A DNA stretch of 59,529 bases, from IMG/VR virus record IMGVR_UViG_3300032257_000014, positions 1-59,529 of that record. One strand, 5' to 3'. The DNA is from a virus (taxonomy: Duplodnaviria; Caudoviricetes). The position numbers and the translations under genes are program-made. Of the stretch, positions 1 to 59,529 are shown piece by piece (positions within the stretch are counted from its first letter, which is position 1; each line of letters opens with the position of its first letter). The notes beneath the pieces were generated by a model. The model was not told the DNA's origin and made no database searches. It saw only the letters and a list, made by a program, of their open reading frames with translations.

Positions 1-1
1 A

Positions 2-322
2 ACTCAGTTTGAAAATGCATATCAAGAAACCTCAGGTTTAAATTTTGGTGGTGCAGTTGAAGCTGCCAAAATGGGATTTAAGGTTGCACGAGCTGGCTGG
101 AATGGTAAAGGCATGTGGGTAATTTTTGTACCGGGCACCAAGAAAGCTGAATTACGTGAAGGTACACAGTATAAAATTCATTTACCAAAACGTAAGTCGA
201 TTGAGATTTTACCTCACTTCGATATGTTCACTATCAATGCACAAGGTCGTCGAGCTATGTTATGCGGTTGGTTAGCATCTCAGAGTGATATGAACGCAAC
301 TGATTGGTGCATCGTCAAGTAA
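2..322 (+). CDS. tad2: Tad2-like (DUF2829) anti-defence cyclic-nucleotide sponge; 5'-truncated by the window edge
   Basis: Frame is open from position 2: FENAYQETSGLNFGGAVEAAKMGFKVARAGWNGKGMWV...GWLASQSDMNATDW. This matches the DUF2829 pattern FGxAxxxxKxGxKVARxGWNGKGM...WLASQxDxxAxDW. Confidence 0.8.
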   Translation, partial: TQFENAYQETSGLNFGGAVEAAKMGFKVARAGWNGKGMWVIFVPGTKKAELREGTQYKIHLPKRKSIEILPHFDMFTINAQGRRAMLCGWLASQSDMNATDWCIVK

Positions 323-733
323 ATGTTCGCTAAACGACAAGACATTGGCCGGGTATACGTTATTAAAATGACGTTGCCCGACGGTGTTATTGTTCATAAG
401 ATTGGCATGTGTAATAGTAATAGATCTACAGATCGTATGATGGAAATTTTACGTTCTTGGTTTACGAAGTTTAGATTTGTTCCATACACGGAATTACGCC
501 TGGATATGGAAACAGGTAGACCATTAGAATTAGAACAACATATTCACAAAATATTGCAGCATAAACAATTTATACCAAATGAAAAGGTACAAGGTAGCAC
601 TGAAATGTTTATCGATATCGATGAATTTCGTGTTATTCAATTCTTAAAACATTGTAATGATGACTTATTTGCTGCACCATTAGATTTGTCTAATGAAGAC
701 TATAAAAATTTAGGGCAATTCTTGTCCCCGTAG
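323..733 (+). CDS. T5orf172/GIY-YIG-like nuclease domain protein
   Basis: GRVYVIK...HKIG...R...LEQHIH...GSTEMF pattern of T5orf172/Mug113 proteins. Confidence 0.65.
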   Translation: MFAKRQDIGRVYVIKMTLPDGVIVHKIGMCNSNRSTDRMMEILRSWFTKFRFVPYTELRLDMETGRPLELEQHIHKILQHKQFIPNEKVQGSTEMFIDIDEFRVIQFLKHCNDDLFAAPLDLSNEDYKNLGQFLSP

Positions 734-740
734 GATACCC

Positions 741-1457
741 ATGACAAAAGAATTAACACTAGATTTAGTTCAATCCCAATTAAAGCCTAACCAAAGACAA
801 ACCATTGGTGAGGAAACAGTAGCTGAGATACAAAAGCTTGCTGAAGATCCTGATTATGGTGAAGAGTTTCTAGATTGCTATATTGATCACCTTAATATTT
901 TTAAAGAGAATGCCGGTAGATCTCATACCCAGTATCTTAATGCGGTTAAATTTTTTAGCTTGGTTGAATCAGGTAACTCATTAACCGACTCTTATATAAA
1001 ATTATTCCCAGAACGTTACCAAGCCAGAAAGAGAAATAACCCCACTGAAGAAAATAGTAAAGAATTAGTACGTGGAGAAGCCAGTAGATTCAATAGTTCT
1101 ATGCTGGTTACCGAAATACGTAAAGTTGCTGCAGTACCAGTGCAACTTATACACAGGCACTTACTTCACAAGGCTATTTTAAAGCAAGCGGATTTGATGG
1201 AAAATGCATGCAGTGAGATAGTTCAACAGAAAGCAAGTGCATGCTTAATTGAGCAATTAAAGCCTGAGGAAGATAATACCATTAAGGTGAAAGTAGAAGA
1301 TAATACAACTTCTGTAATTGAGCAGTTAAGTAAAGCTGCTGAAGCTTTAGCTATTAGACAGAATGAACGAGTACTGGGAGGTTTATCGGTACAAGCCATA
1401 TCCTCTTCAAAAATACAAGAAGCAGTAGTAGTAGAAGGTGAAGTTGTAGATGAATGA
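741..1457 (+). CDS. terS: Terminase small subunit (N4 gp69-like)
   Basis: Directly upstream of and overlapping TerL; YLNAVKF...SYIKLFPERY and SEIVQQKA motifs resemble N4-like gp69. Confidence 0.7.
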   Translation: MTKELTLDLVQSQLKPNQRQTIGEETVAEIQKLAEDPDYGEEFLDCYIDHLNIFKENAGRSHTQYLNAVKFFSLVESGNSLTDSYIKLFPERYQARKRNNPTEENSKELVRGEASRFNSSMLVTEIRKVAAVPVQLIHRHLLHKAILKQADLMENACSEIVQQKASACLIEQLKPEEDNTIKVKVEDNTTSVIEQLSKAAEALAIRQNERVLGGLSVQAISSSKIQEAVVVEGEVVDE

Positions 1458-3213
1458 TACTGTAGTTATTGAAGATGAATCCTGTGTAAATCCTGATGCT
1501 GTGCGTGAGAGGGTAGAAAAGGAAGGACTTGATTGGGAAACTCAGTGGTTACTCGAGGATGAAGAAGGTGATGAGTACATCATTGAGAAAGGTGATCTGG
1601 ATCTTGATGCCAGATTAAATCGAGTAGATTACAGTTACCTTATGGGCCCTGACTATAAACCTTCAGTATTTGCCTACAAGCTAGTAAATTTTATAAAACT
1701 CGTTAATGGTGAAGAAGGTGAAGAAAACGAATCTCCTATTATTCACTACGACATGTTTGATCAAGTACCAAAGTTTAACCAAAACCTATTTGTATCATTT
1801 CGTGGTTCAGCAAAAACCACAGCACTGCATGAATACATTATTCTTTACCTTGCTGTTTATGGAGAGATTGATGGCTTTGGTGTAGTAGATGTAGGTATAT
1901 ATATTAGTGATACTATGGATAATGGTGTCAAATCTATGCGTAAAAACTTGCAATTCAGATGGGAAAATTCTGATTTTCTGCAAAAGTATGTTCCAGCACG
2001 CTGGGTAAACCCTGAAAAGCCAAGTGAAGTAAGAACTACAAACTTTACCGACGTTAGATGGGAATTTGTTAATATTGATGGTAAGCGTTTATGTTTTCGT
2101 GGATTCGGTGCCAGTACTGGTGTTCGTGGATTCAAGGAATATGGCCAACGTCCTACATGGGCTGGATTTGACGATTTAATGTCAGATAAAAATGCTGTAT
2201 CTCCTACGATACAAAAAGACATTAAGCATATAATCTACAAGGCTGCTCGTCAGGCACTGCATCCTAAAAAACGTATGCAACTATGGACCGGTACTCCGTT
2301 CAACAAGTCAGACCCGTTGTATGAAGCTGCAGGCAGTGGTGCTTGGAATACCCGGGTGTACCCGATTTGTGAAAAGTTCCCGTGCAAAAAAGAAGACTTC
2401 AGAGGTGGATGGCCAGATAGATTTTCGTACAGTTTTGTTAAAAAAGAATTTAGAAGCTTAAAGCTTAGTGGAGAAATATCTTCATTTAGCCAGGAGCTGA
2501 TGTTGAGAATTACTAGTGAAGAAGATCGTTTAGTACAAGACCATGATATTGTTTGGTACTCGAGAGATAAAGTTCTCCAGAACCGCAGTAGATATAATTT
2601 TTACATCACAACAGATTTTGCTACTTCTGATAAAGCTAAAGCAGACTTTAGTGTTATTGCTGTCTGGGCTTACACAAATAATAAAGATTGGTTGTTAGTA
2701 GATGGACTCTGTAAACGACAATTAATGGATGCCAATGTTAATGCTTTATTTAAGTTTGTGTCTACGTATAAACCACTTAGTGTTGGTGTAGAGATTAATG
2801 GGCAACAAGGTGGATTTATCTCTTGGCTTAAAACTCAGATGATAGATAGAAATATATTTTTTAACCTGGCAGGAAAAGGAGCTGTTGAGGGTATTCGTCG
2901 GACAGGCAGTAAAATTGAAGCATTTAAATTGTTTGTGCCTACAATTAAAGCTAAGAAGATGTGGTTGCCTCAAGAACTCAAAAACACAGCGTTCATAGAT
3001 GAAGCCGAGGAAGAATTAAAATTTGCTACTGGTGAAGGATTCAAGTCAAAGCATGATGATGTAGCGGATACTATGTCAATGCTGTTAGACATGGACCCTT
3101 ATCCACCTAGTCAGGAAGCAAAACCTGAGTACATTGATGATGAAGATGGTACTCACGCATTCTTTAATGACGATGATGATGACGATATATATAACAACAG
3201 TACAGTTTTTTAG
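1450..3213 (+). CDS. terL: Terminase large subunit (N4 gp68-like)
   Basis: Walker A FRGSAKTT, Walker B GFDDL, motif III GTP, RNase H-fold TTDFA...ADFS and HDDVAD. Confidence 0.95.
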   Translation: MNDTVVIEDESCVNPDAVRERVEKEGLDWETQWLLEDEEGDEYIIEKGDLDLDARLNRVDYSYLMGPDYKPSVFAYKLVNFIKLVNGEEGEENESPIIHYDMFDQVPKFNQNLFVSFRGSAKTTALHEYIILYLAVYGEIDGFGVVDVGIYISDTMDNGVKSMRKNLQFRWENSDFLQKYVPARWVNPEKPSEVRTTNFTDVRWEFVNIDGKRLCFRGFGASTGVRGFKEYGQRPTWAGFDDLMSDKNAVSPTIQKDIKHIIYKAARQALHPKKRMQLWTGTPFNKSDPLYEAAGSGAWNTRVYPICEKFPCKKEDFRGGWPDRFSYSFVKKEFRSLKLSGEISSFSQELMLRITSEEDRLVQDHDIVWYSRDKVLQNRSRYNFYITTDFATSDKAKADFSVIAVWAYTNNKDWLLVDGLCKRQLMDANVNALFKFVSTYKPLSVGVEINGQQGGFISWLKTQMIDRNIFFNLAGKGAVEGIRRTGSKIEAFKLFVPTIKAKKMWLPQELKNTAFIDEAEEELKFATGEGFKSKHDDVADTMSMLLDMDPYPPSQEAKPEYIDDEDGTHAFFNDDDDDDIYNNSTVF

Positions 3214-3241
3214 ATTGTCATGTTAGTATTAATAAAATTTT

Positions 3242-3880
3242 ATGAGGTTTCTCATGTTAGTAAGTGAAGCGATTACCCAACTCAAAACTTCTGAAGTAAA
3301 ACAGCTTGGGTTAAAAGATAGTGACGCTGATATATTAGGCTTTATAAACTTTGGTATATTAGAGTTGTACAAACGGTTTCCTTTATGGGAAGCTGAAGCA
3401 GTTATTACTCAAGCAACTGATGTAGTGCTTTATACTTTAGCTGATGGTGCAGCAAATGTTGTTATTGACTTAAGTGATCATAATCTCCTAACAATACTAA
3501 AAGTATGGGACGAAGATGATAATTTTTACATTATAAACAATGAAAAAGATCCAGATAGCTTAAAAACCCCCAAATACAACCAGTTAAAAGTTGCAGCAGC
3601 TTCAGTTGTAGATGGTTATGTTATGACTGTTGATTACAGAGCAGCTCCACTATTTCTTACTAGCGTTAGTGATGTTATCCCACTTCCAGTACAATTTTTA
3701 GAAGCCTTATTTACTTATGTTGGATATAAAGGACAATCATCTGTAAAAGTTGGTGTGAAAGATGAAAATAATGCACATTACATAAGGTTTGAAGCTGCTT
3801 GTGAAAGAATTAAAACAGAAGGTCTTTTTGCTGGAAATGACTTAGAATCAACAAAATTTGAACAAAGCACTTATGTGTAG
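3242..3880 (+). CDS. Head-tail adaptor-like virion protein (N4 gp67-like)
   Basis: Position after TerL as in N4; INFGILELYKRF and IPLPVQFLEALFTYVGY motifs. Confidence 0.65.
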   Translation: MRFLMLVSEAITQLKTSEVKQLGLKDSDADILGFINFGILELYKRFPLWEAEAVITQATDVVLYTLADGAANVVIDLSDHNLLTILKVWDEDDNFYIINNEKDPDSLKTPKYNQLKVAAASVVDGYVMTVDYRAAPLFLTSVSDVIPLPVQFLEALFTYVGYKGQSSVKVGVKDENNAHYIRFEAACERIKTEGLFAGNDLESTKFEQSTYV

Positions 3881-3915
3881 TAACTTACAACTAATAAATT
3901 TTTGGAGTAGCAATA

Positions 3916-4260
3916 ATGTCTGAAGTAAACCCTAAAACCGTAAGAGGTGCCACACTTACAGCATCAATTGATAGTACTACAAAGTTACCTGTACCGGATG
4001 AAAGCACTAATGGTGCAAAGCATGTAATAGGACTAGCAACTAACGGTGTACTTCAAGCGGCTGGCACGTATACGGCAACTGATGTTCTAGGGTATAAAGT
4101 ATTAGTTCAAGGGTCTGCTGATTGGTCTATTACGTTGAAAGATGGCTCTGCATTAACAATACCGTTTGGGAGTATGACTGTTGGGGATATTTTTCCAGAA
4201 CATTTAGTCTCAATTACTGTAGGCACAGCGGGTCAAGCCCTTCTGTATATTCCATCATGA
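3916..4260 (+). CDS. Small virion/tail protein
   Basis: GGAG RBS, beta-rich composition, lies in the tail module. Confidence 0.5.
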   Translation: MSEVNPKTVRGATLTASIDSTTKLPVPDESTNGAKHVIGLATNGVLQAAGTYTATDVLGYKVLVQGSADWSITLKDGSALTIPFGSMTVGDIFPEHLVSITVGTAGQALLYIPS

Positions 4261-4406
4261 GCAGGATTATAGCGGTAGCGTATAAACTATTTGCGCAGGC
4301 ATCAAGTAAGCCGCCTAGCACATCGGTTATTCCATCAAATGTACTAACAACTATCGCAGGTGATCCGATTACTACAATTGGTGGCGACTACATAACGGTG
4401 ATATAA
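4257..4406 (+). CDS. 49-aa tail-associated peptide (MSRIIAV...GDYITVI)
   Basis: ATGA overlap with the upstream gene; tandem LTTIAGDPI/ITTIGGDYI repeat; abuts the tailspike start. Confidence 0.5.
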   Translation: MSRIIAVAYKLFAQASSKPPSTSVIPSNVLTTIAGDPITTIGGDYITVI

Positions 4407-4407
4407 A

Positions 4408-6465
4408 ATGTCTACAGCAATAAACGCACTAGATTTAGCAAATAGAAATGAAATAAGTAAATTAACTGCTCCGTTGCATGGACAAGTTATTTGTAATACT
4501 TCAGCGGGTTCGAGAATATTTACATTCTCTGCAAACGGCTCAGATGAGCGTCAAAAGTTTGTGGATTTATACCAATATTTTGCTGATGAGTTAGCGGCAG
4601 GTCGTAGAGTTTATGCGGCTATGGGTGCTGGTGATTATGGTTTTGATGGCAATGGCTTGCAGCAATTATTTCAAGCGGGTTCACAAGGTTTAGTGTGGAC
4701 AGGTATGGGACCAGAGGTTACTCGCATAGGTTATGTTGGCGATACAGAATCTGGGAATATTTGGAGAATAGCTGAATGGGAACCAGATGTAGATGCTGTT
4801 AAATCAGTTATAGGCATTACGCAAGCGGCTGGTGTTGCAACTGTAAACATTACGGCTCATGGTGCGGTAGAAGGTGAAACGGTAAGAATATATAACTCAG
4901 ATCAAACTGAATACAATGGCTTACAGGTTGTTACCGGTATTACGGATGAGGATAACTTTACTTTCTCCGTTGATTCAGGAACCGTATCACCAGCGACAGG
5001 CACGATAACCTGTGCTATTCATTCTCAGTTCTTGCGTGATTTCGCTATTTGTAACATGCAATTTATGGATACAAATCCTAGCGCACATAGACTTCAGCCT
5101 TTCGCGGGAGATACACCACCTTTTAAAGACCCTCCAACCGGTGCAGAAGAAACTCACGGTATTCAAATGAAGCAGTCACATGGCTTGCGTATGCAAAATA
5201 TGTGGGCTGACAGCGTTGGTGATGAAGCTATCGAACTTATTTACGCTGAGGATTTTGAGGTGTCTAGCTTCAGAAGTCGCGGTACTCCTTCAGAAGAGCA
5301 ATCAGGTGGCGGGGCTATATCAATTAAAAATGGTTGTCATCATGGTTTGGTTGATAAATTTATTATAGGCAATATCGGCTCAACTAGCGCATCCACTTAT
5401 GGCGTGAACTTAAAAAATGTCGTTCACCCTGAGCCTAGCTCAGATATAAAGATAACTAATGGATTTGTGATTAACCCTGTCACTTCTGGTATCAGAATGA
5501 ATACCTCTTCATCAGATATTGCTCGCGTAAAGATAGGTAATGTAACTGTTGTAGGTGGTGAAAATGCGCTAGCAGAGGGCGGCTCTGGATTCTTATTATC
5601 GGAAGTTAGAATTAGCGATTTTACCTGTATTGAGCAAACGGGAAAAAATGTAGATATAAATCGTGCATTAGCTGATGCAGCAGATATAACTATTAAAGAT
5701 TCAACTTTTGACGGTTCACGTCATGCAACTAATACATTGCCAAATGTCCAGGTTAACGGCTCAAATATAAAATTGATTGATAATGATTATAAAAATGCAG
5801 CTATGGCTGTTTATTCTAGTCAATCAGTCGATGTATTAGTTCAGGGCGGCACATCTGACAATAACGGTGAGACAGGTGTCGCATATCCTGTTGTTTATGA
5901 TCAAACGTCAAGCGGTAACATGGTTGTTGATGGCTTGAAAGTTATTAATAGTCAATCAACAGGTACATATTTCCGAGGCGTTCACACGGTTAAAAATTGT
6001 CCTGAAATGAGTTCGTTAAATGAGCAAAGTTTAGGTGCAGCAACAGCGTTTACAAATTTTGATAATAATAAAAAAGTTGTTACTAAATTGCTTACAGCAT
6101 CAATCGAAGGCGGGAGTGCTTCTGATAATGAATTTGAGCCGCTAACAAATCCAAGTGTTATCGGTACTATTCAAGTGACTGCTGATTGGGTTAATGTTGA
6201 TAACAATAGCAGCACACAAACAGCTAATCCTATTATTAGACTAGATGATTGTCTACGATGCACAGCAAACGGCAATAAGATGCCTGCAATAGCTTCGGGC
6301 AACGGCATCATTGAAAGAGTAGCAACAGCAGCAGACTATAATACTATTACAGGTAATCAGTTAAATGGTAGACCTGTTGTTGTAGTTGGCGCTAATACTA
6401 TTGGTGCTGACGTTGTAGTGCCGGATGCGGGAGCAGGAACAACAACCATTAAGTTTAATTTATAA
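4408..6465 (+). CDS. Tailspike, right-handed beta-helix (pectate lyase-like) depolymerase
   Basis: HGIQM/GDEAIEL/GAISIK/YGVNLK/SGIRMN rungs typical of parallel beta-helices; N-terminal HG...GETVRI...YNG small beta domain. Confidence 0.75.
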   Translation: MSTAINALDLANRNEISKLTAPLHGQVICNTSAGSRIFTFSANGSDERQKFVDLYQYFADELAAGRRVYAAMGAGDYGFDGNGLQQLFQAGSQGLVWTGMGPEVTRIGYVGDTESGNIWRIAEWEPDVDAVKSVIGITQAAGVATVNITAHGAVEGETVRIYNSDQTEYNGLQVVTGITDEDNFTFSVDSGTVSPATGTITCAIHSQFLRDFAICNMQFMDTNPSAHRLQPFAGDTPPFKDPPTGAEETHGIQMKQSHGLRMQNMWADSVGDEAIELIYAEDFEVSSFRSRGTPSEEQSGGGAISIKNGCHHGLVDKFIIGNIGSTSASTYGVNLKNVVHPEPSSDIKITNGFVINPVTSGIRMNTSSSDIARVKIGNVTVVGGENALAEGGSGFLLSEVRISDFTCIEQTGKNVDINRALADAADITIKDSTFDGSRHATNTLPNVQVNGSNIKLIDNDYKNAAMAVYSSQSVDVLVQGGTSDNNGETGVAYPVVYDQTSSGNMVVDGLKVINSQSTGTYFRGVHTVKNCPEMSSLNEQSLGAATAFTNFDNNKKVVTKLLTASIEGGSASDNEFEPLTNPSVIGTIQVTADWVNVDNNSSTQTANPIIRLDDCLRCTANGNKMPAIASGNGIIERVATAADYNTITGNQLNGRPVVVVGANTIGADVVVPDAGAGTTTIKFNL

Positions 6466-6594
6466 CGTGACAAAATATAAATCACTATGGTTATTAAATG
6501 ACTGAATATATAAATACCATAGTAATATGGCCACTGTACAACCAGTAGACTTAGATAGTATGATAGCTATAAATAATTTAATAGGAATTAAAAA

Positions 6595-6975
6595 ATGTCT
6601 ATAAGCCACCTATTGGCCACAAGGCTAGCCATAACTAATGTAATACTGGCAGCAGTAGATTCAGGAACTGCAGGTAACTTAGTATTTCAAGAAGTAGGTG
6701 ATGGAGCAATTGTTGCAACACTTAGTTTAAGTTCACCTGCAGGTACAATTGATAATGGCACTGCAGTACTTACATTTGATACTATAGCTTCAGATGAATC
6801 CGTAGTTGGTGGAGACATTGCTGAGTTTAAGGTAGAAGACAGTGCAGGTACTGAAGTTTTCCGTGGTTCAGTTGGAGTAGCGGGTTCTGGTGCCGATTTA
6901 ATTTTATCAAGCTTAAGCTATGCTGCTACAGATAGACTTGAAGTAACTGACGTAATTTATACACCTCCTGTTTAG
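6595..6975 (+). CDS. Small structural (tail/spike) protein
   Basis: AGGA RBS; GSVGVAGSGADLILSS motif common in small phage tail proteins. Confidence 0.55.
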   Translation: MSISHLLATRLAITNVILAAVDSGTAGNLVFQEVGDGAIVATLSLSSPAGTIDNGTAVLTFDTIASDESVVGGDIAEFKVEDSAGTEVFRGSVGVAGSGADLILSSLSYAATDRLEVTDVIYTPPV

Positions 6976-7001
6976 TACAGCAGGTAACATAGGACAATAA
7001 T

Positions 7002-7439
7002 ATGGCACAAGGTGATATTTCAATTTTTAACGTAGCAAGAGCTAAAATGATTGCTGGTGGATGGGCACTTACTGATGTTTTTAACCTTGCAATTATGACT
7101 GCTGTTATAACACCAACAGTAGCCGATGTAACTCCTACTTGGGCTGATTACAGTGCTAATGAAGTTAGTGATGCTGGAACATATACACTAGGCGGTGAAT
7201 CACTAGGTGCGTTAAGTACCTTAGTGTCACAAACAGCTGGTGTTATGACTTTCGACAGCTCAGCAGCACCTTCGTATGCAGCTGATGCATCAAATGATGC
7301 TACAGCTGCTGCTTGGGCAATTATATACAACACTGTGACAGATGATGCTGTAGGGTTTATAGAACTAGGATCAGTAGCCATGGTAAGTAGTCCGTTAACC
7401 ATAACAATAAACCCTTTAGGCATTTTCACCATTACATAA
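7002..7439 (+). CDS. Small structural (tail/spike) protein
   Basis: AGGA RBS; NEVSxxGxYTxGGxxL motif and C-terminal GIFTI of a widespread small virion protein family. Confidence 0.6.
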   Translation: MAQGDISIFNVARAKMIAGGWALTDVFNLAIMTAVITPTVADVTPTWADYSANEVSDAGTYTLGGESLGALSTLVSQTAGVMTFDSSAAPSYAADASNDATAAAWAIIYNTVTDDAVGFIELGSVAMVSSPLTITINPLGIFTIT

Positions 7440-7449
7440 TGAGAAAAAT

Positions 7450-7773
7450 ATGAGTCATGATTTATACACTTATGCCCAAACAGATAAAGTATTTTTTAAA
7501 CTTACACTACTTGGCGTAGCCGTAACTGGTGTAGTACTGCAGGATGCTGATGTTAAACTATTAAAAGATGGAGCTGCTGCTGCAGACATTGGCCTTGAAT
7601 GTACAGAGTGCGTAGGAGGTCTTGGATGGTATGAATGGCAACCGAGTCTAGCTGCACAAACATCTTCTGAAGTTTTAATTATTAATATTAAAGATGCTAT
7701 TGGTTCAGCTTTTGATGAAAATGCAGTGTTACTGACAACTGGTGGAAACATCGCAGCTAGGTTTAACGGGTAA
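7450..7773 (+). CDS. Small structural protein (Ig-like adaptor?)
   Basis: Tightly packed ORF in the tail module; LKDGAA...GWYEW pattern. Confidence 0.45.
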   Translation: MSHDLYTYAQTDKVFFKLTLLGVAVTGVVLQDADVKLLKDGAAAADIGLECTECVGGLGWYEWQPSLAAQTSSEVLIINIKDAIGSAFDENAVLLTTGGNIAARFNG

Positions 7774-8945
7774 TGAGCAGCGGCATAAATGTAGGACTAT
7801 CAGTCGGGGAAAGTACTAGCACAAATGGTCGCTATGCTTTTGCAGAAGAACAGGTAGACCATACGTATATAGCGGATAGCACCAATTACCTCACTGTTCT
7901 TTCAGGTGCATCGGCTGGTGAGTCTATTGGGCTTGAAGCAGGTGTGTACACTGATGGGTTAGTTGTGCCTTCTAATATTACTATTGCTTCACTCTATGGT
8001 GTTGGTACTGTCAATTTTGTTGGTGGTGATAACGCATGGGAAGCTATAATTCAATTACCTAATATAGGTGGCGTAATAGATGGGCTGATTGCCCATGACC
8101 CAGACAATTCAAACTCTAACGCAATACAAGTAGATGGTACATATAACCAAGTACTAAACTGTGGAGCCTACAATGGCGGTACACATAAACATAAAATACC
8201 TTGTATTATTGGAGGTAACTATAACCTCATTGAAGATAGTTTTTTCTTTGGGTTGGGTAGATACACAATACAAACCTTCACAAGTGAGTACAACACAATA
8301 AGACGATGTGTTGCTAGATGGGATTCAACAATTCCTGGTGATCTTAGTGAACCTAATGCAGCATTCTCTAACTACAATAGTAATAATAATACGTGGGAAA
8401 ATTGTATATCTATCGATTACAACAGTACACCAGAGCCTATGAGACATGGTGGAGACTTTTATGCTCCTCATCATATAAGCATATGGCCAAATGGTAATCG
8501 TGACAACAAATGGTTAGGTTGTGCAGTTGCATACCATGATAGAAGTAATGACGCTGGTGACAACAACAACTTCGGGTTCAGAAGTGACCCAGACCCTACT
8601 ACTACATGTATAAATAATGTAATTAAAGACTTTTTCATACGTGATATGCGTGCTGACTTTGGGATAAGCACTTATTTCGGTGTAACAATAACTAACCTGA
8701 CTAGAGAACTAATAACTGCCCCACTTTTAAGTGATGGCACATTTGGCTCTTCTGGTTCAAGTTTAGACTCAACTAATCCTGCTGACATAGATTATAAGTA
8801 TATAGATGGTGTTAAAACTGATGAATTGGTATTCCCATTTAAACATGAAGCTATTATGAAAGAGGAAATGGCTAAGGTTGCAGATGGTAGCAGAGGCTGG
8901 GTTGGTTCTGGTAAATCACTCCATGATTATGTAAAAGGTATATAA
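7773..8945 (+). CDS. Second beta-helix (polysaccharide lyase-like) tail/receptor-binding protein
   Basis: AGESIGLEAGVY cap followed by Asn-ladder rungs (YNQVLNC, YNLIEDS, YNTIRRC, NNTWENC). Confidence 0.65.
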   Translation: MSSGINVGLSVGESTSTNGRYAFAEEQVDHTYIADSTNYLTVLSGASAGESIGLEAGVYTDGLVVPSNITIASLYGVGTVNFVGGDNAWEAIIQLPNIGGVIDGLIAHDPDNSNSNAIQVDGTYNQVLNCGAYNGGTHKHKIPCIIGGNYNLIEDSFFFGLGRYTIQTFTSEYNTIRRCVARWDSTIPGDLSEPNAAFSNYNSNNNTWENCISIDYNSTPEPMRHGGDFYAPHHISIWPNGNRDNKWLGCAVAYHDRSNDAGDNNNFGFRSDPDPTTTCINNVIKDFFIRDMRADFGISTYFGVTITNLTRELITAPLLSDGTFGSSGSSLDSTNPADIDYKYIDGVKTDELVFPFKHEAIMKEEMAKVADGSRGWVGSGKSLHDYVKGI

Positions 8946-9950
8946 ATGGCTATTTCAACACCAGTTATGCTGGTAGCAGCTTCCTCTGAAAAAAATGACC
9001 TTGATGTATCATCAGCCAGTTTTACTATTGGTGATGGTGAATCTGCATGGGCGTTTGTTGCTAGTCGTACAGCTCCGCAAACTCCTGTAATTACTTCTGA
9101 TTTAGGTTTGGTTTGGACTGAGCAATATCAAACCACTGATGGCCGAATGACTGTATTTAGTGCAGTAGGTGACGCTTCAAGTACTGGTGTCTTTACAGTA
9201 ACTAACAGTGGGCCAACTCACTTACACATTGTTGGTGTCGCTAACGCTAATCAAATTCCTGTTCAAGAAGCTGAAAGAGCATTTGGTGGTGGTACAACTA
9301 ACACCGTTACACTCGCAGCTACGGATGCTGATTCTGTTACTCTTGGGATGGTGATATGTACAACACCTGAAACTGTTACCTCTGGTGATACAGAATTAGA
9401 TCAATCAACAATTGATTCTAGTGGTGAAGCTGGTTCTCAGTATACAACTGGCACAGATAATATTTTATCTTGGACGTTTGGCACTGGCACGGAGTCAGTT
9501 GGCTATGCTTTTGAGTTACAAGAAGATACTGTGGTAGACATAGTTACTACTCCTACAACCCCATTAGTGCTAGAAACATACCCGGCTGTAATAAATGAAG
9601 GTATTGTTAACGCAACAACAAAAGCACTTACACTAACAACATACCCAGCATTAATAGATACGTCAGTTAGTGAACCTGCTAATGTATGGTGGAGCAGTAC
9701 CTGGTGGAAATCCCCATTTTTTGGTAACTACTGGTGGAGTTCACCTAATGGTGGATCAGTACAATCTGAACCTGCGACAGTTACTGGTAATGGTATACGC
9801 ATAATAACAGGTACTGGTTATGCTCAATCTGCTCCTGCTACAGTATCAGGTAGTGGTTTTAAGACTACAAATACTAGTGCACCACGAAGTGGACCTACAT
9901 CTGTTATCATTGAAGATAATATTCGAACAGTTATAATAGCTAATTACTAA
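8946..9950 (+). CDS. Tail fibre-associated structural protein
   Basis: Thr/Ser/Gly-rich, QSxPATVxGxG repeat, Trp-rich patch; in the tail module. Confidence 0.5.
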   Translation: MAISTPVMLVAASSEKNDLDVSSASFTIGDGESAWAFVASRTAPQTPVITSDLGLVWTEQYQTTDGRMTVFSAVGDASSTGVFTVTNSGPTHLHIVGVANANQIPVQEAERAFGGGTTNTVTLAATDADSVTLGMVICTTPETVTSGDTELDQSTIDSSGEAGSQYTTGTDNILSWTFGTGTESVGYAFELQEDTVVDIVTTPTTPLVLETYPAVINEGIVNATTKALTLTTYPALIDTSVSEPANVWWSSTWWKSPFFGNYWWSSPNGGSVQSEPATVTGNGIRIITGTGYAQSAPATVSGSGFKTTNTSAPRSGPTSVIIEDNIRTVIIANY

Positions 9951-9962
9951 ACGGGAACACAA

Positions 9963-10310
9963 ATGGCAATACCAATATTGACAGTAGGAGATGACATAGG
10001 TTTATTATGCACCTTACAAATTAACGCTGCAGGAATAGGAATAGATCCTAGCTCTGTTATTAAAGCGTCAGTATCTAACGTAAGAAAAACTAAGTCATTT
10101 ACTGGCAGTGTCACACTAGCTTCTGATGATGCAAATCATACGCTTGGTCAAGGCATAGTATGGGTTGTTATACCGGCAGCAGACACTGCAACAATGGAAC
10201 CGGGCCCAGCTATATTAGAAATTGAAGTGAATGACCCTACAAGGTTAGTTGGAGATAGGATAACTACTTATACTAGTGAAGTAAAAGTAGATCCTACTGC
10301 AATTACTTAA
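9963..10310 (+). CDS. BppU-like baseplate/fibre adaptor domain protein
   Basis: VGDD...GIVWVVIPAADTATMEPG...LEIEV pattern of BppU N-terminal-like domains. Confidence 0.5.
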   Translation: MAIPILTVGDDIGLLCTLQINAAGIGIDPSSVIKASVSNVRKTKSFTGSVTLASDDANHTLGQGIVWVVIPAADTATMEPGPAILEIEVNDPTRLVGDRITTYTSEVKVDPTAIT

Positions 10311-10359
10311 TTAGTTTGTTAAACTCAAAATACACTTAAACCTAACCACCGAGATTATA

Positions 10360-10818
10360 ATGCCACCAGCAAGTGAAGAAAAACTATATAGTGAAACTGA
10401 GTTTAAGCAAAAACTACTTGAAGAAGAAGTTAAGTATATAAAAAAATCGCATCAGCAGCACATGAAAGATGAAGGCGAGCAATGGCAAAAACAAAATGCT
10501 AAACTTGATAATGTAGAAGACATGTGCAGAAGATTTCCCGATCAAATGGTAACTTGCAGGGACAATATGGAAAAAGATCTAAGAGGAGAATTCATCTCCC
10601 GTAGTGAAGTCGAACAAATGGAAGCTAGACTCGACAATCGTATTGATGAAGTTCCAAAGGTAGTTGGGGCTCAAATTCAGACAATGACAACTAATTTAAA
10701 AGCTAATCACGAAACTACAGTAAATGCTGCGTTAAAACGAATAATGGTATACATAGGAATTGGATTTGGTGCTGCAGTAGCTATTTTGTCTTTAGTAATA
10801 AAAATAACTGGAAGCTAA
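10360..10818 (+). CDS. Coiled-coil protein with C-terminal TM helix (lysis-region, holin/antiholin-like)
   Basis: C-terminal IMVYIGIGFGAAVAILSLVI; at the start of the lysis cassette. Confidence 0.45.
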   Translation: MPPASEEKLYSETEFKQKLLEEEVKYIKKSHQQHMKDEGEQWQKQNAKLDNVEDMCRRFPDQMVTCRDNMEKDLRGEFISRSEVEQMEARLDNRIDEVPKVVGAQIQTMTTNLKANHETTVNAALKRIMVYIGIGFGAAVAILSLVIKITGS

Positions 10819-10819
10819 T

Positions 10820-11062
10820 ATGACCTCACAAGATATTATGAAATTCTGGCCTGTTATCGCACTTTCAGCATCTATGGTTGTTGGTGGCGCAGTTGCTAAT
10901 GAACAAATAGGTAAGTTACAAGAAGATGTAAAAAAATTAAATGACACCAGGGATCAACAGATACGTATGGAAGAACGACAAAAAGTTATAAAAGCTGATG
11001 TTAGTAAATTAGATAATAAATTAGATAATATTGAACACCTTATAAGGCAGATAGCAAGATGA
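10820..11062 (+). CDS. Membrane-anchored coiled-coil protein (lysis region)
   Basis: N-terminal hydrophobic segment followed by heptad repeats. Confidence 0.45.
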   Translation: MTSQDIMKFWPVIALSASMVVGGAVANEQIGKLQEDVKKLNDTRDQQIRMEERQKVIKADVSKLDNKLDNIEHLIRQIAR

Positions 11063-11262
11063 CTATATTAGCAGGAGTATCAACAGTATTTCAGCATAAA
11101 AAATGGATATTTGGTTATGTTGTTATTGGACTATCTCACTATGCATTAATGTGTGATAAGTTAGATGGAGCTACCTTTGGACTTATAATAGCAACCTTGG
11201 CCCCATCATTAATGGCAGCTAGTAGCTTTGATAAATCAAAATACAGGGACGTTACTGCATGA
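11059..11262 (+). CDS. Putative holin (two TM helices)
   Basis: 67 aa, two hydrophobic segments, charged C-terminal tail, next to spanin and endolysin. Confidence 0.55.
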   Translation: MTILAGVSTVFQHKKWIFGYVVIGLSHYALMCDKLDGATFGLIIATLAPSLMAASSFDKSKYRDVTA

Positions 11263-11672
11263 AGTATTATATGTTAATTGGTATAGTCCTAGCTGCTATT
11301 GGTGGTTATTTTTTTGGGGTTGATGTTACAGATACAAAGTGGGTAGCTGATACTCAAACAGCAATAAATACGGCTGTAGCTGATGCCAGAGCAGAAGAAA
11401 AAATTAAACAGGATAAAGTCAATGAAACCATACAAACACAACTGGATAATCTTGCTGTTATTAATTACAAGCTTAATACTGACATTATCGGGTTGCGGAA
11501 CCGTCCAAATCGCAGAGACAGCGCCAGAGATACCAAAGTTGACTGCAAGGGTTCAAGTGGGGCCGATCTTTCGGGACCGGACTCAGAATTTCTTACAAGG
11601 GAAGCTGCCAGAGCAGACAAACTTAGAGCAGCAGTAATTGCTTGTTATGAGTATGCTGACTCAATACAGTAA
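11259..11672 (+). CDS. Rz: Inner-membrane spanin (Rz-like)
   Basis: N-terminal TM, coiled coil, GADLSGPDSEFLTREAARADKL..AVIAC motif. Confidence 0.85.
   Translation: MKYYMLIGIVLAAIGGYFFGVDVTDTKWVADTQTAINTAVADARAEEKIKQDKVNETIQTQLDNLAVINYKLNTDIIGLRNRPNRRDSARDTKVDCKGSSGADLSGPDSEFLTREAARADKLRAAVIACYEYADSIQ
11422..11637 (+). CDS. Rz1: Outer-membrane lipoprotein spanin (Rz1-like), fully embedded in Rz
   Basis: MKPYKHNW + hydrophobic stretch + lipobox LSGC, in the +1 frame inside Rz. Confidence 0.8.
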   Translation: MKPYKHNWIILLLLITSLILTLSGCGTVQIAETAPEIPKLTARVQVGPIFRDRTQNFLQGKLPEQTNLEQQ

Positions 11673-11681
11673 GGAAAAGTA

Positions 11682-12101
11682 ATGCCATCATTCGGTAAAA
11701 AATCTACAAAAAATTTAAAAACATGTAATTGGGGAATTCAAGAAATCCTTAATGAAGTTATCAAACATTATGACTGCATAGTATTAGAAGGTCATCGTGG
11801 TGAAAAAGCACAAGATGCTAACTACTATGCTAAACCTCAAGTATCTAAAGTTAAGTGGCCAGATGGTAAACACAATACATTTCCATCTAAAGCTGTTGAC
11901 CTGGCACCATATCCTATTCCACCTAACTGGGGTGCAGATCACTGGAAAGACCTGGCTCATTTCTACAGACTTGCAGCTTTAGTTGATTTTGTTGCTAAGT
12001 CAAAAGGTATAAAAATACGTTGGGGTGGTGATTGGAACGGTGATGGTGACTTCAAAGATAACAAGTTTGAAGATTTAGTACACTATGAAATTATCGATTA
12101 G
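11682..12101 (+). CDS. Endolysin, L-Ala-D-Glu peptidase (M15 family)
   Basis: EGHR...Q, KHNTFPSKAVD, IRWGGDW and DLVHYE zinc-peptidase motifs. Confidence 0.9.
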   Translation: MPSFGKKSTKNLKTCNWGIQEILNEVIKHYDCIVLEGHRGEKAQDANYYAKPQVSKVKWPDGKHNTFPSKAVDLAPYPIPPNWGADHWKDLAHFYRLAALVDFVAKSKGIKIRWGGDWNGDGDFKDNKFEDLVHYEIID

Positions 12102-12142
12102 TAACATACAATGGTCAAAATAATCCATTATTGGTATAAAGA

Positions 12143-14113
12143 ATGAACGAAGACGACAATAAGCCTAAGCGTAAAACTAAAGCTCAGCTACTGACAGCAT
12201 TCAAAAAAGATATGACATCAGCAGATACTCTGCGGTTAGAAGTTGTAGCTGCACGAGATAAATGGAGGTGTGAGTACAATGGTGAGCCTTACGGCAATGA
12301 AGTAAAAGGTAAGTCTGCAATTGTATCCCGAGACATAAAACGTCAGGATGAATGGCAGCATGCTTCAGTCAAAGACCCATTTGTATCTGATGTAGATATA
12401 ATTAAATGTAATCCTATTACGTTTGAAGACAAAGCAGCTGCTGTACAAAATGAATTAGTTCTAAATTATCAGTTTACTCGACAGTTCAAACGTTACCAAT
12501 TTCTTACTGACGTAATCAAACTTCACTACTCTGAAGGCACAGTTATTGTTAAAACTGGGTGGGATTACGAGGATGAAGAAGTTAGTGAAGAAGTACCTAA
12601 GTATGCATTACACCCTTACACCCAGGAACCGGTGCAAGTAGGTACTGACACAATTCGAAAACTCAATGTACTTGTAAATAAGCCAGATGCGAAAATATGT
12701 AGGTTAGAAGATACTTATATTGATCCTACTGCTGAAGGCAACGTAGATAATGCTCAATTCATAATTCATCGTTATGAATCGGATATGACTAGTCTACGTA
12801 AATCTAAAAAGTATAAAAATTTATTAAAGCTTGCTAAAAGTTTACGAGAAGACTCAACCACTAATACTGGTGGTAGTGACTTCGATCCAACAGATGATAC
12901 TGACTTCATATTCGCAGATGTAGCCCGTAAGAAGCTACTTGTACATGAATACTGGGGTAATTACGATATAGACAACACAGGCATAGCTAAGCCTATTGTT
13001 TGTACCTGGGTAGATGATGTCATCATACAACTTGAGTCAAACCCTTATCCAGAACAAGATTTACCATTCATTGTTTTAGCTAACAACTCTATTCCATTTA
13101 AACTACATGGTGAAGCTAATGCAGAGTTAATTGGTGATAATCAAAAGATTTCTACTGCTATTAAGCGTGGAATCTTGGATAACATGGCCAATTCAAATAA
13201 TGCACAGAAAGGTTTAAAAGTCGGTGCATTAGACATACTAAATAAGAAAAGATTCCTTAATGGTAGAAACTTTGAATTCAATGGTAATCCGTCAGACTTT
13301 TTTGAAGGTAGTTACAATAATATCCCTAATAGCGTATTTAACACACTTGAAATGGTTAATGGTGAAACTGAATCAATGATAGGTGTTAAAGGCTTCACTG
13401 GAGGTATTGATGGTGGTGGTATGGGTAATACTGCTAAAGCTGCCGGAGGTGTATTGGATGCAGTGTCTGTACGTAGATTAGACATCGTAAGAAATATATC
13501 AGAAAACTTAATGAAGCCATTGATGCGTAAATGGTTATCTTACAATGGTGAGTTTTTACAACCTGAAGAAGTTATTCGTGTAACTAATGGGGAATTTGTA
13601 CCTATTAAACGTGATGATTTAAAAGGTGCTGTTGATATTGATATTCAGGTATCTACTGCTGAAGACAATGCCGCTAAAGCAAAAGAACTAGCCTTCATGC
13701 TGCAAACTGGTGCTCAGTCTATGGACCAGGGTGAAGTACGAATCATCCGTGCAGAAATTGCTCGACTACAGAAGATGCCAGTACTTGCTAAGAAAATTGA
13801 AGAGTACCAACCACAGCCTGATCCATTCCAAGAAGAAATGAAAATGCTTGAGATGGAAAAACTTAAGTCTGAAATTAGAGAGCGTAATTCTCGAGCAACT
13901 GAGAATGCTGTTGATTTACGTCTTAAGAATGCGAATGCAGCACTTGCTGAAGCTCGAGCTAGAAACATGGATTCTGATACTGATAATAAAGACTTGGACT
14001 TTACACGTAAAGCTGATGGTTCAGACTTTGAAGAAAAGATGGGTGAAAAGAACTTTGACAGAGAAACTGCTGCTGGATTAGAACAAATGAAGAGCAAAAA
14101 GTTGACTAACTAG
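12143..14113 (+). CDS. Portal protein (N4 gp59-like)
   Basis: KGKSAIV..DIKRQDEW, VLNYQF, GTVIVKTGW, YIDPT, EYWG motifs; precedes the scaffold and capsid genes. Confidence 0.9.
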   Translation: MNEDDNKPKRKTKAQLLTAFKKDMTSADTLRLEVVAARDKWRCEYNGEPYGNEVKGKSAIVSRDIKRQDEWQHASVKDPFVSDVDIIKCNPITFEDKAAAVQNELVLNYQFTRQFKRYQFLTDVIKLHYSEGTVIVKTGWDYEDEEVSEEVPKYALHPYTQEPVQVGTDTIRKLNVLVNKPDAKICRLEDTYIDPTAEGNVDNAQFIIHRYESDMTSLRKSKKYKNLLKLAKSLREDSTTNTGGSDFDPTDDTDFIFADVARKKLLVHEYWGNYDIDNTGIAKPIVCTWVDDVIIQLESNPYPEQDLPFIVLANNSIPFKLHGEANAELIGDNQKISTAIKRGILDNMANSNNAQKGLKVGALDILNKKRFLNGRNFEFNGNPSDFFEGSYNNIPNSVFNTLEMVNGETESMIGVKGFTGGIDGGGMGNTAKAAGGVLDAVSVRRLDIVRNISENLMKPLMRKWLSYNGEFLQPEEVIRVTNGEFVPIKRDDLKGAVDIDIQVSTAEDNAAKAKELAFMLQTGAQSMDQGEVRIIRAEIARLQKMPVLAKKIEEYQPQPDPFQEEMKMLEMEKLKSEIRERNSRATENAVDLRLKNANAALAEARARNMDSDTDNKDLDFTRKADGSDFEEKMGEKNFDRETAAGLEQMKSKKLTN

Positions 14114-14131
14114 TATTGTATGTTTTAATAT
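14102..14131 (+). promoter_or_regulatory. Possible sigma70-type late promoter for the head genes
   Basis: TTGACT-16 nt-TTTAAT with an extended -10 TG, upstream of the gp58-like gene. Confidence 0.35.
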
Positions 14132-14197
14132 GCAGACTAATTTAGTTAACTATACAAATAACTGGACTCATAATTGAGCAACCAAAGGAAAATTTAG

Positions 14198-14545
14198 ATG
14201 CCTGAACATACACAAGAAGAATTAGAAACAATTGATACAGAACATCACATGTTGATGGGTGAAGCGTTAGAGCGTTTACGCCAAAATCCAGATTTTAAAC
14301 TAGTAATTGAAACCGGTTATCTTAGAGAAAAAGCTCTTGCATCAGTAAGCATGTTAGCTGTACCTCAAATCAAACAAGCTGGTCAACGCCCAGATGTTTT
14401 CGAAGACTTAATAGCTTCAAGTAATCTTGCTTACTACTTTCAAACACTAGAAAATTTCCATGAAGGCTGTAAAAATCCTATTCTAAGTGATGCAGAAGAA
14501 GAGGAATTAGCTGAGCTATCTGAAACTGAAGGTGGAGTGCAGTAA
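14198..14545 (+). CDS. N4 gp58-like head assembly protein
   Basis: GEALERLRQNPDFKLVIETGYL motif and synteny. Confidence 0.7.
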   Translation: MPEHTQEELETIDTEHHMLMGEALERLRQNPDFKLVIETGYLREKALASVSMLAVPQIKQAGQRPDVFEDLIASSNLAYYFQTLENFHEGCKNPILSDAEEEELAELSETEGGVQ

Positions 14546-15690
14546 TGGTTAAGGAACTTTCTGAAGAAGAAGTATATGCAAACGATATAGATCCACTACA
14601 AGCTATTGCGGATATTAGACGTGCAGAAGGTGTTCCTGAAGAGGAACTTTCTGAGATCGTAGCAGAAGCTGATTCTGATGAAGTTCCTGCCGTTGAAGAA
14701 GATACTGAAGAATTAGATAATCTTCAAGAAGACACAACAGCTGAAACCGGTGAAAAAGACGAAATCGTTGAAACTGACGAAACTGATGATGTTTCAGATC
14801 CAGAAAAAGATCCAGACTTAGATGAAGAAAGTGAAGAGTCTGATAAAGGTACTGCAGAAAAAGAATCTGAAGCAGAAGTAAAACACAAATTTACAGCTAA
14901 TGGTCAAGAGTTCGAATTTACAGACGCTGAAATGAAAGAACAATTTGGAGTAGTGTTTGGCCAAGCCATGGACTACACCAAGAAAACGCAGAAGATGGCT
15001 CCATACCGGAAAATGATTTCCGCTTTGGAAGAAGAAAATATCACTGCTGAACAATTAAATGTAGCTATCGATGCATTGAAGGGCAATCCACAAGCTCTTA
15101 AAACAATGATGGAAGCTAATAAGTTAGAGCCATTTGACATCACGAATAGTGAGGATGAAAATTCTCCTTACTCTCCTACATCATATGGTAAAAATGATAC
15201 CCAATTAGGTATTAAAGATGTAACTGATGTTATATCTCAAGACCAAGAATACAAAATCACTGTTGACGTTATCGATCATCAGTGGGATGATAATTCCAGA
15301 GATGTGTTAGCTAGCAACCCGGGGATGATCCAGGGACTACATAATGACATCAAATCTGGTGTATATGATAAAGTTGCTCCGGCAGCTATGAAGATGAAAG
15401 TTTTGGATGGAAATACGAAGTCAGACCTCGAATACTACATGCTTGCAGGCGAAGAAGTTTTTGCAGCAGAAAAACAGAATTCAGCAGATGCTGAAAAATC
15501 TGTAGCTGAATTAAACGGAAAAGCACAAGATGCAGAAGACGAATTTGATCAAGCATCATCAGAAGCCCAAAGAAAAAGATCAGCCTCTCCTACACGGAAA
15601 CGAGCTGATACTAAAGGTGTCATCGACTATTTAGACGATGACGATGAAGCATATGAGGCTTGGTACAAAAAACTCCAAGCTTCAAATTGA
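14545..15690 (+). CDS. Scaffolding protein (N4 gp57-like)
   Basis: Highly acidic N-terminus, FTANG...MDYTKKTQ motif, directly before the major capsid gene. Confidence 0.75.
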   Translation: MVKELSEEEVYANDIDPLQAIADIRRAEGVPEEELSEIVAEADSDEVPAVEEDTEELDNLQEDTTAETGEKDEIVETDETDDVSDPEKDPDLDEESEESDKGTAEKESEAEVKHKFTANGQEFEFTDAEMKEQFGVVFGQAMDYTKKTQKMAPYRKMISALEEENITAEQLNVAIDALKGNPQALKTMMEANKLEPFDITNSEDENSPYSPTSYGKNDTQLGIKDVTDVISQDQEYKITVDVIDHQWDDNSRDVLASNPGMIQGLHNDIKSGVYDKVAPAAMKMKVLDGNTKSDLEYYMLAGEEVFAAEKQNSADAEKSVAELNGKAQDAEDEFDQASSEAQRKRSASPTRKRADTKGVIDYLDDDDEAYEAWYKKLQASN

Positions 15691-15704
15691 TGAGGATTTA
15701 AGTC

Positions 15705-17009
15705 ATGGCTGGTAACAATTATGCAAACGGTGGTGCTCGAGAAGCGGGTTTATCATCACACGGTCAAAACACCGTAATTCACTATTATGACAAAGCAGGT
15801 ATAAAGTCAGCAAACGCTGTAGCTCTTTATGCTCAATTTGCAGATAAACGTTCAATGCCTTTGAAAATGGGTACTACTTACAAAGTAAGTAAATGGTTAC
15901 ATATTTTTGATCGTGCAACAGATCACGCAGATTTCGCTACTAAAGGTTACATGTCTTCTCGTAGTATTACGGATGTGTCAACTGGTTTAGACTCAGCAGC
16001 ATTAGCTGAAGGCGCTGCAGACGTTAATAAGAAAACTATTAGTAAAGTTACACTTAGTACTAACTTTGCACGTTATGGCGAAATGATCGACTACACTGAT
16101 GAAGTTGACATGTTTGCTGAAGATATGGTTCAGGTTCATTACCGTGAAGAGTTAGGTTTACTAGCTAATCGTCGTTCTGAAGATTTGATCCAGTTAGACA
16201 TGCTTAGTACAACTAACGTCATGTATGTTGGTACAGCTACTTCGCTTATTGAAGTTGGTACGGATACAACAACTACTGGTACTGATGACGAAGATTCAAT
16301 GGTTAACTACGATATGATCCGTAAGGGTGTACGTCGTTTGGTTCGTAACCGTGCTGAAAAGAATACTTCTATCGTTACAGGTTCAACTAAGGTTGATACT
16401 CGTGTTGTTAACAAAGCGTTCTACGCAATTGTTGGCCCAGAAGTTAAGTACGACTTAGAATCTGTTGTTAAAGGTGAAGTTACTGCTGGTGGTGTTGCTG
16501 AATACGCGTATGTTCCTGCGTACAAGTATGCTGATGCATCTAATCTTGCTGAAGGCGAAGTTGGCGCAATGAATGATGTTCGTTTCATTGAATCAGAATC
16601 TGCAGTTGTTTATGCTGGTGCTGGTGCTTCTGTAGTACCTGGTGCTGCAACTGATAACACTTACGCTGGTTTATTATCTACTACTCGTTACGCAGATGAA
16701 GCTGCTGTTAAAGCAGTTCGTACTACTTGTTTCGATCTTGATGATGATACAGAAAAAACAACAGCTTGTACTACTGAAAGTCTTGAGTATTTTGATGTAT
16801 TCCCAATCCTTTTCCCAACCAAAGGTTCATTTGCAACTATTGGTCTTAAAGGTCACGGTAAAATCAAGTTCAACTCACAGGCACCAAGTAAGATTGAGCT
16901 AGGTAACCCTTATGGTACTAACGGCTTCTTCTCTTACAACATGTGGTATGCAGGTTTGATCCTACGTGAAGAACGTTTGTTGAAAATGTTAGTTTGTGCA
17001 TCAGCATAA
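15705..17009 (+). CDS. Major capsid protein (N4 gp56 family)
   Basis: MPLKMGTT, YGEMIDYTDE, ITGS-like IVTGSTKVDT, YVPAYKYA..GEVG, DVFPIL..GSFATIG, PYG..GFFS motifs; strong codon bias. Confidence 0.95.
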   Translation: MAGNNYANGGAREAGLSSHGQNTVIHYYDKAGIKSANAVALYAQFADKRSMPLKMGTTYKVSKWLHIFDRATDHADFATKGYMSSRSITDVSTGLDSAALAEGAADVNKKTISKVTLSTNFARYGEMIDYTDEVDMFAEDMVQVHYREELGLLANRRSEDLIQLDMLSTTNVMYVGTATSLIEVGTDTTTTGTDDEDSMVNYDMIRKGVRRLVRNRAEKNTSIVTGSTKVDTRVVNKAFYAIVGPEVKYDLESVVKGEVTAGGVAEYAYVPAYKYADASNLAEGEVGAMNDVRFIESESAVVYAGAGASVVPGAATDNTYAGLLSTTRYADEAAVKAVRTTCFDLDDDTEKTTACTTESLEYFDVFPILFPTKGSFATIGLKGHGKIKFNSQAPSKIELGNPYGTNGFFSYNMWYAGLILREERLLKMLVCASA

Positions 17010-17028
17010 TCTAGTAACTGTATAGATT

Positions 17029-17062
17029 AAGCCTCCGTAAGGGGGCTTTATCTTTTATTTTT
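17029..17062 (+). terminator. Rho-independent terminator after the major capsid gene
   Basis: AAGCCTCC-GTAA-GGGGGCTT hairpin followed by a T-rich tract. Confidence 0.85.
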
Positions 17063-17077
17063 ATAATAGGAAATACG

Positions 17078-17629
17078 ATGAGTAATGACGAACGTAAAGC
17101 GTTAATTGAAGAAGCAAATGAGTTGGCATTAGAGTTTCAACCTAATATCCCAACAGCAAAATTACAAGCTCTAGTTGATGAAGCTATGGGTAAACCACCA
17201 GCAGTAGAAGAAACTGCTCCAGCTAGTCCAGCAACAAAAATTGAACCAGAAGCAGATCCAGAACCAGAAGCAACTGTTGAAGCTAAAGTTAAACAACCTT
17301 TAAGTGCATTTGCACGTAAACGACAAAAAATTGCTGAATCTAAAAAACGAGCATTTAAAACTCAAATTGTTACGCTTACAAACAAAGATAATCGTGAAAA
17401 CGATATGATGACTACAGCGTATTTAAGTTTTGAAAACCAGTATTTTGGGTTATCAAAAATTGTACCTCTTGATGTTCCAGTTGAGTTAGAAGCTTCTTTA
17501 ATTAGTATTGCAGAAAACACAATGATAACTCTTCACAAAGATGAAGTTATAGAAGGTAAACGTACTGGTAATAAAAGACCTGTTCGTGTTAAAAAGTTTG
17601 CCATCAGTTACGGTAAACCTATAGAATAG
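17078..17629 (+). CDS. N4 gp55-like protein
   Basis: N-terminal LEFQPNI..AKL motif, C-terminal VKKFAI, synteny. Confidence 0.7.
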   Translation: MSNDERKALIEEANELALEFQPNIPTAKLQALVDEAMGKPPAVEETAPASPATKIEPEADPEPEATVEAKVKQPLSAFARKRQKIAESKKRAFKTQIVTLTNKDNRENDMMTTAYLSFENQYFGLSKIVPLDVPVELEASLISIAENTMITLHKDEVIEGKRTGNKRPVRVKKFAISYGKPIE

Positions 17630-17633
17630 GTGA

Positions 17634-19763
17634 ATGTATCTATTAAATGCTGAAACAGATGTTCTGTGGGAACTTAGTCCTACAGAATCAATACTTGTAC
17701 TGGTCGATTTAGACGTAATAATAACTAGTCCGTTAGGATTAGTTACCTATATTGACAATGCAATATTAGCTGAAAATTACTTAGCACCTACACCAACCAC
17801 ACCTGGTCATGCCACATTTCCATATACACCTGATATTGAGGGTTTATGGAAAATTCAATTAGTAGTAGGCACTTCAACTTCATATACTGTCATATCGAAA
17901 GCAGAGCTTTTTGTATTCGATAATAGCCTTACAGTAAACCCGATAAAAAATACACCATCTGGTGTAAACAGTGCTATTGAAGTAGAGGATTCTGGTGGGC
18001 TAGTAGCACAAGCAGCAACCAGGTTAAAATTTTTAGGTGCTGAATTCACAATCAGTGAAATTAATAATGTTGTTACAATAACACTAACCGATTACCCAGT
18101 TCCTCTGTACCAAAGTCCTGATGCTATTTTAGCTGCCCTTGAAGGCGCGTTATCTGCCAGTAAATTAACAGCTGCACTTCAAGACAGAATAGATTTAGTA
18201 GATGGGTCAGGAGTTGGATCTGTCAATGCCCGGGTACAAGTTGTTGATGACAAAGTAGATGCAATGAGTGTAACGCTCAATGACCCAAATTCTGGGTTAC
18301 CAGCAACAGCATCGATAGTTGATACACTAAACACTTGGGTAGCTGAAGTAAATGGCTCCATGGTAACTGTTGCGGGATCTGCAGTAGATTTCACTACTTT
18401 AGTCGGTACAAACCAAACAACAATACAAGAACAAACAACCAGTATTAATGGGTTAAGTGCACAGTTCACAGTAAAAATTGACAACAACGGATATGTGTCA
18501 GGATTTGGCTTAGCATCAGAAGTAGTTGATGGTACTCCTTATTCAGAATTTGCAATACTTGCAGACCAATTTTCAATAGCTCCTACTGACGGTGGACTTG
18601 CTACAGCACCTTTTTATCACTTAACTGTAGAAACAGTAGTTGATGGAGTTGTAGTACCACCTGGCACCTATATGACATCTGCTTACATTGCAGACGGCAC
18701 AATCACTAATCTTCAAATTGGTAATGTAATTGAAAGTGCAGATGGTGGTGCTTCATGGAGTATAGATAAACTTGGTGGTATCTCAGCAACATCTTTAATT
18801 ATTAGAGATACTAATGACGATATTATATTAGATACTGATGGAAATTTATCTCCTGATATAGATAACAGACCATGGCAGCACGTAGATGACTCCACCTTTA
18901 TTGATGGTGGTAAAATATATACTAATTCAATTACTGCAGATAGATTTATAACCACATTAGAAGGTGATTTAAACCAGGCACTTTACTTTGTTAAAACAGT
19001 ATTAGGTGCCGGTGATGAATATGCATACGATTTAGTACTAGCTGATTACACTGCTGGTTCATCAGATCTCGATTCTACTTACCATTTTGACTATGGTAAT
19101 TCTATGCGTCTAATGACTACCCAGCGTTGGGATGGTGTTGGTGATGTATGGGATGGAGGTAATACATGGAGTATACCTGTAGAAAGTACCGGTGTTTTTA
19201 ACTCAGGAATTAAAGACATAGGTTCACTTAGTAACTTACAGATGTCAATCGAAGCTAGTACACACTACTATAATATAGCTACAGCAACTGTATTAGTTGA
19301 AGCTCAGTATTCATTAACTGGTGGAGCACCAGCTGCTGAATGGGGTACTGATGAAGGTGTATTTACTGATGAAGCTTGGGAAGTCTGTACAGAAACTTCA
19401 ATAACACCAACAAAATCTAGATGGAGTGGTGACTTACATGCTATAAGGTACTTTAAATTTAGAATAACATTAACAACATCAGATACATCACAAAATATTA
19501 TACTGCATGATCTAAAGTACTTTGGTAATGTTGTTAATGTATATGGCTCATTAGTAGATCAGTCAATACCTGCTGCAGGTAGAACTTTTACAATTAGTGG
19601 GTATACTTCAATTCCTGCAGTGACAGTTACAGTACAAAGTGGAGCAGGGATACTAATACCTGTAGTATCATCTAAATCAGCAACAAGTTTCACAGTACAC
19701 TTATATAATCTTTCTTCGGTAGCTACATTAGGCACTGCAGATATAATAATTATGGGAGCCTAA
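17634..19763 (+). CDS. Tail fibre / host-specificity protein with a DUF1983-like segment
   Basis: SAQFTVKIDNNGYVSGFGL...FAILADQFSI and AYIADGTITN fibre motifs; C-terminal H-type-lectin-like strands. Confidence 0.7.
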   Translation: MYLLNAETDVLWELSPTESILVLVDLDVIITSPLGLVTYIDNAILAENYLAPTPTTPGHATFPYTPDIEGLWKIQLVVGTSTSYTVISKAELFVFDNSLTVNPIKNTPSGVNSAIEVEDSGGLVAQAATRLKFLGAEFTISEINNVVTITLTDYPVPLYQSPDAILAALEGALSASKLTAALQDRIDLVDGSGVGSVNARVQVVDDKVDAMSVTLNDPNSGLPATASIVDTLNTWVAEVNGSMVTVAGSAVDFTTLVGTNQTTIQEQTTSINGLSAQFTVKIDNNGYVSGFGLASEVVDGTPYSEFAILADQFSIAPTDGGLATAPFYHLTVETVVDGVVVPPGTYMTSAYIADGTITNLQIGNVIESADGGASWSIDKLGGISATSLIIRDTNDDIILDTDGNLSPDIDNRPWQHVDDSTFIDGGKIYTNSITADRFITTLEGDLNQALYFVKTVLGAGDEYAYDLVLADYTAGSSDLDSTYHFDYGNSMRLMTTQRWDGVGDVWDGGNTWSIPVESTGVFNSGIKDIGSLSNLQMSIEASTHYYNIATATVLVEAQYSLTGGAPAAEWGTDEGVFTDEAWEVCTETSITPTKSRWSGDLHAIRYFKFRITLTTSDTSQNIILHDLKYFGNVVNVYGSLVDQSIPAAGRTFTISGYTSIPAVTVTVQSGAGILIPVVSSKSATSFTVHLYNLSSVATLGTADIIIMGA

Positions 19764-19764
19764 T

Positions 19765-20808
19765 ATGGCATACAATGCAACTTTACCATTAGATGACGGT
19801 GGCTTAAACGCTGGTGATATAAGAGAAAATTTTAGAGCACTAAAAGAGGACTCTCACGTTATTGCTGCTTCAATAGCAGGTCAAGGTGCATTAGCAACTT
19901 TAAGTTCAGTCGGTGCTGCACAAATAGACACTGACGCTGTTGGAGCATTAGAATTAGCAAATAACTCAGTAGCAAGTGCTAATGTTATTAATAACTCTTT
20001 AACTGCAGATGACATAAATGCTAATGCTATTAACTGGTCAGAATTAAATACAAGTGCTTCTACTACCAGTGTATCTGTTGCTGGTGAGTCTACTTCCAAC
20101 AGCGGAGTTTTTGCTGCAGGAGGTAAAGGGTTTAGTCCACGTATGTATTGCACTAGTACTGCAAGTGGTTCAACTGCAATTTTACATTGGCTGCCTGTAA
20201 GTGCTACTGCAGTAGCACCTTTATGTAGAGTAACCAATGCTAATGCTAGCACTAGAACATTTATAGGTACTATGAACTACGTAGATGGATCTCCACCATA
20301 TGACATAGGTGATGGTGAAGTTGGACATTTTATATTTATTAAAATGAAAAGAGGTACAAAAGAGATTGTAGCTACTTACGTAGCCAACTGTGCACCTTGG
20401 CATTATAACGGTCCTACTGATATATCAGCCGATAGTCGTATGGAAGGTAAAAACTACTATTTCAGAAAAATTATTACTCCTGAGATAAAAGCTCTACATC
20501 CACAAGAAAGAGTAGTTGCAATAAGAGAACTAGGCAGGACTCTAATTGAAGTAACTCCTATGATGAAAAATATAGATATGGACTTAATACCACATCCATT
20601 TGTTGGTAATGTTGCTCCTGATGAGATAGTTGTTATGGTAGATGCCACATCAGATATAACAATTGATATGAAAGAATTGAATGCTGATGGTGAAAATGTA
20701 TCTGAAATAATTCACGGTGGATATTTTAACTTCGGTGAAGCTATGCCATCACGCACATCACCAAATGGTGTAATAGTAGTACCTGCTACCTGGAAACCAC
20801 CAACGTAG
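19765..20808 (+). CDS. Tail fibre-like protein
   Basis: DIRENFRAL N-terminus and IxxxAV/LAxNSV triple-beta repeats. Confidence 0.55.
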   Translation: MAYNATLPLDDGGLNAGDIRENFRALKEDSHVIAASIAGQGALATLSSVGAAQIDTDAVGALELANNSVASANVINNSLTADDINANAINWSELNTSASTTSVSVAGESTSNSGVFAAGGKGFSPRMYCTSTASGSTAILHWLPVSATAVAPLCRVTNANASTRTFIGTMNYVDGSPPYDIGDGEVGHFIFIKMKRGTKEIVATYVANCAPWHYNGPTDISADSRMEGKNYYFRKIITPEIKALHPQERVVAIRELGRTLIEVTPMMKNIDMDLIPHPFVGNVAPDEIVVMVDATSDITIDMKELNADGENVSEIIHGGYFNFGEAMPSRTSPNGVIVVPATWKPPT

Positions 20809-20809
20809 T

Positions 20810-21124
20810 ATGTATTTACTAAACACCATAACAGAAATAGAATGGACTTTGGATAAAACTCCAAATCCTATTACTTTGCTTGAGTTAGCAACAGTGACAA
20901 TGAATCCCAACGGTGATACAGAGCTCATACAAGCACAAAATTTAATTGAGCCAACAGAAAGTTCTCAGGGCTTAACAACTCATGTTATAACACCTGACAT
21001 GGAAGGCTTATGGGAAATTACGCTAGTAAAAGGTAGTGCAGGTACTTATACTGAACTCAGCAAAGCAACAATGTTTGTATTTGCTGCAGATACAGTAGTT
21101 AACCCACCAGGTGGACCAGTATAA
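20810..21124 (+). CDS. Stand-alone Ig-like domain, paralogue of the 17634 N-terminus
   Basis: MYLLN...TPDMEGLWEITLVKG...SKATMFVF closely matches MYLLN...TPDIEGLWKIQLVVG...SKAELFVF. Confidence 0.65.
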   Translation: MYLLNTITEIEWTLDKTPNPITLLELATVTMNPNGDTELIQAQNLIEPTESSQGLTTHVITPDMEGLWEITLVKGSAGTYTELSKATMFVFAADTVVNPPGGPV

Positions 21125-21125
21125 T

Positions 21126-21458
21126 ATGTATTTGATAAACACTGAATTAACTGTAAATTTTTATCTACTGACGGGAGCAGCTCCTCCTGCTTTAGCTGAA
21201 TTAGATATTAGAATAATTCCACCTGATGGTGCATCGGAGTATATCCCCAATGCAATAGATATTGCTGATTATGTTGAATCTACTGTTTCAACCAAGGGAT
21301 TGGTTACGTATAAGTTTACTCCAGACCAATTAGGTTTATGGAAAGTAGGACTTAGCCGTGGAACTAGTTCTGTGAATACTGAGTACTACACTCACAATAT
21401 AGTAGTAAGCATTAACGATACGCAAACTAAAAAGTTTGTTAGAAGTTCATTATTATGA
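21126..21458 (+). CDS. Third paralogue of the same Ig-like domain
   Basis: MYLIN...TPDQLGLWKV; start moved to the ATG at 21126 by paralogy. Confidence 0.6.
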   Translation: MYLINTELTVNFYLLTGAAPPALAELDIRIIPPDGASEYIPNAIDIADYVESTVSTKGLVTYKFTPDQLGLWKVGLSRGTSSVNTEYYTHNIVVSINDTQTKKFVRSSLL

Positions 21459-21468
21459 GAAATAAATT

Positions 21469-22395
21469 ATGTCTGAAATACTAATTACTGATTTAACCAA
21501 TAAAACCAATATAGCAGAAGGTACTGGTATATATGATTTATTGATGACAAGTATAGATCTTCAACTGACAGACCAGTGGGATTTAGGTCGTATGACAGGT
21601 GCAGAGTATGCCAGTGTGTATTCTTCTGCCCTTCAAGCTGTACTGTCAGAGTCTTCTAAATTTTTACTTAATAAAGAAATAGCAGATAAACAAGCAGACT
21701 TACTTATTGCTCAAACTGAAGAAGTTAATGAAAAAATTGATTCAGTAATTGCTCAGACAGCTCAATATTATGAATCTATAAAAGCTTCACAAGACCAAAC
21801 GATTCGAGAAAATCTTTTAAACAACGCTACTATCTCTAAACTTACAGAAGAAATAGCATTACTTACCTCTAAGAATTTAGAACAAGTAGCAGAAACTGCA
21901 CGTAAAGATGAAGAACACGAAGTTAAAATTACTGATGCTAATTACGGTATCGCTATTAAAGTACAGCAAGAATACGCTTTAAGGGAAAAGAATGGTTTCA
22001 TTGAAACTACCTACGCTTACTACGCTGACAGTGACCCCGGTCATGTAACCTTGCTTTACACAACAGATATTACCAATGTTGAGGGTGCAATAGTTAGTAC
22101 TACAACGACTGATGGTGTAGGTACATCAACTACTGCTTTAGATAAGTTAATACTCGCAGCTAAAGATAAGTTAATTAATGCCCAAACCCTTGGATTTGCA
22201 AGTGATACTAAGCAAAAATTACTTAAGCAGATGCAAGATGGATTTGCTGTTGCATTATCGATTGCCGGTTTAGGTAATATTCCTGAAGCTAATCAGGATG
22301 CTGCAATTGATGATTTAACAAATGAGATACTGGCTGATGTTGGAAGTTCTGTTGTAGTAACAGCTGCAGAACCGGCTGTACTTCCTCCATCTTAA
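21469..22395 (+). CDS. N4 gp54-like tail protein
   Basis: GTGIYDLLM...GRMTGAEYASVY N-terminal signature and synteny. Confidence 0.75.
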   Translation: MSEILITDLTNKTNIAEGTGIYDLLMTSIDLQLTDQWDLGRMTGAEYASVYSSALQAVLSESSKFLLNKEIADKQADLLIAQTEEVNEKIDSVIAQTAQYYESIKASQDQTIRENLLNNATISKLTEEIALLTSKNLEQVAETARKDEEHEVKITDANYGIAIKVQQEYALREKNGFIETTYAYYADSDPGHVTLLYTTDITNVEGAIVSTTTTDGVGTSTTALDKLILAAKDKLINAQTLGFASDTKQKLLKQMQDGFAVALSIAGLGNIPEANQDAAIDDLTNEILADVGSSVVVTAAEPAVLPPS

Positions 22396-22408
22396 AAGGA
22401 TAAAGTAA

Positions 22409-24943
22409 GTGGCTTTTGGTGGTTGGCTTAGAGATGTCTTTCAGAGTGCTTGGGATCATATTAAAGATGCCGTAGTCTCTGGCTGGCATAGTATTTTAGA
22501 TGAAGTAATAGAACCTGTTTTCAATGCCCTTGGTATTGAAGATGAGGAAGTGCTTCAAGCTCAAAAGTTATCTTTTCTACTACAAGCAAAAACAGATGCA
22601 GAAATAGCTGCAGACTTAGCAGCAGGTATCGATCCAATTGATTTAGTTCAACAAGCTAAAACAAGAGCTGTTATATCTATGATGAAAACCGGTGGATCGT
22701 TTTCTGATTGGTATATTGCAGGCATATCTAAAACACAATCTAACCTGTTAGCCTTTTATAACTACGCAAAGTTCGGAGGCTATGTACATGGGCTACCAAC
22801 AGTAGACATAACAGGCGGTACAGCAGTAGATGAAGCAATAGTGCTATTATCACTCATACTTGAAAAAGGTGCCGGTTCTACTCTAATTTCATTTAGAACT
22901 AAAACACCTACTCGAGAAGAGTACTTCGAAGATAAGTTTCAAGCTGCTCCTTACTACTTTATTCCTTGGAGTCGTAGACTTACGTTTACTGACCCCTGGG
23001 GAGTGGTAAGAACTGATTACATACTAGGCACATTAGAAACTAATGCTGAAAATGGTAGACCTGAATATAATCTTTATCGCTCAGCACCTGAAGCAATTTT
23101 TTGGCTAGAAGGACAACAAGAAGTTGTTAGAGGAAATAATGCTACATACACTTTAAAGTGTAATCGTACAGTTCCTGTAGGAACTTCTGTGTCAATAAAC
23201 CTTTCTTACACTGGATCAACACTATCAAGACGTTATGTAAGTATACCTGTTGTTGTGTTAAGTGGTGGTACTAGTGAAACTGAATTCGTTGTACGAACGT
23301 ATGCACAGGATGAAGTACTAGGCGACACAGCTATTACTATAACAATGGATTCTATTGTAAATACAAGGGAATCTTTTGAAGCAGTAACGCTACACACAAC
23401 TAATTCTGTCACTACTATATTGACTGATGATACAAGCGTGGTTATCACGCAGTCTCCATCAGAAAACCCAACTCCAGTAGATATAGATGTCACAGGTACA
23501 ATTCTAGAATCAGCGTATACGCCAGAATACTCATTAGTTGTGAAGTACCATAACTCTGCTAATCCTGCCGGGGAGTGGTTTTACTGGATATACAAGTACA
23601 GTGATGAAACATATGATTTTATATCACCTGCTACGACGTTAACCGATGAAGAGATGCTGCCTGTTGTCATTGTAAAAAATGAGAATGGCGCAGTGAATGA
23701 CGATAAAACTTCAGATGAGTATTTGTCAGGTAAACGAATGCTTAAAATCCTTGGCCTGGACATCGATGAGTTAACAGATAGTTTAATAGAAAATGAAAAC
23801 TATGATCAAATTCAGGATGTATATGTGAATTTTGCGCTTAGTCCATCGTCTACAAAAGAACTTGTATCTAAAGCACTATGGTTAATATTTTATGACCTTA
23901 TTGTTACCAAAAATTTAACAACTACTGTTGATACCTACTCAATGACCTTTGTGGAACAGAGTGTCAAAAACGCCCTTGTTTGGACAAACCATAGCTATAC
24001 AACCGGACTCACTGGCACACTCACTGATTCACAAGAATATGAGCATGAGGTTATAGAACTTGAGCTAATTACAATTGAAAATCCAGATCCAGATGCTTAT
24101 GAAAGACTAGTTACACAAGAAGCTTCTGATGACTTTTATATACGTAAACAAACTGCACCTAATGTGTATGCAGAACTATTTATCCAGAATTTAAGTGGTT
24201 TATACACGATAAAGAAAGAAGAATTTACATCAATAGTTACTACCAGAGTAGTAAATGATGAATCTGATAATGGCTTCACAATACCGGTATCTTACTCACT
24301 TATAAGAGAATTAAGCCTAACTGAAGTAATGCAACTGCAAGAGTATATGTTGAGAGTAGATGTATATGCTGCAGACATAGTAAATATACGCTGGTATGCA
24401 ACATCAACCTTCAGTATTCTATTTAAAATTGTATCTATTGTTATAACAGTACTCTCAATGGGTTCATTATCATTCTTTGATTTACTTGGGAAACTAATAT
24501 TTTATGCTGCAGTAAGTGAATTAGTGGTCTATATAGCTATAGAAACTGGCAATGAGGAACTAGCAGCAATTGTTGGATTAGTTGCTATCATAGGCTTTGG
24601 TGGAGGCCCAGGCGAAGTAATAGACTTTGGATCAGCTGAAGGCTTATTGATGGCATCTACAAATTTTGCAGATAACCTTACTGAGGCATTTGGTGTAACT
24701 ATGGAAGGGCTTGCAGAAGAACTCGAGTTCATCAATGAAACAACCGAAGAACGCTTAGCTGAGCATAAAGCAGCACTTGGCGACGTAAGTCCAATAGATG
24801 CTGAATTTCTTGTAGCACTAAAAAGTGTAGATACCACAATGTATCCAGCAATTAAAGCTCAGTATGATTTTGACCTTATATTTAACTATGATAAGATTAT
24901 TAAAGATTTCTACGAACTTAACTACAGAACAGGAGTATCCTAA
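22409..24943 (+). CDS. N4 gp53-like large virion protein with C-terminal hydrophobic helices
   Basis: Size, synteny, WFYWIY and MLPVVIVK motifs, WY followed by a TM-rich segment. Confidence 0.7.
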   Translation: MAFGGWLRDVFQSAWDHIKDAVVSGWHSILDEVIEPVFNALGIEDEEVLQAQKLSFLLQAKTDAEIAADLAAGIDPIDLVQQAKTRAVISMMKTGGSFSDWYIAGISKTQSNLLAFYNYAKFGGYVHGLPTVDITGGTAVDEAIVLLSLILEKGAGSTLISFRTKTPTREEYFEDKFQAAPYYFIPWSRRLTFTDPWGVVRTDYILGTLETNAENGRPEYNLYRSAPEAIFWLEGQQEVVRGNNATYTLKCNRTVPVGTSVSINLSYTGSTLSRRYVSIPVVVLSGGTSETEFVVRTYAQDEVLGDTAITITMDSIVNTRESFEAVTLHTTNSVTTILTDDTSVVITQSPSENPTPVDIDVTGTILESAYTPEYSLVVKYHNSANPAGEWFYWIYKYSDETYDFISPATTLTDEEMLPVVIVKNENGAVNDDKTSDEYLSGKRMLKILGLDIDELTDSLIENENYDQIQDVYVNFALSPSSTKELVSKALWLIFYDLIVTKNLTTTVDTYSMTFVEQSVKNALVWTNHSYTTGLTGTLTDSQEYEHEVIELELITIENPDPDAYERLVTQEASDDFYIRKQTAPNVYAELFIQNLSGLYTIKKEEFTSIVTTRVVNDESDNGFTIPVSYSLIRELSLTEVMQLQEYMLRVDVYAADIVNIRWYATSTFSILFKIVSIVITVLSMGSLSFFDLLGKLIFYAAVSELVVYIAIETGNEELAAIVGLVAIIGFGGGPGEVIDFGSAEGLLMASTNFADNLTEAFGVTMEGLAEELEFINETTEERLAEHKAALGDVSPIDAEFLVALKSVDTTMYPAIKAQYDFDLIFNYDKIIKDFYELNYRTGVS

Positions 24944-25389
24944 TGGAAGGTTATTACGATAATGGTTTAGCCAAAACCATGGGACAATCTACTGGATCAT
25001 TTATTGACCAGAATGGACAACAAGTACCATTTTTGAGTAATGATGTATTTAATGCTTATGGTGGTAATAACAATAGTCCATATGGATTTACGCCTAAACC
25101 AATGAATAATTGGCAGAAAGGTTCACTAGCCATGCAAGGTATTACATCGTTTTTAGGTGCTATTGATGCACGTAAACAAACAAAAATGATGAAACAAAAC
25201 AACCGATTTGAGCAAGGTTTAGCTAATCGAAACTTACATAACTCTGCAGTAACTACCAATCGACAATTATCAGATAGAAACGATGTAGCAGCACAGTTAA
25301 CTAGTGGCGCTGAATATGGTTCAGCAGGTCACCTAGCTGAAAGAGATCGTGGATTAATCTCGGTTGATGGTTCACCAATCACAGTTTAG
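24943..25389 (+). CDS. N4 gp52-like small ejection protein
   Basis: 148 aa, Cys-free, synteny, TNRQLSDR motif. Confidence 0.6.
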   Translation: MEGYYDNGLAKTMGQSTGSFIDQNGQQVPFLSNDVFNAYGGNNNSPYGFTPKPMNNWQKGSLAMQGITSFLGAIDARKQTKMMKQNNRFEQGLANRNLHNSAVTTNRQLSDRNDVAAQLTSGAEYGSAGHLAERDRGLISVDGSPITV

Positions 25390-25397
25390 GAAATAGT

Positions 25398-26927
25398 ATG
25401 GCTATTGATGCACAACAAATAAAAGTAAATCTTCAGAGAGCTAATCCTAATGCAGGGTTAGCTATTGCTTCTCGAGGATTTGGTAATATAGCCAATTCTA
25501 TTCAAGCACATGACAATGCCAATGATACTGCACAGCACCGTAATGGTATATTAGCTAATCAAGAACAAAGACTTATTGCTGACACTCAAAATAGAGAAGC
25601 AATGCTCAAACTTGCCCAAGATAAACAAAATTATGTCGAAGGTGAAGGTCAACGAAGAATTCTTGAAGAAGAACGTTTACTAAAAAATTCTGCTGAGCAA
25701 GGCATATTAGCTAATGAAGTGGCTAATAACGCTGGACTTAGCCGTGCACCTGCAATGTTTGAAAACGAAACTAATCAACGGATTATGGATAATAGTCCCG
25801 AATATCGACAGTTAATGGGTATGGGTGGAGATGCTACTGGTCCAATGACTCCAGAAGCTCAAGCGAATGTTGACCAGTATCGTGAAGATTTTACTAACGA
25901 TCCTAGAAATAAACGATTGTTATCAGATCCAAACGTGTATAAAACTGAAGTATTAGGCAAATTACTTAGCTCTGGTAAATTCAGTCGTCAAGATGCTGAA
26001 GCTATTGCTACACAAAAAACTGCAGCACTATTTCCAACTATGGATATGGAAACTGCTGGTCGATTACTTAAGAAGCCTGGTTCATCTGGTTCAGGTAGTG
26101 GAAGCAGTGGTTCTAGTGGTTCTTTTAAAAATGAATTTAGTATAGGTACACCTAAAGGTCGTGCTGACGTTGTTGATCGATTTGTGGAGTCTCGAGGTCT
26201 AGAAAAAGTACCTGATAACTTCTTATGGACTGACATGAAATACGATGTAGGTCGTCAGAACCCTACCGGTGCAGATATTGCTAAAACATTAGCACGCTTA
26301 GCTACTGATGGAATCGTAAGCAGCACTGCAGGTGAAGCAGCTATAACTGAGGCTTTTAATGCTGATGGTGTAACGTTAGATGATAAATTTAACTTCACAA
26401 CTAAAAAAGGTTATAACGAGTTACTTAAAGTTGCTCAAAGATCACAACAGCAAGAATTAACAAAAACTAATACTAAAAGTGGTTCTTCAGGAATACTTGG
26501 CTACCAAAATCAGCTAGATGCTGATCGTGATTATAACGAAAGTATCCTTGGTAAAACTGTGCAGGACCAAAGTACACAACAGAAACGTATGTCTACTTTC
26601 CTTGGTGGATTGCCAAGTGCTCCTAAAACAGTAGCTAAAACAGTCCCTGGTGGATACATCGATACTGATGGTGGTAATACTCCATCTCCAGTTGTTGATG
26701 ATAAATCAATAATGCCTGCAGTAAATGCTGATGACTTAACATCAGAAGAAAAAGACAATGCAGTGTCTGGTTTAAGGTCATTAGCTAACCCAGGTGCTGC
26801 ACGTACTGCTCGAGGCAAAGAGACTATTAAAATGTTGAAACGTATAATGCCTGATATAACAGCAGAAGATCTACGTACTAACCATAACTCTATACTTAAT
26901 GATATTATAGATTCAGTCAGCCAATAG
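25398..26927 (+). CDS. N4 gp51-like ejection (internal virion) protein
   Basis: Cys-free, helical, Gly/Ser linker; upstream of the vRNAP genes. Confidence 0.55.
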   Translation: MAIDAQQIKVNLQRANPNAGLAIASRGFGNIANSIQAHDNANDTAQHRNGILANQEQRLIADTQNREAMLKLAQDKQNYVEGEGQRRILEEERLLKNSAEQGILANEVANNAGLSRAPAMFENETNQRIMDNSPEYRQLMGMGGDATGPMTPEAQANVDQYREDFTNDPRNKRLLSDPNVYKTEVLGKLLSSGKFSRQDAEAIATQKTAALFPTMDMETAGRLLKKPGSSGSGSGSSGSSGSFKNEFSIGTPKGRADVVDRFVESRGLEKVPDNFLWTDMKYDVGRQNPTGADIAKTLARLATDGIVSSTAGEAAITEAFNADGVTLDDKFNFTTKKGYNELLKVAQRSQQQELTKTNTKSGSSGILGYQNQLDADRDYNESILGKTVQDQSTQQKRMSTFLGGLPSAPKTVAKTVPGGYIDTDGGNTPSPVVDDKSIMPAVNADDLTSEEKDNAVSGLRSLANPGAARTARGKETIKMLKRIMPDITAEDLRTNHNSILNDIIDSVSQ

Positions 26928-26946
26928 TAGTCCCAACAGGATAGTA

Positions 26947-29709
26947 ATGCCAAAGTACATTTTTGACAATAATAGTAATCCGTACATGGACTTGCCATCT
27001 CTTGCGGATAGTAAGAAATCTAATTTACTTAATAAACTTGCGGGGAAGCAAGAACGATTAACTCCAACTCCAGTACCTGTTGAACCTTTACCAACTAGAA
27101 TTTTTAGTGATGGTGCTTCAGGTGATGGTTTAATTGATATGGCTGAAGCAAGCTTATACCGTGGTGCAGGTAACATTGCAGATACATATGCTAATATTCA
27201 ACAAAATGCCTTAGATAACCCAAACTACGCACTGTCTCCAGAAATTGATAATTTATCAGATCAAGCTTACTCCGACGAGAAAGCTGGGTTTACAGGTAGA
27301 GAAGCCTATAACGAAGATATTCACAAATTAACTAATGCTGTAAACAAAGGTGGTCTTGCCGGGTACTCAGAAGCTGCTATGCGAGGTTTGGCCTTAGGGC
27401 CAAGAGCTCTTGCTGATTCAGCAGCTAGTGGTGTAGAACTTGGTGTTGGAGCTTTAGCTACCGCTGCAGCTGGTGCAGCAACTGGTCCTGTTGGAGCAGC
27501 AATAGTCGGTGCAGCTGCATTTGGCAGCAAAGCTAAAAAAGTTGTAGACGCTGTAGATAAAGTAGTTACATTAGGTGATCGTCTTAAGAAAGGTGCTAAA
27601 GCTGTACCTGCTCTAATTGCTAAGAGTGCTGGTCGAACCAGTTTACTTACTGCTGATATTACTGAACAAATGCGTCAAGAATACAAAGAGGCTAATGGCG
27701 GTAAAGAACCATCTGCTGCCTGGTATGCAACAAATGTCCCTGTAACCATGGCATTAAATGCAGTTGAATTTGGAATCATCACAAAAGCTGTACCTAAATT
27801 CAGTAAGTCTTTTGTAAAAGATATGAAGCATTCAGTTAAATTTATGTCTAATAGTCATGCATTAGAAGCTGCTAAACGTATATTTGGTGGTATTAAAAAG
27901 GTAACTGCTGCTGCTGGAGCTGAAGCTGGACAAGAATACTTGCAGACTTGGCACGAAATACTTGCACCAGTTGTTAGTGGTAAAAGTTTAGAAAAATTTG
28001 TAACTACTGCAGCTCAAGCGTTAGGTAATGATCAAAACCAAACTGAAGCTATTGTTGGTTCAATCTTAGGATTTAGTGCTGGTGGTACTGCTCGAGGTAT
28101 TGCAACAGTTCCTCAAGTTTCTGCCGGGGTAGCTTTAGAAGGTGCCCTTGGCACAGCTAAAACAGCAGGTGAAGGTCTTAAAGCTGCTAACAGAGGCATT
28201 CAAAATGCTACTAATAAAGCAGGTCTTAAGGTGCTCAGCGAAGATGACCGTGCAAATATTCGTAACGACTATGACATTGCAGAAAAAATCGTTGAAGAAA
28301 AATCTGCAGAGATTGATACTAAGATTGAAGTTATCAAAGATGCAAAAACTCTTGAAGACCTAGCTGCTGATAAAGACTTAAATGTTACCATCGGTAAAGC
28401 TATGGATGAACTAGGGTTCCTTGATGGTGACCTAAAAGATCCTGCAAAGTTTAAAAAACTACAAGATAAAATTATACGTAATCAAGCTGCAGCGAAAGAT
28501 CTACTTAAAGTAGAGCTCGAGACAAGTAATGCTAGTGCTGTAGTAAAAGCTTCTACCACAAACATAAAAAATATGACTGTTGAAGCTGCTAAAGCAGCTA
28601 TCGATAAAGTTCCTAAGGAAGTTGTTGAAGCAACAGTGGCAGCAGCGATTAAAGCTAAAGCCATACCTGCAGTTGCATTAAAATCAGTTCAGCAGTTAAG
28701 ATCAAGCTCTGCTTACGGCATTGTCGAGATAGGCTTAAAAGGTACAGTTAAGCAATCTAAAATAGCATATGAAGCTGCTAAGGATTTAAGTCATACTGAC
28801 ATTCAGAAAGTAGCTGATATTGTCATGGAAAAGAATCCAGACCTTGGTAAAAAATTAAACAAGCTGTATGAAGATAAGAAGAAAGCGTATGAAAATTTTG
28901 ATATACGTAATAAAGATCTTATTAATGCTGAGAATCTACCAGCAGAAATTAAAGAAGTAGCTAAAAATGGTACGATAGGTACTCAGTCTGCAGCAGGCAT
29001 TGCTAAACTTATCAAGCACGCTATGGGTAGCAAAATTGCTGATAAAGCTACTTTGGACATTTTATCTAAAGCAGTTGCTGCATACAAAAAATCTGATGCT
29101 TACACTAATACTAAAACTAAAGGCCGTATTGATGAACGAAATATGGCTGTACTGGAAAATCGCCTTACTCTTGCTAAAGATCGACTTGGCCGAGAAGTTA
29201 CAACTGAAAACGTAAAAGAAGCAGTTGATACCGTAGTAGACAAAGTTACAAAGAGTGCAGAAAAGGTAGTAGATAAAGCTAAGTCTGTAGCTAAAAACGT
29301 AACAAGTAATGAAAAAGTTAAAGCAGCAGCAGTTAAAGTTACTAAGGCTGTTGATTCTGTTACCCGGGAAAGTAAAGAAATAGCGCCTGGAAAGCTCCAC
29401 GACGTTATATCAAACGTAGCTACTAGTGTTACTAATGGCAATATTGATGAAATGATTACTGCTATACCTGCATTTGTTAAAAAACTTGCAAGTAAAGGTT
29501 ATGAAACTGAAGCAGATTTTAATGACTTAATAGCCCAATTCCCTGGACTAAAAACAGCTGATAAATTTTATAATGAACTAAAATCTAAGTTTGCTGTTGA
29601 AACAGATGTTATTATGAGTGAAGATTCAGACAGTATACAAACTGATCCTGTTAGCCCAAATGTGGTCTTTCAGTTATTTGAAAAATTAATCCCTGGATGT
29701 AAGAAATGA
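26947..29709 (+). CDS. Internal virion protein, probably equivalent to the N-terminal (injection) domain of N4 vRNAP
   Basis: Ala/Gly-rich hydrophobic helices, EAGQEYLQ motif typical of ejection proteins, 920 aa, single Cys near the C-terminus, ATGA overlap with the RNAP ORF. Confidence 0.6.
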   Translation: MPKYIFDNNSNPYMDLPSLADSKKSNLLNKLAGKQERLTPTPVPVEPLPTRIFSDGASGDGLIDMAEASLYRGAGNIADTYANIQQNALDNPNYALSPEIDNLSDQAYSDEKAGFTGREAYNEDIHKLTNAVNKGGLAGYSEAAMRGLALGPRALADSAASGVELGVGALATAAAGAATGPVGAAIVGAAAFGSKAKKVVDAVDKVVTLGDRLKKGAKAVPALIAKSAGRTSLLTADITEQMRQEYKEANGGKEPSAAWYATNVPVTMALNAVEFGIITKAVPKFSKSFVKDMKHSVKFMSNSHALEAAKRIFGGIKKVTAAAGAEAGQEYLQTWHEILAPVVSGKSLEKFVTTAAQALGNDQNQTEAIVGSILGFSAGGTARGIATVPQVSAGVALEGALGTAKTAGEGLKAANRGIQNATNKAGLKVLSEDDRANIRNDYDIAEKIVEEKSAEIDTKIEVIKDAKTLEDLAADKDLNVTIGKAMDELGFLDGDLKDPAKFKKLQDKIIRNQAAAKDLLKVELETSNASAVVKASTTNIKNMTVEAAKAAIDKVPKEVVEATVAAAIKAKAIPAVALKSVQQLRSSSAYGIVEIGLKGTVKQSKIAYEAAKDLSHTDIQKVADIVMEKNPDLGKKLNKLYEDKKKAYENFDIRNKDLINAENLPAEIKEVAKNGTIGTQSAAGIAKLIKHAMGSKIADKATLDILSKAVAAYKKSDAYTNTKTKGRIDERNMAVLENRLTLAKDRLGREVTTENVKEAVDTVVDKVTKSAEKVVDKAKSVAKNVTSNEKVKAAAVKVTKAVDSVTRESKEIAPGKLHDVISNVATSVTNGNIDEMITAIPAFVKKLASKGYETEADFNDLIAQFPGLKTADKFYNELKSKFAVETDVIMSEDSDSIQTDPVSPNVVFQLFEKLIPGCKK

Positions 29710-32700
29710 GTTTTTGCCCTAACTATAACTATTTCACTAAATACATACAAGCATTCCGCCAAAATGTTGAAATTGATAAGCAAAAAGATAAAGACCTACG
29801 TTACAACGTATGGGGTACAACAGCTACTCATGTGAGTGAGATGTTTTCTAAAGGTATTGACGCGTTACCTTGGGACGATAATAATTCTCAACATGTTAAA
29901 AGTAAGATCGAACGTTCACTGAAAAATATAACTGAATCTCCTAAATCAATTCAGGGATTCATGAAAGACATCATCAATAATGATGATGGAAATAACATCG
30001 AATTCTCAATAGCACTCCACGAGTTAATGGAATCTGTTAAAGGTGAAGCTGATAAAGCACGTAATATAGGTATTGAAATATCTGAAGTTAGTGAAACCGG
30101 TGTATTACCATCATTACCACTATCTCGCTTAGCAGCCAGTATTGGTCGTAAGATTGCATACCAAAAAGGTTATCGATTCAAAAGCCAAGAAGTAAATCCA
30201 AGCACTGCTGCAGAGATTGAAACTCTGTATTACGCAATTGGTAAACTTGCACTAGAAGGGCTTGAGCAAAAAGGTTATGTGAAAGTATCTGATGGCATGT
30301 CTACTATTAAAGACTACATTGATATTACTGAGCTAAGTAAAGAGTTCCCTAAAACCAATGTTGCCACTGATAAAGTACTGAGTGTGTCTTTGGATGAGAA
30401 AAAATTTGGTATTAAAGCAAATACTCCTGAGTCAGCTTATTTCCTAAATCGTACAGAATCTGATTTAACAGACACTGAATTAGGGACCATAACCGACGTA
30501 CTTAGAGCTGTTCGCCAGGTAACACAACCTTCACAGTATCAATTACCTGATGCATCACCAACCCAAACCATGGAAGAATTGGCTGAACGTGATGATCAAA
30601 ATATTGGCATAGATCCTAAGACTGAAGCTGTACGTAAAAAACTTTATGATACTCCAGTGTATGTACATAGCAGTGTGCATGACCTTATGACCTTGCTTAA
30701 TAAAGAAGCAATGAAAACAGGTAAGTCAGCCTCTAAAATTATTAAAGAAAAGTTTCAAGGTCACCAAGAAGTAATCAACTCATTGTTCGGACTGAAGCGT
30801 TCTGACGATCATTCTATTGACAAGAAAGAATCAGTAGCTGGACAAAACTTGTCTAAGACAGCTCCGTTGGATGATCTTGTTGAGTACTATGATGTGATAC
30901 AGAAAGGTTCAACTACTCCTGCACCATTACACATGCCATTGAAGATTGGTCGTAATGCACGCTTATACTATGAGAACAGTGTGTTAAATCCACACGGCTC
31001 AAAGCATAGCCGTTATATGCTAACCGCAGGCCAGTACACCGTAGATTCAGGTTCCGCTGACTTCGACTACCTTGTATATGGAATTTCACAAGCTTTAGGT
31101 GACAAAACACTTACATACAATAATTTCACTGGTAAGACTGAAAGCAAATTAGATGACGCGATTAAAGTATTTGACCGTTATGAATCAAGCAACACATTAC
31201 AGAAAAAATTAGCTGCAATCAGTAATTTATCAGTTATGTTCCCTGGTGTGGATTACGTATCGTTGATTACGACTATAAAAGCCGTGAAGGACATTCGTGC
31301 TCCAAAGGGTGGCAAAGTTACAACTGAGTTTAATGTCTCTGCAGATGCTACCGCTTCAGGTGGTACGTTAACATTCTTGCAAGCATTGGGTACAAATCCA
31401 AACGTTGAGAAATTCTTACAGCGTATTGGTATGCTCAAGCAGCCAGATGGTTCAGTTAAGGTGTCATTAAACGATTTATATGGCGTTATGACTGAGAACA
31501 TCGATAAGTTCGTCAAAGGCGAAGTTATTGAGAATTTAGTTGGCCAAGACTTAAGTAAATTAGCTACTGGTCCAAGATTGTTAATGCAGGACACGGTAGA
31601 GCTACTGTTTAATAAAGGTGAGGATACTCGAGAGCTTTCTAAAGACCCTACAATGACATTTGTGTATGGTCAGAAGCGAAGAGGTGCCACAGAAACTATG
31701 GCTCGATCATTAGCTGATCGTATTGTGGATAGCTTGAATTCTCCAGCAACTAAAAAGTATTTAGTTCGATTACTGGGTAAAGAATACTCAGATATGGAAA
31801 GTGAAGAGTTACGTAACACTAAAGCTTTATACATTAAAATTGTTACTGAGTTACAGAGCTCTGGTTTAACTGGGCAATTGTTCGACATAATGAATGCGTC
31901 GATTAATGAAGAGTACTTAGTTGAGTTTAAATCTCGTTCTGATCAAGTTTTTGACTATGTTAAAAAGCTAGACTCAGGTCGTCCATTCAAGATTTTACCT
32001 GCAGCAGCAGTACTTGCTGGTTTGAAGCCAACATTAGCTAACTTAAAAAAGTATGGCATGCCGTTGACTAAGGTATATGAGGTTTCTAACCCAACACCTA
32101 CTAATAACGATACAGTTCTTACACGTAGACAAAAGCTTACTCAAACAGTAGCTGATGTATCTCCAATACATAGTATTGATGCAGCTCAACTTTATGGCTC
32201 ATTAGATGAAGTTATGACTGATAATGGTGCTGTAGTTGTACATGATGATATTCGTGGCACAGTACAAGATGTGCGTGCAATGGAAGATAAGTATCGTGAA
32301 GTCACTAAAAAAGTTATCAGTGAATTTGATATACATCAACAAATTATGGAAGCTGTTAAAGCTTATGGTCCTGAAATTGCTGAATCACCTGGTTTCCAGG
32401 CATTAATGTCTGAAATTCTTGCTGAAGTAGAAAGTAAGAAGAAAATTATGAACTCTGATGAGTTCAACGATGATACTCATGCACTTATCGGTGATGGTAA
32501 TAAATTTATTGAGTTCGCTAACGGTGAACAGAAAGCTGAAACTAAGAAGCCTGTAACTAAGAAAGCTACCCCTAAAAAGAGTGGTACTGCTTTATTGAAA
32601 GAGCTTGCTGGTGAGTCAACCATCATCACTAATTTCTTATCTATGATGAATAAGAGTGATGTAGAAGTAGGTGATGGCAACACATTTACTCCTAAAACTG

Positions 32701-35700
32701 ACACAATTACTATTACCGGTACTGACCAAGGTAGAGGTGACGGTAAAGTTTTAGACATGAATAACAAAGCTGATCGTAAGATGCAGAAAGAGCTCATCGA
32801 GCATGAGATTACACATGCCAATACAGTAGCTCAGATTACTAAAGCTCTCGAGCAAAAAGATGGCTATGAGCATGCTGAAGTAATGTACTTTCAGAAGGCT
32901 ATAAAACAGCTTCAAGATAAATTCCGTAATGACATCAAAGGTTTAACAAATCTGCCCGGGGAAGTGTCTGGAAGATTGAACTACATATTTAAACGTACAG
33001 ACCAAGCTGAGCAGATAGCTGAATTTGTGGCTATCATGAATGCTGAAACTGATACTGCTAATGAAATTTACGCAATATTGGCTAAAACAACTAAAGGTGA
33101 TATTAAGTCTCGCATTAAAGAATTTGTTAAGAAAATTGCTAAGGCATTTGAAAAATTAACTGCTGCAGACTTTAAGAAAGATATAGACGTAGAGAAACTT
33201 TACAGTGCTATTGCTTCGACTGTTGCACAAGGTGAAACTCAACGTGAACAAAATTACGCTGAGACAGAAAAGTATTTATCTAAATTTGATAAGGCATTTG
33301 GAGCTGGAGTAAAAGATAGAAGTAACCTTAATTATTTGAATGCAGCTGTATCAAGTATGCTTAGCAGCAAATTTGAAGGTGAAGGTAAAAAGCTTGTTGG
33401 ATCTATACACGGAAAAATGAAAGAAGTATTCCCTGTATATACTGATGTGGCTAATAAAATAGCAGGTATCTACGACGAATCTGCAGCCCTACAGCAGATC
33501 TTGCACTCAATTACCGGTAATGGCATTGATAAGAGCAAGAAAGCTGATGTACTAGCTCAGTTTGCTGATGTGATGGCACAACAGACCTCTGTAATCAATG
33601 AGCAGATGGGTAGGTTTAATGAGCTACTTGCACCATTATCTGAAAAAGAAAAAGAAACAATTGGACGTTTTGTAACTGAAATGCCATTGCATGACTATTT
33701 TGTGTTGGCTGATGGGCTTGTGACTGAATCTGCGATAGCAGATGAAGTAATAAAACTTGAGCAAGCAATTAAGTCAGCAGGAAAGAAAAATGTTATTACC
33801 AGTATTGATAACTTAATTGATTGGAATGTTAATCATAACGAAAGAGCTAAAGGTAGAATATACAATCTTGCTGCTGGAGATACTCAATACAAAGGTGAAC
33901 TCGGTGAGAATGCTAGAAAATTACTCGCATTAAAATCTATCCAGACAATTGGTGCTAAAGACTTTGAAAAGCTATTGGCAAACACAGAGTTAACTAATCT
34001 TATTAAAGATAACAGTGTAGCGAATAGCTTGAGCTTACTAGAAAATAATGGCTCAAATAATTTATCTGATAGTCTTTTAATGGATTATTACAAAGAGCCA
34101 TTTCAGATTGAAGCAGTTGAAGAATCTGGACTTAGCCGATATAACACAGGTGAAAATACTGGATGGGAAGTATTACAAGCTCCTGAAGGTGGCAGACTTG
34201 GAATTGTGTATAGACCAATAATTGATTCAACAAATATTATGGGTGCCTATACAGATATAAAATTAAACTCTACTGGTATTACTGTCAGTGAAAAACATAA
34301 AAATACAGTTGGAGTAGTTAAGTCTGGAGACAATGAATACAAATTTAGGTTGACTAAAGATCAAAAATTAAAATTAGGATTGGTTGAAGATTTCAGCCAA
34401 GGACTAGTTCGCAGTACTGCTCACAATATGGCTATTCAGGATTCACAGATTATTCGTGATGAGATGTTAAGAAAGGATACTAGAAAAGTAGTAGGTAAGA
34501 ATACACAGGAATTAGAAGATATAGTTGCTTCTGACAATGTAGATAACCCATGGTTTATTAAACTTGAAGAAGGCACGGTATATGAAAAATTACCGAAAGC
34601 AATTCAAGCTAAATATATGAAGGTAGGTAGTCGTGTATCTAATGTAGATAACTTTGATGAGAATGTTGATTTAGTTCGAAAGGATATTTCACATTGGTTA
34701 TTGGGTGGAAGTGCAACCTCATTATTTACTAACCCACAAATGAAGTGGACAATGAGAATTGTAAAAGACTTAATAGCGGGTGCTAAAATTGGGATGGTAG
34801 TACTTAATCCAATTAAGATTGCTAATGATAACATCTCAAATGTTTCGTACTTAGGTGTGATGGGTGTGTCTCCAGTATTTATTGCAAAGAATTACAAAAA
34901 TATTACTCGAGATTTCCAAGCGTACTCTGATCTGCAACGTCAAATTATTCAGTTGAAAGTTCAATTGGTTGCAAAACCAGAGAGTACTAAGCTTAGTAAA
35001 AAGTTAAAGTCATTACAAAAAGAATTAGCTAAAAATTCTCTCGGTAATATTACAGAGAAAGGGTTTATTAACTCTCTAGGTTCTGACCTGGTAGCTAAAA
35101 ATGCAGACACATTATCTGGTCTACAAGCGGATATGCATACAGCTCTTAAATACCTTCTTATTAACAAAGATGGTAAGAAAAACTACGTGTCTCACTTTAT
35201 AATGCAACTCCAGAACCTTGGGTTTAATGGCGAAGATTTTTTAACTTACGTTGGAAAAATTGCCAATAAAGCTAGTAAGGATGGTAAAGGTGTCCAAAAA
35301 GAATTGGATCAGGTAGCTAGTCGATTGAAAGAGATCCGTACTGAAGAAGATATTATCAATTACGTTTCTCAATACACTAACAGTCCTGGCAGTGAGGCTG
35401 TACGCCTTGGAGCTTCGATTACTGACCTAACAGATGTGTTGGCCAAAGAAACTCTTTATCGTCACTTAGTTGAGGTTGAAGGCGCATCTCATGAAGCTGC
35501 ACGAATAAAAGTACTAGATTCGTTCCCAGACTATAAAGAAAATATGCCTTTAGCTATAAAACAACTAAGTGATTCCGGTATCATAATGTTTCCATCATTC
35601 TGGTTAAGAATTCAGAAAGTAATTTACCGGATGATTCGTGATAAGCCAGTTAACCTGGCTGCGGAATTAATGCTTGAAGAAGCATTTGGTAATAATATTA

Positions 35701-35813
35701 ACACCATTCTAGATGCTAATATTGTTAACAAATCAAATTCATTTGGTGGACTATTTCATACGCCAATAGAACCAATTGGTTTAGGAAGTATATTACCAAC
35801 GCATTTGTTTTAA
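29706..35813 (+). CDS. Virion-packaged single-subunit (T7/N4-type) RNA polymerase with zincin-like and C-terminal domains
   Basis: GRNARLY, motif A DATASG, motif B RELSKDPTMTFVYG, PIHSIDAA, motif C VHDD, then HEITH; position as N4 gp50. Confidence 0.9.
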   Translation: MSFCPNYNYFTKYIQAFRQNVEIDKQKDKDLRYNVWGTTATHVSEMFSKGIDALPWDDNNSQHVKSKIERSLKNITESPKSIQGFMKDIINNDDGNNIEFSIALHELMESVKGEADKARNIGIEISEVSETGVLPSLPLSRLAASIGRKIAYQKGYRFKSQEVNPSTAAEIETLYYAIGKLALEGLEQKGYVKVSDGMSTIKDYIDITELSKEFPKTNVATDKVLSVSLDEKKFGIKANTPESAYFLNRTESDLTDTELGTITDVLRAVRQVTQPSQYQLPDASPTQTMEELAERDDQNIGIDPKTEAVRKKLYDTPVYVHSSVHDLMTLLNKEAMKTGKSASKIIKEKFQGHQEVINSLFGLKRSDDHSIDKKESVAGQNLSKTAPLDDLVEYYDVIQKGSTTPAPLHMPLKIGRNARLYYENSVLNPHGSKHSRYMLTAGQYTVDSGSADFDYLVYGISQALGDKTLTYNNFTGKTESKLDDAIKVFDRYESSNTLQKKLAAISNLSVMFPGVDYVSLITTIKAVKDIRAPKGGKVTTEFNVSADATASGGTLTFLQALGTNPNVEKFLQRIGMLKQPDGSVKVSLNDLYGVMTENIDKFVKGEVIENLVGQDLSKLATGPRLLMQDTVELLFNKGEDTRELSKDPTMTFVYGQKRRGATETMARSLADRIVDSLNSPATKKYLVRLLGKEYSDMESEELRNTKALYIKIVTELQSSGLTGQLFDIMNASINEEYLVEFKSRSDQVFDYVKKLDSGRPFKILPAAAVLAGLKPTLANLKKYGMPLTKVYEVSNPTPTNNDTVLTRRQKLTQTVADVSPIHSIDAAQLYGSLDEVMTDNGAVVVHDDIRGTVQDVRAMEDKYREVTKKVISEFDIHQQIMEAVKAYGPEIAESPGFQALMSEILAEVESKKKIMNSDEFNDDTHALIGDGNKFIEFANGEQKAETKKPVTKKATPKKSGTALLKELAGESTIITNFLSMMNKSDVEVGDGNTFTPKTDTITITGTDQGRGDGKVLDMNNKADRKMQKELIEHEITHANTVAQITKALEQKDGYEHAEVMYFQKAIKQLQDKFRNDIKGLTNLPGEVSGRLNYIFKRTDQAEQIAEFVAIMNAETDTANEIYAILAKTTKGDIKSRIKEFVKKIAKAFEKLTAADFKKDIDVEKLYSAIASTVAQGETQREQNYAETEKYLSKFDKAFGAGVKDRSNLNYLNAAVSSMLSSKFEGEGKKLVGSIHGKMKEVFPVYTDVANKIAGIYDESAALQQILHSITGNGIDKSKKADVLAQFADVMAQQTSVINEQMGRFNELLAPLSEKEKETIGRFVTEMPLHDYFVLADGLVTESAIADEVIKLEQAIKSAGKKNVITSIDNLIDWNVNHNERAKGRIYNLAAGDTQYKGELGENARKLLALKSIQTIGAKDFEKLLANTELTNLIKDNSVANSLSLLENNGSNNLSDSLLMDYYKEPFQIEAVEESGLSRYNTGENTGWEVLQAPEGGRLGIVYRPIIDSTNIMGAYTDIKLNSTGITVSEKHKNTVGVVKSGDNEYKFRLTKDQKLKLGLVEDFSQGLVRSTAHNMAIQDSQIIRDEMLRKDTRKVVGKNTQELEDIVASDNVDNPWFIKLEEGTVYEKLPKAIQAKYMKVGSRVSNVDNFDENVDLVRKDISHWLLGGSATSLFTNPQMKWTMRIVKDLIAGAKIGMVVLNPIKIANDNISNVSYLGVMGVSPVFIAKNYKNITRDFQAYSDLQRQIIQLKVQLVAKPESTKLSKKLKSLQKELAKNSLGNITEKGFINSLGSDLVAKNADTLSGLQADMHTALKYLLINKDGKKNYVSHFIMQLQNLGFNGEDFLTYVGKIANKASKDGKGVQKELDQVASRLKEIRTEEDIINYVSQYTNSPGSEAVRLGASITDLTDVLAKETLYRHLVEVEGASHEAARIKVLDSFPDYKENMPLAIKQLSDSGIIMFPSFWLRIQKVIYRMIRDKPVNLAAELMLEEAFGNNINTILDANIVNKSNSFGGLFHTPIEPIGLGSILPTHLF

Positions 35814-35818
35814 TAAGT

Positions 35819-35850
35819 TAGGGGAGTAAACACTTACTCCCCTATTATTA
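35819..35850. terminator. Terminator between the convergent genome arms (probably bidirectional)
   Basis: TAGGGGAGTAA-ACAC-TTACTCCCCTA perfect 11-bp hairpin. Confidence 0.8.
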
Positions 35851-36024
35851 TTCAGGCCAATCCTCGCCACTAAAAATTGTAGCTCTATTAAAAAAAGTGT
35901 AGGCAATTCCAAACACTATTCCTAAGACAACAAGAATTAATAGTAAGTATGCAGTATAGAACGACGCAATTAAAACTCCACCAGCAATGATGGAGACAAT
36001 AATCGCTTTAAACATCGATTCCAT
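35848..36024 (-). CDS. 58-aa two-TM membrane protein (not in the ORF track)
   Basis: MESMFKAIIVSIIAGGVLIASFYTAYLLLILVVLGIVFGIAYTFFNRATIFSGEDWPE fills the gap between SSB and the terminator. Confidence 0.6.
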   Translation of the reverse strand: MESMFKAIIVSIIAGGVLIASFYTAYLLLILVVLGIVFGIAYTFFNRATIFSGEDWPE

Positions 36025-36033
36025 ACTGACCTG

Positions 36034-36726
36034 TTACTCTTCAGACTTGCCGAAACGCTTTTTGCTACCAAAAGCAGGAGCTTTTTCAGACTTACCGCCT
36101 GCAGTATCGGCAGAGTCTCCAGCAGTACCATCAGGACGTTTAGCTGCAATCCACGCAGTAACTTGCTCTTCAGTAACACCATCTTTATACGTAATATTAT
36201 TCACGTATTTCTGATCAGCAGCAAATCCTGCACCAGCTTCAGATTCATTAACGATTTCTTCTGCAGTAGCATTATCTTCAGCACGGTAGAAACCTTTAAT
36301 AATTTTCTTTTCCTGGATGTTACCGTTATAAGCACTGTATTCCATTTGAACACGCATTAGTACAGAGATGTCTGCTAAGTCTTCTAACACAGCACAATCT
36401 TTCATCTTTTCTTTTTTACCGATAGGTAATTCAGCTTCAATGGGATCTGCTACGTCATCTAAATTAGCAATAATCAATAGTTGATTAAATACTTTTGCAC
36501 CAATTTTGTTAGGTGTACCGTCGTTATTAGTTACACGAAGATTACCGTAGATAACTTGCTTTTGCTTAGAGTGTTCAACATACATATCAACTGATGTAGA
36601 ACCACCATTAGATACACTTACTAATGGAGCAATTATGTGCACAGGATAAATACCTGATTTATTAATATACGCACCACCAGATTGTTTAACATCTTCAGCT
36701 TTCTTACTTGTTTTTGCAAATGACAT
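36034..36726 (-). CDS. ssb: Single-stranded DNA-binding protein (N4 SSB/DUF669-like)
   Basis: GGAYINKSGIY N-terminus, flexible C-terminal tail ending KKRFG, strong codon bias, last gene of the replication arm and near a Sak4-like ATPase. Confidence 0.7.
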   Translation of the reverse strand: MSFAKTSKKAEDVKQSGGAYINKSGIYPVHIIAPLVSVSNGGSTSVDMYVEHSKQKQVIYGNLRVTNNDGTPNKIGAKVFNQLLIIANLDDVADPIEAELPIGKKEKMKDCAVLEDLADISVLMRVQMEYSAYNGNIQEKKIIKGFYRAEDNATAEEIVNESEAGAGFAADQKYVNNITYKDGVTEEQVTAWIAAKRPDGTAGDSADTAGGKSEKAPAFGSKKRFGKSEE

Positions 36727-36787
36727 ATTTTTATTCCTTACCCACTCAGTGAGTTGTTAGAAAGGGTGTCACCCCTATGGTTTAAAA

Positions 36788-37213
36788 CGCAATAACTTGA
36801 TTGTTATTACGAGATTTGATAGCTCATACAGTGACACGTAGTTGTCAAGCAACGGTCTGTTCCATAATGTATTGAGCGTTAATTAGATACTTCTACATCC
36901 TTCTTCTCGGACTGTCGGAGTGTACCGTTATTTATCGGATTTACCGCTTTACCGTTGTTCCCTCGTCACTGGGGTGTCGGGTAGAAGATACTTATAAATA
37001 GTTATTCACTGTGGCTATTGGATGCTCACTTTAGTAGATAAATTTCGCTACTTCTCCTGAGTCCAGCATTAACAGGCTGTGACACACTGAATCGTGAATA
37101 ACGTTAAATAGATAGCTTATCGATCACTGAAGCGCATGCTCATGCGGATGCTGTATATGGCCAATCAAGCAACGTTTTTAAGACACTGTAACTACAAATA
37201 AAAATCAATAAGC
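36788..37213 (-). ncRNA. Array 1 of five stem-closed structured RNA units (36788-36811, 36822-36877, 36890-36987, 37001-37102, 37115-37213)
   Basis: No ORF; each unit is bounded by a terminal inverted repeat (e.g. GUUAUUCAC/GUGAAUAAC, GCUUAUUGAU/AUCGAUAAGC); units are separated by 10-13 nt A/U-rich spacers; G-U wobbles favour the - strand. Confidence 0.6.
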
Positions 37214-37215
37214 GT

Positions 37216-37653
37216 TTAATTCGAGCTCAGTCTTTCCTGAGAGTATGTATTTCCTTTTTGTTGATTTTCTAATGGAGTTAAGTACTGTAAATTTTCAGGT
37301 ACATGAAGACCACTAACTAATTCGCCTCTCAAAGGTATTTCATGGTCAACTTCCATTCCATCTGGGCAATCATCGTAAATATCTTTAATGAGTTTACGGT
37401 CTGCCCATATAGGCATTCTTTGTGACTTCCTTGCAGCATAATTACTACTGCGTTCACGATTACCTTTAGGATTATTTTTAGTATAGTCTTTCATCCGAGC
37501 AGAAATTTTTTCTTTATTTTCGATGTTATATTTTCGAGCGTACTCTGCTTCTTTAGCAACGTTATCAGGATTAGCTCTATACCGAGCTTTACCTTCAGCT
37601 ATCTTTTTAGCATTTTTCTCTCTATATCTACGATTAATTTCTGATCTAGTCAT
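37216..37653 (-). CDS. HNH homing endonuclease
   Basis: EVDHEIPL...GLHVPENLQYLT..ENQQKGN; ATG at 37653 has an AGGA RBS (the ORF-track GTG at 37680 is probably too early). Confidence 0.85.
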   Translation of the reverse strand: MTRSEINRRYREKNAKKIAEGKARYRANPDNVAKEAEYARKYNIENKEKISARMKDYTKNNPKGNRERSSNYAARKSQRMPIWADRKLIKDIYDDCPDGMEVDHEIPLRGELVSGLHVPENLQYLTPLENQQKGNTYSQERLSSN

Positions 37654-37716
37654 AACTATCCTATAGAATTTGAACGGCACTATTCACCGAAGTCAGGGTC
37701 TGGAGTCCATGAACTA

Positions 37717-38385
37717 TTATAGGGACCACTTCTCAGCTTTACTTTGTTTATTCATAAGCAATTCGATATGAGCTTGTAAATTAAAATCATCAATGTCTAT
37801 GGTGTCAGGCAAAGCTTCTTTATCCATAGTTGTACGAGAACACATTTTAGAGTTTCTGCAATGCACAATACGTTTTTTACCTTTTAACTCAACAAATAAA
37901 GCTTCATCAACTTCTGAAAGCATTCCACCTTTTTTGCCATAACTGCCGCCAGCATTTACTAAGCTATAGCCTGAAACATCTTCACTATACATAGCATGTG
38001 AAACTACAACAACATTAAAGTTGGGAACCATATCACGTTCAATGAAATCCACAAATTTCTTAATTTCTGTATTCACTTTGCCATATGGAAATGCTTTAAC
38101 TTGATCAAGTACATAACCTTCAATATCTAAAAATATTTTAGAACCTGAATCAATAGCAACTGTTTTAGGAAGCTCTTTAAACTTTTCTTCATAAGCACCA
38201 ACTTTTTCTACAATTAAATCAATTAATGTATCTATACTGATAAAGTCAGGTACGTTTACATGTGGTTGTTCAAATGGATATTTTTTACCATCTCTGGCAA
38301 TTACTAGTACGTCTGTTAAAGACTTAAGTAATGTTGTCTTACCAATATTAGGCAGACTACTAATCAACAATTTTACGTTGCTCAT
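37717..38385 (-). CDS. AAA_24 / Sak4-like ATPase
   Basis: Walker A-like LPNIGKTT, VAIDS, VVVSH; near SSB. Confidence 0.75.
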   Translation of the reverse strand: MSNVKLLISSLPNIGKTTLLKSLTDVLVIARDGKKYPFEQPHVNVPDFISIDTLIDLIVEKVGAYEEKFKELPKTVAIDSGSKIFLDIEGYVLDQVKAFPYGKVNTEIKKFVDFIERDMVPNFNVVVVSHAMYSEDVSGYSLVNAGGSYGKKGGMLSEVDEALFVELKGKKRIVHCRNSKMCSRTTMDKEALPDTIDIDDFNLQAHIELLMNKQSKAEKWSL

Positions 38386-38395
38386 TGTTTATTCC

Positions 38396-38629
38396 TTAAA
38401 TAGGTTGGATTACAGCTCTCGCTATTAATAAAAAAATACTCAAAAATATTCCTGCGACTAATGCAGTGATCATTCCTTGGAAAGTTCCAAAGAATAGAAA
38501 CATTAGTCCAGCAGATACAGCAACATCAGTTTGCCAATGGTATTTGGCGAAGAATTCAAGATTTATCTTAGCCATTATTATACCAAAAGCTGCTGCTGTT
38601 AAGAAGCTAATTCCGATTATTTCAAGCAT
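38396..38629 (-). CDS. Small membrane protein
   Basis: Three hydrophobic segments; GTFQGMITALVAG motif. Confidence 0.6.
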   Translation of the reverse strand: MLEIIGISFLTAAAFGIIMAKINLEFFAKYHWQTDVAVSAGLMFLFFGTFQGMITALVAGIFLSIFLLIARAVIQPI

Positions 38630-38640
38630 AGTATTAGTCC

Positions 38641-39126
38641 TTAAAAATACTTTTTCTCCCCGTCTTTACGAGCAGAAATAGCATCTTCTAATTTTTTAAA
38701 ACGTCCAAGTGATATGGACTTTCGTTCAACAGTGATTGTCGCTCTCCACTGTTCTTGTTGTTTACACCAAGAAACTCCAGTAACACCAGATTTGTTATTA
38801 GAACTTAGTTGGCAATTACGTGATTGAGTTTCTTTAGAAGCCCACCGTAAATTGCCTGGTTCATAATTTCCAAGAGGATCAATACGATCAATAGTGTACG
38901 TAGGTTTAAGAGCATTATCTAAAGACATGATGTATTTATCATAGGCATGAAAATCAACAATCCATTCTTCCTTAATCTTTATTCCTTTGGCCCCATACCT
39001 AAAGTACTCTGGATCTGACTCCAAGTAGCAACGATGTCGCATGTGATTCCAGCGAATATAATTAGGTGATTTAGTAGCACCTGTATTTTTTAAACGGCCA
39101 AATCGAGTCTGTCTTGTTTGTTTCAT
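38641..39126 (-). CDS. HNH-AP2 endonuclease
   Basis: W.HMRHRC...YGAKGI, TIDRIDPLGNYEPGNLRWA, then the AP2 domain NKSGVTGVSW...WRATI...LGRF. Confidence 0.9.
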   Translation of the reverse strand: MKQTRQTRFGRLKNTGATKSPNYIRWNHMRHRCYLESDPEYFRYGAKGIKIKEEWIVDFHAYDKYIMSLDNALKPTYTIDRIDPLGNYEPGNLRWASKETQSRNCQLSSNNKSGVTGVSWCKQQEQWRATITVERKSISLGRFKKLEDAISARKDGEKKYF

Positions 39127-39132
39127 AAATCA

Positions 39133-39182
39133 CCACAATGTTGTTAAGTACTAATATTAACAACGTGTGGCATGAATTACAA
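39133..39182 (-). promoter_or_regulatory. Sigma70-like promoter embedded in an RBS-sequestering hairpin upstream of HNH-AP2
   Basis: TTGTAA-17 nt-TAATAT with an extended TG; arms CCACA..GTTGTTAA / TTAACAAC..TGTGG overlap the GTGGTG RBS. Confidence 0.5.
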
Positions 39183-39184
39183 GT

Positions 39185-39976
39185 TTAAACACGAAGTCTC
39201 GGATCATGCCAAATAATATGAGTTAATTCAGGATGCTTTTTAGTAGCTTTAATACTATCTACTGCAAGCTCTAATAAACCCTCAATGAAGTCAAAGTCTT
39301 CTTCAGTAATCATTTCTGTAAGTTCAGTAACTTCAGGTGGATATGATTTCAATGGTTTACCAGTTTTTTCACTGGTACCTCCATCGATATTACGATTCAC
39401 ATACACCAAACGAATACGAGTTACGTTGTAATCTAATCTACGGAGAATGTATGCGTACACAAGCAACTGGTACTTATAGTAAGCAGGTATTGCTCGAGGT
39501 TTAGTTTTAGAATTGTATGTCTTGTAATCTACAATCATACAATCTTCTTTCGTACCTTCCAGACGGTCAATTGTTCCACCAGCAAAATACTTATCTATCA
39601 ACTCAATCATATGTTGAGTTTCAACTTCAAGAAATTCATGCTCGAGTACATAGTAATTAACTAAGCACTCAGCCATCATTGGGTATTGCATACGAACAAT
39701 TGCAGGATCATAGTCATCATGAATATCAAGCATATCAATGTATTCATCAATAATATTTGTATCAACTACTTCACCTTGTGCAACCATCTCTGCACAGTAA
39801 TGGACAATAGTCCCAATAACAGTAGATGTATTATGCGTAAAAGGATTTTTCTTCAGCACTTCACTCTGGTACCAGTTATGAGGTTCCTGAATAAATTTAG
39901 CAAATGAACTTGGACTGATTTTAAATACAGCATCATCAGGTACAGTTGCGGGTGTGTAAATTAATGGATTAGTCAT
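39185..39976 (-). CDS. PD-(D/E)XK (Cas4/RecB-like) exonuclease
   Basis: ISPSS, GTIVH, GGTID, IVDYKT, YQLLVYAY motifs. Confidence 0.85.
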   Translation of the reverse strand: MTNPLIYTPATVPDDAVFKISPSSFAKFIQEPHNWYQSEVLKKNPFTHNTSTVIGTIVHYCAEMVAQGEVVDTNIIDEYIDMLDIHDDYDPAIVRMQYPMMAECLVNYYVLEHEFLEVETQHMIELIDKYFAGGTIDRLEGTKEDCMIVDYKTYNSKTKPRAIPAYYKYQLLVYAYILRRLDYNVTRIRLVYVNRNIDGGTSEKTGKPLKSYPPEVTELTEMITEEDFDFIEGLLELAVDSIKATKKHPELTHIIWHDPRLRV

Positions 39977-40142
39977 GATATTTTTTCATCTCTTGTTTGC
40001 ACACTTCACATGTGACTAATTTTTTTATCGAAATAATTTTTAAGTGGTAACTACCATTTCTACAAAGTGGTTCACTACGTGAGTACTTTGGGTGTTGATA
40101 ATGTTGAACATCATCTTCATCTGGGTATCCCCTATAAGGCAT
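39969..40142 (-). CDS. 57-aa putative zinc-binding protein (not in the ORF track)
   Basis: MPYRGYPDEDDVQHYQHPKYSRSEPLCRNG...VTCEVCKQEMKKYHD; overlaps both neighbouring genes. Confidence 0.5.
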   Translation of the reverse strand: MPYRGYPDEDDVQHYQHPKYSRSEPLCRNGSYHLKIISIKKLVTCEVCKQEMKKYHD

Positions 40143-41925
40143 TTAGCACCTCCTGAATATCATCAATTGAAGCATTGTTTTTAATACTAGTTAACTCAGC
40201 CCAATTCTTACCAATTTCACCAACACACTCGTTAGGCACAATTGTGTCCTCGAGGTAATCAGTATTCATGATTGGAACTAGTGTGTCATTCAACCACTTA
40301 ATGGATTCAGCATCATCTTTAACGTAGATGTAAATTGAATCATAAATTGTTGAATGCGGTATTACAGCATCTGCCATACCTTGTTCACGCGCTTGATGAT
40401 TTAACTCATTAACAGCAATCAAAGTAAGTATGCTCCAGAACTGACAAGTAGCATTATGTAATGTTCTTATCTGTCCAGCGGGATCACTAGTGTATAACCT
40501 GCAACCAAGACCCAAGTGAATGTACCCTTGTCGTTGTGCGGTTTTGAGTACGTAATTTTCTCTGTAGTCAGTAATACCAGGATATAAAATATTATGGTAG
40601 TTATCAAAAATTTCTTGAGTAATAACACCACCTTTGTCTGCATCAGGGTAACCCCCATACGCAAGCTTAAAAGTTGGAGCTTTAGATATGAATCGAATAT
40701 GACCAAGTACATCATTACCGTCATCAACGGCTTTTTTAAACTCTTTAACATATGCAACATTATCAGTGTTCTCCCCAAGTTCTTTAGCAATATCATCTGG
40801 AAAGTAACCACAAGCATTCAATGAATGACCGTCAAGCCCTTCCAAGAAGATATTACACTTGTTGGTGTCACCAGTTAAATTAGCTATGCCACGGTCTTCT
40901 AATGCAGCGTAATCAATTGCGTAGATTAGATAACCTTCAGGAGCTTTAAAGCATTTCTTTAAAGGCTTAGCATAAATAGATCGTGTACTAGGCATATTAA
41001 GTAAATTAGGATTGTTACTCGTATTACGAAATGACTTAGCACCAAACAATTTAATGTTTCCATGCAACACACCGTCTACAGTAAACTTATCAAATGCTGT
41101 TAGAAAGTTACTACTTATAATGCTACTGAAAGAATAATCTATCATTGCATTAAGTACATTTAACAAATCACCTTCAGGTGACATCTTAGCTACGAGTTCA
41201 ACTTGATCTCTTCCCCATGAAGCTTCACCAGTATCTTTACTATAAGCTAATGGTTCAACCTTAAGCATTTCGAAAAACTCTTTCATCTGCTTATTACTGC
41301 CCGGATTAAACGGATCTAGTTTCACAGGTTTCTCAGCTTTTTCGTAACGAGGACGATTCCATAATTCTAATTTGTATTCTGCTAGTGCTACCATTCCTGC
41401 TTGCACATCAGCATTATTGGTTAATCTACGTTTATCACAGATAGCACCAAGAAACGGGTCTTTAAGAAAAATGTTATATGTTTTTAAATCTTTTAATACC
41501 CACTTGTCACGAATATCTTTATTCTTATGAATTTTTTTCAAGTAAGTATTAACTATCCAAGTACGGTGTATAACATCTGAACTTTTAAAGGGTTTTAAAT
41601 AGTAATCAAGTTCACGAACTGATTGAGTACACTTTTCCGCATAAGCTCTTTGAGCATATGGTAGTCGTTTAAGTTGAAATTGTTGTATAAGAGGATTGTC
41701 CTCTAATCGTTTTGCAACATCATCCAAAACTGTATGGACAGTATCACGTAATTTATTTACAGCATCTTTATCGATGTGCAATCCAGCATCCATCATCTGA
41801 ATCATGTCAGGTATGAAATGCTTAACAAAATTGTTATAAAAGAAATCAGGTTCTTTCTTATCTAGATCCACAGTTGGATCAAAATCTTTAGGATGTGGTA
41901 ATGGTAAAAATTCAATTGGACGCAT
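40132..41925 (-). CDS. polA: Family A DNA polymerase, polymerase-domain subunit
   Basis: PNLLNMP, motif A IDYAALEDR, DGHS, motif B RFISKAPTFKLAYG, NATCQ, motif C IYDS. Confidence 0.92.
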   Translation of the reverse strand: MRPIEFLPLPHPKDFDPTVDLDKKEPDFFYNNFVKHFIPDMIQMMDAGLHIDKDAVNKLRDTVHTVLDDVAKRLEDNPLIQQFQLKRLPYAQRAYAEKCTQSVRELDYYLKPFKSSDVIHRTWIVNTYLKKIHKNKDIRDKWVLKDLKTYNIFLKDPFLGAICDKRRLTNNADVQAGMVALAEYKLELWNRPRYEKAEKPVKLDPFNPGSNKQMKEFFEMLKVEPLAYSKDTGEASWGRDQVELVAKMSPEGDLLNVLNAMIDYSFSSIISSNFLTAFDKFTVDGVLHGNIKLFGAKSFRNTSNNPNLLNMPSTRSIYAKPLKKCFKAPEGYLIYAIDYAALEDRGIANLTGDTNKCNIFLEGLDGHSLNACGYFPDDIAKELGENTDNVAYVKEFKKAVDDGNDVLGHIRFISKAPTFKLAYGGYPDADKGGVITQEIFDNYHNILYPGITDYRENYVLKTAQRQGYIHLGLGCRLYTSDPAGQIRTLHNATCQFWSILTLIAVNELNHQAREQGMADAVIPHSTIYDSIYIYVKDDAESIKWLNDTLVPIMNTDYLEDTIVPNECVGEIGKNWAELTSIKNNASIDDIQEVLNAL

Positions 41926-42166
41926 CGGATTCCTCTACTACTACTCTAAATTTTCTTCTTGCTGACTCACCACGCTGACTTACAGCGTAGTCATTAAGTT
42001 CAGTCCAAAATTTAAGTCTTCTTTCTACTATTTCTTGAGTTGGCCATGATTCTAATACTTCAAATGGTGTATCTACAAGCTTAGAAGAGTAATGGCAACC
42101 GTTGTAACATCTACGTTGAGGATCAGTATTCACCTCATGCTTTATACTAGTCATAATCTTATACAT
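41912..42166 (-). CDS. Hypothetical phage protein between the two polymerase genes
   Basis: 84 aa, TDPQRRCYNGCH motif, overlaps both neighbours. Confidence 0.6.
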   Translation of the reverse strand: MYKIMTSIKHEVNTDPQRRCYNGCHYSSKLVDTPFEVLESWPTQEIVERRLKFWTELNDYAVSQRGESARRKFRVVVEESDASN

Positions 42167-42816
42167 TACATATCCTCCATAAAACCTTTGATGTCATACC
42201 AAAGTTTAAATGTTGCTGCACCATCAATAGAGCAGTAGATTAAAAACTTCGGATCTTTATTACTTTCAGGTTCGTACTCATTGTAGAGTGACCATGCAGG
42301 AGCATAATATGACCCCATCAGGTCTTTCAAACCAACCTTAGATTTCCATACGTCAACATGATTTGTTAAGCATTTAGCTAACAGTTGAGTGTCTTCGTAA
42401 TTCTGTGGAAATTTACCGATACGGTGATACATAATTTTTAAATCAAATAATGCATTGTGTATTAGTAATAAACCTTTGTACTCTGCAATCCACTTCCAGA
42501 TAAACATTTCTAATTGTGGGTTATCACATACAATTATTACACTCTCATTTTCAGACAACCCGAATATGAAATGTGTAACACTTACTAACGAAGGGAAACT
42601 CAACCCACTGTTGAAAGATACTTGCAGTGCAATACTCTTTTGGTCAACAGGTAGATTTTCACCTTTCAAATAATCTTTAGCTTCTTTACGATCAGCCTTA
42701 GAGTAAACACCCTTAGTTTCCGTATCGAAACTCATTATTTCACGCTTACTTAGTTCAGCGAGTATTTTGCCTACATGCCAACGATTACTATAAACTTTGA
42801 AATTTACATCAATCAT
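42166..42816 (-). CDS. Family A DNA polymerase 3'-5' exonuclease subunit (DEDDy)
   Basis: ExoI FDTET, ExoII HNALFD, EDTQLLA...GLKDL, ExoIII YCSIDG. Confidence 0.9.
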   Translation of the reverse strand: MIDVNFKVYSNRWHVGKILAELSKREIMSFDTETKGVYSKADRKEAKDYLKGENLPVDQKSIALQVSFNSGLSFPSLVSVTHFIFGLSENESVIIVCDNPQLEMFIWKWIAEYKGLLLIHNALFDLKIMYHRIGKFPQNYEDTQLLAKCLTNHVDVWKSKVGLKDLMGSYYAPAWSLYNEYEPESNKDPKFLIYCSIDGAATFKLWYDIKGFMEDM

Positions 42817-43081
42817 ATTTATTCTTCCAGGCGTGAGCTAGTTGAACTTCAAACTCTCTATCACTAGCAAGTTTTAATATAGTTATTGATTCTTCTACTT
42901 CTTGGTCAGTCCAGTCATCTCTACGAGCTAACCACAACAAACCAATAGTTTTACAACCATTTTCTGTTTGTTCTTCAGTCATCTGAAGTCTGTTCAACGT
43001 AGCTTTAAAGTACTCTGAACTTAATTCCTTGAATTGTTCATATGTCGTAGAATTTAAAGTTAAATCATGTGCTTTACTCAT
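42809..43081 (-). CDS. Hypothetical protein
   Basis: 90-aa ORF with RBS in the - strand operon. Confidence 0.55.
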   Translation of the reverse strand: MSKAHDLTLNSTTYEQFKELSSEYFKATLNRLQMTEEQTENGCKTIGLLWLARRDDWTDQEVEESITILKLASDREFEVQLAHAWKNKYD

Positions 43082-43083
43082 AG

Positions 43084-43146
43084 TTACTTACCTTCGTAAA
43101 CCCAAAGCACAGCATTACACATTGCATGAACTGCACCGATAGTTTT
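43084..43146 (-). pseudogene. Orphaned alternative 3' end of the endonuclease VII gene
   Basis: Translates as KTIGAVHAMCNAVLWVYEGK*, versus TVGVTHAYCNAVLWQYHNE* at the end of ORF 43845-44162. Confidence 0.8.
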
Positions 43147-43148
43147 AT

Positions 43149-43766
43149 TTAATTTCTTCTTGATATTTTTGGTAGTAAATGTTCATATTCTTTTAAATAG
43201 TCTTTACAAAACTCAACCATATCTTCAATAGTTTGTCCCTTAGGGTGACGACTAGCGAACAACTGTAAATTTTCTATTCTATTATCGTCTTTAATACCGT
43301 TCATGTGATGAACTGTCTCTTCTGGGTATAAATCTCTACCTATATGTTTAGCCATTACTAAACGATGCTCAAGCACATCTTTTCCATTTATGCTTACATT
43401 TCTATATCCTTGTTTATTAATCCATCCAGTAGGTTCTGGTGGAGCGTCAGTATGCCCATATTTTATGAATCTTTTATGGTGTTTAGAGCAAAATCCATCA
43501 TTATACGATTTATGTGTGTTACAACCGCTAACACTACACTTTACAGATTCAAACTCTCCTTTAAATTTAGCCCTACCGTAATGAGAATGACAGTAACCCT
43601 TTGCTGAATGCACTTTGTTACAGCCTTCTACTGTACAGAGCTTAGGAGCTTTCCAACGCTTAATTTTTTCAGTTGTTCCAGTACGCCTAAGTCTTGTTGC
43701 ATGTGTTTGGCATAAACCTTTTGCTGCATGTTTTTTACCACAACCTTCAATGCTACATAATCTCAT
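43149..43766 (-). CDS. HNH endonuclease with three CxxxxC...CxxH zinc-finger repeats
   Basis: CSIEGC/CTVEGC/CSVSGC repeats; EHRLVMA...VHHMNGIKDDNRIENLQL. Confidence 0.9.
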   Translation of the reverse strand: MRLCSIEGCGKKHAAKGLCQTHATRLRRTGTTEKIKRWKAPKLCTVEGCNKVHSAKGYCHSHYGRAKFKGEFESVKCSVSGCNTHKSYNDGFCSKHHKRFIKYGHTDAPPEPTGWINKQGYRNVSINGKDVLEHRLVMAKHIGRDLYPEETVHHMNGIKDDNRIENLQLFASRHPKGQTIEDMVEFCKDYLKEYEHLLPKISRRN

Positions 43767-43790
43767 AATCTGTAATACCTTAGTTATAAT

Positions 43791-43828
43791 GTGTGTGTAT
43801 ATTATACTACACTCACCATGAACTACAA
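43791..43828 (-). promoter_or_regulatory. Sigma70-like promoter with the -10 box in a hairpin loop, upstream of the HNH gene
   Basis: TTGTAG-16 nt-TATAAT; arms GTGAGTGTA/TACACACAC flank TATAAT. Confidence 0.55.
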
Positions 43829-43844
43829 CTGTATAGACTACTAT

Positions 43845-44162
43845 CTACTCGTTATGGTATTGCCATAATACTGCATTGCAGTATGCATGGGTAACCCCAA
43901 CGGTTAAATCAGTGTCATGATCATGGTGTAAATGTACTGGGTTATTTAAAAATCCCTCAGGGAATAACCCCCAATCAATTTTTAATTTCATTATTGGTTT
44001 TGGTGGATCTACATCTAATTTATTATTACAATAAAAGCATCTACCGTTTTGTTTTTTAACATATTGTTCTCTGACTGCTCTACGAATAGCCATAGGAGTT
44101 TTGCTGTACTTAATAGGCAATTCATACTCTACCGTTTTTGATAAATCTACTTTAGCAAACAT
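43845..44162 (-). CDS. Endonuclease VII-like protein (His-Me finger, possible resolvase)
   Basis: QNGRCFYC...HLHHDHDTDLTVGVTHAYCN. Confidence 0.8.
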   Translation of the reverse strand: MFAKVDLSKTVEYELPIKYSKTPMAIRRAVREQYVKKQNGRCFYCNNKLDVDPPKPIMKLKIDWGLFPEGFLNNPVHLHHDHDTDLTVGVTHAYCNAVLWQYHNE

Positions 44163-44179
44163 ACATTACTCCAAAATTA

Positions 44180-44369
44180 GGTCCCCAAGGAGAGACTCGA
44201 ACTCTCACGTTTATCTAGATTCAGCCATAGTACCAACTGCAGCGGGTACTATAATTCACACCTAAATTTATATGCCAGTAGTTATGTCCAGCAACTCAGC
44301 TTCACAGTAAACCCAACAACTTATGCGCCTAATCTAGTAGGGTGCGTCTACCTATTCCGCCACTCAGGG
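44180..44369 (-). ncRNA. tRNA-Leu-like RNA with a ~110-nt inserted domain
   Basis: Acceptor stem CCCUGAG/CUUGGGG + A73-CC; Leu-type D arm UGGCGGAAUAGGUAGACGC; T arm GAGAG-UUCGAGU-CUCUC; 190 nt in total. Confidence 0.75.
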
Positions 44370-44381
44370 TTAAAACAAATA

Positions 44382-44865
44382 GTAGTGATCGAACAGTCGC
44401 TTAGAATCTAACCGGCACATCTTCGCTTAAGGCAACTTATCCACTACCTGGCCTTGACAGGTTACTGTGGAGAAGGTTCAAAGATACCCTTCCTACCTTT
44501 TCGTTGACCACTACGTAAAAATTTATTAACGGGGATTCTCACTTACACTGACAATCGTCAGCTTTCGCCATATGGGAGGAACACAGAACCCACATTCCGT
44601 GCTGAGAAACCCCTGTTGATAAACTCTTTAATTAGATGAGTGTGTCGCATACGCTTCGGACCTTGCATGTCGTAGATTTGCACTCGAGGAAATCAGCCTC
44701 TACAGCAACACACTCAATTTTAATTTGTGCGGGTTGAGGACTTACACCCCTCTAAGGACACCCGCTGCGACCTTACTCTTCCGACTCACCAGAGCCTATC
44801 GAGATCTATTACCAACGCTTGCCTTTCAAGTCGAAGCGATACTAAGCGAAGTTTGGTAACAAATT
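44382..44865 (-). ncRNA. Array 2: four stem-closed structured RNA units (44382-44514, 44522-44623, 44637-44716, 44722-44865) upstream of the tRNA-like RNA
   Basis: No - strand ORF; GC-richer than its flanks; terminal stems such as GUAGUGGUC/GAUCACUAC and UGAGUGUGUUGC/GCGACACACUCA; A/U-rich spacers. Confidence 0.65.
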
Positions 44866-45036
44866 TTAACTGTCAGCTATATAAACACGTTTATACGAGT
44901 ATGTATTTTCAGGAGGATCTCCTACTGGAACATCTCTGGTGTTTTTTAACTTACAATCAGCTATAGCTTTTTCTTCATTATAAAAAGCTCTTGTTATAAG
45001 AATATCATTTTTAGTTAATATGTATATAAGTTTCAC
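44866..45036 (-). CDS. 56-aa hypothetical protein (not in the ORF track)
   Basis: GAGGA RBS, GTG start, MKLIYILTKND...KRVYIADS. Confidence 0.5.
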   Translation of the reverse strand: MKLIYILTKNDILITRAFYNEEKAIADCKLKNTRDVPVGDPPENTYSYKRVYIADS

Positions 45037-45037
45037 G

Positions 45038-45217
45038 TTATAGTTCCTCTATTCCATTTAAACCTGTAAGTTCATTCCATTCTTTTTCACATGCAGGATT
45101 TAAACACTTAACATGGTCAGCATAGTCATTCCATATACCATGTTCAGATTCACAATAAGGACAATGATCACCCTCATTATCAATATATGCTTTAATTTGT
45201 TCATCAGTTAAAGCCAT
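45038..45217 (-). CDS. 59-aa zinc-ribbon protein (not in the ORF track)
   Basis: GGAG RBS; CPYC...CLNPAC. Confidence 0.6.
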   Translation of the reverse strand: MALTDEQIKAYIDNEGDHCPYCESEHGIWNDYADHVKCLNPACEKEWNELTGLNGIEEL

Positions 45218-45219
45218 AA

Positions 45220-45633
45220 CTACTCCAGTAATCCATCAAGTGAATTATCAAAAAATGTACCACTAATGTTATCATTCAAGTACTCAGTACTAAATATTGC
45301 ATTGTGGTGAAACATTAAAGCAGCCTCTAAATATGTTGCAGCTTTTTTAGTACTACATTGGTATAAGATTTCTTTAACGCTAATAAGTAAATCATCAGAT
45401 GTACCATGACTACCTTCATAGTTAACAAATTTAAGCTTAACTTTTTCTTTACGAACATAATTCTTACGAATTTTTAGTTGAGCTTTAGTAGGTTTTAATC
45501 TACGTATAGATTGAACAGTTTTCTTACCGATGTATTTTTGACCATTGGTGTACTCGATCATATAAACGAAATTAGTACAACCAGGTAAAAGATCATCATG
45601 GCAATGAACTTCTTTACCTTTAAACATCCACAT
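45220..45633 (-). CDS. GIY-YIG nuclease (Seg-like short form)
   Basis: NFVYMI...KYIGKK, YEGS, YLEA, YLNDNI. Confidence 0.8.
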   Translation of the reverse strand: MWMFKGKEVHCHDDLLPGCTNFVYMIEYTNGQKYIGKKTVQSIRRLKPTKAQLKIRKNYVRKEKVKLKFVNYEGSHGTSDDLLISVKEILYQCSTKKAATYLEAALMFHHNAIFSTEYLNDNISGTFFDNSLDGLLE

Positions 45634-45868
45634 GAAAATCCCTTATTCCATTTAACCATTCATAGTAGTAATCATTACAAAACCATGTATGGCCAGGGTC
45701 TAAGGCAAAAACTCTACGAGAATTGGAGTCACGACTGTAAGTAGCTCTTTCTGCTATTCTACTTTTAGTGCCTTTGTCGTAAAACTCTTCATACCCTATG
45801 TAGATTCCCGTTCCATGCTCCAGTTTGTAACGCTGTCCTATTACCATAGGTGAGAGAAAAGTACTCAT
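45620..45868 (-). CDS. Hypothetical protein
   Basis: 82-aa ORF with GAGG RBS in the operon. Confidence 0.5.
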   Translation of the reverse strand: MSTFLSPMVIGQRYKLEHGTGIYIGYEEFYDKGTKSRIAERATYSRDSNSRRVFALDPGHTWFCNDYYYEWLNGIRDFHVDV

Positions 45869-46024
45869 TTAACTATCCTCTATAAGCTTTTTAGATTCTT
45901 GTACACAATTACTGCATATAGTTTTGTCTTCACCATTACTAAACAGAATAGCTACTTCAGTTTCATTGGCTCCACAAAAACTACATTCAGCAGACACATC
46001 AGATTCAACTTTAACAACTTTCAT
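45869..46024 (-). CDS. 51-aa stand-alone ClpX C4-type zinc-finger protein (not in the ORF track)
   Basis: CSFCGANETEVAILFSNGEDKTICSNCVQES matches the ClpX N-domain CSFCG...EV..L......ICxxCV; coupled (TAATG) to the helicase-primase stop. Confidence 0.75.
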   Translation of the reverse strand: MKVVKVESDVSAECSFCGANETEVAILFSNGEDKTICSNCVQESKKLIEDS

Positions 46025-48231
46025 TAAAGTCTCCGCAAAGCTGGAGTAACTAAAGTACGTTCAAGACGATCATCAGACATAGGTTCAACATAGTAGCTAT
46101 TTATTTCACTAGCTAAATTCTTAATGTACTCTTCAGTAGCACCAAGATCGATAGCAAGAGCTAAAGCACGGTAGATTTTAATAGAGCGTTCACCTTTATC
46201 AGCTTCAAACGCAAAGTTGAACGTCTCACGAGGATCTTCCAACTTCAAACTTTTATCTTTAGTAGGTAACTGTGCAGCAGGCTTAGGTTTATCTTTCATA
46301 CGTAATGCAGCATTTTCAAGAATAAACTTAGTCTTAACAGTTTTACCACCCATTTGTGACAATATATTTCTATCAGCAAATGATAAAAATATCTGACTCT
46401 GAGGTAACACATCAATTACTAAACCTAATTCGTCAGCAAGTTCCTCAATGAAAACTTTCCACAAACGTTCATCGATATCGACTATTGAATCTAGTTCCAA
46501 TATAACTCTGAATTTAAATTCATTGTCAGGATCACTGGTACGAACTACGTAATGATTATATTCATTAAGTAAATGATGCGCTTCTATGTCAGTTAACATG
46601 GATTTATCAATATCCAATATAACAAACTTAGTACCACCGTATAAATTTTCTTTTTTACGTTCACCATCAGTAAACGCAAATGAGCAGTAGCACGCATTTT
46701 CTTTTAACAGTAACTCGAGTTCTTCAAAATTAGTTTCATAGAACTCGTACCCACTGCTAGAATTTCGTGCCATATACTCTTTTATTTCAGCACCAGTTTC
46801 AGCTGAGTTCATCTGGAATATCTTATACGACACACCAACTACATCTGTCTGCACTAACTCACGATACTGAATACCACCTTCGCTCATTGTGTAAGATCCA
46901 TTTTCATCATAGCTATTAGCCAGGGTGATCATTTCCTCTACTTTACTGCGAGATGCTCCAGTGCCGGTTATGTAAGATAACTTACGTAATTCATGCAAAG
47001 ATAAGAAAAATTCCCCTTCCTCTGCTTTATAACGACACATGTCAGACAGTTGTTCATAGGGCTCTTTTACAAGTTCCTTTTCGAACTCTGTCATATCCGG
47101 TGATAAGAACTCAACAGTATTAATTGCATAAGCAAATATTTCTTCTGTGACTTCAGTTTCATTTTCCAAAATTGCATAAGTACCAGCCAGCTTTAATGCT
47201 AACCATTGCTTATGTTTACGACTCAGCTTAGAAATTGGATATTTACCTGATTGTTCGTCAGATACAATTGAATTGTACTCTAAGTACACATCAAACAGCT
47301 TTTGAGCTTCGTCAGCTACCGATAACGGTGTTCGAGTAGTATCTTCAACTAAGTCAGCTGTTAATGCATTAAGCTTCACCTGTGCACTCAGTACACGTTT
47401 ACGTTCAGCTTCTTTTTTAGTATAAAGTTCATCAATAGTTTTAATATCTAACTTTTGAGGAGCTTCAGGTGTAAAAGTAAATATACTTCTACGAGCCAAT
47501 TGGGTATTAAATACCAATCGGAATTTATTCTTAATTTCGTTGTTATAAAGTATTGCTTCTTGCGAACCGAAGAACAACGCATTAACCGGTAGATTCTTAA
47601 CTGCACCAGTTTGGTTCTCCGTAGATTTAACAATCTTTGGAGGAATGTTACCTAAGTCATAGGCCACTGCGATAATTTTGATAATATCTACAATAGCACC
47701 ATTAGTTTGTAGTTCAGATCCTATCTCTGAGCTTAATATAGAGCCAGCACCCATAGGGTTCTGCGCTATATCAGCAAAGTGATGCATCAAACCTTCAACA
47801 GTACCCAAACCAGCTTGTAGTGGTTTAGGGGCTACATAGTGTTTCTGCCAATCATGCTCAGTATCACCCTCAAGTATTGCAAGCTTTACAGCTTTCTCCC
47901 GGGCATACTCCTTACGCTGATCCTCGAGGTGCTCATAGCCTGTAGCGAGTGACTTGCGTAAAGTGTTCAACGATTTATCTTTAGAAGTACCAGAGGCACT
48001 CAGAGCGAATACAATGGCATTAGTTGGAACTAAAGTACCATCATGTAACTGAATTGGCTTACGTAGATGAGATGAAAATGTAATTAACTCAGCTAGCGTA
48101 ATTGCCAATTTCAACTTAAAAGGAACTTCACCTGAAATAGTATTGATACCGTTTTCAATAATATCTGGGTATGGACCCAGATCTATAGTCCTTTTATCAA
48201 TGTAGTCCTTTAAAAGTTTTTTCGTACTCAT
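46024..48231 (-). CDS. Helicase-primase: N-terminal DUF3987-like P-loop domain, C-terminal AEP-like primase and PriCT-like helices
   Basis: SASGTSKD, GTVEG, SSEIG, LARR; then VILDID, VRTS...KFRVILEL, GERS. Confidence 0.65.
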   Translation of the reverse strand: MSTKKLLKDYIDKRTIDLGPYPDIIENGINTISGEVPFKLKLAITLAELITFSSHLRKPIQLHDGTLVPTNAIVFALSASGTSKDKSLNTLRKSLATGYEHLEDQRKEYAREKAVKLAILEGDTEHDWQKHYVAPKPLQAGLGTVEGLMHHFADIAQNPMGAGSILSSEIGSELQTNGAIVDIIKIIAVAYDLGNIPPKIVKSTENQTGAVKNLPVNALFFGSQEAILYNNEIKNKFRLVFNTQLARRSIFTFTPEAPQKLDIKTIDELYTKKEAERKRVLSAQVKLNALTADLVEDTTRTPLSVADEAQKLFDVYLEYNSIVSDEQSGKYPISKLSRKHKQWLALKLAGTYAILENETEVTEEIFAYAINTVEFLSPDMTEFEKELVKEPYEQLSDMCRYKAEEGEFFLSLHELRKLSYITGTGASRSKVEEMITLANSYDENGSYTMSEGGIQYRELVQTDVVGVSYKIFQMNSAETGAEIKEYMARNSSSGYEFYETNFEELELLLKENACYCSFAFTDGERKKENLYGGTKFVILDIDKSMLTDIEAHHLLNEYNHYVVRTSDPDNEFKFRVILELDSIVDIDERLWKVFIEELADELGLVIDVLPQSQIFLSFADRNILSQMGGKTVKTKFILENAALRMKDKPKPAAQLPTKDKSLKLEDPRETFNFAFEADKGERSIKIYRALALAIDLGATEEYIKNLASEINSYYVEPMSDDRLERTLVTPALRRL

Positions 48232-49052
48232 TATACACCTACACTTTTAGACACAGATTCGAAGAATTCAACTTCGTCAAATCGTTCACCAATATTCATT
48301 GTTCCATCTAACTCTAATGCTTGACCATAGCCAGATGCTAAGTTTTTACCATACTCTTCTTCAATTATTGCAAAAAAGAATTTACGTAAAAGACGATCAT
48401 TAACTACGCTTGACATAGAACTAACTGATTTAGGAGTTTTATGTGAAAATAGTGGAATAGACGCAAAGAAATTACTACGCTCTCTACCACTACAAATATT
48501 AGAAATTGGCAATATCAACATGATTTTAATAAAAATATGCTGACGTTCAAGTTCTTCAATAGTAGCTAGTAGTTTAGCTACATTAGCACGTACTGTGTCA
48601 TTACCAACATGAGAGTTATAACTAACACTAATGTATAATTCATAAAAGAAATCAATGTACTGATGTGATGGTGACATTACGCAATCAGGTTCACCGTTTG
48701 CATACTTGCCAACATCAAAATCAACTTTAGTACCATCATTGGTATAACGAAAATTTTCATACACTTCTTCAGTGATTAATCCACGTTTATGTAAATTAGA
48801 ACGTACTAAATTACGAATAGACTCTTGTTCAGCTTCAGGAAAGTCAGTTTCACCTTTCAATAACATGTCTAATGCTTTTTTATAAGACACACCACAGTTG
48901 TCACTTTGTTTTTGTGTCAATTTTGATACTTCATGACGGAAGTGATCTAAGTTACGAAACATCATAAAGTCTCGAGGACCAATAGATTCACCCCATACTT
49001 TAGGGAATAAATCTGGAAATGGTAGATCTAAGTTAAAGTCGTTAATACTCAT
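48231..49052 (-). CDS. vWA-like partner of the MoxR ATPase
   Basis: DFDVGKYANGEPDC motif, directly downstream of the MoxR AAA gene. Confidence 0.55.
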   Translation of the reverse strand: MSINDFNLDLPFPDLFPKVWGESIGPRDFMMFRNLDHFRHEVSKLTQKQSDNCGVSYKKALDMLLKGETDFPEAEQESIRNLVRSNLHKRGLITEEVYENFRYTNDGTKVDFDVGKYANGEPDCVMSPSHQYIDFFYELYISVSYNSHVGNDTVRANVAKLLATIEELERQHIFIKIMLILPISNICSGRERSNFFASIPLFSHKTPKSVSSMSSVVNDRLLRKFFFAIIEEEYGKNLASGYGQALELDGTMNIGERFDEVEFFESVSKSVGV

Positions 49053-49076
49053 TGTCTGCTCTCCTTAAAAAAAGGG

Positions 49077-49859
49077 CTATGAATTTGTTCTACTATTTTG
49101 ATTTACTTTAAGTAGATCAATCAAGTCATCTATATTAGTGCATTCTGCTTGATCAGTATGTTTAGGCATACTAGCAATAGTTTCTAAATACTTATCGTGT
49201 ATTAATTCACTATTGCCAGTTAACCTATATACATAATCATCAAGTAGATTTAAGTCTTTTCTTTTTTGGTAACGCATTGTGTCACGCATAGAAATTACTT
49301 TAGAAGAGTTCATGTTTTTCATAACATCACGTAACGCAGTAATACGTAGAAATACGTCGTTATCTACTAAAGATTTTTCTAAGTTTTCATCACGATCTAC
49401 ATTGATTTCATCGAATCTGTCTAAAGTAGCAGCATCCAATTTACTACGTCCAACATAATGTTCATGTTGATCCTGGGGATTTGACGTAGCCATTAAACGG
49501 AAATCTTTGTGAAGTTCAATTATACCATCAGGGAATGAAATATATCCATTCTCAATAGTGTTAAGTGCCAATAATACATTTGCATCACCAGCATCTATTT
49601 CATCTAATAAAAATATACCACCATTCTCTGCAACATTTCTTAATTGAGAGGGTATATACGTTCCATTTACACTTAAAAACCCTAATAGGTGTGAAAGTGT
49701 TGTTTGACGAGTCATTGAAATGCTGTAAAAATTAATTTCAAGGTGTTCTGAAACTTGTTTAGCTAATGTAGTTTTACCACTACCTTTTTCACCTGTCAAA
49801 AGAACAGGTATACCGGCATCTACGAGTGTAGAAGTTTCTTTAAACTTATGATGTAACAT
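49077..49859 (-). CDS. MoxR/CobS-like AAA+ ATPase
   Basis: GEKGSGKT, LLDEID, MATSN, LDAATLDRF. Confidence 0.9.
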   Translation of the reverse strand: MLHHKFKETSTLVDAGIPVLLTGEKGSGKTTLAKQVSEHLEINFYSISMTRQTTLSHLLGFLSVNGTYIPSQLRNVAENGGIFLLDEIDAGDANVLLALNTIENGYISFPDGIIELHKDFRLMATSNPQDQHEHYVGRSKLDAATLDRFDEINVDRDENLEKSLVDNDVFLRITALRDVMKNMNSSKVISMRDTMRYQKRKDLNLLDDYVYRLTGNSELIHDKYLETIASMPKHTDQAECTNIDDLIDLLKVNQNSRTNS

Positions 49860-50539
49860 TATGGTTCACCTTCACTACCAGCACTATCCCAAGGTGGTGC
49901 AGCTCTAGAAGTATCATATGTATGAGCCTTTGGTTTTTTAGCGGCAGCAAAATTTGCTTCTTCTCTAGAAAGCAGTATTGCCCTAATTGGTTTTGGTTTA
50001 GTAGTACTTATAACTGTGTAAAAATGTATGTAGGCAGCTAATTGTTCTCTAGTCTTAAAATTCCTAGATTCACCACTATCAGAGAATAGTTCACCAGGTG
50101 AAAAATCATTTTCTGCTGCTTCTGCTTTACCATTAAATAAATTTTCTAATGGCAATTCTGTGTATTCAGCAAGTTTTCCGCTTAAATGCATAACAAGTAA
50201 AAAAGACATAACATCTTCAATATCATATTCTCTTAATTGCTCTGGTATAGAGTTAGGTGTAACACCACGAACAAGTTTACGTACAGCTTGAATTTTCTTA
50301 TAACTACTTTCTAGTATTCTGTAATCTGGATACGTTGTAAGTAATTCTGAGTACATTTTGTGTACTTCCATTTCTGGCAATGCATTAGCTGCTTTACGTA
50401 TTTCAGTAATGCCTTTTTCTAGCACTAGGTATAAAATTGATGGTACTAATAAGTTATTAATACCTTTACTTCTAGACAGTAATGTTTGGAATATATGTAT
50501 AGGTGGAGATTTCTCCACTACAAAAGGTAAAAATTTCAT
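49859..50539 (-). CDS. Hypothetical protein
   Basis: Start reassigned to MKFLPF (GGAG RBS); the ORF-track start lies inside a terminator. Confidence 0.55.
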   Translation of the reverse strand: MKFLPFVVEKSPPIHIFQTLLSRSKGINNLLVPSILYLVLEKGITEIRKAANALPEMEVHKMYSELLTTYPDYRILESSYKKIQAVRKLVRGVTPNSIPEQLREYDIEDVMSFLLVMHLSGKLAEYTELPLENLFNGKAEAAENDFSPGELFSDSGESRNFKTREQLAAYIHFYTVISTTKPKPIRAILLSREEANFAAAKKPKAHTYDTSRAAPPWDSAGSEGEP

Positions 50540-50565
50540 AATAATTGTCTCTCCACAACAGAAAT

Positions 50566-50597
50566 AAAAAAGCCCCACAACTATGTAGGGCTTTTTT
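50566..50597 (-). terminator. Rho-independent terminator (bidirectional form)
   Basis: AAAAAAGCCC...GGGCTTTTTT. Confidence 0.8.
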
Positions 50598-50619
50598 AAA
50601 CTAACAAAAACATCTAGGT

Positions 50620-50964
50620 TTAGATGTATGAGAACTTTGTACCAGGTGCAACGTTAGCAAAGAAACCATTAGTAGCAATAAGCTCTTCAATTTTCTTATT
50701 TAACACAGTACCAGGATTCTGTTCTGAGTACTCAATAGCTTGAGCTTTGATACTTGCAACTACGTCACGAAGTACTTCTACTTTACCTTCAGCTTCCAGC
50801 ATATTAAAAGGCATATTGCCATTAGTTGTGTTTACACGAGGTACAGCAATTTCAGCATCAGTATTGCCATAAGCATCACGAGCAGTAGCTACAGTTTCAG
50901 CAACAGATTCTAGTTTTGCATCGGCTGATAAATCTTTATCAGTTAGAGTTTTAGTAATAGACAT
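50620..50964 (-). CDS. Hypothetical, probably highly expressed protein
   Basis: GGAG RBS, biased codons, followed by a terminator. Confidence 0.6.
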   Translation of the reverse strand: MSITKTLTDKDLSADAKLESVAETVATARDAYGNTDAEIAVPRVNTTNGNMPFNMLEAEGKVEVLRDVVASIKAQAIEYSEQNPGTVLNKKIEELIATNGFFANVAPGTKFSYI

Positions 50965-51019
50965 TTATTTGTCTCCAATATTGGTATCCACAAGTTATAA
51001 AGCAGTGTGGAAAATCCGC

Positions 51020-52429
51020 TTATTTAGGTAACATTCTAGCGTTATGCAAATGCATACCTGCTCTTGAGCAGGCAACATAATAACACCTATACGCTACTAA
51101 ATCTTCTTCAGACTGAATACCACCGTTTTCTCGTATGCTTGTGATCTTAGTATTAAGATCATCTGCTAACTCAACAGTTTCGAATTCAAGCCCTTTTGAG
51201 GTAAATACAGTAGCTATCGTGTAACTTTGATCAACTTTAGCTGACTTAGCTCGTTTAAACACGTCGAACAGATTAATATTTTGACTACGAAAAGCAAGTA
51301 GTAACCTAATAGCATTTTGTATTTCGGTATCTTCAACATGTTCAAGTAAATAATGGAAAAATCCTTTATTTTCTTTACTGCTTGGTTGATCTTGGTAGTA
51401 ATTATACTCTTTAAGTAAGTACTTGTATTTCTTTTGATAAGGTTCTTTACCACTACTAGCAGCCATAAGTGCAAGAGGACATGCAAATATATCAGCAGGT
51501 GTACGTAGTAGTTTAAAGCCTTTACCAGCGTTTAATCGATTATTTATTTCATGAATAATTAAAGCATTAGTCATTGTACAGTATAAGAATTTACCATTCA
51601 TTACTGGTTCATCAGTACCTACGAATTTAAATTCTTCCGTAACTTCTTTTTGCATGAATCGTTCTATACGACTAGCAATATCCGTACTACATCGAAATGA
51701 CTGAGTTAAACTAAGTGTTGGTTCATCTTTTAATTCTTCAAATCCATCTACTAAGTTTAAAAATTGGTATATGGCTTGATGTGTTTCACCAAGTCCTAGT
51801 TTCTTTGGAGCATCAATTAATTTGAATATCTCCAAAACTACTGCAGTTGTATCATTTATCTCATCTAGTATGACAACATCATAACTACAGTCGATAGACT
51901 TTTCTACTAACATTAAGTGAAAATACTTAAGTAAGAAATTAAATGTAGGACTTATTTCTCCAGCAACCATTTTATCAATGTACTTAGTACAAAGACGTAT
52001 TAATTGTTTTTTAGTTGCTGCTGACTCTCCTTTAAAAAAGTCTTCTAAAAATTCATCCATATCAGTAGAAGCAGATACGTAAAACATATCAATTGCTTTA
52101 ATCACTAAAGCTTTTTTCCCGTATGTAATATTCTCAGTAATACATGTATAAGTTAAATCTCCAATATCTTGAGTTGGTTTAACATAGCTATACGCTAATG
52201 CATGCATTGTTTTACATGTAATGTTTGTACCTTTAAATCTTTCTATGCCTTCTGTAACAATCGCTTTGTTAAAAGCAGTATATAAACCTTTTTTAGGGTT
52301 TAGCATTCTAGCTACTTGTTCAGCTAAAAATGACTTACCTGTACCAGCTCCAGCAGATACCATCAGTATTCCGTCTAAGTGCTCAATATGATCTCTTACA
52401 TCATGTTGTTCTGGTGTGTACTTAATCAT
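51020..52429 (-). CDS. SF1 (UvrD/Rep-like) helicase
   Basis: AGAGTGKS, TAFN, TMHALAY, LDEIND, GETHQAIY, LTQSFR, SKGLEF, YVACSRA. Confidence 0.9.
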   Translation of the reverse strand: MIKYTPEQHDVRDHIEHLDGILMVSAGAGTGKSFLAEQVARMLNPKKGLYTAFNKAIVTEGIERFKGTNITCKTMHALAYSYVKPTQDIGDLTYTCITENITYGKKALVIKAIDMFYVSASTDMDEFLEDFFKGESAATKKQLIRLCTKYIDKMVAGEISPTFNFLLKYFHLMLVEKSIDCSYDVVILDEINDTTAVVLEIFKLIDAPKKLGLGETHQAIYQFLNLVDGFEELKDEPTLSLTQSFRCSTDIASRIERFMQKEVTEEFKFVGTDEPVMNGKFLYCTMTNALIIHEINNRLNAGKGFKLLRTPADIFACPLALMAASSGKEPYQKKYKYLLKEYNYYQDQPSSKENKGFFHYLLEHVEDTEIQNAIRLLLAFRSQNINLFDVFKRAKSAKVDQSYTIATVFTSKGLEFETVELADDLNTKITSIRENGGIQSEEDLVAYRCYYVACSRAGMHLHNARMLPK

Positions 52430-52521
52430 AGTAATTCCTAGTTAAATTTAGTGTCCCATACGACCAGAGCAGGGACTTCGCTCATGAGAACTCTATGCAA
52501 GTAGAGGGGTCAGGCAAAATC

Positions 52522-52764
52522 TTATGATGCTTTACCTTCAAGAATCACAGCATGTCCATGGACTTTTCCATCCTTATGGACTTTCCTGTAAATCTTAGTT
52601 GCTCTAAAATTAACAGGTGCACCATCAAGCTCAGCCATGTCATTTATAACAAGTTGAGTTTCATGGTCTATATAAATAATTTCTATTTCACCACCCACCA
52701 GTTCTTCTAATTGACCAACTGCAGGTTTGTGTAATCTGAATAAATTAGTACGTTGATCTGTCAT
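52522..52764 (-). CDS. DUF3846-like protein
   Basis: LEELVGGEIE...INDMA...PVNFRAT...VHGHAVI. Confidence 0.65.
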   Translation of the reverse strand: MTDQRTNLFRLHKPAVGQLEELVGGEIEIIYIDHETQLVINDMAELDGAPVNFRATKIYRKVHKDGKVHGHAVILEGKAS

Positions 52765-52961
52765 AACTTAGGCCACTCAGCTTTACGTTTTTCAAATTCT
52801 GCCGTAGCTTCTTCAATAGCTTTATCAGCCTGAAGTAGTACGGCAGTTACTTTTTGAAAGTATATATGATCTATATTTAAATGATCATGTATGTATAGTA
52901 AATTAAAATCATCTAAAGTTTGTCGAACTTCATTACTGACAAAATCTATATTACTAGGCAT
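52761..52961 (-). CDS. Hypothetical protein
   Basis: AAGGA RBS, ATGA coupling to the next gene. Confidence 0.55.
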   Translation of the reverse strand: MPSNIDFVSNEVRQTLDDFNLLYIHDHLNIDHIYFQKVTAVLLQADKAIEEATAEFEKRKAEWPKL

Positions 52962-53057
52962 AAGTAGTCCTTATTGTCGTGTCGCTGAATTGCCATCTGT
53001 ATGTACTAACGTTTGTTATAGCTACTTCAAACACCAAAACCGTGTCAATACACCATG

Positions 53058-54344
53058 TCAGTACTTTCCTTCTTTAGGTAGATAAACCTGTTCATAGCCA
53101 GAGGTAGAACGATCTAAATCAAAATTATTTTCTATAAAATTAATAACTTGTTCAGGTCTAATGTTTTTATTAAATACTATATTAGGACCATGGTTATCTA
53201 GCATTACTGCAAATATACCAGGTCGTACTTCTGTTAAGCCATTAGCTGTGTTTTCACCACATTCATGACTACCACATTCATATTCAAACTGAGACATAAC
53301 TGTTATATCATCGGGATGTTTTTCTTTAAGTGGGCAATGAAAATGAACAATACAATCTGTTTCAGAAAATCCTTTAAATATAATTCTTTGGCTTTGACCA
53401 CCAACAGATGGTTTAGCTCCCATTGCAATTACATTGTCTGGGCCATCAGTCGTAACATTAACCATTCCATTAGATGTAATGTCATTAAAGTTAGTTTTAC
53501 GAATTGATGTTAAAAATTCAGTATCACTAAGTTTAGTAGCAAAGTGCCCAGTAGTTACACCATTAAATACTTTATAAGCATTTTTATTAATGCACCATTC
53601 AACTACGTGACGTAAAGACCTTGGTATTACAGCAGAATCCCAGCTTACAGGATTTCCAGCTATCACAGTAGATCTAGTAAACGATAAATGTGATCGATGC
53701 CATGCTATATCAACAAGACGTTTTAGAGCTTGAGCTCTATCTTTGTGATAATGGTAGGCACCTTCTTCAGGAGTAACAATCATGTTACTTCGAGTAGCGG
53801 TATCATTAACTAATACTGCATTAAGTGAACTGGTCTTAAGTAAATTAAGTCCACGTTCAAACATGGTAGCCTGATCAGCATCACATGTAGTTTTAAAACC
53901 TACTACAAAAATATCTTTACGTTCCTTACGAAACATACCAATTAATTTTTCAGCAGGTCGTATTCTCATAAACTGATCACCGAATGATGTCAGTAAACGT
54001 TCTGCATATTTGCTTGAAGCTACTGGATCTTCACCGCCATTAACTGCAACTTCACCTGTGTAATCACATAGTGCCATGTTCATAAATACTATTTTTACAG
54101 AAGTATCATTTATAATATGATTAATTTTTTCTTTGACATCATCATTTGTAACAATGTCACTTTCAGAACATGCCATTTTCGTTAGTATTCTTTGAATATC
54201 GAATTTATTAAATCTATTATCTGAATTAATAATATGATAAATATCTCTAGCAGTTTGTCCAAATGCTGGAGTAGCTAAAGCCAAATGATTTCTTACATGG
54301 GAAAAGGTTCCTCCACCCATGATGACTACTTTTTTGTTTGCCAT
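53058..54344 (-). CDS. Fusion of a CoaB/PPC-synthetase-like ligase and a class II aldolase/adducin domain
   Basis: N-half: KKVVIMGGGT, MALCDY, VVGFK, VLVND. C-half: TGHFA...FLTS, KPSV, IVHFH, CGS, MLDNHG. Confidence 0.75.
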   Translation of the reverse strand: MANKKVVIMGGGTFSHVRNHLALATPAFGQTARDIYHIINSDNRFNKFDIQRILTKMACSESDIVTNDDVKEKINHIINDTSVKIVFMNMALCDYTGEVAVNGGEDPVASSKYAERLLTSFGDQFMRIRPAEKLIGMFRKERKDIFVVGFKTTCDADQATMFERGLNLLKTSSLNAVLVNDTATRSNMIVTPEEGAYHYHKDRAQALKRLVDIAWHRSHLSFTRSTVIAGNPVSWDSAVIPRSLRHVVEWCINKNAYKVFNGVTTGHFATKLSDTEFLTSIRKTNFNDITSNGMVNVTTDGPDNVIAMGAKPSVGGQSQRIIFKGFSETDCIVHFHCPLKEKHPDDITVMSQFEYECGSHECGENTANGLTEVRPGIFAVMLDNHGPNIVFNKNIRPEQVINFIENNFDLDRSTSGYEQVYLPKEGKY

Positions 54345-54360
54345 AACTCTTCTCCAAGAT

Positions 54361-54531
54361 TTATAATTTTTTAGTTTGTTTTAAAATACTAGCTACTGTC
54401 CCTTCAGATACACCAGTTGTTTTTGCAACTTGTGCTTGAGATTGTCCAATTTCATGATAAAAGAAATGAATATTTTGTATTAATTCATCTCGAGTACTAT
54501 ATTTACCAGTAGTAGGTTTTTTATTGCTCAT
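54361..54531 (-). CDS. Small helix-turn-helix protein
   Basis: SQAQVAKTTGVSEGTVASIL. Confidence 0.7.
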   Translation of the reverse strand: MSNKKPTTGKYSTRDELIQNIHFFYHEIGQSQAQVAKTTGVSEGTVASILKQTKKL

Positions 54532-54673
54532 TTTTATTCTTGCGTAGGTACTCATTTAAGTTAAATTCAACAGTTGGATCACCATCTGTTAAGACGTAAA
54601 ATTGAAAAATATCTGACCATTCAATAATGCCAGATTCTTCTAATTCTAGTAAAAAATTTTTTAGTTTACTCAT
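54521..54673 (-). CDS. 50-aa hypothetical protein (not in the ORF track)
   Basis: MSKLKNFLLELEESGIIEW... fills the gap and overlaps the next gene. Confidence 0.45.
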   Translation of the reverse strand: MSKLKNFLLELEESGIIEWSDIFQFYVLTDGDPTVEFNLNEYLRKNKNEQ

Positions 54674-54676
54674 AAG

Positions 54677-54955
54677 CTACTCTTTAAAAGTCATTTGTAC
54701 AGTAGGAACATTTTTCCACCACCATAGAGATATTTTTTCAAGTTTTCGTTTTTCAAAAAAACATAAATCTACAGAAGTACCATTAACTCTCAAACATATT
54801 ACAGAACAGTCACCAAGAACAAATGAGTTATTTCCTGCATGTTCTACTATATATGTATCGTTACCAAATCCATTAAATTGACTATTACCTAAAGGGTTAT
54901 ATTTTTCAGGATTATTAGTAATATGAGCTACTGCTTCATCAACTAAAATACTCAT
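54677..54955 (-). CDS. Hypothetical protein
   Basis: AGGA RBS, in the operon. Confidence 0.5.
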   Translation of the reverse strand: MSILVDEAVAHITNNPEKYNPLGNSQFNGFGNDTYIVEHAGNNSFVLGDCSVICLRVNGTSVDLCFFEKRKLEKISLWWWKNVPTVQMTFKE

Positions 54956-54958
54956 AAT

Positions 54959-55522
54959 TTAATCCTGTCTTATTAGAAATGCTAATTCATCCCAACTTTT
55001 ATATAAGCCAGCTAAATCAGAATTGTTATAAATTGTAAAATCAATGAGTGATTCATCTAAAGAATTTTCACTAACATGTGATCCAACATCACGACATTGG
55101 TCTTTTGCTCTATCTATGTAGATAACCTTACCACCAAGTTGGTGAATAAGTTCAGCTTCATTTGAAAAACGAATATCAGTCATGATAGTAATTGGTGCGA
55201 ATTTGTGAATAGCTCTTTTTTCAATTCTTTCCCTGGCCAGTATTCGCCACATGTCTTTATTGATTAATTCTCGTCCCCACTCAGTTGCAAGTGTTTGCAT
55301 CATAGTTCTTATACTGACAGATAAACTGTCGTGTACTTTACCTGAATCTTTTAAACTCTCTAACTCAGAAATTGTTATATCTAACATAGCTGCTAAACCA
55401 GCTTTCATTGGATAAGCGAATGAATCTTGTAGATACGTACTAACGTCAGTACCTACTATGTAATCTGCTAATGCATTTTTACCACTGCCAGCTTTACCGG
55501 CCAATCCAATTAATTTAGTCAT
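54959..55522 (-). CDS. Deoxynucleoside monophosphate kinase
   Basis: IGLAGKAGSGK, SFAYPMK, RTMMQTLATEWGR, TDIRFSNE, HVSE. Confidence 0.9.
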   Translation of the reverse strand: MTKLIGLAGKAGSGKNALADYIVGTDVSTYLQDSFAYPMKAGLAAMLDITISELESLKDSGKVHDSLSVSIRTMMQTLATEWGRELINKDMWRILARERIEKRAIHKFAPITIMTDIRFSNEAELIHQLGGKVIYIDRAKDQCRDVGSHVSENSLDESLIDFTIYNNSDLAGLYKSWDELAFLIRQD

Positions 55523-55686
55523 GTTGTTCTCACAATTTTATTGCAGTAATTAAATCCTGCTTTAAAACTTAACCATAAATCATTAACTTCATTATCTAGA
55601 TAATCATCGCTATTAACCTTATTGATGAAAAGATCTGAGTTCCATATAAATTTTTCTGAATACCATTTTTCAAAAGCTTCATTCAT
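55519..55686 (-). CDS. 55-aa hypothetical protein (not in the ORF track)
   Basis: AGGA RBS; MNEAFEKW...LWLSFKAG small phage protein pattern. Confidence 0.5.
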   Translation of the reverse strand: MNEAFEKWYSEKFIWNSDLFINKVNSDDYLDNEVNDLWLSFKAGFNYCNKIVRTT

Positions 55687-55694
55687 AATTTTTC

Positions 55695-55889
55695 CTAATA
55701 GTTATAGTCACCAGAACAAACTAGTGTTCTGTACTCAAGATCAACAAGCCACTGTATGTGGTCTTTATAAGGCTTAGGTACATGTTCAAGATGATCATAC
55801 ATATTGAATAAAGCAATAGCTATATCTTCTGAAGCAATCGGCTTATATTCACCTGGTACTACACTTGTTGTAGATGGTTCAATTTTCAT
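55695..55889 (-). CDS. Hypothetical protein
   Basis: GAGG RBS, in the operon. Confidence 0.5.
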   Translation of the reverse strand: MKIEPSTTSVVPGEYKPIASEDIAIALFNMYDHLEHVPKPYKDHIQWLVDLEYRTLVCSGDYNY

Positions 55890-55891
55890 TG

Positions 55892-56317
55892 TTACCTCAC
55901 ATGCACTATAAATACACAGCTATACGTACTTTCAATGTCTACGATAATACGTTCCACATCTTTCCAGATAAGACCACCTAAACCACATCCTATTTTAGGT
56001 ATATTTATTAGGTTAGACATTTCAGCTAATTGAATTAAACATTTACGCAAAGCTACAATATCTGCATAAATTTTATTGTCTCTTCCATAATGCTCTTGAG
56101 TATGGCAGTTAGCTACTGTAACAAAAGCAGATACTGCAACTAGCTGCACATCCCCTAAAGAATGTGAATTTAGATTTAAATACTCTTCCCTTACTTCTGG
56201 GTAAACAGAATACAAAGCTCTAGCTACACCAGATCCCATTACATGCTGGCAATTAACACCATGAGCAATAAGTCCGTAGGCAACATCAGTTATGTCTGAG
56301 TTCTCTTTTAAGATCAT
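55892..56317 (-). CDS. Macrodomain ADP-ribosylhydrolase (DarG/TARG1/Poa1p-like)
   Basis: IAHGVNC..VMGSGVA, ANCHTQ, IPKIGCGLGGL.W. Confidence 0.88.
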   Translation of the reverse strand: MILKENSDITDVAYGLIAHGVNCQHVMGSGVARALYSVYPEVREEYLNLNSHSLGDVQLVAVSAFVTVANCHTQEHYGRDNKIYADIVALRKCLIQLAEMSNLINIPKIGCGLGGLIWKDVERIIVDIESTYSCVFIVHVR

Positions 56318-57798
56318 TACAACCCCTTAAGGACAGTAGCTCTGATTTCTTCAAGTGAAGTTTCTTTTATAATATTACCGTTATAGAACACAGTTTCTAA
56401 CAAACCACTTTCTTCTTGTTCACGAGTTTGGTTATCAAACATAGTAATGACACCATCTATTTCTTCAATACGTAATAAGCCTTTAGCAGACTTTTTACCT
56501 GGGTCAGTTTTAGGATCTTTAAATACTGCAGTATCCACACCATCTTTAATAATATGAGTAGCTTTAACAGCTGAACCATGAGTATCACGAGTTACATATT
56601 GATACGTATAACTGCCAACACCTAATACAACTGAAGGTACAAAACCTTTTTCCATTAAGCGTTCATAAATTTCTTTCTGACGATCCAACGTAATTGCATC
56701 ACCGTAGATAGCACCAATATGAGAATCAAGTAGTTTGTAACCTTCTTTTGTTACAGTACCACCGAAGGTATCCCATAGGCATTCTATTAAACCTTTACCT
56801 TCTGGGCATAAGGATTCACGATCTGTAGTGAAACGTTCAGATTTCCAGCCACAAAGTATTTCTACTGGGTCACCTGAGTCAGGACGAATAACTACTGTCC
56901 CATCACGGGCCATAATATCTTCTTTAAGTAGTGGCAAAGTAACTGTCACTAGATTCCAGAAGTCCCATGTATCAGATACCAAGCTTAATACACCAGAAGG
57001 TGTAATCTTATTCATAAGATGACGGAAGAAAACTTCTTCACCTTCATCCATCCACTGACAAGTTACACCGTGCTCTGTTGCATCTACGGTAACACCAACA
57101 ACTTCAGTATCAACATTAGCGTTGTAATACTTTTCTGCAAATAAGATAGCAGGGATAGTGTCAGTACCGATTAAACCACTAGCTAAGTGACCGAAACCAG
57201 ACATAGCTCCAGCCTGCTTACCAAATGTTCCGCGCATACTAAAGTCATGAGCCATCATTCTAATTAAAAACTCTGGTAACCCAGTAGCTTTAGCCATTTC
57301 GATGACATTTTTGTAATAAGCTCGAGCAGTAGTAGCTGATGTACTGATTGGCCATACTTCTGTACTAGTTACAGTTTCGATAGCACCAGGTAACCATTCA
57401 AAATCTTCATGTGTGCTTGCAATAGTGAAACTAGCTACACCATAAGGAACTAATGTACCTTCAGGTAGTGCTTTAATTTTAAGTGGTAAATACCCAAGAT
57501 CATGTAAAGCTTCAAGATGTTCAACATCAACTTCTTTGCCCAACATAGCAGACAAAATTCGTTTATGATTATGTACAGCTTCATCTTTTGGGTTGAAGAA
57601 AAATTCTCTATTCCACTCATCAACTAAATGATCTTTAATAAAGTACTGTAACCCAACTAACAATACACCTTGTGAATCTGGAACATTGGAATGTTTACTA
57701 GATCGGTTAGTAAAGTTAAGGTAAGTAGAACTCACTGCAGGATGACCTGCTTTACGGTGATATTCTTTGTATCCATCTTTTTGCATTGTTGCAGACAT
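56317..57798 (-). CDS. namat: Nampt-family transferase, probably NARP1 nicotinamide ADPR-transferase
   Basis: DGYKEYH, LGYLPLKIKALPEG, HDFSMRG, GTDT, ATEH, SDTWD, IRPDSGDP, IYGDAIT, KSAKGLL; start reassigned to MSATM. Confidence 0.85.
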   Translation of the reverse strand: MSATMQKDGYKEYHRKAGHPAVSSTYLNFTNRSSKHSNVPDSQGVLLVGLQYFIKDHLVDEWNREFFFNPKDEAVHNHKRILSAMLGKEVDVEHLEALHDLGYLPLKIKALPEGTLVPYGVASFTIASTHEDFEWLPGAIETVTSTEVWPISTSATTARAYYKNVIEMAKATGLPEFLIRMMAHDFSMRGTFGKQAGAMSGFGHLASGLIGTDTIPAILFAEKYYNANVDTEVVGVTVDATEHGVTCQWMDEGEEVFFRHLMNKITPSGVLSLVSDTWDFWNLVTVTLPLLKEDIMARDGTVVIRPDSGDPVEILCGWKSERFTTDRESLCPEGKGLIECLWDTFGGTVTKEGYKLLDSHIGAIYGDAITLDRQKEIYERLMEKGFVPSVVLGVGSYTYQYVTRDTHGSAVKATHIIKDGVDTAVFKDPKTDPGKKSAKGLLRIEEIDGVITMFDNQTREQEESGLLETVFYNGNIIKETSLEEIRATVLKGL

Positions 57799-57799
57799 A

Positions 57800-58678
57800 T
57801 TAGTACCATTTAATTGTATGAAGATTTTTATGAGTCTGACCATGTAAAACTGTGTCAGTCGTATAAATATTAGATAAGCCACTGTCAAATAGACATTGCA
57901 CACCTTTGGAAAATATTCCATGTGATACGTACAAATCTATTTTTGCAGGATTACCTTTCCAGAGTTCTTTAATAAGCCCTATAAAAGTTCCACCACCATC
58001 ACAGATGTCATCAACAATAAGCAAATGCTTACCTTCAACATCACCTTCATATGAAAATCCAGACAGGTTTCCTGACTTTGGATCACGTATTTTTAAGCCT
58101 TGTATAGTGTCAATTATTTCAAGTGCTTCAGCAGCTTCATTAACTTTACCGGTAGCACCTTTGTCAGGAGCAACTAGCGTAATTTCACGTTTACCGCCAT
58201 GCTTTGGAAAGTAATCCATCATCCACGGTATTCTTACCAGCATATCTTGCTGTGTATTTATAAATGTTCTAGCATTAAATTTAGAAGATGAAATTTTACT
58301 GTGAGGATCTAGTACATTTATCTTATCTATGGATAGACTGTTTATTAATTTACTGAACACTTCAGAGCTGAATGCTTCACCTGGATTACAAATTCTGTCT
58401 TGTCTTCCATAAGGTATATATCCAAGGTTCAATATTATTGGACAAAACAATTCTGTATTAGATAAAGCATTGTCTAATAGTATTAATGCCATAACTCCAG
58501 TTGAATCAGCAATTCTACAATCAATACTTAGCTTTTTAACTTTGCGTAAATCTTCTGCCATAAATTCTTCAGGTAAACATACATTTATTTCACCACCAGG
58601 AAACTGACCAATTGAAATATGCAGTGTTTTTTCTTCAAAAGGTGGAAGTACATAGGTAATTGATAAAGTGTTATTCAT
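57800..58678 (-). CDS. adps: PRPP-synthetase homologue, probably NARP1 ADPR-pyrophosphate synthetase
   Basis: FPGGE, YIPYGRQDR, DPHS, APDKGA, IVDDICDGGGTF, SHGIFS; directly upstream of the Nampt homologue. Confidence 0.85.
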   Translation of the reverse strand: MNNTLSITYVLPPFEEKTLHISIGQFPGGEINVCLPEEFMAEDLRKVKKLSIDCRIADSTGVMALILLDNALSNTELFCPIILNLGYIPYGRQDRICNPGEAFSSEVFSKLINSLSIDKINVLDPHSKISSSKFNARTFINTQQDMLVRIPWMMDYFPKHGGKREITLVAPDKGATGKVNEAAEALEIIDTIQGLKIRDPKSGNLSGFSYEGDVEGKHLLIVDDICDGGGTFIGLIKELWKGNPAKIDLYVSHGIFSKGVQCLFDSGLSNIYTTDTVLHGQTHKNLHTIKWY

Positions 58679-58856
58679 ATTCCCTTCTTAGGTTTGAGGC
58701 TGTTGATAATATTTTCCATAAATCTTCTGCTTTAATCATTAAATCAGTATGCTCAATACCAGCCGCTTCTGCATCTTCCATACATAGATAACACTCACAC
58801 TCAGTATCGTGTGTTATTGGCTTATCGTTAATAGTGCTTGTATCTGGTTTAGTCAT
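58671..58856 (-). CDS. Hypothetical protein with an HxxxCxCxxC motif
   Basis: HDTECECYLC; overlaps its neighbours. Confidence 0.5.
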   Translation of the reverse strand: MTKPDTSTINDKPITHDTECECYLCMEDAEAAGIEHTDLMIKAEDLWKILSTASNLRREYE

Positions 58857-59055
58857 TAGGTTTCTCCGGTAGTGGCATCCAGTGAGTAACGTCTGTGTCT
58901 CTATAGCCGTTATCCGCTATAAATCTGCCTCCTTTCCTATCACCATTCCATACAGCCATAGAGACTATATAATTATCATCTGCATCAGTAGTCCACGTTA
59001 AGACATATTGATGTAATTCAGGCAATCTATCTTTAATACTTATCCAGTCACTCAT
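58849..59055 (-). CDS. DUF551 family protein
   Basis: WISIKDRLPE...VTHWMPLPEKP. Confidence 0.9.
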   Translation of the reverse strand: MSDWISIKDRLPELHQYVLTWTTDADDNYIVSMAVWNGDRKGGRFIADNGYRDTDVTHWMPLPEKPND

Positions 59056-59171
59056 TAGGTTTCTCCGTTGTACTCTTAACTTTTACTTCACCAAAATGAA
59101 CACGGAATAGCTTTACTTTGCTTACTCGCATCTCCATCTCCACTTTAGTTGTTTATATGTTTATAGGGGTG

Positions 59172-59426
59172 TTAAATATCTAATACTTTACTAATTCGCT
59201 CTATTGATATATCAGCTGAGGCTTTCAATTCATGCTTATATATTTCGCAGTCAGTACGGCCTAACACCTCAACCCATATCGCAAAGGCTTTAGCTTCTTC
59301 TAGTGCGTTTGTAAGCTCGACTAATTTTTTATAAACAACGTCAGCATGAACAACTTCACCTTCCAGCCTATCTTGCGCTGTAATTACAGTGTGATTCTCT
59401 ATCCATTTTTCTAATTCTTCACTCAT
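59172..59426 (-). CDS. Hypothetical protein
   Basis: GAGGA RBS, 84-aa ORF. Confidence 0.5.
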   Translation of the reverse strand: MSEELEKWIENHTVITAQDRLEGEVVHADVVYKKLVELTNALEEAKAFAIWVEVLGRTDCEIYKHELKASADISIERISKVLDI

Positions 59427-59529
59427 CTATTTATCCTCATACTGTTTGCGAAGGGTGGCTATTAACTCAGTTAAACTTATTGCTGTTTTATCCAGAGCAC
59501 GCCATTTACTTTCAAACTCATCCAGCACC

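Follow-up and report, generated by a model that had tools for sequence, protein, structure and literature searches.

A split virion RNA polymerase gene pair

The window is the whole 59,529-nucleotide stretch of viral DNA (Duplodnaviria; Caudoviricetes) that was analysed. Four of its ORFs, all on the + strand, are considered here. The first encodes a small ejection protein similar to N4 gp52 (24943..25389; 148 aa), identified by a match to phrog_2646 (E 2.5e-07) and by a phmmer match to N4 gp52 itself (E 1.5e-05, in a database of 3 sequences). The second (25398..26927; 509 aa) was assigned as a middle ejection protein, the counterpart of N4 gp51 and DEV gp72, from its position and size only; the family search gave no match and comparison with N4 gp51 no significant match. 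Its counterparts in relatives are 501–884 aa long and contain no cysteine, except for that of locus L016, whose single Cys lies inside a TTG-extended start.

The other two ORFs encode a virion RNA polymerase (vRNAP) in two pieces: an N-terminal-domain protein (P0001; 26947..29709; 920 aa) and a protein with the polymerase and C-terminal domains (P0002; 29706..35813; 2035 aa). They overlap by ATGA (29706..29709), which combines the TGA stop of the first gene (29707–29709) with the ATG start of the second (29706–29708); the junction reads ...ggatgtaagaaATGAgtttttgcc..., and an in-frame stop situated one codon 5′ of the ATG closes off the second ORF. The only Cys of the 920-aa protein, Cys918 in the tail LIPGCKK, is encoded by a TGT codon at 29698..29700, and the only one of the 2035-aa protein, Cys4 in MSFC, by a TGC codon at 29715..29717. 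An earlier note on this DNA had pointed out the single junction-facing Cys of each ORF, the ATGA overlap and the absence of Cys from the 148-aa and 509-aa proteins, and every one of these observations is exact. Cysteine makes up 130 of the 17,387 residues encoded by the 51 ORFs of the window (0.75%), so about 22 would be expected in the 2,955 residues of the pair. The pair has just two, one on each side of the break, and the other 2,953 residues lack Cys altogether. The note also called for an indel check across the junction. An independent Logan contig, assembled from the single public run in which this DNA occurs, probably the sample it came from, matched positions 29300–30100 with 0 differences and 0 gaps, a comparison made with contigs and not with raw reads.

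The 920-aa protein is all-helical, with Gly/Ala-rich hydrophobic segments at residues 159–194, 264–282 and 559–581; its AF2 model has a mean pLDDT of 73. In the model its C-terminus, the putative clasp tail (29656..29706), follows a low-confidence linker (885–895) and consists of a short helix (904–914) and the sequence PGCKK. Cys918 is predicted to lie in a short tail just beyond this last helix, which is itself borne by a flexible linker.

Domain identity of the two proteins

Comparison of the 920-aa protein with the N-terminal domain (NTD) of N4 gp50 gave no significant direct match. The protein does match residues 284–450 of an unsplit 3154-aa vRNAP (P0096; 36% identity over 181 residues, E 1e-10); the remainder of P0096 aligns colinearly with polymerase and C-domain. 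An N-terminal domain of ~800–1000 aa ahead of the polymerase is present here, as a separate protein.

The 2035-aa protein matches the virion RNA polymerase family phrog_2206 (E 5.5e-45), with residues 1685–2014 aligned to profile positions 3109–3384 of 3406. By phmmer it is colinear with N4 gp50 at 1375–1699 and 3367–3459; the full-sequence E-value of 5.8e-07 comes from a 3-sequence search and is weak, and the domain E-value at 1375–1699 is 4e-04. It contains GRNAR at 415, SADATASGG at 545 (with D547), RELSKDPTMTFVYGQ at 642 and VVVHDD at 843, which we take to be motifs T/DxxGR, A, B and C of the T7-like single-subunit polymerase core; the motif residues are invariant in 73 sequences (alignment A1). 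Pfam PF00940 scored 19.7 bits on this protein, below the cut-off of 22, and a PDB sequence search with the A1 profile gave no match. Residue 1 maps to about N4 residue 1001, at the end of the NTD-RNAP linker (907–1007; PMC13434306), which places the split at the boundary between N-terminal domain and polymerase that the earlier note had proposed.

Further downstream, residues ~940–1000 form an intact Cys-free linker (32523..32705, + strand), the site of a second break in relatives: the end of an RNAP-only protein (P0164) and the start of a CTD-only protein (P0148) both map to it. N4 has a linker at 2102–2123 (PMC13434306). The C-terminal domain starts with an HExxH motif, HEITH at residue 1033 (32802..32816, + strand), which appears as EHExxH in the A1 consensus; a conserved HExxH is found in N4 CTD-C1 (PMC13434306). 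Judged from these alignments, the gene pair is an N4-type vRNAP truly divided into an N-domain protein and a polymerase/C-domain protein, and the split is old.

One cysteine at each end of the first break

Among 99 cluster representatives of the N-domain family, 93 contain exactly one Cys, located 0–7 residues from the C-terminus. One more (P0089) has two internal Cys in addition to the terminal one. The five without Cys are four fragments missing the C-end and the unsplit 3154-aa chain, the only one of its kind in the set, the two-gene form accounting for 98/99. The RNAP-CTD proteins (1836–2324 aa) contain exactly one Cys, at residue 3–7, in 48/48. Both Cys and no other were found on the same DNA at all nine loci with a readable junction and at 14/14 further loci. 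The break is kept at every one of these, with eight different junction geometries, and the prospect of a continuous ORF, raised in the earlier note, is not borne out.

In an alignment of 62 sequences with 24% mean identity (A2) only 8 columns are invariant, that of C918 among them, and the C4 column is nearly invariant in the 73 sequences of A1, so the conservation of both cysteines in homologues, on which the note had made its proposal depend, does hold. The consensus ahead of the C-end Cys is P-[G/I/E]-C (95 tails). Since the pattern recurs in relatives down to ~25% identity, it is far beyond chance.

A second break with its own cysteine pair

Some relatives are divided in three. In genome G001 the N-domain protein (912 aa) has its Cys 2 residues from the end, the RNAP-only protein (1003 aa) has exactly two, one at residue 3 and the other 3 residues before its C-terminus, and the CTD protein (1280 aa), encoded ~6.5 kb further on, has one at residue 6. 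All 29 complete RNAP-only middle pieces contain exactly two Cys, one per end, and all 11 CTD-only proteins contain one, at residue 6 or 9. Where the chain is broken at junction 2 alone (L042, L043 and phage AltAD45-P1), Cys is found at that break only. Unsplit chains (P0096, P0162, P0163, L044 and N4 gp50) contain none; N4 gp51 and gp52 are Cys-free as well, which upholds the premise about N4 from which the earlier note had started.

The rule is strict: in each of four gene architectures, every broken end carries one Cys. Altogether 217 terminal versus 3 internal Cys were counted in 247,634 residues, with the Cys of the truncated protein P0124 taken as internal. On the RNAP-domain tree junction 2 has undergone at least 5 changes between fused and split, which the extra Cys tracks in 5/5 independent contrasts. 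As a control, a neighbouring 844-aa virion protein (22 matched ORFs from the same loci) contains 0–4 Cys at varying sites. Besides P0089, the exceptions are P0124, with a Cys in an interior motif, and the partial L046, with an internal Cys. A 1204-aa protein on a 4.3-kb contig (P0146) starts inside the polymerase and contains no Cys; instead of being a truncated gene call, it could represent a genuine break that lacks Cys.

Comparison with known systems

The window shares with N4 gp50 and other Schitoviridae vRNAPs, such as Pseudomonas phage DEV gp71, the order of N-domain, T7-like polymerase and HExxH C-domain, an ejection operon with small and middle ejection proteins, portal, capsid and replication genes of N4 type, and the Cys purge. 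The vRNAP features used for this comparison are from PMC11445570 and PMC13434306. In N4 and DEV the vRNAP is one chain of 3398–3500 aa without Cys, whereas in the window it is broken at the NTD-RNAP linker and has a Cys at each end.

Fission of a vRNAP into two polypeptides has been published for AltAD45, i.e. Alteromonas phages vB_AmaP_AD45-P1 to P4 (ORF127 and ORF126), and according to the accessible passages of that paper both resequencing and gel analysis confirmed it (Garcia-Heredia et al. 2013, PMC3821669). The break lies at the RNAP-CTD linker and not, as in the window, at the NTD-RNAP linker. In the AltAD45-P1 genome (NC_021532) the sole Cys of the upstream protein is 2 residues from its C-end and that of the downstream protein is at residue 4. 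The same passages give ‘two cysteins’ in ORF127, where we count one; they interpret the presence of cysteines as evidence against injection of the protein, and propose no bond.

The closest cultured relatives, vB_AmeP_PT11-V19 and vB_AmeP-R22Y (31–32% identity over the RNAP-CTD protein), have the two-gene layout of the window: 1000 aa with Cys997 and 2082 aa with Cys6 in the former, 1008 aa with Cys1004 and 2083 aa with Cys6 in the latter. The annotation gives their upstream gene as hypothetical and names the 2083-aa protein simply ‘vRNAP’. Neither the split nor the cysteines are mentioned in the accessible parts of the published descriptions.

A structurally characterized pair is provided by cyanophage A4, where cryo-EM of the capsid pre-ejectosome revealed a disulfide between Cys1715 of gp27 and Cys5 of gp26 (PNAS 2025, PMC12002296). 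In the genome of Anabaena phage A-4L (the same phage) the two genes are adjacent, and each Cys, residue 1715 of 1717 (2 from the C-end) and residue 5 of 1114, is the only one in its protein. The window pair likewise comes from adjacent genes, with a sole Cys near the upstream C-end and the downstream N-end. In A4 the sole Cys of gp27 is on a terminal helix, and both proteins are located inside the capsid and ejected (PMC12002296). The terminal Cys pattern is conserved in Pf-WMP3 and Lsp-JY17. A4 is a member of another family, Saffermanviridae; neither gp27 nor gp26 is known to contain a polymerase, and the authors of the structure draw no link from the Cys pair to gene fission (PMC12002296). 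Because BLASTP detected no similarity between the window proteins and A-4L gp27 or gp26 (best E 0.78 and 0.68), the precedent is an analogy: the window system appears to work like the gp27-gp26 type but is not a member of it. The published AltAD45 fission, the second break with its own Cys pair and the A4 disulfide all lay beyond the knowledge of the reader who wrote the earlier note.

A proposed interchain disulfide

We consider it likely, from the conservation pattern and by analogy with A4, that the chains of the split polymerase are joined end to end by an interchain disulfide in the virion, which would probably be reduced in the cytoplasm. The reason is that the sole cysteines lie at the chain ends flanking the break and that this rule is kept in relatives. 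The interpretation given in the earlier note is thereby supported. The giant vRNAP gene has been broken at the flexible linker between the membrane-associated N-domain and the polymerase. According to this proposal, the thiol at the C-terminus of the first chain and that at the N-terminus of the second would form one disulfide, recreating a nearly linear ‘beads on a string’ chain inside the virion, suited just as the 3500-aa unsplit protein is to packaging and to passage through the tail as a thread. On arrival, thiol systems of the host cytoplasm would reduce the bond and free the polymerase from the N-domain.

We infer the disulfide, its timing and its reduction, the bond itself from conservation and from a single structure of unrelated proteins. 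Since the cytoplasm in which virions assemble is reducing, docking of the ends must precede oxidation, which might occur in the capsid or after lysis. No genes for thiol oxidase, thioredoxin or Dsb-like proteins were found within the window. Microbial mat, a potentially anoxic habitat, is the label of the sole public run with this DNA. The window pair is presumably ejected into the host, as suggested by its operon position and the Cys purge; ejected proteins of the N4-type family otherwise purge Cys (PMC11445570).

A different role of the terminal thiols, such as binding of a shared metal ion, a bond to a third virion protein (the portal or a gp51-like tube) or homotypic bonds linking copies of one chain, is unlikely. 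In its favour, each end offers just one Cys, acidic residues are frequent near the cysteines, with E before the C-end Cys and D two residues after the N-end Cys in the consensus, and homotypic pairs are sterically conceivable given the ~4 vRNAP copies cited per N4 virion (PMC11445570). However, no acidic residue or His neighbours the Cys in the window tails PGCKK and MSFCPNY. In all four architectures there are as many Cys as broken ends, with zero in unsplit chains; a need for a third partner or a homotypic bond would not come and go with a break. The equivalent pair of A4 forms a heterotypic disulfide (PMC12002296).

Even less probable is non-covalent docking of the tails, with the cysteines kept as free thiols for packing or for a role after entry. 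This would be in line with the helix modelled ahead of Cys918, with the conserved helix-like extensions, RLDMVEKLKICL and MALKGCIxKAGKALD, that three-way forms gained on both sides of junction 2, and with the AltAD45 polypeptides, which gave separate gel bands, reported without gel conditions in the accessible passages (PMC3821669). A buried packing residue need not be Cys, though, and Cys is otherwise purged from this family (PMC11445570). Invariance at 24% mean identity together with an offset drifting over 0–7 residues is more readily reconciled with a flexible tail bearing a reactive thiol than with a packing contact.

That the two ORFs yield one chain, through sequencing error, programmed frameshift, read-through or intein-like splicing, is most improbable and already contradicted: the overlap does set the second ORF in the −1 frame and a terminal Cys is reminiscent of splicing chemistry, but the junctions vary among eight lineages (the genes overlap by 4, 1 or 13 nt or are separated by 2, 3, 6, 9 or 14 nt), with two frame relations and stops just upstream in the second frame, the junction 2 genes can be ~6.5 kb apart, the independent contig matches the window, and for AltAD45 the accessible passages state that PCR resequencing upheld the stop and that the two polypeptides were each observed (PMC3821669). 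In split inteins the cysteines lie ~100 and ~35 residues in. Split-intein or trans-splicing was rejected here, since Pfam detected no intein or Hint domain in either protein and the Cys are at the extreme ends (2 from the C-end; residue 4).

Implications

The gene fission of AltAD45 phages and the A4 disulfide are already known; a bond was not proposed in the accessible passages by the AltAD45 authors. Returning to the interchain disulfide, we tentatively suggest, at somewhat less than even chances, that fission of giant ejected phage proteins has repeatedly been offset by a redox-cleavable ‘thiol stitch’, independently in N4-like phages and Saffermanviridae. Each new chain end would gain one Cys, the pieces would cross the tail as one disulfide-linked thread, and the reducing cytoplasm would cut the thread, signalling arrival of the cargo. 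In N4-like phages this would have happened at two different linkers, the second of which switched between fused and split at least 5 times.

For annotation, a ~900–1100-aa ‘hypothetical protein’ with a Cys tail, 5′ of a ~2000-aa ‘vRNAP’, is to be read as the vRNAP N-domain. The 2026 N4 structure paper (PMC13434306) poses as an open question how a polymerase of 3500 residues can be packaged and unfolded, pass as a thread through a tail ~35 Å wide and regain activity. Natural cuts exactly at two flexible linkers, apparently re-joined by cleavable bonds, make this question testable: the pieces can be expressed separately, Cys-to-Ser substitution would remove the link, and cultured Alteromonas phages cover both kinds of break. 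If the proposal is true, it would reverse the published AltAD45 reading that cysteines in the polymerase mean no injection, and the Cys purge would gain a positive counterpart, thiols being kept only where a bond is wanted. It would link N4-like phages to the single disulfide of the cyanophage A4 pre-ejectosome. The thiol stitch, if real, would be a general design principle of podophage ejectosomes and would explain why the remaining protein is required to be Cys-free.

The virion RNA polymerase of the window is encoded by two genes

The window comprises one complete IMG/VR record and has an N4-like layout. Genes for the large terminase, portal and major head protein lie on one strand together with the ejection genes, and SSB, DNA polymerase, primase and helicase are encoded on the opposite strand. 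The ORF listing places four ejection-operon ORFs consecutively on the plus strand: a 148-aa ORF (24943-25389), a 509-aa ORF (25398-26927), a 920-aa ORF (26947-29709) and a 2035-aa ORF (29706-35813). A search of three sequences matched the 148-aa protein to N4 gp52 (E 1.5e-05). Only position and size identify the 509-aa protein as the counterpart of gp51.

The C-terminal part of the 2035-aa protein matches phrog_2206, 'virion RNA polymerase' (E 5.5e-45). The protein contains the polymerase motifs GRNAR, SADATASGG, RELSKDPTMTFVYGQ and VVVHDD; an HExxH lies at residue 1033. Colinearity with N4 gp50 (residues 375-678 with 1375-1699 and 1906-1996 with 3367-3459) gives an offset of 1000, so that the protein starts at about N4 residue 1001. 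This position falls at the end of the N4 NTD-RNAP linker, residues 907-1007 (PMC13434306).

The 920-aa protein had no match in Pfam or PHROG. It is, however, 36% identical over 181 residues to positions 284-450 of an unsplit 3154-aa vRNAP (P0096), to which the polymerase and C-domain regions of the 2035-aa protein also align colinearly. An AF2 model of the 920-aa protein, based on a 62-sequence alignment, is all-helical (mean pLDDT 73). At its end, a linker of low confidence (885-895) is followed by a short helix (904-914) and then by the tail that bears Cys918. Foldseek comparison of this model with the PDB gave nothing at E <= 0.001 and helical-repeat proteins at E > 0.1 only. When profiles were compared with PDB sequences, a 73-sequence polymerase alignment found no match at E <= 0.01, and the N-domain alignment found only designed helical repeats and similar proteins (best E 3.8e-04).

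The earlier note had reported that the 920-aa and 2035-aa ORFs share an ATGA overlap, that the only Cys of each is at the junction (in the tail LIPGCKK and at residue 4 in MSFC, respectively) and that the 148-aa and 509-aa proteins have none. The window sequence and a residue count confirmed this observation as originally written and place the first of these Cys at residue 918. Cys makes up 0.75% of residues window-wide (130 of 17,387, 51 ORFs). The frame of the 2035-aa ORF is closed by a stop one codon 5′ of its ATG. An indel at the junction, for which a check had been proposed, was sought in Logan contigs rather than raw reads: the contig, from the sole public run containing window DNA and probably from the window's source sample, is identical to the window over 29300-30100. 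No RNA dataset was listed for this stretch, and the junction region gave no blastn match in the phage collection.

The split is shared by relatives

The closest cultured relatives, Alteromonas phages vB_AmeP_PT11-V19 and vB_AmeP-R22Y (31-32% identity), have the same two-gene layout as the window. Both genes are also carried by the seven IMG/VR loci in which the junction can be read; the remaining loci of that scan are contig-end fragments, L008 excepted. Eight junctions were compared and no two are alike, with overlaps of 4, 1 and 13 nt and gaps of 2, 3, 6, 9 and 14 nt. They show two frame relations, the second frame having stops just upstream. Since all eight differ, no shared frameshift or read-through could fuse the pieces. 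Exhaustive HMMER search with the N-domain protein against 1.84 billion representatives yielded 99 clusters, 98 of them shorter than 1,700 aa and one an unsplit chain of 3154 aa. The proposal that the gene is split at the N-domain/polymerase boundary is thus borne out by the homology of both pieces and by retention of the break in relatives. Judged from these comparisons, the split at this boundary (junction 1) is real and old.

Each end at junction 1 carries a single cysteine

Exactly one Cys, located 0-7 residues from the C-terminus, is present in 93 of the 99 N-domain representatives. Five others are Cys-free: four fragments missing the C-end (P0060, P0086, P0100 and P0101) and the unsplit P0096. 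The last, P0089, departs from the rule, having two internal Cys in addition to the terminal one. C918 is among only 8 invariant columns of the 62-sequence alignment, in which mean column identity is 24%.

On the polymerase side, a word-index search gave a set of 63 proteins including the query. The RNAP-CTD proteins (48 of the 63, 1836-2324 aa) have exactly one Cys each, at residue 3-7, in all 48 cases. The unsplit chains P0162 (3536 aa) and P0163 (3428 aa) have no Cys. A further 11 members of the set are CTD-only proteins, described below. Two entries depart from the rule: P0124, a 5′-truncated polymerase call whose Cys is inside an interior ATASGG motif, and P0146, a Cys-free protein of 1204 aa that begins inside the polymerase on a 4.3-kb contig. 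Conservation in homologues, on which the earlier note had made its reading depend, therefore holds for the Cys on either side of the junction.

A second scan, with the N-domain alignment, found 29 loci, of which 7 were contigs already counted and were excluded. Among the 22 tabulated loci both sides of junction 1 are visible in 14, and all 14 obey the rule; an additional Cys in one of the loci, L034, occurs only within a GTG-extended start. Three of the 22 have a very long first ORF. One locus, L044, encodes an unsplit chain of over 3,074 aa with no Cys; two contigs (L023 and L025) end just past a Cys-tailed N-domain gene, and L032 has a 3′-open ORF with no Cys in 821 aa. The partial N-domain relative in L046 (7323-8857) has an internal Cys and departs from the rule. 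Three remote loci (L045, L047 and L050) had no phmmer match to a small reference set and were assigned by tblastn (E 3e-05 to 9e-04) and size.

The rule extends to a second break

A relative, genome G001, encodes the polymerase as three proteins: a 912-aa N-domain protein with its sole Cys 2 residues from the end, a 1003-aa RNAP-only protein whose only two Cys are at residue 3 and 3 residues before the end, and a 1280-aa C-domain protein with its sole Cys at residue 6. The RNAP-only and C-domain genes are separated by ~6.5 kb with five other ORFs. These intervening ORFs (locus L020, G001:C1:20500-39500, minus strand) encode 120, 108, 751, 595 and 413 aa; Cys is present in the large ones, and none of the five had a PHROG match.

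A search for shorter polymerase relatives returned 34 proteins. The complete RNAP-only proteins among them number 29 (993-1060 aa); every one has two Cys and no more, the first at residue 3-4 and the second 2-5 residues before the end. The other five keep the N-end Cys only: P0191, labelled partial in its source name, the short fragments P0195-P0197 (296-390 aa) and P0165, which at 1116 aa is without a C-terminal Cys. Each of 11 CTD-only proteins (1197-1326 aa) has one Cys, at residue 6 in ten and residue 9 in one. By pairwise alignment (the multiple alignment misplaces the RNAP-only C-tails), this second break, junction 2, maps to a Cys-free low-complexity linker at ~940-1000 of the 2035-aa protein. 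This linker is the counterpart of N4 linker 2102-2123 (PMC13434306).

Other phages are cut at junction 2 alone. In L042 and L043 the first ORFs, of 2508 aa and 2804 aa respectively, span the N-domain and polymerase of P0096. Their sole Cys are 3 and 0 residues from the end, respectively, and the next ORF in both loci has a Cys-bearing head, that of L042 matching the C-domain. The first ORF of L047 (2664 aa) fits this layout in size only. There are four architectures, namely unsplit, N plus RC, N plus R plus C, and NR plus C (N, R and C being the N-domain, polymerase and C-domain), each of which has as many Cys as it has broken ends. Pooling the three search sets gave 217 terminal versus 3 internal Cys in 247,634 residues, the Cys of the truncated P0124 being counted as internal.

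Phylogeny and controls

In a polymerase-domain tree (FastTree, 73 rows, 912 columns, SH-like support only) the nearest relative of the window is the three-piece P0164 (74% identity). The fused or split state at junction 2 changed at least 5 times, counted without direction (fission or fusion) and all forced by well-supported branches, though inter-phage recombination could inflate this count. The extra Cys tracks the junction-2 state in 5 of 5 independent contrasts (sign test p = 0.0625, the best value reachable with 5 pairs).

As a negative control we used the neighbouring 844-aa virion protein (phrog_2220, 22409-24943, plus strand), which has one Cys, at residue 251. The 22 ORFs matched to it in the related loci have 0-4 Cys at shifting sites; two contexts recur, Y-T-V-x-C-N and N-C-S-D. 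N4 gp50, gp51 and gp52 have no Cys. The DEV paper gives a Cys content of 0.00075% in 191 vRNAP homologues versus 0.865% proteome-wide, and ascribes the depletion to periplasm passage (PMC11445570).

Other genes of the window

The window DNA polymerase is also in two ORFs, a 597-aa polymerase part (40132-41925) and a 216-aa 3′-5′ exonuclease part (42166-42816), and in their neighbourhood are two ORFs for HNH endonucleases and a SegE-like GIY-YIG ORF (38641-39126, 43149-43766 and 45220-45633; all on the minus strand). The DNA polymerase gene is a second split gene in this genome, apparently of the homing-endonuclease kind. An 83-aa ORF (71-322, plus strand) matches the Tad2-like (Thoeris anti-defence 2) domain PF11195 (E 4.7e-16). 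A nicotinamide phosphoribosyltransferase gene (56317-57921, minus strand; phrog_448, E 4.4e-175) adjoins one for ribose-phosphate pyrophosphokinase (57800-58678, minus strand; phrog_619, E 8.1e-73); the two form an NAD salvage pair, a type that phages deploy against NAD-depleting defences. A 51-aa ORF (45869-46024, minus strand) has a match (E 7e-10) to PF06689, the C4-type zinc finger of ClpX. Thioredoxin, Dsb and sulfhydryl-oxidase families were not found among the 85 window ORFs scanned (46 against PHROGs, 39 against Pfam).

Comparison with published systems

Phages AltAD45-P1 to P4 encode vRNAP as ORF127 (2481 aa) and ORF126 (1404 aa). According to PMC3821669, the intervening stop was verified by PCR resequencing, gels showed both polypeptides, and the authors concluded from the cysteines that the protein 'will not be injected'. 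In the AltAD45-P1 sequence (NC_021532) the first protein has one Cys, 2 residues from its C-end, and the second has one at residue 4, a pair that follows the same rule as the relatives of the window. We count 1 Cys in ORF127 in NC_021532 versus the two stated in the paper. For both vRNAP genes of this locus (L051, 1564-13288) RefSeq has a 'potential frameshift' misc_feature and no CDS, a label that stands although the 2013 paper confirmed the stop.

A cryo-EM study of cyanophage A4 describes a disulfide between Cys1715, in the C-terminal helix of gp27, and Cys5 of gp26 in a capsid-internal pre-ejectosome (PMC12002296). The two genes are adjacent in the A-4L genome, and these are the sole Cys of the proteins (1715 of 1717 and 5 of 1114). 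In Pf-WMP3 (L052, 3665-11752) and Lsp-JY17 (L053, 3665-11711), a 1495-aa protein bears its sole Cys 1 residue before the C-end, and in the protein that follows (1153 aa) the sole Cys is residue 5, as in A-4L gp27 and gp26. The terminal-Cys pair is conserved in Saffermanviridae as far as these distant relatives. Because BLASTP of gp27 and gp26 found no similarity to the window proteins, the likeness to the A4 pair is one of analogy, not of membership.

The 2026 N4 paper likens vRNAP to 'beads on a string', with two flexible linkers joining three folded units, and holds it to be probably unfolded for ejection. It regards the protein as one chain in 'likely all Schitoviridae', and neither 'cysteine' nor 'disulfide' occurs in it (PMC13434306). 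Within the openly available literature searched, we found no description of a Cys-tipped or disulfide-joined split vRNAP. The N4-type vRNAP, fission of its gene and one terminal disulfide are already known from publications.

A probable disulfide across the cut

As read from the sequences, the cuts in the gene coincide exactly with the linkers between domains of a multi-domain ejected protein, and each cut end bears the sole Cys permitted in an otherwise Cys-purged family. We infer that the thiols across each cut probably pair as a disulfide. The interpretation of the earlier note, an interchain bond reduced in the cytoplasm, is supported in its sequence-accessible parts: the split, the homology and the Cys rule.

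The thiols might instead serve other chemistry or other partners, which we consider unlikely. Docking might also be non-covalent only, which we hold very unlikely as the whole explanation. Artefact, frameshift or protein splicing is exceedingly improbable: frameshift, read-through, sequencing error and a one-chain reading were rejected because junction geometries differ and the Logan contig agrees, and an intein reading of the junction was rejected along with them, neither protein having a Pfam match to an intein or Hint family.

Under disulfide pairing, with each Cys only a few residues from a terminus, the joined chains would have almost the topology of the unsplit one: a linear thread from which stubs of 2-8 residues project. 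The ends would have to dock before the bond forms, a step to which the terminal helix ahead of Cys918 and the conserved junction-2 extensions would be suited, and oxidation would follow inside the capsid or post-lysis. The thread would be packaged via the C-domain and drawn through the tail one piece after another, and this threading would hold even with domains unfolded and non-covalent contacts gone. Whether cytoplasmic reduction then frees the polymerase from the membrane-associated N-domain seems to us evenly balanced. Separate genes may ease module exchange, which is hinted at by the repeated state changes at junction 2. The regularity of the terminal Cys is striking and lends itself to direct tests in cultured phages.
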